Shown: positions 1 through 64,000 of the stretch, piece after piece | Layout: each line of letters starts with the position of its first letter | Numbering within the stretch: the first letter of the stretch is position 1 | Assembly (NCBI RefSeq): GCF_011386835.1 | Contig: NC_088804.1 | Span: 11,842,001 to 11,906,000 of the forward strand | DNA length: 64,000 nucleotides | Direction: 5' to 3' | DNA from: Chrysemys picta bellii | Taxonomy: Eukaryota | Notes under the pieces: model-generated | The model's input: only the letters and a program-made list of their open reading frames with translations | Told to the model about the DNA's origin: nothing | Databases searched by the model: none | Translations under genes and position numbers: made by a program

Positions 1-10034: not shown

Positions 10035-13000
10035 AAAAAAAAAAGGGAAAATGAAAATATCCCATCACATGACCTGGGTTCTAAGGCTTTTTTGGATGGA
10101 TATTCTGCCAATAGAGTGGCTGTCTGAGTGTTTTTTTTTTGAGTCAGCGTGGAGAATATGGTTTCTGTTCCTCTTTCACGTGGTGCACTGTTCTCTGGAG
10201 TGGGAAGTGTGTGTTCTACAATCTTCTAAATGCATTTTCTAAATCCCAAAAGTGTATCAAGGCATCAGAAGGCACAGGATCGATGCAATAAAGCAAAGAG
10301 CATTTGTACAATGGAGTCACAATACTGCACCTCCCAGCATCATCCTCTTGCAAAGTTAGATCCATAAGATTAGTAACAACTAACTATATTGGTTAGTGGT
10401 GTATTTTGTTTTGTTTTAAATAGAGACTGTTTTACAACTATCCATTTATCAACCATTAAAAACAGAGAGCACTGAAAAATTAAGAACATCAAAATCTAAG
10501 AAACTGCTTACTTCAAAATTGAAAAGATCTCTCATCCTATCTCAAAAGGGCAAGGAAAGTGCCTGTGTTTTAGAGTCAGCATGACTTCACAGAACTAAAC
10601 AAAGTAATTTAGACATTAGTTTTTACTGTAAATAGCGTAACATTGGCAGTAATTGTTTGTTTACATCCCACATTGTGTCAATAAATTCAGCAACTGTAAC
10701 TGATACTCAGTGAATTTGATATCAAACTAATTTACATTGTTAGGAAAGCTATGAAAAATACTGTACCTCAGATTTAGTTCTACTACTGATAGCAATATGG
10801 CAGCATAGCTGCTGGGCAGTACACAAATTGCTATTGGTACTGTGTGGTTTTTTTTTAAAAAAGGTTAATAAAATACAAGCAAGATAGAAAATAGGATTAC
10901 AAGCATTTTTTCAAAGTCTTTCTGAGTTAACTGCAGAGCTAAGAAACCAGGAAACTGTGCACGCGCACTCTCTGTGTATACAGAGAAAGCTACAGAAGGA
11001 AATAAGTAGTGCATTCGGCTTCTACCTCTTGGCACTTGGTTTCAATTCTTGTTTAGACCAAAAGGGATGCTAAATTTGGTCTCTTTCTAGTCTCCATTTG
11101 TTATCTGTCACAACCCCCCATGCAGTTTGGCACAATTCAGTTGTGAGAGGCAGAATGTGTTCAAGGGAGCCCTGGACTGGAAAATGAGGGATGTGATGGG
11201 TCAAGATTGAGGTGCAATGGCAGAGCTGTGTGAGGGGAAAACTTGCTAGCACCTGCCTGGCTCTAGCCAGTGAAATCTGTCTCTTTCATTAACACTAAGG
11301 GCTTCTCTGCATGCAGAGTGACAGGTTTAACTAAGTGTTTGGTTTTTAAATTTAGGTAGTTAAACTGATGCAAGAATCTGCATGGACTTGTTTCTGTTTT
11401 AAACAGGCTTATTTCAGTTTAAGTCTATAGCAGGTTTAAACTAAAGCACAATAAGTGTTCACAGAGATGTTTGTATCTGGTTGGCTAAAAATTGTTTGTT
11501 TAAACTGGTGCATGTTTGGGCCCAGATGCGATGTGAATTCAGTATTTATGGTAGAGAATGGGGAAAACATTGTAAAAATGGAACAAGATTAGGGAGAAAT
11601 GAATGGCTTGGATTAAGGAGCACCTGGTAATTAGCGGATTGTGTGGGCCCAGAGGTATCCTTTTGAGCAGAATACTCTTCTCCCTAGGAAGAGAAGCCTA
11701 TTTCTTTAGTGTGGTGTTCGCTTTTGCTTCCATCCCCTCCTTTGCTCTTGCCCCGTTTTACTTCCCTACATGGACAAAGGGCCGAGAAGCTCAGTTATGA
11801 ATCCCACTTTTGAATTACATGAGTCGGGGAGGTAGGAAGGTGAAAAGGGTAGGGTACTGGGATGGGACAATAAAGAGAGAACTCTCTGCTAACAAAGGGG
11901 CTGATGTACATGTTTGTGCAGTGGAAAGAGAAAACCACCACCAAAATTATACAAATTAACTGGCCAAAACTCGAAGACTGAGGGCACAAAGAATGCAGTG
12001 TTGTGTTCCAAACATTACAAATTATTTTCTCCTTTACAGAAGTCTTCACATTTCACTTCCCCTTTTTTTCTTTCTTTATTCTGCCACCACTTTTTGTTCC
12101 TTTGAAAATCAGTGTCCTAATCAGTCTTTTGTCAATCACACTCTTTCTTCATCTGTTCTCCGAAATAGTCACTTCCTTTGTTTTTCCTATGTCTCGCATG
12201 TTTGTTAAAAGCCTTCCTTATTCATTGTATCCAGTCAAGGTAGAGAATTGACTCTGGTATTACCAATGGTACCACGTGAATCTATTCAAAATAACCATAA
12301 TATTCTCTGTTACCGTACACTGTAAATCAGAACTGCCCTAAATGTGGGAAAGGAAGCCTATGACATTAAAAGGGGACCATATTCTTTCTCAAAGTAAAAG
12401 TGATATCCTGTGGATCGCAAACTTGTACTCTACTCAGGAGCTGTTACTCAAGCAAAACTCTTGTTGATTTTAATGGGAATATAGTTGGAGTAAGGATTGT
12501 GAGACTGGATTCCTAAACTTCAATGTCTGATTTTTAATCATAATCCTTAAATGGAGGACTTTGAAAAAGTAAGATTCTTATCTGCCAATTGGATACAGCT
12601 TTTTGTTTTGAAGCCCATCAAGTCGATTGGAAAATGTTTAGCCAGTCCCAGAATGCTTTTCTTTGGCTAGTTTCAGATTTTGAATTCCCATTTCTATTCT
12701 TATTTCCCCCATGGTATCTTAATGACTATCTTAGAGTGGCATGCAATGCGGGCGCATGCTACTGATGCAGGCATGCTACTACGACATTAACAGGCTTGGA
12801 AAAAGAAAAGGAGGGGGAAAAAAAAGCTTTAGCTTAGTTTTACAAAGATATTATGCAAAAATCCATTGAGCAGCACTAACTCACAGACGGATTACAAACT
12901 AAATTGTGCTATATATTAGTATAAAAACATGTTTTAGTAAGAATGGCACTGGTTCAAAAGGAATAAGGACTTCCATCTTGGTTCCTTTCGGTCCACAGTG

Positions 13001-13290
13001 AAAGCGTTGAGATACAGCCCTGCCCTGTTGCCTGACCAACTTGTGACAATGGTTTTACTAGTCCCAACCCACACAATTTCTTCCCTTTATATCCTCCGAT
13101 GCTGGTACATTTTGAAGGAACTTGAAAGCCAGTTGAGTTGTGTGTGTGGGGGGCGGGGGGGAAGGGGGTAGCCTGGGTCAGGTCTAGTCATCTTTCCTAA
13201 CGTGGCACCAGAAAAGTTCTTTCCCATCCTCTGATATAGGTCATAAATTGAAACTTTCCTCTTCTAATCTTCTGTCTACGCTGGTCAGTT
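9982..13290 (-). other. SMPD3: Probable SMPD3 3'UTR (~3.3 kb)
   Basis: Contiguous with the stop codon, nearly repeat-free and AU-rich, ending in two minus-strand AATAAA hexamers. The 3' end is inferred; there is no transcript evidence. Confidence 0.55.
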
Positions 13291-13392
13291 TTAAGAATCC
13301 TCTTCCCCTGTAGATACCATCAGACGCATAGCGACTGGCAGGTGGTCTGTCAAACCTGCTAACTGTGTAATAAAGTTGAACTCTTCCACTTC
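13291..13392 (-). CDS. SMPD3: SMPD3 last coding exon segment (exon 9 equivalent), including the TAA stop
   Basis: ccttttgttcctttgcag|GAAGTGGAAGAG...GATTCTTAA; encodes [33 protein letters not shown]. Confidence 0.96.
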   Translation of the reverse strand, partial: EVEEFNFITQLAGLTDHLPVAMRLMVSTGEEDS

Positions 13393-16300
13393 CTGCAAAG
13401 GAACAAAAGGGGAGTGCAAAAATCAATGCAGGGTATTAAAAATGCACCAGGTTTAGATTTCCTACATCTCCTCCCAGTTTACTTTCTTAAGCCCCAAACC
13501 TGTCTCCCTGCTTCCATGGATGTAGAGGGCCCAAAGACAGTGGCTCCACTGTGCTAGAGGTGGAATAAGCTGCCACAGAAAGCTCCAGGGGAGAGTGTAA
13601 TCAGTGCTCTGGGGGTGGGGTTCTGTCTGCTGGAGTGCAAAGGTTACACCTGTAACATATATACACCTACTGGATGAGACAGGTATCCCGTTTGGGGAAA
13701 AATAGCATGTGCTCATGTAATTCAAGACTGTCATAATGCATATGCATGACGTGGCTGAATTTAAGGCTGTAGAGACAACCTTAATTTTGGCATTTCCTAA
13801 CTCTTGTGTGCTTAGCAACCTCAACCTTCTTTAATGTAACGTGTTTTTTTTTTAAGGACACAGGAAAACAGGAAAAAACAAATTCGGTCATGTGTAACCA
13901 TATTGATATCAGCAGGGTTAGAACTTTTAATCTATGTCACAGACCTCTGCTATTTGAGGAACGCTTGTTAGCACTAGTAAGTTGACAAACTCTTTGGCCA
14001 GCCACTAGAGGGAGATATGGCACACATTTTGCCAGTGGGCATCAAAGCTATTTGCTAGCCCTAGAAGAATACTGAGACTCAGGAATCCTGTTTTCAATCC
14101 CAGATTTGGAGGAGTGTACTCTAGTTTATTACAGAGCCTTCTGCCACTTGGCCTTCCAGTCTGTCCTTGTCCCAGTCCTCATCCCAGGCTCTCCCCTCTG
14201 AATTCAGGTCAAGCTGATTCCTTCTCCTCTTCTGTGCTACAACTGGACTTCAACAGCAGGAGCATTTTGATATTCAGAGCACAGGAGACAGTCTCCCTGT
14301 TCCCAGTTCTGGACCCGCGTCACAATGGTCCCCAGCAGCCAAGAGGAACAATAGCAGGGAAAGTCCTGCTCAGTCCCCACAGCCCTTGGGTGGTGCATGC
14401 CCAGTGCAGACAGAACCTTCAGACAGTTTAGCTGCCAAACTTTAATGAGTCTGTGAGCATCTGTGAACTGAGACTTTCAGAGGCTCATAATTTGGATAGC
14501 TGTTCACAGGGATGGCAAAAGGCACACCCCTGACCCTAACAAGACTTCCCCCGCACGGTCAAATTACAAACTCCTGCATCAAAGCATGGAGGAGCTAGCG
14601 CTTGTCAATAAAATGGCTATGCAAATCCTTTAACCTGGACAAAACAAAGTATGTTTTCCCCTAACCTCAATCTCAGAAAGAGATGAACTTTGAATTCTTT
14701 TGGGGGAAAAAAAAATCAGGCTGACATCTGGCACAGAAAATTTCAGCCCAAATTGACTGAAGTTAGGCAAAAGTATAAGTACCAAAAACGTGGTCTTCTA
14801 TTGGGAAGTGCTGGAGCAACTTTAACTACTGAGGTCTCCAGGGATGCCCCCACAATTTTTCCCCATGCTATGCACCATCTCTCCCTGTGGAGCCATCCCC
14901 AATGCAGCTGCTGATCCCAGTGCTTCATCCACCAAATCTGTGCCACACTCAGCCCCCACCTTGCAGCCCGGCCTGCCCAGGTGCAGTGTCACTTCCCATC
15001 TCTGAGGAGGGACACAGGCTTCTGGAAGAAGGGCGAGGGTGGGCAGACTCCTTGTGTGGCAGGGAGCCCTAGTGAAGGAGCTGGCCCCAAAGCAGCAGTG
15101 TTGGTCACCCCTTTCCCACTCAGGTTTGGCTCCATTGCCCCTCTCTCATGATGGGGCAAATGAGGCGGTACAGCTGGGCCAAACTGGTGTTGCGACCTGC
15201 TGCACAAGGCGTCACCACACACTCAGGTTTGGCCCCAAAGCCCCTACATTACGTGTACAGGGTCATAATGCCACTCAATTTTTAGCCCCTCCATCGTGAC
15301 AAAGGAGCCATAGGCTAAAATCTGAGGAGTGTTGCAACCCCTGTGCACTGTGGTCCCAATGCTGCTCACTTAATTTTGGCCACAAAGACATAATTGAAGG
15401 GCTGCCAGGCCAAACCTGAGTGGGCAGCGGGGCTATCAGTGACCCTCCTCCTCACCACTGCCAATGGTACACACTATGCATACGGCTGCAGGCATCATAG
15501 GATGCCACTATCTGCACCAATTATATAATTTCACAAAAAACTACATGCAGACTTATTTTGGATCCCTTGTGTGCATGTATTATGATAATATTTAAGTACG
15601 TGATCACATTTTTTTTTTCCCTTCTGCCTCACTCAGTGGCCTTATAATGAGACATTTCGGGCAGCCTTAAGAATCGGCAGCTTTATCAACTCTGCATATA
15701 GTATCACATAGCAGATTTAAAATTACTTTGAGGATCTCCCAGACTCACCGTGTATTTGTTTTATCATTATATCATGTTACACTGGCCAGGATATTCTATA
15801 AGGTTTTACAAAAAGTTCAAAAACTGGTGACCATCAAATGAAAAACTAGAGAGTAATGCTAGAGGGCATAAGAAAAAGCACCTTCTGCCCCCCCAAAATT
15901 ACCCCTGCCAAATTTAAGGCTGGAGGGAAAAAAATTCCCATTTTTATTTTGTAACATCCTTCTACTTTCCAAGAATCCGGATGCAGTATTATCTGTATTA
16001 CTGTAGCTAATAATACTACCACCCTAGAGGCCCCTACCAAGACTGAATTCCATTATGCTAGTCACTATATAAACATGAAGTAAGGTAGAGTAGAGGATGT
16101 ACTCACTGGTGCTATGTATAATTATAATTAATAAAGATATCCCATCTCCTAGACCTGGAAGGGACCTTGACAGGTCATCGAGTCCAGCCCCCTGTCTTCA
16201 CTAGCAGGACCAAGTACTGATTTTGCCCCAGATCTCCAAGTGGCCCCCTCAAGGGCTGAACTCACAACCCTGGGTTTAGCAGGCCAATGCTCAAACCACT

Positions 16301-19300
16301 GAGCTATCCCTCCCCCCAGGATATGTGAGATATTAGAATCAAACCCATTTGAACTGAGCCTATTTTTGAGATCTGATGCGTTCTTGAACAGAGCCCATGC
16401 TCATGGAAGTTTGGCAAACATTATCTTAGGTTGCTTAAACACTTGAGTAGCCGGTTAACCTCTTTACTCCACCCCACCTCAAAGGCACCGTCTCTTACTT
16501 CCAAGAAGTCCCAGACTGCCCAGGACAGAAGCAGGAGAGAGGGTCTGAATGGTGAGTTCCCTTTGGAGATGCGAGTTTGAATTTAGCCCTATGAGCAAAT
16601 CTGCAGGGCCTTGTGTGCCATCCAAGCACTTTACATTCTGAGTTACAGTTCACTTCACTGTAGAACTCACCACTTTCCATTCCAGGTAGACACCCTCTTC
16701 TGTGTAAAGCATGTAGTCAATCCTCCTCCCACTGCCTTTTAGTGATGCCTTCCTCCCCTTTTGACTTGAAGAATGGTTCTTGCTGGTGGGATAGACTAGG
16801 TATCCTTTCCTCCCTTCTTCGCTTTCCAGCACCCTGGTTTACAAAAAACACAAGCCTGTTAAATATCTCCCAGCTCTACCCCTGTGAGTAGAATAAGCTA
16901 TCAGCAGTATTTTTATTGCAGCCCCTCCCCCATCCCCCCCCCCCCACACATTGTGCTATCCGGAGGCGTCTACAGTGTAACCAGTAGCGGAGTGAAATCC
17001 ATTGTTTCAGGCATGCATTTTACAGCATAAGGTTATATTAATCTGCAGCTGACTGAGGGGACAGTTCTGCTTGGACGTTCTCACAATGAGTCTCAATACT
17101 GATATTCCACTATGTGTGTGGATCTGACCCTGATGTCAATAGGAGTTTTGCATTGGGAAGGAAAATAGAATATTGGCATAAAGATCCACCATGTGAATTT
17201 TGTATATGCAATTACTGCATTTGCAGATACCTGCAGCAACACCATATGCAGGCAATCAAACTTAACTGGTCATCAGCATGTGCAATCATAGAAATTTTGA
17301 GTGTTAATTTAGGCATGCAGATATGTACACCCTTTTGTGCAGGCACTCTTATGAAAATCTGGGCTAAAATGTTGAATGTAGTTGAAAATGATTTATTTTA
17401 CTTACCTGCCAGAACCTGAGCTCAGAGGTCTGTGGTTTCCCTTGTAAAAGTTGATTACATCTTAAAGCTACATCATCAACTGTTGCAGCAGAAACACTGA
17501 GCCATGAACTTGGGTCCTAGCAGGTACAAAGCCTTTAAATTCATCTTGATAAAAAAATGACATTTTGATGTCCTGGCTTTTTAAAATGATCATGAAAGGA
17601 TTAAATGGGGTGTGTGTGTGTGTTAAAGGGTGACAAGCACAGGACTCTTATGAAATGATTTGAAGTTAGGAAGAGAAATAGTCCCTGGTTTTATCATCAT
17701 CTCTCAAAATTCCATCCTTCAAAAGAATCTGACCTGGGACAAGGCAAGAACTGCAACACTTAAGAGGACTGTTTTAGTTTTTTGGCGAATTGGGAGTAAA
17801 TGCAAATTATAATTGACTAAAGTTGATTCTTATAAGAAGCACTTTACCCACCTTTACAAGATGATAATCCACCATAACATGTTATGGTTGGCTATTAAGT
17901 CTATGGAAAAGAAATGTATTGCAGTTCATTTGTTTCCTCTGATTAATTTAAATATGAATGTTCTGATAGTTATCTAAGCCCAGACAGATTATTTTTAATA
18001 ACCATCTTATAAAGGGAAATTTTCTTTCATATAGGATGTTTCAAATTTGGATGGTCATGTGATTAATTGTGTTAAATTAGCTTACTAGAACACGCTGATT
18101 CCGTGAAATGGAGAGTCAGACTGTTCATTCTACAGCTTGTTCCTGAAAACGGTGCTCATTTTCTTGAATCTAAATGAGACTTTCAGAAAGATCTGGCTCT
18201 AATCAAGCTGACCTCCATTGAAAAGCAGCAGCCCACACAGACTCGGTAAGTGAAAATTAAACAACAAAGTTGAGCAAAAGCTGCGCAGAACTGGACAAAT
18301 ACTGCAACAAAAACCCAAACCCCACAATTTTCATCTGTGCAGTCACTTCATTTAAAAGATGACTTTGCTTGAGCTGCACTTGCACCCCTTTTACATTCAC
18401 TTCCTGTGCCCATTTCAGCGATGGAGTCATCTACCCAAGTGTTTATGGAAAAGGAATTTTCATCTCAAATACTCCAGGACAATGAATTTTAAATTTTCAT
18501 GCACCTGTATTCTCAGTAAAATTCAGATCACTTATATGGGAGGGGCTGCTGCTTGACACAGCAGGTGCAGAAGGTGTATGCCATGCCACAGAAGTAGCAC
18601 ATACTTACTCCATGTGAATGTAATAAGTTATGCCTGGCCAATATGATATACACATTATAGGGCTAATGCCTCAGATAAGACCTAGGACACAGAAAGGGTT
18701 TAAAAAAACCTTGAGAGATTTAATACCCCCAGGTGGCTTTTTTTAAAACCTTCCTGCCTATTACAAAAGTTATGACTCCTCCAATTAGAGCATGGAAACA
18801 ATACCATGTGACTATAGGGGCCAATCACAGCTAATCAGCACAGCTCATTTTTAATATTGAATATCAGACTGTCTGATGACTCCACACCTGCAAAAAGTAT
18901 GATACATGAGTGAGAGAATGTGATCTGGTGTCTGACATTCTGGAGTCAATTTCACTCCACCTGCACAAAGCTTGGGTAAGCCATCCCACAACCCAGGGGG
19001 GCAGGAAATTGTGCAGGCCCCACAGCCTTTCTGCTGCTGTTCCAGCTTGTGGCATGGAATTGTGGGCCACACTCTCTCCACACAGATTGCTTTGGGGCCA
19101 CTGAATCTTCATAAATGTAGATCTGAATCTCATCTCTTGACTGGTCCCTAATGGGGCCTTCTGTGCTGGACTATGGAGACCTTGTTCCAGTATAGAGTCC
19201 TGGTACTTCTGTACAACCAGTGAATACTCCACACCCCACCGACCTTGTGTGGTGCTTAAATGATGCAGATGGCCTCGTGTTGGCCCTCTGCATCAGGGTA

Positions 19301-22300
19301 AATTTCACCTTCTGTGAGAAGAAATTACTTGCCCTAAATTAAAAGCTCAGCTTTACAGCTAAGGCTCCTTCAAAATGCAAGTGTGTTTACATTGAACCAT
19401 TGTTCAGAGGTGGAGTCCAAGTTGTAAAAGATCAATATCTACCTTATTAACTTGTCCCAGATTTACAGAAAAATGAGTTAATAAACAGCTTGCTCACTAT
19501 TGATGCTTATTATATTCTGCTAATCAGGGGGTCAAGCTTTCTTCTAGCTTGTATGATAGTTCCCATTACTTATCCTTTTAATAAGGGACAAGTCTGTGCT
19601 GTACCTTTATTGACTCATCTAAAGCAATTAATGTGATTTTATTAATAGACTGTAGGAGATTGGTATTGACTCTGATTTGCTGAACCGTTTCCCAGAGCTA
19701 CCTATGCCAATATAAACAGTTTGTTAAATTGGATGGGTTTATGTCAAAGCCAAATTTTACTACTGAAGGATTTCTGCAAGCATCTATTTTAAGCCCAATC
19801 TGGTTTGCCATCTACATTAACAATATAAGTCGGACAGCTGGAAGCTCCTCTCCATCTTTATGCTGATGATACCATTTTAGATTCTCTATGCACTTCACCT
19901 CTATATCAGTTATGAATGAGCTTTGATTTGGTTTTTAAAAGCATTTTAATTAACTTTTACAATCTAAAATCATTAATGTAATGTGGACTCTAAAATTACA
20001 GATAAATGTTGTTCTAAATAATACCTGCAAATCACTGGCCAAGGCCTGAATTCAAGTTCCAATGGTTCCCTCCTATAGGGGATGGCCTCTCTAAAGCCTT
20101 AAATCACTTTCAGAAAAGCTATGAATGAAAATCCCTGTCCTCCTTTAAGGCCTGATTAAAAGTCCATTCAAGTCAATGGAAAGATTCCCATGGACTGCAG
20201 TAGGCTTTGGATGAGGACTTCAGAGGGTGAGGGAATTGCTAAGTCTTCCAGGAGAAGAGGAGCCCCGATGCTAATCTTAGCAGGTAAAGCTTTCATTTAA
20301 TCCTGTAACAAAACTCCTGAACACCTTTTTTCAGTCATACTTTATATTACGGTTGCACATAAAATAATTTCTAAATAGTTAATAAATGACAGAAGTTTGA
20401 ATAAATGGCTAATAAATTAAGAGTTCAGTGGATTGCTCATAGCCATCTATACTATTCACTTATTCATGTATGTAACTAAATATTAATCCTTTATAAACCA
20501 TTTATCAATGTGACCCATGTTTATTACTAAATTCAAATAGCTCCTTTTTTATGGTTGGGTTTTTTGTATATTTGTTTTTTATTTTAATAGGAACAGTAAA
20601 TCTGTTAAATGACAAATTGTCCCAAAGGACCCCTTGAAAATTAATCCACAGAAATTTTAGGGCGCTCCAGTTTGTAAATCTCCATGCCTGCACTTGGAGC
20701 CATAAAATGGGGAATCACGTGCACATGCATATTTACAGTTGCAGATTTGCCTGTGCAGGCCAAATAGACCCCTCTTTTACTTGCATAAATGTCTTTAGTA
20801 CAGGATAGTTTTGCATCTTGTACATCTGAATGGATGTGCCTGCAAATGTGCATGTAAGAGAGGGGTCATTTGGCCTGCTCAGGCAAATCTGCAAATGTAA
20901 ATAGATTTGTAGATTTTGGAGGCCTGTTAAAAAGTTTGCCCTTAATAACTGCTCCTGGCTACTTATTAATACGGTGTTCCTAAAACAGGCTACAGCTTGT
21001 AAATTGTTGAATATAGGCTAGACACAGATTTTATCTTTTAAAATCAGTAAGTTCCATACAACTAAATTTTAACTTAGTTGAGTTTCATGACTACCCTTGT
21101 TTCACATATTTAACCCAGTACCTATTCAGACAACCTTATTATCACCGTAGTATATTTCATTTATAGACTTCCAGAAATACCGTAGAAAGTACCGGTAAGT
21201 ATGTTTTGATACATGTAGCAGTTGGATCTTCTATACTTATTATGATTTATACAATCTACTAATGAAGACAAGATGGCCAAAGGACAAGCATGTGCTTGTC
21301 TGTTAAAGATGTTGCTCAGCAAAGTACTAAACTAGCATCAGAATTGCTTCAACAGTATATTATCTAAGCATAGGCCTCGTATAGTCCTTAAAGAAATGTC
21401 TCCTAAGGTTTCGTCAGCCTTTGGTAAGTGGTCTTTTGCAGCAGTGAGTTGGAACATGCCCAAGACACACAGCTAAATCAAACATATCATGAAAATAAAC
21501 TGCAAGTACAGGCCAGTACTGTTGGCTGATACTCCGCTTTTCTTTTTCCCATGGCATGTTTGATGTGATGATCATTTCCCCCCTCTCCCCCATTCATGGT
21601 TTATGTACAATGAACTATGGGAGCTTTCTACTACTATGACAGAATCTACAGAACCTCATAGGGTTAGTCTGGGTTGAGTTTTAGTTCTTGGGCCAGTTAT
21701 TTTATTCAACTAGTTCCCTCATTGTTAGTACCAAGTCTGCTGGACTGGTCAGCTGTGGAGAGATCTTCAAACAGGCTGTGCTATGCCCAGTCTGGTAGCA
21801 TTCAAAACTTGGTTTTATTGTCCTGTTCCTACAAACTGAATGTATACATAGGTGTGAATTCATTGAATATTAACCAGCTTTGAATTTTGTAGTGCATGCC
21901 TCTTTTGATAATATGGTTAATAGCCACAGGGTTTGGAGTCATGATCCAAACTTGCCCAAAATTCAAGGTTGGTTAGACCCAGAGTTTACTTTGTTTCTAC
22001 CCCTCCTCCACAGCCATTTTATTTTTTTTAAATGTTTTGGTGTAAATCTAGTGCTGGTTAAAGATGTCAAAGTGACATCTCTAGAATCTGAAGTTTTTCA
22101 CTTGGCCATAAGACAGCATGACTCCCCTATCTGGCTTGGGCAGTAATACTATAGTGCTTTAGCCTTTTATTATCTACACATATTTACATCATGCCACATT
22201 CACAGTATTCCTGCAGGTCAGGCGGGACCACCTCTAGAGATGCAAAGTCAGTACAGTGTCTAGAGTTAATTAAATCCTTAGTACCTCTGCTGCTATTGCC

Positions 22301-25300
22301 AAATCAAACGTAAGCAACACATCTCTCAAAGGCCACCAAACAGCCATCGGATAGTAAAGTGTAGTCATTTATCACCTGAATTAAAATATTAAATGGAAAA
22401 TGACAAACTAGCTTTTCAATGAATTGTCTGTAAACAGTGAAAGAGAGACTGAGTGCATACTTCTGTAGGTTATCTGGAGTGCACACTTCTTCGTCATACA
22501 ATCCTTCAGGATCTAACAAGGTACCTGTGAACAAAAAGGAACACGTGACTAGCTCAGCATACCTATTGCTACTTGCACCTTGTGTAGTTAGTTGTAGTGG
22601 TGCAAAGGGAGTGGAATCAGAAAGTGTTCCTTTCTGATTTGATAGCATTTTATACTCACTCTGCATTTGCTTTGGACAAGGGTGCTATTGGTTTAAGATA
22701 TGTCCTCCCTTCAGGGACTGTATCTTGCCCATGCAGGCTAATGCTTTTGATCTAATGGGACTCATCCATTTCAGAATGAATGCAAAAACCCCTCCCTAAT
22801 AGCAATGAGGATGGGAATGCTTGCACTCAGTTCCTCCACCCTCCCTCTTTCTGATCCTTAAGTGTCTCTTCTCCCTTGCCTCCTGCACAGAACCCTCTCC
22901 CCCGAAGCTTTTTAAACCTTCCGGGCAAACTACCCAATCTGACCTACTCTAACCACTTCCTCAATCAATCAAATCAAGGTAATTAATTAAGTGAAACCAC
23001 CACTCTTAAGAACATAAGAACGGCCATACCGGGTCAGACCAAAGGTCCATCTAGACCAGTATCCTGTCTACTGACAGTGGCCAATGCCAGGTGCCCCAGA
23101 GGGAGTGAACCTAACAGGCAATGATCAAGTGATCTCTTTCCTGCCATCCATCTCCAACAGAGGCTAGGGACACCATTCCTTACCCATCCTGGCTAATAGC
23201 CATTAATGGACTTAACCACCATGAATTTATCCAGTTCTCTTTTTAAACGCTGTTACAGTCCTAGCCTTTACAACCACCTCAGGTAAGGAGTTCCACAAGT
23301 TAACTGTGCGCTGCGTGAAGAAGAACTTCCCTTTATTTGTTTTAAACCTGCTGCCTATTAATTTCATTTGGTGACCCCTAGTTCTTGTATTATGGGAATA
23401 AGTAAATAACTTTTCCTTATCCACTTTCTCTACATCATTCATGATTTTATATACCTCTATCATATCCCACCTTAGTCTCCTCTTTTCCAAGCTGAAGAGT
23501 CCTAGCCTCTTTAATCTCTCCTCATAGGGGATCCATTCCAAACCCCCAATCATTTTAGTTGCCCTTTTCTGAACCTTTTCTAGTGCCAGTATATCTTTTT
23601 TGAGATGAGGAGACCACATCTGTACGCAGTATTTGAGATGTGGGCGTATCATTGATTTATATAAGGGCAATAATATATTCTCAATCCCCTTTTTAATGAT
23701 TCCTAACATCCTGTTCGCTTTTTTGACCGCCTCTGCACACTGCGTGGACATCTTCAGAGAACTATCCACGATAACTCCAAGATCTTTTTCCTGACTCGCT
23801 GTAGCTAAATTAACCCCCATCATATTGTATGTATAGTTGGGGTTATTTTTTCCAATGTGCATTACTTTACATTTATCCACATTAAATTTCATTTGCCGTT
23901 TTGTGAGATCTTTTTGAAGTTCTTCACAGTCTGCTTTGGTCTTAACTATCTTGAGCAGTTTAGTATCATCTGCATACTTTGCCACCTCACTGTTTACCCC
24001 TTTCTCCAGATCATTTATGAATAAGTTGAATAGGATCGGTCCGAGGACTGACCCTTGGGGAACACCACTAGTTACCCCTCTCCATTCTGAGAATTTACCA
24101 TTAATTCCTACCCTTTGTTCCCTGTCTTTTAACCAGTTCTCAATCCATGAAAGGACCTTCCCTTTTATCTCATGACAGCTTAATTTACGTAAGAGCCTTT
24201 GGTGAGGGGCCTTGTCAAAGGCTTTCTGGAAATCTAAGTACACTATGTCTGCTGGATCCCCCTTGTCCACATGTTTGTTGACCCCTTCAAAGAACTCTAA
24301 TAGATTAGTAAGACACGATTTCCCTTTACAGAAACCATGTTGACTACTGCTCAACAGTTTGTTTTTCTATGTGTCTGACAATTTTATTCTTTACTATTGT
24401 TTCAACTAATTTGCCCGGTACCGACGTTAGACTTACCGGTCTGTAATTGCCGGGATCACCTTTAGAGCCCTTTTTAAATATTGGTGTTACATTAGCTAAC
24501 TTCCAATCATTGGGTACAGAAGCCGATTTAAAGGACAGGTTACAAACCATAGTTAATAGTTCCGCAACTTCACATTTGAGTTCTTTCAGAACTCTTGGGT
24601 GAATGCCATCTGGTCCTGGTGACTTGTTAATGTTAAGTTTATCAATTAATTCCAAAACCTCCTCTAGTGACACTTCAATCTGTGACAGTTCCTCAGATTT
24701 GTCACCTACAAAAGCCGGCTCAGGTTTGGGAATCTCCCTAACATCCTCAGCCGTGAAGACTGAAGCAAAGAATCCATTTAGTTTCTCCACAATGACTTTA
24801 TCGTGTTTAAGCGCTCCTTTTGTATCTCGATCATCACTCCTGTTTTTAAAGTTTTTCATGGAAGTGCAGTGGGCAAAGTAATCTCTAGTGTAACTCAGTT
24901 GAAATCAGTGGAATTACACCAGGAATGAATTTTTATTAAGGTATGCAGTTTGAAGTGGATGTGAAAATGAAAACTGTGCCAATCGAATTGTTTAATTATC
25001 TTGTCACAAACACTGATTTAGAACATCAGCAATTAATGGGGCTGGAAGAATCGAATCATAAGTTGAATGCTTCAGTTTACATACAAATAGCTTGGTGTAA
25101 CGGAGAGACTAGAATTGGAATACAGAGAAACCACAATGGTTCAACTGGGTTTTAAAAGCTAATTTTAAAATGGCTAAACTGTGGCAGGGTACTTGAGTAA
25201 TCTTATAAACTGATGCCATGTTCAATTCCAGCAGGGGCTGCATTTTGGTAGAAATCACCTCTCCACTATTTGGGTACAGTTTATAATACAATAAAGCACT

Positions 25301-28300
25301 CTGAGACTTACAAAAGACATGACACTTTTAAACCACGGTTTGTAAATCTTTAGTCTCCACTTAATTGTTACTGCCCCTTAGTTATACCATATGCTGCCTG
25401 CAGGTGGTGTCTCAGGGCCATATAAGGATAAAATCGGTTGCCTCTGACAGTTTGAGACAAAACCTTACCAACTGCCCATGGTTTCTCTTCCCCAGGACCA
25501 AGCCGGCATGGATCTTTGTAGCGTGTAAACAGGGAGTGCTGCTGCTCCAGCTTGTCCTCTGCAAGGAAAGAACAAGTCCAGGGAAAGGCAAATCAATCAC
25601 ACAGTGCAAGCTTTAAAATACAGTGCAAAAACTGGTACCATGCAAAAGGCAAACTTGACTCTCCGATCTGTCCCCTCAGCTCGTGCCCCTGGAAGGGAGA
25701 GGAGGTTCCTCCCATCACTCTGAAGCAACCTCTCTGGTCAAGACTACAGAGCACAGATTTAATTTGGAACCTGATTTCATTTTGGTTTCTAAGGTGATAT
25801 TAGCTACATTCTGTAATGAATTAAAAAAAAACAAACCAAAACTCACAATTGTAGTCAAGATTCTTATTAACCATGAGTTACATTTTTATAAATTCTCTAA
25901 ATCTTAGTCCTCAGATTTGACAAAAGCATTTCCTAAATGTCTCCCATTTATCACTAGTTTAATGCTAAATTGACAACTGAAGGAACTGATGCCCCTTATT
26001 TATCTTCAAAACAGGTCTGATTGCAGGCAATGGCAATGTGGATTTCCCACCTTGCTTGGGTAATTTACATAACCCCTATCCTGGAGGGACCAGTCTCCAT
26101 GCCCTTTCCATTTTTAGTCTGCAAGACTGCCAACAGCGTACCAATTAGTGCCAGTTGTAGTGGTGGCACATGTTTGAGGAACTGGGTTAATATCACCAAC
26201 TCATTTCAACTGGCCCACTGAACAGACTGCAAATGATGACTTTTGGGCACTAATTACCTGGGCTGGATTTGAACTGGTGACCTAAGGGTGAAAGACCTTA
26301 GGTCAGTTGAGATTAATGGCATTAAAAATGTTACCTGTATATTTCAAATCCTCCAAAACTGTAAATCATGAAAAATAGGCCACTTTCCTATCCCTGGTCA
26401 CCTCCACTTCCTTGTTATACTGTCTTGTTGCATCTTGTCTTAATTAGGAGCCTAAACTCTTTAGGGCCAGATTTTTTAAAGGTACTTGGGCACCTAGAGG
26501 TGCAGATAGGTGCCTAGTGGAGAATTTTTCAAAATTGCCTAGGCACCTAACTGCATTTTTAGGTGTCTAAATACCTTTTAAAAACCTGTCCCTTACTGTT
26601 ACTATGCATTGGTACAGCACCCAGCATAATGGAGCCCTAATGTCATTGGAGCTGGTTGGTGCTACTGTATACAATTAGTTGTTAATATCCTATTCTCCAC
26701 TGCCTGAACTCTCCAAATAATTGCCCCCGCCAACAAAACTCCACTAAGAACAAAGAGTCACTGTTGGAAAATAGAGCACTTTAAAACTGAAGAAAATGTA
26801 TCAACAACAACAACAACAAAAGATTCACTGCGAACTCCTGCCCATCTGATTTTTGGGAGTAATTAATGGGCCTGATTCTCCATTGCTGTGTACTGATGTA
26901 AATTACGACACAATGTAGGTGTTAAATGTTAGGCAGTGCAGAACTACACCCGCTGGCTTCATATTGACAGGACCGATGGTGAGTTGGGTATGTACATAGT
27001 CTCTGCAATGCATTTGTTGAAGTTAGAAACTTGTGGTATGACTGCCTCACAAGATGCACTGTTCACGAAACACTTAGGTTACATAACTGACTGAGAAATG
27101 ATATTTCGTGTTGATATTGTTATCCTGAGTATTAAAGTAGTCCAAATTACAAGCAGCATACCACATGCATTCTCAATGCTTAATTTCTCCAGGAGCATAA
27201 TTAGTACCAATTTATCTACTTCAAGTCTAATAGCAAATATATGCCTCTAAGATTATTTAATGTAACAACAAAGTAGTACTATTGGCACTGGATGAAGGAG
27301 CTAGGAGAATTAAAAGTCAGGGTGTACTATTTATTATAGTAAATCTCGTATCTAGTAGTATTTGCAGGATCAGACCCTCAAACTGAAAATACCAGCACTG
27401 CTGTAAATCCAGTAATTTTTTTTTAAAACCTATTAAACTGGCAGCGTCCCTTGATGATTTTCTTCTTTGCAGCACTTCCACCATTTTAGATTTTAGAATT
27501 TCTTATCAACAGTTCAAGTTCCTTCTAGGGATCCTTGGAACATTCACAAGTCCCTGCACTTGGAACTAATGATCTCATTTGTCACAGGCTATTGTCAAGG
27601 CAACAAAATCCATAAATGTGTATGAAAATGGACACACTCAAAACAAGGGAGGGGGAACTTCTTTGAAGTTTGAGCTAGATGTATCACCTAAGGACGACGT
27701 TGCCCTGCATCAACAGAGCAAACCAGACCTGCTTCTACAGGAAAGCAACATCATTCTTGCCAAGGGATGATGTTGTGTGACTATCTCAATTCCAACTAGA
27801 AGGGGTCAGAAAAAGGAAACATGTTCAGTCTGTAGCCACATTCGTACTAAACATCCACTGCCCCGCGGCTGTTACAGGCTCTTACGTCATTGTATCTGTT
27901 TTGTCCCTAGCTATAGGGCCACAGGATCCCATTCTTGCATTTTGTTCAGTGTATCTTACTGAGCTGAGAACTGATAGCTCCAGTTCAACTATTGCACCCG
28001 CATTGTCTCAGCTGCCTTGAAAGTTGCCGTCTTTAGAACCACAAGACGATTCTGGGGCTGAGGCAGTAATAAATTAGCAGAGACATCTTGGAGGAATTGC
28101 AGAAAACGAGGTTATTTAAGATTTGACAGGTACGCTTAAATCAAATCCCTCCTCTCTCAGCAGGTTATTGATTTTGTTCAGGTATTTTTATTTAAGGACC
28201 AGATGAAATCTGCAATTTTATTTCTTCAAGTTTTGCTCTGTCTCAGGGTTTCAGATGCCTACAAACCTTCATTGGAGAAGCCATGGAAAGGAATAAAATT

Positions 28301-31300
28301 CTGTGATGATTAATCCACTACCATGCAGCAATTGTTACTATTCATGGCTGAGAGGTACAGCCTAGCCCCTCTCATTGAACCGTTTTTTATCTCGTAGCAA
28401 AAGGTTTAAAATATAATAGATTTCCATCACAGTCAGACTACATCAGCCTGACATTAAAGACAGCCTTATAATAAAGTTCCTGATAACTGAGAATTCAATG
28501 TACTGATGTTAGAAGTGTGATACCTCTCTAGTACTAGGGTACAAATGACTTGCTGCAAATGCCCTAAAACATGGGGTGACTAAGGAACTTGCGAATGTCA
28601 GATGGATTAATGGTATAACTTTCAACAAAGAGAGCTGGATTTTCACAGGAGGAAACAAACTATTCTACAATTTCACAGTTTGTAAAGAAAGCTGGCAAGT
28701 CTAAAAATATTCAGTTAATTTTTTTCCTTAAAATCTTCCAGACTCTTTACAGTGCAAAATTGGTAAATACTGTACAAAGATTTAGCACTTAAAAATACAA
28801 AACCTACATTTTCGGTCTGAAGTACATTACCTAACAAAGATCTGTGACTTTTAAAATTAAAAACATTCCCCTGCAGAGTTGTGAACATAAACACTGCAGC
28901 ATTGTTCTAATTTAATGCATGAGAACCAAAAAGTGAGACTGACTATAAATAGAAAATGAAAGTGATCAACTTAATTTCCACTTTCATTTCAAAAGTGCAA
29001 AATAGTAAACTGCATTAATAGCAAAAATAAAACAGATTTTCAATGCTTTTAATGATTTTAATTGTTAGCAACACATCTAAGAACAGCTTTTACCTTGTTA
29101 GCATCCCCTTTAACAATGGTTACGTTTCAATAATTTAAACCCCTATGCAAACATACCTACAAAAACTCAACCACTGTACTCCAGCTTCACGAGTATAAAA
29201 ATATATTGTCAACCAAGTAACATCTGACACTTGGCTAAAATGCACATACTATGTTTGCTACATATTGTACAAAAAGATTATTCTAGATCATTCATTGGAT
29301 GAAATGATCATGTTTACAAACCAGAAAGTTTCTTAATCTCATCAGAGGTCAACACTTTTAAGATTTGGAGCAAAGCTACACAAGTATGTAAATAACTGAA
29401 TTCTGATTGGATGTATCTGAATTCGGCTAAAATTGATTTACCTCTGAGCTAATAAAGCATAGGGAAATTTTTGCTTTACTAAAACTCTGGTCAACAAATC
29501 TTGACTTTCAGCTCTAGAATGTTGATACATAATTCCAGATGCCAAGTCAGAGTGTCTGCCAACTTCATGTTCTGTTCTTCAGATACTTTTCTACTCAACT
29601 TCAGGGTTCATTTGAGATTGGAGATGCAATAACTAAATTGACCGTGAGCATTTGATCCAAGGCAGAGTATGATAGGTTATTCATCTCCTGAGAATCCTGG
29701 CTGCCAAGTAGTAGCACATGTAAATATGAGACAAGACCAGGCAATGCAGGGGCAGTCAACATTTTGAATTTTTTCATTTGAACAACTATCTATCCAAACC
29801 AGATTAATTAACCTCGTCAGTGGTGATTAGCACTATATCGATCTCATCAACAGTTTCAAAAGAAAAGCACATTCAAAGACATGATATGAAAGAATAGTAG
29901 TTATTTTGGACTGTACAGGAGATATCTTTTTCTTTGACATAACTGGTACACCCAGCTTCATTAGAGGGGATGGATTCCCTATGGACACTAATATCTCCAC
30001 TAAGCAAATGGGCCTGAACAGTGACTAAGAATCCATAAACCTGCTGGTCCTAAACTTTAGAGCCCAATCTGAACACTGAAGCTTGAATTTATCTCTAACC
30101 TAGCTGACTAAAAGCACAGTATAAACCAATATGCACAATAGAGAACATATTAAGAGACTCACGGTGATCATGATTGTTCCTACCCCTGGTCTCACTGGTT
30201 CACACTCTGACGGTCCTAGTGTATCCATCTCTTTGTATGCCTGCATAGTAGCAGTAGCTCAGTCACCGTGCCCTTTCCTCTCAGATGTAGCCCTCTCCAT
30301 GCCTTTTGCCAGCTCCAGGCTGGACTACCATAATGTGTTCTATTTAGGCTACCATTGGAGGTCATTTGGCTGCTTCAGCAAGAGCATTTTGCAATTACCT
30401 GCCTATTTAGTGGGGCACGCACACACGAATATACATCACCTGTGATTTATACTCTGTGCTGGCTTCCAAGCTGCTACTTGGTGGTGGTAGCTAGTATCTA
30501 TAATGCTGGTTGTCTTAGACAACCCCTCTCCCTATACTTTTCAGATCAGTTGCTTTTCTAGAAAAGCTTCTGTTGTTTGGGCCCAGGTTTAAACTCCTTT
30601 GAGCAAGCAGCAAGACATCACTAGTAGACAGCCTTTGGTTCTGAAATTTACGCTCTCCTACAGTCCACCAGAGTCCCGATTCACTTATTTATGGAACATA
30701 ATGCAAGACTTTTTTTACTTGGAATATTTCTTAATTTTAGAACATAATTTGGAGGGGATCCCAAATTAACAGACAGTAGTGGTAGAAGTAGGGATGGATT
30801 TTTTGATTTGTGCCAATTGCTGGTAATAATTGTTCTTTTTAATTTCTGTGGTATGCCCAGCTAGTGTAGTGATGAGCCAGTTGAAATAAATTAACATCCG
30901 TTTATGTAACTGCCTATACACATTGTGCAAACACATACACATTAAAAATAACATTTACTGTATCATGTTTGACTTTATCCTAGTGTGTGAGATATTCTTT
31001 ACTCAGAATTCCACTGCAAATTTAACATCTGTTTGTAGTAAAGGTCTACTTTTAATGGTGTCCTTTGCCCTCCATATATGGAATAAACTTCCAAAAAAAT
31101 AAGTTAAAAGAATATTAAGGTTGCAAAGTCAAGTCCTTTAAGATAGTAAATGCCAGAATTAAAGTTGCCTTCGGAACATTAATTCAGCCCCCTTGTGCGT
31201 ATGCATTATGATATAGTTTTTAACTACACAGTTATGTAAGATTTTTTCCACAGGTACCCAGTGATTATATGCCTGTTGATATATATTAGTAACTAGAAAG

Positions 31301-34300
31301 AAAGGGTATATAGGTGCCATAGTGACAATAAAAGTGCAGAGCAGGTAAGAGCTACCTGTCTGATTCTTTTAGAGTTTGGTGGAGACTGTCAAAGGCACAA
31401 ATGATAGGACTGCCCTTTGTGCCTTAGAAATTTCCCCTTTAATGAATAGGCATCTCTTAAACATTGGGTTTGCCCACTCAGATTAACAATCTTTACTCCC
31501 ATTTTTAAAAGTTTTTATAGCAATTTATTCTTATTTAAATGTGATCGCAAGCCATGTACAATTGCAGATCACTGCTCTAAAGCAGTTAGAGGAGACATTA
31601 CAACATCTTAGTAGCTCACTGTGATGCTACGTATTCAAGAGGAAGGGGAAAAGCTTGTCTCACCAGATGAGCAGTTGTCAAAGTTGAGATCTCCACAGAT
31701 CACATCAAAAGCCACCAGCTCCTCTGGATTGGCTGTGCTGGAGGAGGAGGTAGATTTTCGGAAATCAGCCAGCCAATCTTGAAGCAGATCAAGTTGCTCA
31801 CATCGAACTGTAGTGTCTCCTACGGGAAGCACAATGTGAAAAAGCCTGAGTACAAGGAAATGTGCTTAAAACAACATTTAACTTTACAGATAGATACTCA
31901 GAATGCTGCATTCCTCTTGTGCAGCTAACAGACGTTGTTAGGGACATAAAGCAAAATACGCAGGAGGGAGATAAAAAGAATAAAAGCACAAAACCACTCC
32001 AACCCCTCCTATCCATCCCCTCCCCAAACAAGCCCTTGTATTGCATCTTTTCCCCTACTGCATGGTGTATATTTAAACAATTTGGGGCAAGGAATATCTT
32101 ACTATTTGTATGTAAAGTGGCTGGTATTGTTTTGGACAGTATAAATAAAATTCATCCTCTGTGCAGAGACCTTGCATGAGGCCTACACACTGCGTAAGTC
32201 CTTGACATAAGGTTGAAATGGGACTTAAATAGTTTGTAGACCTTCTGCTGGCTCTCTGCACGGGGTGAATTACACTCTCTTTAAATGTAGTTTTTTATAT
32301 GTAATTTGTATAATGTTAAGGTTGCAAAGTAAAGCATTCATAAGTTAAGAAGTTCTAGAATTAAGGCTGCATATGCATTATGATACAGTCTTTAATTACA
32401 TGATCACAAACTATTTTGTCCACAAGACCTCCACTCCATTCAGTGCTCAGAATGGATGGTCAAGATTTCATTTTATACTCATTGTTTGATATGAGGCTAA
32501 CCATTCAAACCCTCCTCGGACTACAGAATTATAAGTTTCCCCAGGGGCTTTACTATGGCATGCACCACTGTAAACACCATGGATGGAGAAGAGCTATTTA
32601 AGCCATATGACAGCGTTGGCACAACAACAAATGACCAGGAATAGGCTGGAAATTAGAAGGTGGTTTCTAAAATCATACTAGTGAGGTTCTGGAACAGCCT
32701 TCCAACTTGAGTAGTGGGCGCAAACAACCGAATTAGTTTACCCTAATTGTGAGCTCATCTGTGAAAAGTGAATGAAAATTAATAAAATGTTTCAATAACC
32801 TAACAACAAATGTTGGTAGGGAAAGGTGCAAAAAAGAGAGAGACTGAATCAGTCCAAACAAAAAGACCTACTGATGTAATTCAAGGACTGTTATGAGCAT
32901 GCCAGATAAACAAGAACAATGTGAGCCCAGAAATCAATGAACCAAACTTGGTATCAGAAATTAGGCCTACTGGTGGACAAAATAGTGGGAGGATGGACTA
33001 TTCCGCCCTTCACTCCCTTTCAGGGTCCTTAAAATAAAAGAGGCTTTGAAATCAAAGTTGTTATAAAGGAAGTGTAGGGGGATAACTGCTGACGAAAAGA
33101 AGGGAAAAGAGCAAGCTTCACTATCATGGTTGCCACCTTCATTTATCCTTGAGATCCACTGTAACATCAGTGGGCCTTAGTAGTCTTGATCCCAAGAGCT
33201 GTCCTTACCAGACCAAGCTAACAGAGGGACGGATGACATTGCCACCTCCACCAGTTCTGGCTGAATCTTAACTGCCACCAGGAATGAGAGACTGTCACCT
33301 GAACCCAGTGTGTCTTTTTCCTTTCCCACCATTTTTCTTCTGTTTCCTATGCTTCTCGTTTTGTCTTCTAATAAGAGTCTGGCTTAGCCGGCCAAGACTG
33401 CATATTTTGCAACATTACTGTAAGCCTGTGAGCAGAGAGGGAGATAAAAGCAATCCCCTAAACAGCCTGATGCTGGTATAAATCTGCCAGTTCTTGTAGT
33501 GGTTGAAAAGCCTGTATGCTGTGCCCATGTTTTGCCAGCAGTGAAGTTGTAATTGAGAGTAAACACCAGAGAAAGAACCTGCATTTTCTTTCTTCTGCTT
33601 TTGTGTGTGTTTTGTCTTGTTTTGCTTTCTAGGAAACAGGATCGAACTTTAACAACAATGGTAGCTCCAGTCCATCTCAATTAACTTCTTTCCCACCCCA
33701 AAAGAATACTCTCTAAGAGACTGTTAGACAAGGGGTTTGTTCCTTCTAAAGACTAACTTTAGAGAAAGGGAAAGGGAACAAAGGATGTTGTTAAAATAAA
33801 AGCCTTACTTAATATGTTACATTTCAAATGCTTTAACTGTTTTTTCTTCATTTTCTGTATCTTTAATAAAAGGTTTAAAGGATTTTTAACTGTGTTTGCC
33901 ATAGTATTTAGCAGGCTGAGGTCTCTGTATATAAAACTTTGTTTAAAACTATTTAATGTTGGACAGCCACAGGATCGTATTAACACCTTTGACTCTCTGG
34001 GCCCATATATTCCATCTAAATAAATACCAAAGATCATCATCTCCTTTTTCCTATGCCAAGACTGGGTAGGGCCAATGTTATGAGCAGATTCCATTCACGT
34101 CTGTTTAGAACCAGGATTTGAGCCTATTGGGGGTTGCTAGGATGGCTTTATATACTGTGCTGGTTCCACTGTCTTCTTGGACATCTCTGGACTCTCTCAT
34201 TTTCATAGACAATACGTTTGGGTAGTTTTAAGATGAAGCTTGATAAATTTATGAACAGGATTATATGCAGAGGTGAAAGTAAGCCGGTCCGGTCCAGCGT

Positions 34301-37300
34301 ACCGGCAAGAGCCAGTACGCCGTGCCGGACCACACCGGCTTCCGTGGCAGGGATTGAAAGGGCTCAGGGATCACCACCCTGACAGTTAGGAACTTTTTCC
34401 TAATATCCAACCTAAACCTCACTTGCTGCAATGAAAGCCCATTGCTTCTTGTCCTATCCTCAGAGGTTAAGAAGAACAATTTTTCTTTCTCCTGCTCTCT
34501 CTCCTCCTTTTATGTACTTGAAAACTGTTCTCATGTCCCCTCTCAGTCTTCTCTTTTCCAGACTAAATAAACCCAATGTTTTCAATCTTCCCTCATAGCT
34601 CATGTTTTCTAAATCTTGAATCATTTTTGTTGCTCTTCTCTGGACTTTCTCCAATTTGTCCACATCCTTCCTGAAATGTGGTGCCCAGAACTGGACACAA
34701 TACTCCAGCTGAGGCCTAATCAGCCTATTACTGTCCTGAGACCTCCAGGTGAAGCGGCAATCCAACTGTATGGAAGCCGGAGACATGCGTTCAATTCACA
34801 GCTCTGCCAGTGACTCCCTGGGTGACTTTGAACAAGTCACTTAGTCTGACTGTGCCTCTGTTCTCCATCTGTAGGTACGTCTACATTGGAGCTGGAGGCA
34901 TCACACCCAGCTGGAGGAGACATACGGTGCTAGCTCGGATCAAACTGGAGTGCTAAAAATAGAAGTGTAATGGCATGAGCACCAGGAGGGGCTAATCACC
35001 TGAATGCTTATCAAGGGTCTCAGGTGTGATCACACTCAGGATGGCTAGCTCTTTGCACCACTGTGGCTCCATTTCTATTTTTAGCACACTAGCTTGATCA
35101 GCGCTAGCACTGGTATGTCTACACAAGCCGGAAATTACACCTCCCTTTTCCAGTGTAAACATACCCCAAATCATGGGGATACTTCCTTTCGTCCACCCTC
35201 TGTAAACTCTTTGTACTCTATATGTACAGCTTCTAGCACAGCCTGACTTCACGTGAGGCTTCTATGCCCTACTGGACTTGTTATTAATAATAATTAATAT
35301 GCCACCAAGAAATAAGGGAACCATTGGCTGGAAACCAAGCGTGCAGCACTACAATAGGCACCTGTCACTTGGAAGTTAACACGGCTTCCAAGCTTTCCGT
35401 TTTCTCACATCAGGACATCCAAGGGGACCTCAACAGAACAGCACAAAAGCCACAATCTGGTGGGCAGAGCTCCTAGTGGCTCTGAAGCCCAGCTGGTGCC
35501 AGCGGAGGAGGTGGAGAAGGAAGGAAAAGGGGGGAGGGTGGGATGTTTTTTTCTTGTGGTCTCTCTTCAGCAGCATCTTTTCTCCGCGAGCAGCGGCAGC
35601 CCGGGGAATGACTCTGCCACAGCCGAGCCGCCGCTCTGCTCCGGGGGCAAGGGGTGACAATTACAAACTACTGTATTCTGTGATTTACTTTCTAGAATCT
35701 AAAGTATATCGCAGTATAATCTAAAGTTCTCCTGTGAACTGCCAGCTGTGCAACCCTTCCGTGGCTAGATCATTCTTGTGCTTTCATTTTAAGTACAAAT
35801 AAATATGTATAACGAATTTAAAAGTATGTAATTAGTAATTTGATATGTCGGGTGGCGCCTTTTTTTATGTGTTCGCTCCCCCTGATGTTAGAACCCGGCT
35901 ACGCCACTCCTCCCAGCCACAGCCGGTGCCCCAGGGCCTTTGAATCTTGAGAGGCCCCGCCTCTTCCGGTTGAGGCCACACACCCCTCAGGACTCTGGCA
36001 ATACCAGTAAGTCCTGTAAATTACTTTCACCCCTGATTATATGACACTGTTTCCTGCAATAGCAAAGGACTGCATGAGATGATCCAGGAAGTCCCTTCCA
36101 GTCCTATTTAGCATCTGTGTGCTACACAGAAACTGATGGATTTAGCTTCACAACTCCCCTTTTAATGGCAACTGAAGCACAGATGTTAATGTCAAAAATG
36201 GGTACCCAATTTGAGAGCCCTGTGGCCTGATTTTTCAGATAATTTATCATTTTCTAAAACTAGCCCTGTGCTACCAATAATACTCCATCCATTCAGCATA
36301 TCTTTGAAAAATGACGTTCCTCTGGGAAAAAATTGGTGGATCCATACATCTGGACACTCAAAGAAGAAAAAAAATTGTGCTCAGCTTTCACTCCAGTTGG
36401 GCATCTCTGGATATTTGTGCATTTTTGACTGATTGGAAACATTTTCTCAGCTGAATAAGATATAGCAGGAATGTCTCTGATCATCCATATTAGCTACTAA
36501 ACTACTCTAGGGTTTTGGAGTAGAAGAAAGGAACTATACACAAAAGTATATGAGAGTATATTTTACCAAAGGAATACAATAGCTAATCCATCTTGGAGCT
36601 CATTGAGAACACTTTTAAAATCATTTATTTTATAGCTCCCAGTAGTATGCCAGCCACTTCTGAGGAAATACACAGAAAACACTGCTGTGTGTTCCAACCT
36701 AAATGATAGACTTGATCAATAGATTTTATCAAAATCAAATTTAGTTGTTGTAATTACTTTAAAAAAGCCAGTAAAAGTCCGACTGGTGGGGTGGACGGGT
36801 GGGTGAGAGGGAGAAAATTTGTTCCTAAAATAATTATTACTGTATTCTCACTCCCACTTTTGTTCTGTTTGCTACACACAAAATAACAAGCTGTGCATGA
36901 TACTCGTAACAAATGATGATTATCTTTGATTTTCTGGAACTACAGTGTGAACCCAGTGAGATAGGTGGCTCAGCCTCCAAATGATAAACATGTCAAGGTA
37001 AGAAAGAACAATGTTTCTTTCCTTCCACATGAAATGAAGATTTGATTTGAAATGTCATGCTCCGAGTATATGGTGAACAACATGCTCAGAATCACTCGTT
37101 ATGATGAAATAGCTTGATTTGTATGTTATATTATTCAGTGTTTTAAAATGTCCCAGGCATGTCAAGACTATCTCAGACATCTGCTTTCACTGATCACACG
37201 GTATGCAGATGGTGATTGTTTAATACTGAAGGTTATTTATGCTTATAAAATACATATCTGCTTTTTCTCAGCCATATATGGTAAGTAAGCCGTAATGTCA

Positions 37301-40300
37301 AGATGTTAACTTACGTGCATAAAGGGGACGGGAAAGCTGGGCTTTTCTGGCTTGGGGAAAACACCCACCACCCACTCCTTGGCGTAAGGTTAAGGAAGAG
37401 ACCTCCTTAGATGCATATCTTGTGAGATCTGCACTGGTAGTCCTGATAAGAACTTCAAGTGTGTGTTTTATAGCATGCAGACCCTATAAGACTTGCAAAT
37501 GTGTCTGTTACCAGATATTTGCAATGTTGTTGTAGCCATGCTGGTCCCATAGTATTAGAGAGACTAGGTGGGTGAGGTAATATCTTTTATTGGACCAATT
37601 TCTGTTGGTTTTGTCTCTTTCGTCAACAGAACTTAGCCTAATATAAGATATTTCCTCACCTCAGTTACCAGATAGGCTTTTCTAATCCCAAAGATGGTGA
37701 GCACAGAGAGGGGACAAGTGTTGGTTTATACCCACATCACTGGTTTTTATTAGTGTTCAGAAGGGAAATTAGAGAGCTTGTATATATGCACATTGGTTTA
37801 TATGTCAGGATATTTGGTAAACACACTGAGCAAGCATGCTTACATTAAGACAGATGGCAAAGGGTGTTTTGAGTTATGCTAACGGTTTTAATGTAAGGAA
37901 TGTGAGGTTAAGCCTTCAGGATATGTGACTAATGCCTTTGATAATTTGGTAACATATCTTTGAATACTCAATGAAAAATGTGAATCTGAATATCTTCTAA
38001 AGGGGACTGTTACTCTCAGCTCAGCCTGGATAACAACGTGCATAACTTAACACCACTAAAGTGTGCAGCTATGTGAAGGGCAGCAAAAGCTCCCCAAGGT
38101 GAAAACTCTGACTTATGATTTTATGCCAGTGGGAACATAGTCTAATAGATCAGGGGATGGGGCTCAGGATTATATTCATGGCTCTGCCACTGATTCATTC
38201 TGTGGCTTTGGGTACATATACATTGCGCATTAAGCCTAGGCTCGGACTCCGGTTTGAGCCCAAACCTGCCTTCTGTCCACATACAAATCAGTCTGACTCA
38301 GCTCAGCAAGCACCCAGGAGCCAGGTCCTATGACCTGGCTAAAGGGAGTGGGTCAGAGTCTAAGTCCCGCTGTGACTCTGGTCCAAGCCCATTTTGCAGT
38401 GTGGACACAGGTCAAACTTCAGACCTGAGTCAGAAGGTCTGCGTAGTGCAGTACGGATGCATTAGCATGGCCATCAGACCTGGGTCCAGCAATTGTAAAC
38501 CTGGTGTGACTGACGACCTCTTGATGCTAACTGCCAGAAGGTGGAGGGATCCATAGGGAGCTAACAACCAGTTAGTACAGGCAAGACTCCCAACTATCAG
38601 CCCAGGATGCCTCGAGAAGTGTCACATCCAAGTTAACAATGCAGTGTAGACATACCCTAAATCTACAACAGCTTTGTGACCCCCCCATAACCCGTTTTTG
38701 GGTGGGGATTCCCATGGTTAAAACACTCTGAAATTTCAGATGTAAACATCTTAAACTGTGAAATTGATTATTTTTAAAATTCTATGACCGGGAAATTGAG
38801 CAAAATAGACTGTGAATTTGGTAGGGTCCTATTTATAACTATACCAGTGGCTAGCTCTCTAGGTGCCTTGTCTGCTGGATTTACTGCAGCCGGTAGGAAT
38901 TTTTTGCCACTATTTCACCTTCCTCAATGAAGGATTAAAATTGGGCTCTGTCCTCATGGGGACGTTTGTCCTGTAAAGTCTGCCAGCCTACGGTAGTTGT
39001 TAAATCATATTTTGCTAACAAAGCCTGATAGTGATAAAGCATTGCAGGTTTGTAGAGGAGAATACCTTTCCTCCTGAAAGGTGGAACCTCTTTGAGCCCT
39101 TGTCAGCCAGGGTGGTGCTAGGATGTTGTGACCTTGCTCTTTCCATGGTTGCCTGCCTCAGCAGCAAGTGGACCACTGGGTGGGTGAAAAGGAACTCAGC
39201 TCATCTGGCCAGTATGAATTAGTGCCTCTCAACTCTTTTAAGTGTAAGGGCTCAGAAGGCCAAGTATGCCAAACCACTCTGGCTGGCTCGCTCTAAGATT
39301 GCCTCACTTCTGAGTGTGCCACCTTACTTGAATCTGAAAGTAACTTGCTGTCTTCTGTAGTAGAGCCTGGTACTGCTTATGGTTGTCCAGCAGAGATGAT
39401 TAAGATTGAGTGATCATTTCATCTGGAGATGATTTCCTCCTCTTCCTCATAGCCCGTCGATACAGGAGATGTTTTGTGGGAGAGGTGCAGTAGGACTTAT
39501 GGATGGATTCTGGCACCTGCCATATGGGTCCCACTGGCCTATGAGGGATTGACTGGTTAATGGGGATCCCACGGCATTGGGTACCAGGAGTCCCTGGGAA
39601 AGTTGCATCTGGATCTCCTCACCTCCCTGTTAAGACTCATCTGTGAGGAGATGAATGACCGGCCAGAGTGTTTGATTCATCCAAGTTGGAGTTCTACTCT
39701 TGCTCCACTAACGGGAACATTGGTACTGGAGGGTGAATGCTCATGCCTGAGGGTTAGCGTGGAGAGGGTTGCTGTATTACCAAAATAGATTCGTCCATCA
39801 GTGTGTCAATGTCTCTCAGAAGGGCCGGAAAGGAGAGGGGATTGAGGATAACAGAAAAAGATATCGTCTGGTGAATAAGTATCTGCACATCCTGATGTTT
39901 GGGGTATTCCTGCAGTCGGGACTGACCATTCCAATGCGTCCAGAGATGTTGCGGGTGGCCCATCCTTAGAAGGGTGGGCCTGTACCACTGAAGAATCCAG
40001 TCCAGCAGTCTTTGATGAAACTGGTGGATGTCAGCCTTTATGTTTAGGTGTCGGTGCCACCAACAGATCTTTTTCTCTTCCACGCTTTACCCTCCTTCTT
40101 GGAAGTCTTAAGCAGTCTAAGACTCCTTATGATCCACATGTTAAGGTTCACTGGATTTGGACAGGGCCAGGGAGGGATCTCTCTTCTTAGGAAGAGACCT
40201 GGATGCGGATCTGTCCTTGTATTCATGAGAGTGCCTAGACACAGTTTTAAGTCAATGTAACTTACAAAAACTTGAAAAAACCACTGGCAATGTAACTTAC

Positions 40301-43300
40301 ATTGTCTTAAGTGGTAGTGTAGACAAGCCGTAGGTCTTTTAGCAGTAGGCAACTTGGACAGATATCTGCTGAACAACTCCCTCCACTCACTCACCTTCTT
40401 AATTACATTAATTCTAATGTAAAATAATCTCACTTTTCTTCTGCACATCAAATGGTACCGATGGTCTCTCTGGGCCTGTGGCTTTGCTGCCTTGCAGTCT
40501 AGCTGTGCCCTGGGTCCTGAGGAACCGGGGGCCTCAACAGTACCTGACTGAAGAGCTAGTGGTGCTGTGGTAGCTGAGGATCTCTGCTTTTTAGAGAGAG
40601 GTTCTCTACCTGGCATGGCAAGCCAGGGGCATATTCTTTCAAGGGCTTATGAGAGGAGTCCTGTGTCTTCTCTTAGATACCCTGGAAGTGTGGGGTTCAG
40701 AGGCAGCAGACTTGCTTGGGGACCAACATACGGGGGAGGGTGAGTGTTCCTAGGCCTGGGTCAGAGGTTGAATGTAGAGAGCTCTCCATCATAAGGAGAT
40801 GAAACTTTCTCCCTGTTTTTTCTGGGTGTTGATTTCCGTGCCAGACAAAAGTTGCATTTTTGAGCAATGTGCAATTCCCCGAGGCAATGGATACAGCAGG
40901 AGTGCCCATCGCTGACCGGGATCATCTCCCAGCACAACAGACAGTGCTTGAAGCCAGGAGAACTGGGTATTATCTCCCACTAAGTAGTAGTAACTATCTA
41001 ATATCTAAATACTATATAGAAAAAAGAAATTTTTTTAAAGAAAACAATCTATATCAAAAGTATTTACTAATTATGGAAAACTACCACTAAGACTAATATC
41101 AGTAAGACCAAGAAATTGATTGAGGAAATCTCAATAGGACAACGGCCAGAGCTCCATCAGAACTGAGGGCAGTTCACCCGTGCAGTGCTATATAAAAATG
41201 GCACAGGGCACTTAAGACTGACTAACACGCATGCGCGGGATGAACAGACACTGCTATGAGAAATCTCCGATCAAAGGTGCAGGGGGTGCTAGCGCACCTA
41301 AAGTGGGGCACTCATGGGGACACTACTTGAAGAAGCCCCATTCCCCACATCTGGGAAACTCAGGTTAACTGATCCCCAGAGGCCAGCCCCATGAAGAATT
41401 CCTTCAGGAATGCAGGAAGTCCAGAGCTGCACGACAGCTACTCTACACTGTGTATCTAGCAGCAGGGGGACTATTGGTGGTACTCAGTCTTACCAGACCC
41501 AAGCAATCAATAGCTTCTGATGCGAAACTAATGACAACTAAGAATGGAGAAGTCCTGCCAGAATACAGAGTAGCCAACCAAGTAGTCATTCCACAAACCA
41601 CTCACTTCCTGTTCACTGAAACAGAATTGTCCCAGCAAATCTTAGAATAGGGATGCCAGACTGTAACTAGAAACTGTAATTTCTTTGCCCCCAGGCACGC
41701 AATTCTCAGTAACTGTTCAGACTCAGAATCTCTGTGTCTGATTGGCTAACATCATTACTTAACCAGAGTACAGAGATCTGCACTAATTGCTCTACAGTTA
41801 TGTCTCTACAACTGATTTGGAAAAAGACAAAATCCTCTGTTTTAACTAGTTCCTGCATTCAATATTTTCAAGTTCTTGCCAGCAAGAAAGATGGTCCTAA
41901 TCCCTCCAACGCCACCATTTACAAGGAAGAGCATGGTGGGAAATACCAAAGAGCAACAAAAACCAAACTGTCAAACCACAGAAAGGGAAATTTTTTTTAA
42001 ACCTTCTGGGTTCGCTCTCCCACTTCCTCCAGGTCAGCCAGGCCTTTTTGCCCAGAATAAATGGCTTGTTTGTGTTTCTAGTGGAAAATCACAGCTTCTC
42101 CTTTCCATTCATTTTTGAAAAGCAATGGGTGAGTTCCTGGCCCCAGTGAAGTCACTAGCAAAGCTCCCATTGATTAATATAAAGCTGGAGAGGAGGGCCT
42201 TGGTTATCTGTAGGGAAAAACTATGCTGTTTTTAAAAGGGAAATAAGGTGGTAAAAAACATGGGAGTGGGTGAAGGCTGGTGACAAGTGGGGAACGAATG
42301 AAAAGTGAAATGTGGATTTTAAATTTTTTTGTTTTTAATAAAACCTACCCTTTGTCAACTTGGCTCATCTTGATTTTTGTATTTTTCTTTCATTTAAAAT
42401 ATGAATATTTACTTACAATTTGTAATTCAATAATAATAATTTCGGAGTACTGTCTGTTCACTGTGTAATGACCATATCCTGTGCTAAAACTCCTCAGCCT
42501 GCATCCTTGAAGATTTAAATGGTTTTTTTTGGTTGATTTGTTCTGCTGTAAACATGTCAACCGGTTAGAGTACATTCAGGACTGTTGTTACCTTGTAAAC
42601 AGGAAGCATCTTCAAATTAATTAATAATATAGTTTGGAGATCCACTTGTTCACATGAATAGTGACATGAAAACTCCTCCTGGGCCATTAACAACTGAAGT
42701 GTTAGTTGTACTTCACTGAAAAAAAATTATCTTTACATTTGCAAGAAGGTCTCTGACTTCAGCCAAGCCAGAAGATGGCCACTTTCCAAACAATAATCCC
42801 TGGCACTTCTAAAGCAGCTTTTATCAGTGGATTGCTGAACATTTTACAGGCATGAAAGAACCAACCAAGCTTCATAATCCCCCTGTGAAGTAGGTAGGTA
42901 AGAAGTTCAAGCCTCATTAAAGGAACTCTCCATCTACCACTGAAATGCAGCTACTTCTGGAATGGTTCTAAGCAGCAATTTAATAACAGGAACACTATAA
43001 AACAGTTCCAGGGCAGTAAATGAAAAAAAATCTATAGCCGGTTCCATTTTAATGAAAAAGGTGAATTTTAGGTATAAAAAGATATATAACTGCTTACAAC
43101 AGAATTTGGCCAGGACATCTCTTGCAGTAAGTGCCATAGTCACAAGTGCTCAGATCCCTCCATTTTACATCTTATCCAAACATCAAAGCTGTTGTGTGCA
43201 TACCAAGCACCTCTCCAGTATATGGGTCTCTCCTAAACAGAAGGGGCATCTGCTGTATCTGTCTTACAGGGGAATTAATCCTTTGCAAGAAGGGCAGGGC

Positions 43301-45552
43301 TTAAAGTCTGTAGGTGTAGAATCTGCCATGTTCAGGTGCTCTGTACCGACTGGGGGCATACAAGACAGTCTGTCAACATTCAGTCCAGGTGGTAAGAAAT
43401 TTTTTTGGTTAGCTGATAAGTCCAAAAACATTTGGAAAAATTCTTTCAATCCAAAACAATGTTTTATTTAAATTTCAAGCTTTTCTACCTTTAATTTAAA
43501 AAATAAACTTAAAAGTAATTTTGAAATGAAATATTTTGAAAATATCAAACATTTTGACTCTCTCTTTTTTAATTGTAAATGGTTTTTCAACTGAAACAAT
43601 TAGCCAATATTGACAAATTCTTTAAATGATTTGGTTGATCCAAATCTGCATTGTTTGGGGGGGCAGGGGAGGGGAGACCAAAAAAAAAAAGTCAGAATTT
43701 TACCAGGCTCTACCAGATGGGGTGATTTTGTTCGTGGTGGTTCTTTATCAATGGATCAGAAAAGTTCTGAACGTCTCAAAGAATTTCAAAAAGACTTAGT
43801 GGGTGGTAAAGCTTAGTTGGTCAGACCGTTTCCAGGTTCTGTCTCGCTGTACAGAGAGAGCTTAAGGAGATGCAGGGCACATGCACAGCCCCGACAGACA
43901 CTGCTATTCAAGCCTCTGGTCTCATGTACATAAGGGGCATATGTACCTACAGTGGGATCCGCACTGATACATACACTAAGAAGAACTGAGAAATCTGCTG
44001 ATAAAGAACATCTTCCCCATTCTTTTAAAAAGAGTTCAAACATATACAATTCGTAGTCTCCCAGCCACTGCGGGGCTTTTTATTCTATTTTATATAGTTT
44101 GTTTTACTTTCCAGCATCATGTATCATTTCATGAAACAATGCATATAACATAGCAAGCACTATATATGGTAGTAGCCGAAGAAGTGGAACATGTTTTTAA
44201 AATAGGACAAGCAATATTTTCTAAACAGAGCATAAACTTATTAACAATTTATGCTGGAAATGGCAAGCAAAAATCAGGCAAAGAATCTGGGCTTCTTCCA
44301 ACTTTTTGATTTCTACTTGAACTGCTCTGTGTGATGACTGATCGGCTTCACTTAGCATGGTTTTTCAGGGTGCAGGAAGTTATTCTATTTATAAACTTTT
44401 ATTATGATTTTCTGGTGTGTTACAATGAGTCTCAGAAAACACTATACCTTTGGATTCTGGGAAATATCTTGTTATAGGAGCAGGTCAAAAATCAGAAACT
44501 TGGTATTTCAAAGTTTGTTTTTGTCCCCAAGTTGGGATGAAAAATTCAAAATTTTTCATGGACTGGACGATGTTGATTTGGGAATGTCAAAATATTTTGT
44601 GTAGACTTGGTCTGACAGTAATCTGTGTCCCCCTGAGCTGCTGAATTCAGGAGTCTCATGCCCCCAGTTCCCCTTAGGGGTCTGGTTTCTTCATGCCACT
44701 ATTGTCCTCTACAGGCCAGGGAGCCAGGCCCATAGGCAATTACCATTAGGAACTGTGGCATCTCAGTTCAACATTAATGTGTCTGCCTGATCAGAAATGT
44801 GTTTTGATTTGGGTTAATCTGACCCTAACTAAATATTTTCTTTAGATTTTCCCAACAGAAAATTGAAATATTTCCATTTTCCCACGAGAATGTTTCAATT
44901 TTGTGAAAATTATATTTTCTGTCTCAAACATTTTCATAGAAAATTCCTGACCAATTATGGTATTGTCATCAACAATTTTTTTTTTATTCTTCTTGGTGCA
45001 GCAGTGAGAGTTGCAGCGTAATATATAAAATAGTGACAGTTTTGGCTCAACAACAAATGCTTCAGAAAATAAATGGTTTATTTCTCCATTGTAGCTAATG
45101 CTTGGGAGTTGCTTTGATACCTATCGGCCTGATCTGGCATGGTGATGGGCAGTCTTAATTTTTAAACCAAAAGAGTGTAGTGGGAGCTCAGCACTACCCA
45201 GGTTCAGGTCCCAACATGCCATCAGTAAAATCTTTACTGGTGTGCAACTTTTGGTTGTGTTTCAAGAAGTGGCTGAAGAATCTATGATGTGTGGCTTTTA
45301 CAGATATCTTATTTTCTCTTTCCATCCCCTTGCTACTTGCATGACACTGTTACAAATGCAGGATGGGGAAAGATGTTTTGCTAATATGCTGCTCTTGCAC
45401 TTGATTAGAGAAACTTCCGGCACAGAACTAGGAACACCATGAGAACGACATTGAGAAAAGGAAATCGAGATAATACCTGCCAGAGCTTGCAAATGAGTGC
45501 AGGAAATGTATCCCACAATTCTTTGGTCCTGAGGTGTATTTCCCACTTGCAC
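13291..45552 (-). CDS. SMPD3: Sphingomyelin phosphodiesterase 3 (neutral sphingomyelinase 2), partial gene: six 3' coding exons; the 5' coding exon lies outside the window
   Basis: Six GT-AG exons of 76, 156, 90, 64, 163 and 102 nt join in frame: [216 protein letters not shown]. This is near-colinear with the recalled human nSMase2 C-terminus, and the DNase I-fold catalytic motifs CTHL, GD(L)N, RIDY and TDH are intact. Confidence 0.97.
13697..13828 (-). repeat. Dispersed ~130-bp repeat, copy A (inverted relative to copies B and C)
   Basis: Reverse complement AAGAGTTAGGAAATGCCAAAATTAAGGTTG...TATGCATTATGACAGTCTTGAATTACATG matches 31113-31254 and 32313-32428. Confidence 0.65.
14920..15480. repeat. 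GC-rich MITE-like repeat with internal direct and inverted motifs
   Basis: CACTCAGGTTTGGC at 15117-15130 and 15220-15233, and its reverse complement GCCAAACCTGAGTG at 15409-15422. Boundaries are approximate. Confidence 0.4.
16133..16317 (-). mobile_element. tRNA-derived tortoise Pol III SINE with CR1-like 3' end
   Basis: Minus strand GGGGGGAGGGATAGCTCAGTGG (A box)...GTGAGTTCAGCC (B-box-like)...GGACTCGATGACCTGTCAAGGTCCCTTCCAG (tail shared with CR1). Confidence 0.85.
16671..16833 (-). CDS. SMPD3: SMPD3 coding exon (exon 8 equivalent), 163 nt, phase 2 to 0
   Basis: tgtaaaccag|GGTGCTGGAA...TGGAAAGTG|gtgagt; encodes (K)[54 protein letters not shown]. Confidence 0.96.
20730..20903. repeat. Long inverted repeat (hairpin MITE-like)
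   Basis: Arm TATTTACAGTTGCAGATTTGCCTGTGCAGGCCAAATAGACCCCTCTTTTACTTGCA (20730-20785) pairs with TGCATGTAAGAGAGGGGTCATTTGGCCTGCTCAGGCAAATCTGCAAATGTAAATA (20849-20903). Confidence 0.75.
22461..22524 (-). CDS. SMPD3: SMPD3 coding exon (exon 7 equivalent), 64 nt, phase 1 to 2
   Basis: tttttgttcacag|GTACCTTG...CTACAGAA|gtatgc; encodes (G)[20 protein letters not shown](K). Confidence 0.96.
23008..24835 (-). mobile_element. 5'-truncated CR1 LINE (RT domain plus 3' tail) in SMPD3 intron 6
   Basis: ORFs 24344-24859 ([25 protein letters not shown]) and 23227-24354 ([39 protein letters not shown]-type C-terminus) are separated by a frameshift. The (TTCTTATG)n-type tail is at ~23010. Confidence 0.93.
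25469..25558 (-). CDS. SMPD3: SMPD3 coding exon (exon 6 equivalent), 90 nt, phase 1 to 1
   Basis: ctttccttgcag|AGGACAAG...TGGGCAGTTG|gtaagg; encodes (E)[29 protein letters not shown](G). Found by reading the sequence; the ORF track does not show it in this frame. Confidence 0.96.
26464..26592. mobile_element. PIF/Harbinger-type palindromic MITE with TTA TSD
   Basis: TTA|GGGCCAGATTTTTTAAAGGTA...TACCTTTTAAAAACCTGTCCC|TTA, inserted into an older SINE tail. Confidence 0.7.
31113..31254 (+). repeat. Dispersed ~130-bp repeat, copy B
   Basis: TTAAGGTTGCAAAGTCAAG...AAATGCCAGAATTAAAGTTGCC...TATGCATTATGATATAG. Confidence 0.65.
31664..31819 (-). CDS. SMPD3: SMPD3 coding exon (exon 5 equivalent), 156 nt, phase 1 to 1
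   Basis: cttcccgtag|GAGACACT...TGCTCATCTG|gtgaga; encodes (G)[21 protein letters not shown]...[14 protein letters not shown]. Confidence 0.97.
32313..32428 (+). repeat. Dispersed ~130-bp repeat, copy C (internally deleted)
   Basis: TTAAGGTTGCAAAGTAAAG...AGAATTAAGGCTGCATATGCATTATGATACAGTCTTTAATTACATGATCAC. Confidence 0.65.
34368..34723 (-). mobile_element. Internal CR1 ORF2 fragment, truncated at both ends, inside the hAT composite
   Basis: Encodes [33 protein letters not shown]...[28 protein letters not shown] and stops before the CR1 3'UTR and tail. Confidence 0.85.
35430..35660. promoter_or_regulatory. CpG-rich promoter/5'UTR-like segment (cargo of the hAT composite)
   Basis: About 9-10 CpGs in ~170 bp (e.g. 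CTCCGCGAGCAGCGGCAGCCCGGGG, AGCCGAGCCGCCGCTCTGCTCCGGGGG) against a CpG-poor background. Function is unproven. Confidence 0.4.
37520..37665. mobile_element. Second-family Penelope-like remnant with short fold-back
   Basis: GTAGCCATGCTGGTCCC...GGTGAGGTAATATCTTTTATTGGACCAA...AATATAAGATATTTCCTCACC; GGTGAGG.AATATCTT is repeated in inverted form. Confidence 0.5.
38880..41335 (-). mobile_element. DIRS-type (tyrosine recombinase) retrotransposon 5' fragment: ITR plus decayed gag/ORF1
   Basis: Minus strand starts CTTCTTCAAGTAGTGTCCCC. At 40970-40830 it encodes [41 protein letters not shown], a Cys/His finger typical of vertebrate DIRS gag, with the initiator ATG changed to [14 protein letters not shown] (~39030) is a LAP2alpha-like gag motif. 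No RT or YR seen. Confidence 0.7.
45477..45552 (-). CDS. SMPD3: SMPD3 coding exon (human exon 4 equivalent), 76 nt, phase 0 to 1
   Basis: Minus strand reads ttctttcttcctttcttag|GTGCAAGTGGGA...GCTCTGGCAG|gtatta and encodes [25 protein letters not shown](G). Confidence 0.96.
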
Positions 45553-46584
45553 CTAAGAAAGGAAGAAAGAAGGCTGTTAATGAACATGTCACTACTATGG
45601 TCAAGGCCCTCTGTCCTGTGCGGAATACAAGATTTCAGTTGTTCAATAGGAGCTCTTGAGTTACACCCCTGAAAATACGCCTTCCCTCTCTCATCCAATG
45701 CCACTTTAAGCACTTAAATGGATCTAAGAGAGACAAAAACCACAGGAGATTTTGCTTTAATAGACGTCCTACTTGTCCTGTCTGTTCACTGCCTAACTTC
45801 TTCTCTGTCCACTGCTACTTCAAACTGCAAAGCATTCCCTGTTACTCTCTCTTGCCCGTCCACATCTCAGTGGTTATCTGCCTGCAAACAACTTGCCAGC
45901 CCCAAGCCTCCCAGGCCCTCCTGGCGTGTGCAGGATTAAAGCCCCACGCAGAAGCACCCCATGAGACTAAGTAGCAGTCTCCACACACACAAAAATCTAG
46001 ACATTTACAGAAAACTGGAATTCAGAAAAAGAGAAGGAGGCTTTGGAAAACAAAACAAAACTATACACTATTTTCTCTATTTCACTATGTTTTCCCATTA
46101 TTTTCTCTATTGCCCAGTACTGTTTTTTGTTGATGGGGGAGAGGGAGTAAAGGTATTGGAGAGTTTTGCTTTGTGTTTCAATGAGACATTTACATTTTCC
46201 TCCTGCAGATTTTCACAGCAGCAGCCTCTGTACCTGTCAACCAGAGCAGGGAAAATGTAAATTTTTTCCTCACTCTTCTAGATTCCCCCCCAACTAGGGC
46301 ATTCCAGACCCTCTAAAACACAGGTAGGGGATTCTTCCTTACAAGGGTTTACTTCCATGGTAGGTGTAGAGGGGGTTTCGGAAGCCCATTTTGCTACAGT
46401 GTAATGTACTCCATCTCTCCCACACACACGTTAGACTGTAGGTCTGTAAGACAAACCTCTTGGAGGACACACAGGCACTAGAACTAAAGTTGTGCTTTAT
46501 TCTTTTAATCTTAATTAGCACTAGATCTGACTCAGTCTTATTCAGCCACCAAATAATAGTGGTGAATAAAGAAAGATAATAAAG

Positions 46585-48302
46585 AAGAGATTTAAAAATA
46601 TATTAGGAACAAAAAGAATCCTGACAATGGTATTGGTCCATTACTAGATGGAAATGCTAGAATTATCAATAATAATGAAGAACAGGCACAAGTGCTCAAT
46701 AAATATTTCTGTTCTGTATTTGGGGGGGAAAAAAGATGGTATCGTCTCATCAGATAGTGATAACATACTTTCCTTTCCACTGGCATCTTGGGAGGATGTT
46801 AAACATCAGCTACAAAAGATAGACATTTTAAAATCAGGATGTCTAGGTAATTTGCATCCAAGAGTTTAAAAAGAGTTGGATGAGGAGCTTGCTGGAACAT
46901 TAATACTGATTTTCAATAAGTCTTGATGCACTGGAGAAGTTCCAGAAGACTGGAAGAAAGCTAATGTGCTAGATTTTTAAAAAGAGTAAATGGAATGAGC
47001 CAAGTAAGTATAGGCCTGCCACCCTGTCCTTGATCACAAGCAAGATAATACAGCGGCTGTTACAAGACTCTATTAATAAAGAACTAAAGAAGGATAATGT
47101 AATTAATGCAAAACAACATAGGTTTATGGAAAATAGATCCTGTCTAACTAACTTGATTCCTTTTTTTATGAGATTACAAGTTTGGTTGTAAAAGTAATAG
47201 TGTTGATATAATATACTTAGATGTCTGCAAGGTGTTGAATTGGTACTGCAGGATGTTGATTAAAAACTAGAATGATGTAAAATGAACATGGCACATATAA
47301 ATGGATTAAAAACTGGGAATCAGCCTCAAGTAGATGTGTTTCCAGTGGGGTCCCAATGGACCAGTTCTTAGCCCTACATTATTTAACAATTTTATCAGCA
47401 ATCTGGAAGAAAATATAACATCATCACAGATAAAATTTGCAGATGACACAAAAATTGGGGGAGTGGTAAATGAAGAGGACAGATCATTTATTCAGAGTGA
47501 TCTGGATCACTTGGTAAACTGCGTGCAAGCAAACAATATGAGTTTTAATATGGCTAAATTTAGGAACAAAGAATGAAGGCCATACTCACAGGATGGGGGA
47601 CTCTATCATGGGAAGCAGTGACTGAAAAACATTTGAGGGGTAGATAATCAGCTGAACATGAGCATCCAGTGTGACTGTGACCGGAAGAGACAATGCTATC
47701 TTGGGATGCATAAGCAGGGGAATCTCGAGTAGGAGTAGAGAAGTTATTTCACCTCTGTATTTGGCACTGGTGTGACCACTGCTCAAATACTATGCCCAGT
47801 TCTGGTACCCACAATTCAAGAATGATATTGATAAATTGGAGAGGATTCAGAAAAGAGCCATGAGAATGATTAAAGGATTAGAAAACATGCCTTATAATGA
47901 TAGACTCACAAACCTCAATTTATTTAGTTTAAAAAGGAGAAGGTTAAGGGGTACTTTTTGATTACAGTTTGTAAGTGCCTACATGGGGAAAACTATTTAA
48001 TAATGGCCTCTTCCATCTAGCAGAGAAAGGTATAATGAGAGCCAATGGTTGGAACCTGAAGCTAGACAAATTCAGACTAGAAAAAAGGTGTACATTTTTA
48101 AATGTGAGAGTAATTAACCATTGGAACAATCTACCGGGGGTCATGGTGGATTCTCCATCAATGACAATTTTAAAATCAAGATTGGATTTTTTTTAAAAAG
48201 ATTTGTTCTAGGTATTATTTTGGGGGGAATTCTATTGCCTATGTTGTACAGGAGACCAGACTAGATGATCATAATAGTCTCTTCTGGCCTTAGAATCTAT
48301 GA
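46585..48302 (+). mobile_element. Older, degraded 5'-truncated CR1 LINE in SMPD3 intron 3
   Basis: Fragments read LHPRV, EDWKKANV, KFADDTKIGG, YAQFWYP.., FRLEKRCTFL and end in GAATCTATG. Confidence 0.85.
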
Positions 48303-51300
48303 AGTGAGGAACTTTCCCACACTTTATATGATCTGTGTAAGGGTTAGGCAGATTTGCAGTCACTGCCTTCATGAAAGCACAAGGACTGATCATTAGCTAG
48401 TTCTTGTGGGAGCCCTGCTGTAATGGAATCATGGCTTGTTCCCCCAAAGTACTGGCCAGCTGTACCCAAAGATGAGGAAGTACGCTACACTCCTTAAAAG
48501 AGTACAATAATGTGGACACTCCTCCTAGGAGTCTGAAAACTTCTCCCCGTAGAGTGGTGCATCTTTGTAAAACCCCAATGAGGGCATGTGGTCAGCAGAC
48601 ACAACTTAGCCCTTAATGGGGAAATAGTCATCAATGGCAAGACTAAGATGAAACCTACCAGCTATGCTTTATAGACGGAGGGCACATATACTGCATGCAA
48701 ATCAAACCAACCCTCTACCAGATTTCTAGAGAGTAGAATTCTGAGGAAGGTCTGCTTGCATAGAACTTATGAACACAGAACATAATAATACAAGAGAACA
48801 TCATGAAAATCACTTGATAGACAATGACTTCAGATGGATTTTTTAAAAACTGAATAAGGGTGGAGCATGTGTACAGAATATGATCTGGCCCCATTGAAGT
48901 TAACGCCAAAACTCCCACCAACTTAAATGAGATCAGGATTTGGCCCTAGATGAATGGAACAGAGAAGCTGCTGCAGGTGCTTGATTTTCCTGCTCAGGAT
49001 TTAAAACAATACAGTACCGCTATCAAAGAAAATTCCTGGTAGGGAAAGTTTTATCAGAGCCTCAAAAAAATAAAACCCATAGCTTTGCTGATGACTCCTG
49101 TATCACTGGACTTGATGAAGCCACCTTAAATTTCATCTGACACCCTTAAATAAAAATGTAACTTGGTTTTAAGAGGAGTAGAGTTTTGTCCATTTATTTG
49201 GATTTTTCAGCTTCTCCAACTGTCTGAGAAATATCCTATTAATTTTACAGGCTTTGCAGGCAGTGAATTTACAGGTCATTTATGCTTGATAATGTCCTGT
49301 CAATGTTCATTATTTTTCCGTCTGGAAAAAGAAGGCACATAATAAAAATCTTACATTGCTCTGGGCCTAGCTTCCTCACTCATCTTTTAACCAGTTTTCC
49401 AACTGGACTTTGGGAGCTCATTACCGTTCACACACAGTTAACTACTCTAAAGATCATTTCCAGCTAAGTGATGCTTTTCTATAGAGATGCTATGCTGAGA
49501 CTATAGGTGGCTTTATGGAAAGTGTTTTTAATATAATAGTATATAAATTCCTATAGAAACTACTTTCATTGCCCTAGATGGGTTACACTTGCACAGAGGT
49601 AGAGAAATTCAGTGTTCAGACTTTGTGTTCTTAATTGAAGTGGAAGGGGAACGAAGACAGGGGAGGTTTGGAATTAACTCAGCAGTTTTACCCCAAAGCC
49701 AGTGGATCCTTGCAGATCCACACGGATATGAGGGAATCCTGGCTGGATGCCACGAACTCTTGCAGGAGCCTTACTGCAGTTGTTCCTGCAGGCTGCCTCA
49801 TTACATACACACCATTTTTCACGTACACATTAAATGAGAGTCTTATGCAGCAGGTGCAGCGCCAATACAACATTGTGGGGTTGTTAGTTTAAGAACAGCA
49901 AGCCTCTATCCTATAATACAAACCAGGGCACAATATATATTTTTCAAGCCATCTAACTGCAGCCAAGCAAAACTATCAAAAAGGACATCTTCACCTCTAG
50001 AGTTTCTGGCAAATTACACATTTCTCCCACATCTGAGGAGAGACGAGCCTCCCACTCTGCCCTGCAAAGGGAAAAACAGAAGTTGCAAAATTGTTCTTTA
50101 TTGTGGCAAGAGTGTACACTTCACACCTCTGTGTCCAAAACTGGCGGAACCATTTTCACTTTCAGGCTGTGACCAAACGTGGAAAGTTTCAGTCTGAAAG
50201 GTCAGTCTGAGTAAGTTTTATAGCCAGCTGAAAAGGCCTGTTAGAATGAAATCATTTATGCCACATTACCTTTATAATTGATCTGAGAAGCACAACTATG
50301 ATTTATGTATGTACACGTAATTGTATTTACATTATATATCAAACTGTATTTTATACACATATCTCACACCGAAACAAAAAGTACAAGCATAATATGTATG
50401 TGTGTGAACAGAAATGAAAGAGGTCTCTCTAGCTGTTTTTGAAGTTCCAAAAAAAAAAAAAAATAGTACCAAGTAACAGCCAAAAAGTTAACATGGCCAA
50501 TATTTCCATGGAAAGTATCAATGTTCAAGTGCTTGCTGAATAGTCCTTTTCCCAAACTTAAAATTCTGCCATTTTGTAACAGGGAGCTGATTTTTCTGTT
50601 TCACTGAGTGGCACCATTACCCTAAACTATTGGGCAGGATCTCTGTAAGCAGACGTGATGGAAGAAAAGAGCCATGGTTACAACGGGAAAACAAAATTCT
50701 TATAACCTCTAGCCCAGTACAGCAAAAAACCCCAGCAAACTAATTATTATTAAATAAAATTTGATTACATACTCTATTTGTTATTCTGTAAATGAAAAAG
50801 CACTAAAGTATGGACAGCCACGATAGTAATACTGTGGAGGTCTAGTAGCTAACCCTATAATTCTACACATAAGCAGTGCATTGTTTTGCTGAATACTGCG
50901 CCTCCTCTGAGAGTGCTCCATTTTAATGCCTGTATTATATTGTGAGAACGCCATCTGGACAGCTCTGCAGGCAGGACAGTGGGAAAACAACCCAGAGCAT
51001 TCACTGTCCTTGCAACACAGATCTTGATGTGTTAGTTTAGCTGTGGAAGGAGTTTCCACCTTCACAGAACTCAGTCATGTGGTCAGTATTTGACCAGCAG
51101 ATTGCTCAAGTCTGGGACAAGAAATAAGTGTCTATTTCTGGTTCTTGCTGCCAAACACAGAAGGTGCTCTCTAATCCACTTTTGTAGAGAAAATAGCAAT
51201 TATACTAGGGCAACCCAATTCAAAATCACCCAAATAGGAATTAACTTTACCTGAACTGCATTGTTGGTGCTAGAAGGTCAGTATCAGAACAGATAATCTA

Positions 51301-52610
51301 GAAGACTGTCCCACGAGGCATTATCCTACACAGTGTTTTCCAAAAATGTCAGATAGACCGCAGGCTAAAGTTCACATAAACCCTGTTTACTGAACCCAGG
51401 GCCCAATCTTCCCACCTTTCCTTTGAAAATATTGTAGTCTATTCAATGGGACTATTAGCAAAGTAAGATACACTCACTGTGCATAAGAATGGGGATGTGG
51501 GACCCCCAAGAGCCTAGATTACAAAACAAAATAGTAGCGTCTGGACAGTGCGATTGCAGACCACATCCCAAAGCACCACAATTAGAGTCCATGGACTATT
51601 CACATAGTAAAGGATGGAGCATTTAAGCAATAGCTTTTAAAGTGCCCTTTCGTATGTTTCAGGTTGAAGGGTGATAAGTGTCAAATATGACCACTGTCAC
51701 AACACAACTGATTTTCATATCATGTGACTATTAGCCTGACAGCAGGAAATATCTTGGGTTCTCTCACTAAAACAAATGTTTGGTGTCAATAATCTCAGGA
51801 ATGGCCTTTCAGTCCCCCTTTCTGTCTTGTTACAGAGAATATTTTACAGCACATATGAACTTAAAGGAAAAATCTTGCTCTGATCAATGCAAGAGTAAGA
51901 ACCCCAAATTAGGCAGTTTTGGAAAACTATATTACGGGCTACACTATGGCTCTAATACAGCTGCACAGGGCAATATGGGAGAGTAAGACCCTTAACTCTA
52001 GTTGCATTAGAACTGCCCAGATTGTGATTCCAGGTGTGGGGACGAGACCAGGGTTCCATTTTTGATGTTCCCCACTGTGAAGCTGGCAAGACATGAGAAG
52101 GGAGTATGCTGTGCTCTACAGGCCTGTACCAGATTACTTCTGCCTCAGCACCAGCTCAGAGGACCACAGGAATTGCATTGCAGAGGGGTGCCTGAAGTAC
52201 ACAGTGCCTCTCAGGGCTACACTCCTGCAGTGGTGCCATTTTCACACCAACCCTTGCTCTGGAATGTGCCTAAAGGCAAAACATAAATGCATAATTTATT
52301 GTCACCTGCCACTGCAACCTTGTATTGAGTCTCCTGTTATAATGGCATGGGATTGTGAAGAAGTACCTGAAACTGCATCCCATGCAAATTCAAAATCCCA
52401 TTGCAGTATCAGGCTCAATATTTGCTCATGTGGACATTTCTGAAGTGTATCTATATGAGATATAGACTCCTTCTCAAACTGTATCTACTAGGGAAAATTC
52501 CAATAAACTAATATTAAAATATGCCTTTAAAGATTCCAAACCATTTTTGGTTAGGTAAACCACAGCAAGAGGAGCTAATTTATAATGGCCATACATAGAT
52601 ACATACATAC

Positions 52611-52828
52611 CTACAAAAACAACGAGGAGTCCGGTGGCACCTTACAGACTAACAGATTTATTTGGGCATAAGCTTTTGTGGGTAAAAGACCCACTCCATG
52701 CATCTGAAGAAGTGGGCTTTTTACCCACGAAAGCTTATGCCCAAATAAATCTGTTAGTCTTTAAGGTGCTACCAGACTCCTCTTTGTTTTTGTGGATACA
52801 AACTAACACGGCTACCCCCTTATACTTG
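52611..52828. mobile_element. Penelope-like fold-back insertion with 10-bp TSD
   Basis: Inverted arms GGAGTCCGGTGGCACCTTACAGACTAACAGATTTATTTGGGCATAAGC and GCTTATGCCCAAATAAATCTGTTAGTCTTTAAGGTGCTACCAGACTCC. ACATACATAC at 52601-52610 and 52829-52838. Confidence 0.8.
52700..52740 (+). ncRNA. Minimal type I hammerhead ribozyme motif with intact core
   Basis: GCAT-CTGAAGA-A-GTGGG(CTTTTTA)CCCAC-GAA-AGCT-T-ATGC. It has CUGANGA and GAAA, stem I GCAT/ATGC, and a predicted cleavage after CUU at 52736. Confidence 0.7.
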
Positions 52829-54639
52829 ACATACATACATACATCCTGCTAAATTCTGATGTTATCTAAAGCTGAATTAAAGTTGAGAGAATGTGTATGT
52901 GATTGAATAAAGTGTCCTGCTTATATAATTGTACATTGACAAATGCAAAATTAGTACCTCTCTCAGTATTATACTGCAACATATAAAACATGTTCCAGTT
53001 CATAGTACATCTGCAAAGGTAAAACAAGATATAAATGCACACTCATTAATCAAACATTAGGACAGGTATGGAAACATCCAAGGACAGATTCTCATCTCTG
53101 TTACGCCATTGGAAATCTGAAGCTTGTTAGTTACTCAGCAAATAAGACTCTGAAAAGAGCTTTTTATTTCAAAAAGGGTTTAGGAGGCAATTCTGCTAGG
53201 AAACAAGCATAAGTCTCTGTTGCTCCTTGTTTACATTGGACCTTCACTTGTGAACTATTAAATCAGTAAACAGCTCTGCAGCCTTCATTTTCATTCCCAG
53301 GAGACTGAAATCAATAAAAAGCCCTAGAAAGGGGATTCCTTCTTTTCCTACACCACTCCCCAAAATACCATAGCATTGAGTCGGGTCTAACAGAATAAGA
53401 CATTGATTTCCGAGAAGCCCCAAGTTGGAAAAGGGGAGAAAACAATGTAATGCTGCAAATCCCTCCAAAAGACAGGAACTGTGTGATGCAGTATACATCC
53501 AGCACCCTCTGTTATGGGTGAGAAAAATCATTCATTTGATAGGCTTTGGCTGCCCATTCAGATTCTAAATTTGCCTTTATAATGAATAACAAAACACAAG
53601 CTGTCATAGTGACATGAGTTAATTTGAAGATCTGCCTCCAAATGATAGAACTCCATGATAAATTTGCCTAACATCATGGCAAAACTCCAGTCAGTTACCT
53701 TAATACAGCAAGGTAAGACTAGCTCAAACTGACAAGCACAGTGGTTTGAGATTACAGCAATACTACTCTCTCCTTAACAACAAAAATTGTGTTTAGGAGC
53801 ACTGCTGTTCAAACAAACTACTCAAACAGGGGCTTTCCATTCTGATATATAAGTAGACTGAATGGTGTTATTATTTTCCATGGAAATAAAGCATCCCAGA
53901 TTAAGAACCGGAGCATGACACATAAATAGACTTTATAATATATAGCACAGTAGGCTATCACTACAGGAAAATCCTCCTAATTATATTTTGTCAACGTGGC
54001 TCAAATGCAAGGGAATACTGAGAAATCTCGAGAAGAACACAAAGTGTGAGTTTGAACTATGAGTTATAGACAGAGCTATTGAGAAAGGGAGAAAGAGTCT
54101 GCATATGTATAAATAAAAGCTAAATATCTATCTATCTATAAAAGCTAATAGTAATAGATGCATATTGAGAGACAACGCACATAATAAAGGGAAAAAACGG
54201 GAGTATCTAATTTATCCCTGTGATTGGAGTAAGAATATTCCATGATAGTAATCTCTCAAATTGTTTCAACAAATCACCTAATGAATACTTCTATCAATAG
54301 TGCCTCAACCATTTCCCATGGAAAAACATTCTCTAAGAGACATGCCTAATCCAGGGAAACTGACCAGCATATCTGAGCAATTTCTCTGCAGTAGACAAAC
54401 CCTACTTCCTATTGTTGAGAGATGTTTTCTATCTTCTTCCTTCAGTTTCTCCTTTTCTTTTTTTCAAGCAATTGCTTCTCATGAAGCTATCTCAGCTCTT
54501 GTGACTAGGCAAAGCTATTTATATACTTAATTGAAGACTTCACTTTCAGGATTGGGTTCAGAAATCTTTCATGATACTGAAGTCACAACCTGTCTTTTCA
54601 AATCACAGTCAAGAGGCAAGGCCATAAATCGAATACAAT

Positions 54640-55030
54640 ACTGAATTTGCTTTAGGCACCTAAGAGCCAGAATGGTACAAACATATTGGAAAGGATAATA
54701 GCAACAAAATGATTGCTGGGTTGGACGGATTCACTTATGAGGAATGAGTGAAGGGCTATATACACATTCCATAGCCAAGCTATATTTAAGGGGTGATATG
54801 ATGGCCATCTACAATTCCCATAAAAACCAATAATGCAGAGGGATTATTGAGAGATATAATTAAGCATAAGGGGATGAAACTACCAGAAGAGAAAATTTAG
54901 ATTGAATATCGGGAAAAATCTTCCTCATAGATCAATTAGACTGGAATAATCTCCAAGAAAAGTGGTGGAAATCCCATTGCTTGGAATATCTAAACTAGAT
55001 TAGAAAAAGCACTTAAAATATATTGCAAGA
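54640..55030 (+). mobile_element. Very old CR1 3' fragment
   Basis: Degenerate homology to the CR1 ORF2 C-terminus and 3'UTR (CACTTATGAGGAA..., AAATTTAGATTGAATATCGGGAAAAATCTTCC, GGTGGAAATCCCATTGCTTGGA). Confidence 0.55.
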
Positions 55031-57512
55031 AAGAATTCTGCTATATTGGAATTGGTTTAATGTTGAACCAAGCCAAAATATTTTGATTTACAAATGGTGA
55101 ACCATATCATTTTGACTAAAAATGTCTAAAAAAGTATTTCAACATGTCCAAATTAAGTTTTTGAGTTTTGCCTGAACATTTTCAGTTAAAATTTTTTGGT
55201 TGTTCTGCTCTTTGATTATAAGTCTAAATTTTCTGCAGAAACCAGTCTTTTTTCATAAAACAAAAACTAACTTTTCTATTGAAAAACATCTGGAATGGAA
55301 AAACGTCAACCAGTTCTACTGGTGATTCCCTTGCATTGCTATCCTATGGGTTAGGTGACCAAGCCTAATGACTCCGTGTAGCTTCCGAAGAAGATATATT
55401 TTATTCCTACACCATCAGTCTGTAGTATCTCTTGATTAGCTTAGATAGGTTCTACAAGATCTGCAAAAATCGTTATTTTACTATTTTGGCAGCTTTCTGT
55501 CTCTCTTGCCTTCAGGGATCTGTTGTAGTTTCTAAAGGAGATACATTAGTTATGTTATGTTAATAATTTATTATTACTATATTATTTAAGCATGTTACAT
55601 TTAAATAAATTAAATATAAGTTAAAATGTTAGTGAGATTAGCTCAAAACTCTCTTTGGTACCCATCCTACCAACTACTGCTCTGAGTTCATGTCACGGCA
55701 GTTGACTCCACATTGAAGTGGGGGGGGGAAATATGATGCTGAAACAACCGCAAGGGAAAATATGACTAGCAAGATTTGCACGAGTTTTAAAGCGGAGTGA
55801 AGGGGGAAAGTGAAACTATTTGAATATAATCAATACCATTAACTAGCAATTACTGGCTGTGGAAAGGACCGAACCTATGCTCCATAATCTCTCCACCCAT
55901 GCCCTATCCTCGTGGCATTTTAACTTCTCCCAAGCGCAAAAAGGGAAAGGACGGGGCCGGTAATTCAGACTTTCCTGTCACTAAAGAGGGAAAAATATCC
56001 TTCTTAAAGATATTAATTGTAACAGGGTGGAGATACATGGTATTAAAAACTGACAAACAAAAACCCCAAAATACACCAGTGTCTGACACATCCAGGCCTA
56101 GCAGACACTAAATAATTTTTGCATTAAAATTATATGATGACAGAGGTTGAGTGTGTAGAAAATATTTAGGTCACCTCCCTGACTTAAATGGAACTGCTTT
56201 TAAAAGTTGTTTAAACAAAGCTATGCATGGCAGTATATGCCCCTTTTATACATATTAGGATAACTGCAGGTATGGAGGTAACGGATTTATTAAAAAAATC
56301 AAGAACCATCCCAGCCCTCAGCCCAGATCCCCAAATAATCTTTTATTCAGTTCACAAAATAAATAAGTAAACTACCTTTATACATACATACTCACCCCTT
56401 CCCAGTCCCAAAGAGGCATATGATTCCTACCAATGCTGAAATCCATCTTTGAGCACCAGCAAATCTAAACACCTACTCTGGGTTGGCTGCTTTCCTGAAT
56501 GTTGCGAGTTCCAGAGACCACCCATCTTAACTTCCTGTCTTCTTCATGCCTTCTTCCATTCAGCTGATCCCATCCTAAGAAAACCCACCACACTGCAACA
56601 AAAATCACGGTACATTTGCTGCCATCACACTGCTCTTCCTGCTTGTGGTTTATACAACTTTTGCCATCTTTTGCTGCCTTGTCTATTTAGTAGTAAGCTG
56701 TTTGTCTAACCTGTTCTTAAAATCCTCCAATGATAGACATTGCACAAACTCCCTTGGAAGCCTATTCCAGTACTTAACTATCCTAATAGAGAGTTTTCCT
56801 AACTCCTCTTAGCTTGGTGTCATCCACAAATTTTATAAGCATACTCTCCACTCCATTATCCAAGTCATTACTTAAAATGTTGAATTGTACTAGACCCAGG
56901 TCTGATCCCTGTAGGACCCCACTAGATAGATCCTCCCACTTTTACAGGGATCTATTTATAACTACTCTGAGTACGGTCTTTCAACCAGTTTTGTACCCAC
57001 CTTATAGTAATTTAATCTAGACCACATTTCCCTAGTTTGCTTATGAGAACGTCATGTGTGACTGCGTGAAAAGCCCCACTAATACCAAGATATATTCTGT
57101 CTACTGCTTTCCTCCCATCCAGTAGGACAGTAATCCTGTCAAAGAAGGAAATTAGGTTGGTTTGGCATGATTTGTTCTTGACAAATCCATCTTGCCTATT
57201 ATCTGTTATCTTATAGGTATTTACAAACTGATACTGTTCCAGTATCTTTCCAGATATTGAAGTTAGGCTGACTGGTCTATAATTCTCATTGTTCCCCTTT
57301 TTAAAAAGAGGTACTATATTTGTCCTTCTCCAGTCCTCTGGGACCTCACCTGTCCTCCATGACCTCTCAAAGATAATCACTAATATTTTCGATATTGTTT
57401 CAGCTAGTTCCTTAAATACTCCTGGGTAAATTTTGTCAGACTTTGCGACTTGAATACATGTAACTTATCTAAATATTCTTTAGCCTGTTGTTTCCCTATT
57501 CTGGCTTGTGTT

Positions 57513-57688
57513 AGAACATAAGAACATATGAATGGCCATACTGGGTCAGACCAAAGGTCCATCCAGCCCAGTATCCTGTCTACCGACAGTGACCAATGCC
57601 AAGTGGCCCAGAGGGAGTGAACCTAACAGGAAATGATCAAGTGATCTCTCTCCCGCCATCCATCTCCACCTTCTGACCAACAAAGGCT
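57513..57688 (-). mobile_element. Younger CR1 3'-end fragment nested in the older CR1
   Basis: AGAACATAAGAACATATGAATGGCCATACTGGGTCAGACCAAAGG..., closely similar to 23008-23160. Confidence 0.8.
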
Positions 57689-57850
57689 TTCACCCTTGTT
57701 GTTAATATTAACGGTGTTAAGCATCTGGTCAAAATTAACCTTTTTAGTGTCAAGTTAAACAAAATAGGTATTAAACATCTGAGCCTTTTTGATGTCATAC
57801 ATTATTACCTCTCGTTCCCCACCAACTAGTGGAACTGCACTTCCCTTTAT

Positions 57851-57947
57851 GACAGGTTTCAGAGTAGCAGCCGTGTTAGTCTGTATCTGCAAAAAGAACA
57901 GGAGTACTTGTAGCACCTTAGAGTCTCTAAGATGCCACAAGTACTCC
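57851..57947. mobile_element. 97-bp collapsed Penelope-like hairpin with 10-bp TSD, nested in CR1
   Basis: GTTTCAGAGTAGCAGCCGTG... Arms are 57901-57923 and 57925-57947. TTCCCTTTAT at 57841-57850 and 57948-57957. Confidence 0.75.
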
Positions 57948-58644
57948 TTCCCTTTATCTTTCTCTTGCTCTGAATGTATTTATAGAACCCCTTCTTATTG
58001 CCTTTTATGTGCTTTGTTAGGTATAACTAATTGTGTCCCTACCCTTTCTGATTTTGTCCCAACATGCTTTTGCTATTCTTTTGCCATGTTCCCACTTTCT
58101 GTAGGATTCTATTTTGATTTTCAGGTCATTAAAGAACTACTGATGGGGCCGTATTGGCTTTATACTATTTTTCCTATATTTTCTTTGCATTGAGATAGTT
58201 TGCTATTGTGCTTTTGTGTTGTTGTCTCTTTGAGGACTTGCCAGCTCTCCTATACTCCCTTTTCCCTCAGATTTTCTTCCCATGGGACCTTACCTACCAG
58301 TTCTCTGAGTTTGTTAAAGTCTGCTTTTGTGAACTCCATTTTCCTTACTTTGTTGCTCTCATTCTTTCCTATATTTAGAATTACATACGCTTTCACGTTC
58401 ACTTTCACCCAAATTGCCTTCTACCTTCAAATTCACAACCATTTCTTCCCTGTTAGTCAGAAGCCAGTCTAAAATGGCTGACCTCCTGGTTACTTCCCCC
58501 ACCTGCTGAACCTAGAAGTTGTCCCAAGTACAGTGCAAGAACTAAATGGAGATTTTGTATTTTGCTGTATTACTTTTCCAACAGATATCTGAGTAGTTAA
58601 AGTTGATATCTGAGGGCCCTAGACAAATGACCTACGTGGATGTT

Positions 58645-61632
58645 GACTTTAAACTAGTTTCACCGGAGGAAGGAGACCAAAGCCCTGAGGTAAGTGGAGA
58701 AATGGGATACCGGGAGGAAGCATGAGCAGGAGAGTGCAAGAGGGGAGGACTCCTGTCTCAGACTGAGAAAGCGGGACAATCAGCGTGTTATCTAAAGTGC
58801 CTATACACAAAGGCAAGAAGCCTGGGAAACAAGCAGGGAGAACTGGAAGTCCGGGCACAGTCAAGGAACTATGATGTCATTGGAATAACAGAGACTTGGT
58901 GGGATAACTCACATGACTGGAGTACTGTCATGGATGGATATAAACTGTTCAGGAAGGACAGGCAGGGCAGAAAAGGTGGGGAAGTTGCATTGTATGTAAG
59001 AGAGGTGTATGACTGCTCAGAGCTCTGGTATGAAACCTGAGAGTCTCTGGATTAAGTTTAGAAGTGTGAGCAACAAGGGTGATGTTGTGGTGGGAGTCTG
59101 CTATAGACCACCAGACCAGGGGGATGAGGTGGACGAGGCTTTCTTCCGGCAACTAGCAGAAGTTACTAGATTGCAGGCCCTGGTTCTCATGGGAGACTTT
59201 AATCACCCTGATATCTGCTGGGAGAGCAATACAGCGGTGCACAGACAATCCAGGAAGTTTTTGGAAAGTGTAGGGGACAATTTCCTGGTGCAAGTGCTGG
59301 AGGAACCAACTAGGGGCAGAGCTCTTCTAGACCTGCTGCTCACAAACCGGGAAGAATTAGTAGGGGAAGCAAAAGTGGATGGGAACCTGGGAGGCAGTGA
59401 CCATGAGATGGTCGAGTTCAGGATCCTGACACAAGGAAGAAAGGAGAGCAGCAGAATATGGACCCTGGACTTCAGAAAAGCAGACTTTGACTCCCTCAGG
59501 GAACTGATGGGCAGGATCCCCTGGGAGAATAACATGAGGGGGAAAGGAGTCCAGGAGAGCTGGCTGTATTTTAAAGAATCCTTATTGAGGTTGCAGGAAA
59601 AAAAATCCCAATGTGTAGAAAGAACAGTAAATATGGCAGGCGACCAGCTTGGCTTAACAGTGAAATCCTTGCTGACCTTAAACGCAAAAAAGAAGCTTAC
59701 AAGAAGCGGAAGATTGGACAAATGACCAGGGAGGAGTATAAAAATATTGCTCAGGTATGCAGGAGTGAAATCAGGAAGGCCAAATCACACTTGGAGTTGC
59801 AGCTAGCAAGAGATGTTAAGAGTAACAAGAAGGGTTTCTTCAGGTATGTTAGCAACAAGAAGAAAGTCAAGGAAAGTGTGGGCCCCTTACTGAATGAGGG
59901 AGGCAACCTAGTAACAGAGGATGTGGAAAAAGCTAATGTACTCAATGATTTTTTTGCCTCTGTCTTCACAAACAAGGTCAGCTCCCAGACTGCTGCACTA
60001 GGCAGCACAGTATGGGGAGAAGGTGACCAGCTCTCTGTGGAGAAAGAAGTGGTTTGGGACTATTTAGAAAAACTGGATGAGCACAAGTCCATGGGGCCGG
60101 ATGCGTTGCATCCGAGGGTGCTAAAGGAGTTGGCGGATGTGATTGCAGAGCCATTGGCCATTATCTTTGAAAACTCATGGCGATCGGGGGAGGTCCCGGA
60201 TGACTGGAAAAAGGCTAATGTAGTGCCCATCTTTAAAAAAGGGAAGGAGGAGGATCCGGGGAACTACAGGCCAGTCAGCCTCACCTCAGTCCCTGGAAAA
60301 ATCATGGAGCAGGTCCTCAAGGAATCAATTCTGAAGCACTTAGAGGAGAGGAGAGTGATCAGGAACAGTCAGCATGGATTCACCAAGGGCAAGTCATGCC
60401 TGACTAACCTAATTGCCTTCTATGAGGAGATAACTCATGGGTCTGTGGATGAGGGGAAAGCAGTGGATGTGTTATTCCTTAACTTTAGCAAAGCTTTTGA
60501 TAGTCTCCCACAGTATTCTTGCTAGCAAGTTAAAGAACTATGGGCTGGATGAATGGACTATAAGGTGGATAGAAAGCTGGCTAGATCGTCGGGCTCAACG
60601 GGTAGTGATCAACGTCTCCATGTCTAGTTGGCAGCCGGTTTCAAGTGGAGTGCCCCAGGGGTCGGTCCTGGGGCCGGTTTTGTTCAATATCTTCATTAAT
60701 GATCTGGAGGATGGCATGGACTGCACTCTCAGCAAGTTTACAGATGACACTAAACTGGGAGGAGTGGTAGATACGCTGGAGGGTAGGGACAGGATACAGA
60801 GGAACCTGGACAAATTAGAAGATTTGGCCAAAAGAAACCTGATGAGGTTCAACAAGGACAAGTGCAGAGTCCTTCACTTAGGACGGAAGAATCCCATGCA
60901 CTGTTACAGACTAGGGACCGAATGGCTAGGAAGCAGTTCCGCAGAAAAGGACCTAGGGGTTACAGTGGACGAGAAGCTGGATATGAGTCAACAGTGTGCC
61001 CTTGTTGCCAAGAAGGCTAACGGCCTTCTGGGCTGTATAATAGGGGCATTGCCAGCGGATCGAGGGACGTGATCGTTCCCCTCTATTCGACATTGGTGAG
61101 ACCTCATCTGGAGTACTGTGTCCAGTTTTGGGCCCCACACTACAAGAAGGATGTGAAAAAATTGGAAAGAGTCCAGCGGAGGGCAACAAAAATGATTAGG
61201 GGGCTGGAGCACATGACTTATGAGGAGAGGCTGAGGGAACCGGGATTGTTTAGTCTGCAGAAGAGAAGAATGAGGGGGGATTTGATAGCTGCTTTCAACT
61301 ACCTGAAAGGGGGTTCCAAAGAGGATGGATCTAGACTGTTCTCAGTGGTACCTGATGACAGAACAAGGAGTAATGGTCTCAAGTTGCAGTTGGGGAGGTT
61401 TAGGTTGGATATTAGGAAAAACTTTTTTACTAGGAGGGTGGTGAAGCGCTGGAATGGGTTACCTAGGGAGGTGGTGGAATCTCCTTCCTTAGAGGTTTTT
61501 AAGGTCAGGCTTGACAAAGAAGGACCCCTGGCTGGGATGATTTAGTTGGGAATTGGTCCTGCTTTGAGCAGGGGGTTGGACTAGATGACCTCCTGAGGTC
61601 CCTTCCAACCCTGATATTCTATGATTCTATGA
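58645..61632 (+). mobile_element. CR1 LINE with near-complete but disrupted ORF2 (APE endonuclease plus RT) and intact 3' tail
   Basis: Motifs [71 protein letters not shown] and [11 protein letters not shown], with tail GATATTCTATGATTCTATG. About four frameshifts (~59030, ~59610, ~60500, ~61045). Confidence 0.95.
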
Positions 61633-63109
61633 CTCTGTGTCCATTACTGGCAATCTTATCATGCGACCGAAGCTTTTGGTGACCATGTGATTGTTGACCC
61701 TGTATAGCAGCATTTCTTGATAAATGTGTTGTGTAATTTGTTGGATTCTATCCTAATAATGCGTCTATCAAGAAAGCCACTAAAACCTAACTAGTCCTGA
61801 TGGATTGCTGGATTCGGCTACAAATATGATCACCGCTTCACAATTTGCCAGAATAAATATAAAATTCCCAGACAAAAACTATGTTTAAGTAGAGTTAAAA
61901 GTAAGAGTAAATACCTGCAATTTAAGGTAAACTACAGGGATCTTGTAACTGTTCCAAAAATAAGCTTTATAACCCTAGGAAATTCACAGGTTAAACTTAA
62001 AAGAATTCCAAACATTTTAAGGGTAAGTACATGCAGAGTTAGGATACTCAGACAACCACTGAGAACAATGAGAGATCTTTCTCAAAATGACCACCAACTG
62101 AGGGCAGCTGTGGTTTCAGTCCCATTGAAAACAATGAAAGATGGCTGCTATTTTGAAAGAAGGCAGTTCTTTGTGGAATTCTCAGTAGGAAACTATTGTA
62201 TCCTTCAGCCTCTCCTGCAAGATAAACTTCAGCTATGAAGAATAATGAGAAAAAGTGATCATACGTCCTAAAACAAAATATTCAAATGTAAACAATGCAC
62301 AAGATTAGAGTGAGTTTTAAGTATATCAGAAGTTTGAAGGTGTTGTGTTACTGAGATCATTGAGGGAAAGAAAAAATAAAAAAGTCTGAAACTGGTTGCT
62401 AAATTTCTTTATGAACCCATAGGAATTTCAATTCCTAAAGTAATGAACAGATTTACTTGTAAATTCTCAGAAATTCATTCTGTACTCAGACTCTTCAGAG
62501 TCAGTGCTGTAGTTTTAACGAGGATACATTATATTTTTCATACATTCCCAAAAGAAGAGTTTTAATCTCTACTTCAGGTGCACAGCACAACACATCATTA
62601 ATTATGGATTTACCACTAATATCTCCATAATAGATTATAGGACAGCCAATAGCTCTGAATGCGGCTGATTCTATTCCAAGTCTGCTCTGAAATGCACTTT
62701 TTAGCATTTGTCACTCCCTGGAGGTTTCTTTTAGCAGATCAAAGAGGAGTTCCTTGAATCACCCTCTAGGGAGAGATTTTCTTTTTACATTAGTGATTTG
62801 AATAGCTTTTACTTTGATAAAGTTTCTTCACTCTCCCTCACCAGCTCTTCCTGGGTTTTTTTTCACCAGACTCTCTGTTTCAATAGCACATTCAACAAAT
62901 ACCTATGTTTTGTAGAACACTAAGTGGTAATGTGATTACAGATACCATAAGTTACCATCATTTAGTTTTATTTGTTTGATTGGTTTGGCAAACTTTCTGC
63001 CTGAAGTGTGGAACATTCATTAGGTGCTTGTACTTGTAGTGGGTTATGGAAATTATTCTATCTTATTGCCTTATGTTCTAAGCTCACAATGTGTAGCTCA
63101 CTGTGTTAG

Positions 63110-63240
63110 GGGTTGTACAAACACACCTTAGTAGATGGTCTCTAGGTTTACTTGGCCCTGCCTGAACATGGGGCGGGAGGGAAGAGGGGCCTGAACTAGT
63201 GATCTCTTGAGGTCCCTTCCAGCCTTACATTTCTATGAAC
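63110..63240 (+). mobile_element. CR1 3'UTR fragment
   Basis: GAACTAGTGATCTCTTGAGGTCCCTTCCAGCCTTACATTTCTATG. Confidence 0.6.
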
Positions 63241-63559
63241 CAGATGCTGCTTGATCTGCAAGGAAACTACACTCCTTTTCTATATGTCATGCTGCTGCTA
63301 CTACTAAACAATTAGTAGGCACTGTGGATGAAAGCTCCATTAACTATTTGATTGAAATTGCACACAACTGGAGCCTCCTTTTCAAATAAACTTCCCACTT
63401 CAGAGAGTTCTGAATTAAGATTAGGAGGTGGCATAGTTTTCCCACTCAAATGCAGGGCAAAATGCCATAGAACACATTGCTCTATGAGAAAAACTATGGG
63501 TGTATCGACACTTCAATAAAAGATCTGCAGCAAAGCCACAGTTTGTCTGAGTCAGTTGA

Positions 63560-63750
63560 CTTGGGTTCAGGGGTGTTATAAAACTGCAGTGTAGACAGTC
63601 AGGCTTGGGCTGGTACCCAGGCTCCATGAACCCCATGAGGAAGATAGGTCTCAGAGACAGGACTCCAGCCTGAGCCTGAATGTCTACACTGCTATCTTTA
63701 GCCCTGCAGCCCAAGCCCAAGCCAGTTTATCCAGGTGCTGTCACGGTGTA
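63560..63750. mobile_element. GTAGAC/GTCTAC-type MITE
   Basis: Internal inverted motifs ACTGCAGTGTAGAC and GTCTACACTGC, with CAGGCTTGGGCT / AGCCCAAGCCC. Similar elements occur at ~34875-35166, ~38220-38660 and ~43810-44060. Confidence 0.5.
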
Positions 63751-64000
63751 GAAATATCTTGTGTTGATGAGAACTAGGGATTCTAGAAATCCATTGCCAT
63801 GGAAAAATGCAAAATTTGCATTTTTACAGAGAATCTTTAATTTTTATATTTTGTAAAAAATAAAAACACATACAGTAGAACCCCGTACTTCCAATGCTCA
63901 CACAGGAGTATGGGAAATTGACGCTTCAGCCCCAGGCAGCGGGGCTCCCACAGTCAGATTTCATTTTAGTTGCGGAAAAATGCAGATTTTTATGTTTTTT

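What the first reader, a model, noticed from the sequence alone, without database searches (positions are those of the whole stretch)
34260..36043. Pack-type hAT transposon candidate: one insertion event carrying a mosaic of captured genomic DNA
Seen in the sequence: 15-bp TIRs (14/15 match), a perfect 8-bp TSD ATTATATG, and flanks that rejoin seamlessly into a single CR1 3'UTR (...ATGAACAGG-ATTATATG-ACACTGTTTCCTGCAATAGC...GTCCCTTCCAG). So the 1,768 bp arrived as one unit. Only ~100 bp at the left and ~125 bp at the right look like transposon ends, and these are rich in unmutated CpG, so probably young. The interior is a CR1 piece (34368-34723), a MIR-like SINE split by a MITE (~34772-35290), a CpG-rich segment (35430-35660) and the end of a different DNA element (~35800-35908). 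Established: 8-bp TSDs typify hAT, and capture of host DNA between TIRs is well known for plant Pack-MULE/Ds-type elements but is much less described in amniotes. Inference: the ancient MIR cannot have inserted after the young ends, so the cargo was captured, possibly by gap-repair template switching, and then mobilised into SMPD3 intron 4.
Basis: partly seen in the sequence, partly recalled or inferred. Interest (0 to 1): 0.78.

Follow-up and report, generated by a model that had tools for sequence, protein, structure and literature searches.

The report
Cargo-carrying hAT-type transposon in turtle intron
A 1.77-kb cut-and-paste transposon without any gene of its own sits in an old CR1 repeat; it is a small, abundant element whose middle is stuffed with 1.5 kb of older genomic debris, a structure already described in lizards and other animals.

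Summary
ATTATATG flanks 34268-36035 on both sides, and the ends are 15-base inverted repeats (14/15). This is the only such configuration in the window and appeared in none of 60 shuffles. The joined flanks align to one CR1 3' end, and paralogous CR1 copies in four sequencing runs carry that stretch uninterrupted.

Contigs from four organism labels add four points.
- The right junction is occupied in three other taxa whose flanks differ by about 0.6-0.7%, so the insertion is shared, not recent.
- The right end occurs at roughly 900 times single-copy depth.
- One contig shows a ~185-bp form of the family with no cargo.
- The cargo, with its internal junctions, lies on collapsed contigs at 4-13 times single-copy depth, differing from this copy at about 0.5-3% of letters.

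The CR1 piece (34373-34723) is cut at both ends, so it did not retrotranspose into the element. No ORF has a Pfam domain.

Best reading: a hAT-type MITE that took up filler genomic DNA, probably during break repair, and then moved as a unit. I did not see TIR-bounded cargo copies with other target duplications, and I did not find a donor locus. Capture of this kind is published for Anolis hAT elements and for Pack-TIRs across animals. This is a new member of a known kind.

The parts
34260..34267 (.). Left copy of the 8-bp target-site duplication ATTATATG
   Evidence: paralogous CR1 contigs run up to 34267 and then continue with the CR1 sequence (table 5)
34268..34282 (+). Left terminal inverted repeat CAGAGGTGAAAGTAA
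   Evidence: (I2)
34268..34372 (+). Left arm of the MITE: GC 64%, CpG o/e 0.85, with an internal hairpin (34281-34306 against 34311-34341)
   Evidence: Aligns to the cargo-free short form up to 34370; inverted repeats I3 and I4; CpG figures
34373..34723 (-). Internal CR1 fragment, truncated at both 5' and 3' ends, 0 CpG
   Evidence: 73% match to 61444-61099; loose ends of other CR1 copies at 34373 (before) and at 34717/34723/34724 (behind) in all four runs (table 7)
34772..34873 (.). Left part of a MIR-like SINE remnant (identity recalled, not tested against a library)
   Evidence: Sequence read. Contigs 34695-34925 (X4) and 34799-35099 (X12) cross its junctions at 8-13x single-copy depth (table 8)
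34874..35165 (.). 292-bp MITE with long inverted arms, nested in the MIR-like remnant
   Evidence: I1: 41-nt arms 85% complementary; D18/I16 termini GGTAYGTCTACA
35166..35290 (.). Right part of the MIR-like remnant
   Evidence: contigs 35081-35225 and 35164-35355 at 4-13x single-copy depth (table 8)
35291..35660 (.). Unassigned cargo, including a GC-rich stretch (35430-35660: GC 60%, CpG o/e 0.45, CpGs clustered at 35575-35645)
   Evidence: no Pfam domain. Contigs 35196-35483 and 35326-35483 lie at 5-13x depth. Diverged (9%) contigs at about single-copy depth cover 35499-35649 and 35599-35753 (table 8)
35661..35908 (.). AT-rich cargo, then a segment repeated about 360x (35780-35903): either the end of another DNA element or a longer inner part of this family's right arm
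   Evidence: Depth gradient 67x, 360x, 880x towards the right end (table 2); CpG o/e 1.49 for 35800-35908
35933..36035 (+). Right arm of the MITE (its inner boundary is approximate), ending in the right TIR at 36021-36035
   Evidence: Aligns to the short form. Bin 35904-36027 lies at about 900x single-copy depth. Only 35942 is listed as differing from the majority; table 3 is truncated
36036..36043 (.). Right copy of the target-site duplication ATTATATG
   Evidence: Contigs of X4, X9 and X12 start at 36006/36007 and run through it into the flank at single-copy depth (table 8)
34187..34259 (+). Host CR1 3' region, left of the insertion
36044..36125 (+). Host CR1 3' end, right of the insertion (holds AAGTCCCTTCCAGTCC)

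Best explanation
Window 34268-36035 is one non-autonomous cut-and-paste transposon of hAT type. It is a member of an abundant small (~185-bp) MITE family, with about 1.5 kb of older genomic 'filler' DNA sitting at one point in its middle. The filler holds an internal CR1 fragment, a MIR-like remnant already split by another MITE, a GC-rich piece and a further repeat end.

Shown:
- The element entered a CR1 3' end as one unit and made an 8-bp target duplication.
- It encodes nothing recognisable.
- The family ends are highly repeated.
- A cargo-free form of the family exists.
- The cargo, with its internal junctions, is present several times per genome.
- This insertion is shared by closely related taxa.

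Inferred:
- The filler was copied into a MITE during repair of a double-strand break (gap repair with template switching, or fork stalling and template switching). It could have come from one genomic stretch that happened to hold old repeats, or from several.
- A hAT transposase supplied in trans, recognising the intact ends, then moved and modestly amplified the composite. This copy is one product of that.
For: TIR and TSD:
- The 8-bp TSD and 14/15 TIR are the only such configuration in the window, with none in 60 shuffles.

Empty site:
- It is reconstructed from a CR1 copy in the window (score 59 against 25 +/- 4).
- It is also reconstructed from paralogous CR1 contigs with exactly 34 letters between 34267 and 36078 (tables 5 and 5c).

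Coding capacity:
- No Pfam domain in any ORF of 50 aa or more that was scanned.

Family abundance:
- Summed depth in 35904-36027 is 44,000-64,000 against about 34-50 for single-copy flank in X1, X4 and X9, and 4,570 against 5.5 in X12 (table 2).

Short form:
- The X9 joint 34332->35955 has 39 letters between (table 5c). It aligns to the left arm up to 34370 and to the right arm from about 35933-35955.

Cargo is multi-copy with its junctions kept (table 8):
- X4: 34695-34925, 35164-35355 and 35326-35483 at depth 428-458 against 34.
- X9: 34799-35026, 35072-35242 and 35314-35474 at 219-292 against 49.
- X12: 34799-35099, 35081-35225 and 35196-35483 at 24-42 against 5.5.
- X1: 35258-35411 at 353 against 50.
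- These contigs differ from this copy at 0.5-3% of letters.

Not a nested insertion:
- The CR1 fragment is bounded on both sides by loose ends of continuing CR1 copies (table 7). It stops about 190 bp short of the CR1 3' end.
- The fragment has 0 CpG in 351 bp, against 9 in 105 bp for the left arm.

Shared insertion:
- Contigs of X4, X9 and X12 start at 36006/36007 and run into the flank with 2-7 differences per 490-990 bp (table 8).

Precedent:
- PMC3014272 and PMC8277862.
Against: - No cargo-bearing copy was seen joined to the TIRs at another locus with another TSD, so transposition of the composite, as opposed to duplication of the cargo by other means, is not shown.
- No donor locus was identified.
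- The junctions between left arm and CR1 fragment, and between cargo and right arm, are not covered by any listed contig. The left flank-TIR junction is not covered either.
- Depths of collapsed contigs are only rough copy numbers.
- The short form rests on one contig from one run.
- Assignment to hAT rests on TSD length and TIR type only. The TSD fits the hAT target consensus nTnnnnAn at one of its two fixed positions.
Confidence: 0.7

Rival explanations
1. The cargo was taken up once from a donor that is itself a dispersed repeat or a segmentally duplicated region. The 4-13x depth then counts donor copies, and this composite never amplified: a single-copy filled MITE.
For: Only interior contigs are seen; none is joined to a TIR at another locus. 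An earlier follow-up in this genome (s1-323766) also found a multi-copy interior in another long hAT element. Diverged (6-9%) cargo-like contigs exist at 1-4x depth (table 8, X1 records 4 and 6, X12 record 15).
Against: The collapsed contigs keep several unrelated junctions in a row (CR1 fragment/spacer/MIR-like/MITE/MIR-like/unassigned) over about 790 bp, and they differ from this copy at only 0.5-3% of letters. That is close to the one listed difference (35942) between this copy's right arm and the family majority (table 3, truncated). The match suggests cargo and arms share one history.
Confidence: 0.17
2. There was no capture. A plain MITE received successive nested insertions (CR1, SINE, MITE, another DNA element), and deletions later trimmed them.
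For: Nested insertion is the commonest way repeats become mosaics. The inner MITE clearly did insert into the MIR-like remnant.
Against: CR1 retrotransposition keeps the 3' end, and this fragment lacks it. No segment has its own target duplication. The cargo is CpG-depleted while the left arm is not. Several independent insertions plus trimming would have had to hit a 185-bp target.
Confidence: 0.06
3. Two separate MITE copies that bracketed a stretch of genomic DNA were mobilised together through their outer ends (macro-transposition), and the inner halves were later lost.
For: Earlier first-stage notes in this genome describe blocks lying between two hAT MITEs (s1-328323, s1-323766; unchecked leads). 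The region 35890-35944 has a weak direct resemblance to 34308-34358.
Against: That resemblance is no better than chance (score 25 against 21.6 +/- 4.1; 102 of 500 shuffles reach it). The left arm stops, and the right arm starts, at about the same point of the short form. No inner TIRs are present.
Confidence: 0.05
4. Assembly artefact or chance TIR/TSD.
For: The left flank-TIR junction and the arm-cargo junctions are not covered by any listed contig.
Against: The right junction is seen in three independent runs of other taxa. The interior junctions are seen in four runs. No shuffle gives such a TIR+TSD. The flanks restore one CR1.
Confidence: 0.02

Closest known systems
Non-autonomous hAT (hobo_AC-related) elements of Anolis carolinensis with incorporated extraneous DNA (Novick et al. 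2010, PMC3014272)
   Same: These are amniote hAT elements whose interior is 'filler' genomic DNA holding fragments of older CR1, SINE and DNA elements. The authors use the same argument: the fragments belong to families older than the carrier, so they were incorporated with genomic DNA rather than inserted later. Amplifying the carrier raises the copy number of what it carries.
   Different: The turtle carrier appears to be a ~185-bp MITE with about 1.5 kb of cargo and only about 5-15 cargo copies. In Anolis the elements reach 9-15 kb and include autonomous copies. No autonomous partner was identified here.
Pack-TIR / Pack-hAT elements of animals (Tan et al. 2021, PMC8277862)
   Same: TIR plus TSD, no transposase, host DNA between the ends. 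hAT is the commonest carrier (208 of 370). Multicopy cases exist in frog and alligator and tend to hold GC-rich or 5'UTR DNA. [quoted passage not shown]
   Different: Those elements are defined by a duplicated host sequence with an identified parent locus. Here no parent was found, and most of the cargo is transposon debris. Turtles are not mentioned in that paper's main text.
Plant Pack-MULE / Pack-TYPE elements (Gisby and Catoni 2022, PMC8903248)
   Same: Non-autonomous TIR elements that carry and amplify captured DNA.
   Different: They are defined by captured coding or exonic gene fragments, mostly in Mutator-like or CACTA carriers. No gene fragment is shown here.
Filler-DNA derivatives from aberrant double-strand-gap repair (P element in Drosophila, cited by Tan et al. 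as the proven case of gap filling)
   Same: Intact ends, a foreign insert at one internal point of the element, and a possible mosaic of several templates.
   Different: This is a mechanistic analogy only. No junction microhomology or donor locus could be examined here.

Membership tests
hAT superfamily, non-autonomous element | 8-bp target-site duplication | tested here: met
   Perfect ATTATATG on both sides. Uninterrupted CR1 paralogs carry that stretch once (tables 5 and 5c).
hAT superfamily, non-autonomous element | Short terminal inverted repeats (about 10-25 bp) of the CAG/TAG-initial type | tested here: met
   15 bp, 14/15, CAGRGGTGAAAGTAA. That hAT TIRs typically start this way is my recollection, not a library comparison.
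hAT superfamily, non-autonomous element | Target preference nTnnnnAn | tested here: inconclusive
   ATTATATG has T at position 2 but T, not A, at position 7. One site cannot decide a preference.
hAT superfamily, non-autonomous element | Ends shared with an autonomous element that encodes a hAT transposase (DDE plus hAT dimerisation domain) | not testable with these tools
   No transposase in the element and no other family copy in the window. No repeat library or genome search was available.
MITE family | Short, high-copy, non-coding form with the same ends | tested here: met
   The right end lies at about 900x single-copy depth. One contig joins 34332 to 35955 through 39 letters, giving a form of about 185 bp.
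Pack-TYPE / Pack-TIR | Non-autonomous TIR element with TSD and no transposase | tested here: met
Pack-TYPE / Pack-TIR | The interior is a duplicate of host (gene) DNA with an identifiable parent locus | not testable with these tools
   No genome-wide DNA search of this species was available. The only hints are contigs at about single-copy depth, 9% diverged, over 35499-35753. No ORF has a Pfam domain.
Pack-TYPE / Pack-TIR | Multicopy: the same cargo between the same ends at several loci, each with a different TSD | tested here: inconclusive
   The cargo and its internal junctions lie at 4-13x depth in four runs, but no other TIR-flank junction of a cargo-bearing copy was seen.

The most novel reading that the evidence does not exclude
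This turtle MITE family may be a recurrent capture-and-amplify system. It would repeatedly pick up genomic DNA, here including a GC-rich piece that could be a promoter or first exon, and spread the composites to different copy numbers in closely related turtles (about 13x in one taxon against about 5x in two others). Multicopy Pack-hAT elements would then be common in a slowly evolving amniote, whereas a survey of 100 animals found only four multicopy cases. That would give a natural vertebrate system for testing the template-switch and transposition model.
Probability: 0.2. Interest if true: 0.55.

Novelty: new member of a known kind. Interest (0 to 1): 0.3.

Why it matters
It is a clean, well-bounded example of a small DNA transposon carrying and spreading unrelated genomic DNA in a turtle, and the pre-insertion site can be reconstructed. 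Elements like this move old repeats and possibly regulatory DNA around the genome. They can also mislead repeat annotation and age estimates, because the cargo looks old and the carrier young. The phenomenon itself is already documented in lizards, alligator, frogs and flies. The value here is as one more case. Together with several similar first-stage notes in this genome, it hints that the painted turtle may hold many such elements worth a systematic count.

Tried and rejected
- **Other copies in the window.** BLAST of the element against the rest of the window found only CR1 matches, and the TIR occurs nowhere else. With about 10^3 copies in a genome of this size, none is expected in 64 kb.
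- **Joined flanks against the window by BLAST.** No hit. A local alignment to the CR1 3' end at 61.4-61.6 kb was needed instead.
- **Metagenome scan.** I scanned the metagenome collection with a 20-mer of the right TIR, hoping for host contamination. All nine loci were chance matches in unrelated microbial contigs, with no further similarity.
- **Exact look-up of ten element ORFs in the protein collection.** None is on record. The references I sent include the stop codon and non-ATG starts, so this blank means little.
- **A direct duplication of the MITE's inner part on both sides of the cargo.** The alignment suggested one. It is not significant (score 25 against 21.6 +/- 4.1; 102 of 500 shuffles reach it), so I dropped it.
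- **Full-text search for the TIR sequence.** Only unrelated primer matches.
- **Scan findings by sequence.** Blank.
- **Not run:** the large protein searches and structure tools, because nothing in the element looks coding.
- **Not tested:** the SMPD3 intron assignment, beyond seeing that the long ORFs of the window are CR1.
Full report
**What is in the sequence**

The 8-mer ATTATATG lies at 34260-34267 and again at 36036-36043. Directly inside these copies, CAGAGGTGAAAGTAA (34268-34282) faces the reverse complement CAGGGGTGAAAGTAA (36021-36035), a 14/15 match.
- The TIR pattern occurs only at these two places in the 64-kb window.
- I scanned for any perfect 8-bp direct repeat bracketing a 15-bp inverted repeat with at most one mismatch, 100-5000 bp apart. 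It returns this one case in the window and none in 60 shuffled windows.

**The pre-insertion site**

The left flank plus one copy of the 8-mer plus the right flank aligns collinearly to the 3' end of the near-full-length CR1 at 59.0-61.6 kb.
- The left flank matches CR1 positions 95-139 and the right flank matches 177-250. The score is 59, against 25 +/- 4 for shuffles.
- Contigs of four public runs give independent support. They include paralogous CR1 copies that match the window up to 34267, carry 34-39 other letters, and then match again from 36078-36086. The window itself has 34 letters between 36044 and 36077 (tables 5 and 5c).
- So an uninterrupted CR1 of this type holds the 8-mer once, and the 1,768 bp arrived as one unit with an 8-bp target duplication.

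**Anatomy of the element**

*Arms*
- The left arm (34268-34372) is GC-rich (64%) and keeps 9 CpG (o/e 0.85). It contains a hairpin (I3 and I4).
- The right arm (about 35933-36035) has CpG o/e 0.29.

*Cargo*
- An internal CR1 fragment lies in reverse orientation at 34373-34723. It is 73% identical to 61444-61099. In all four runs, loose ends of other CR1 copies continue past both of its boundaries (table 7).
- This fragment ends about 190 bp short of the CR1 3' end. CR1 copies made by retrotransposition keep their 3' end, which is established knowledge of CR1/LINE target-primed reverse transcription. So this piece did not insert into the element. It has 0 CpG in 351 bp.
- A MIR-like remnant (34772-34873 and 35166-35290) follows. 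That identity is my recollection of the MIR core and was not tested against a library. It is split by a 292-bp MITE with 41-nt arms that are 85% complementary (I1).
- Unassigned DNA follows, including a GC-rich stretch at 35430-35660 (GC 60%, CpG o/e 0.45).
- Last come an AT-rich stretch and a segment (35780-35903) that is repeated about 360-fold (table 2).

*Coding capacity*
- None of the seven largest ORFs of the element has a Pfam domain at E <= 0.1.

**What the public runs add**

All four runs are Logan contigs, so depths are per contig and only rough.
- Single-copy flank (36276-37000) lies at about 50 (X1), 34 (X4), 49 (X9) and 5.5 (X12).
- X1 matches the flank without differences, so it is the same species or near it.
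- X4, X9 and X12 carry other organism labels and differ at 2-7 positions per 490-990 bp of flank.

1. **The insertion is shared.** In X4, X9 and X12 a contig at single-copy depth starts at 36006/36007, inside the element's last 29-30 bases. It runs through the TSD into the flank. That start is where a 31-mer graph would break if the terminal bases are shared by many copies. The right junction is thus occupied in three other taxa, so the insertion is shared and not recent or polymorphic. This also gives independent support for that junction.
2. **The family is abundant.** The right end (35904-36027) sums to about 900 times single-copy depth, so the family has on the order of hundreds to a thousand copies.
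3. **A cargo-free form exists.** One X9 contig joins 34332 to 35955 through 39 letters. Reconstructed, that is a ~185-bp element. It aligns to the window's left arm up to 34370 and to the right arm from about 35933-35955. The family therefore exists as a small MITE, and the cargo sits at one point in its middle.
4. **The cargo is not unique DNA.** Contigs covering 34695-34925, 34799-35099, 35072-35242, 35164-35355 and 35196-35483 lie at 4-13 times single-copy depth in all four runs. They differ from this copy at 0.5-3% of letters. They cross the junctions CR1 fragment/spacer/MIR-like/MITE/MIR-like/unassigned. They also share differences from this copy, for example a 6-base CGGGGC that this copy lacks at 35241, and 35398 C>A. 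The mosaic is one repeated unit of several copies, and this copy is a slightly diverged member.
5. **Older relatives exist.** More diverged contigs (6-9%) at 1-4 times depth cover 34813-34975, 35499-35649 and 35599-35753. These could be older copies or a donor locus.

**Interpretation**

The best reading is that a hAT-type MITE acquired filler genomic DNA and was then mobilised as a unit (confidence about 0.7). The evidence:
- the CR1 fragment is truncated at both ends;
- none of the segments has its own target duplication;
- the cargo is CpG-depleted while the left arm is CpG-rich;
- a cargo-free form exists;
- the cargo sits at a single point of the MITE.

The mechanism is inferred, not shown. 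It would be copying of ectopic DNA during repair of a break in the element (gap filling), or fork stalling with template switching followed by transposition.

The multi-copy state of the cargo fits transposition of the composite. However, I could not see a cargo-bearing copy joined to the TIRs at another locus. The main rival therefore stays open at about 0.17: the cargo came from a donor that is itself repeated or duplicated. Other rivals rank lower:
- Nested insertions with later trimming are unlikely, for the reasons listed above.
- The two-MITE composite idea lost its only support when the apparent direct duplication proved no better than chance.
- Chance and assembly error are very unlikely.

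**Family membership**

Assignment to hAT rests on three things: the 8-bp TSD, the short CAG-initial TIRs, and the MITE-like multi-copy ends.
- The target consensus nTnnnnAn is met at one of its two fixed positions.
- No transposase partner could be sought.
- 'Pack-type' in the strict sense needs a captured host-gene fragment with a known parent, which was not testable here. Most of the cargo is repeat debris, so 'hAT MITE with filler DNA' is the safer name.

**Comparison with what is known**

- Novick et al. 2010 (PMC3014272) describe hAT (hobo) elements in Anolis that incorporate genomic DNA containing CR1, RTE and SINE fragments older than the carrier.
- Tan et al. 2021 (PMC8277862) found 370 Pack-TIRs in 100 animal genomes. 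Of these, 208 are on hAT carriers and four are multicopy (three in frog, one in alligator). [quoted passage not shown]
- Capture by hAT elements in amniotes is therefore documented. This is a new member of a known kind.

**Earlier notes of this scan**

Earlier notes identify the genome as painted turtle. They list at least eight first-stage 'Pack-type hAT' readings. One follow-up (s1-323766) reached a similar result for another element, a multi-copy interior. These are unchecked leads, but they suggest the pattern is frequent in this genome.

**Limits**

- There was no genome-wide DNA search and no repeat library.
- Only one reads call was allowed, and its tables are truncated.
- The left junction and the arm-cargo junctions are not independently covered.
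- The organism labels are coded, so I give no absolute age.
- I did not test the SMPD3 intron 4 placement. The long ORFs of the window are CR1 reverse transcriptase and endonuclease only.
The nine metagenome loci fetched are unrelated microbial contigs and were not used further.

Noticed in passing
window 59009-61630 (+): A long CR1 copy with endonuclease (Exo_endo_phos_2) and reverse-transcriptase ORFs in several pieces. It ends in the typical ...AGGTCCCTTCCAACCC... tail and two ATTCTATG units. I used it as the reference for the host CR1 and for the cargo CR1 fragment.
   Followed up: partly
window 23227-24859 (-): A second CR1 copy with a 375-aa reverse-transcriptase ORF (RVT_1, E 2.6e-25).
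   Followed up: no
window 16140-16325 (-): A tRNA-like head (GGGATAGCTCAGTGGTTTGAGCA...) followed by a CR1-type tail (GGACTCGATGACC...AGGTCCCTTCCAGG). It looks like a tRNA-derived SINE that borrows the CR1 3' end.
   Followed up: no
window 35599-35753 and 35499-35649: Contigs at about single-copy depth, 9% diverged from the element, exist in two runs (X1, X12). The X1 contig runs on unlike the element beyond 35753. This may be the donor locus of the GC-rich segment, or an old copy.
   Followed up: no
window 35608-35660: An ATG is followed by 15-16 codons and a possible splice donor (GGG|GTGACA) at the end of the GC-rich segment. This would fit a captured first exon, but it is too short to identify.
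   Followed up: no
window 34799-35483, across runs: The collapsed cargo contigs lie at about 13x single-copy depth in X4, but about 5x in X9 and X12 and about 7x in X1. This may be a copy-number difference between close taxa, or noise of contig depth.
   Followed up: no
window 5310-6114: Overlapping ORFs of 129-175 aa on both strands, without a Pfam domain. This could be a GC-rich island or an exon. I did not examine it.
   Followed up: no
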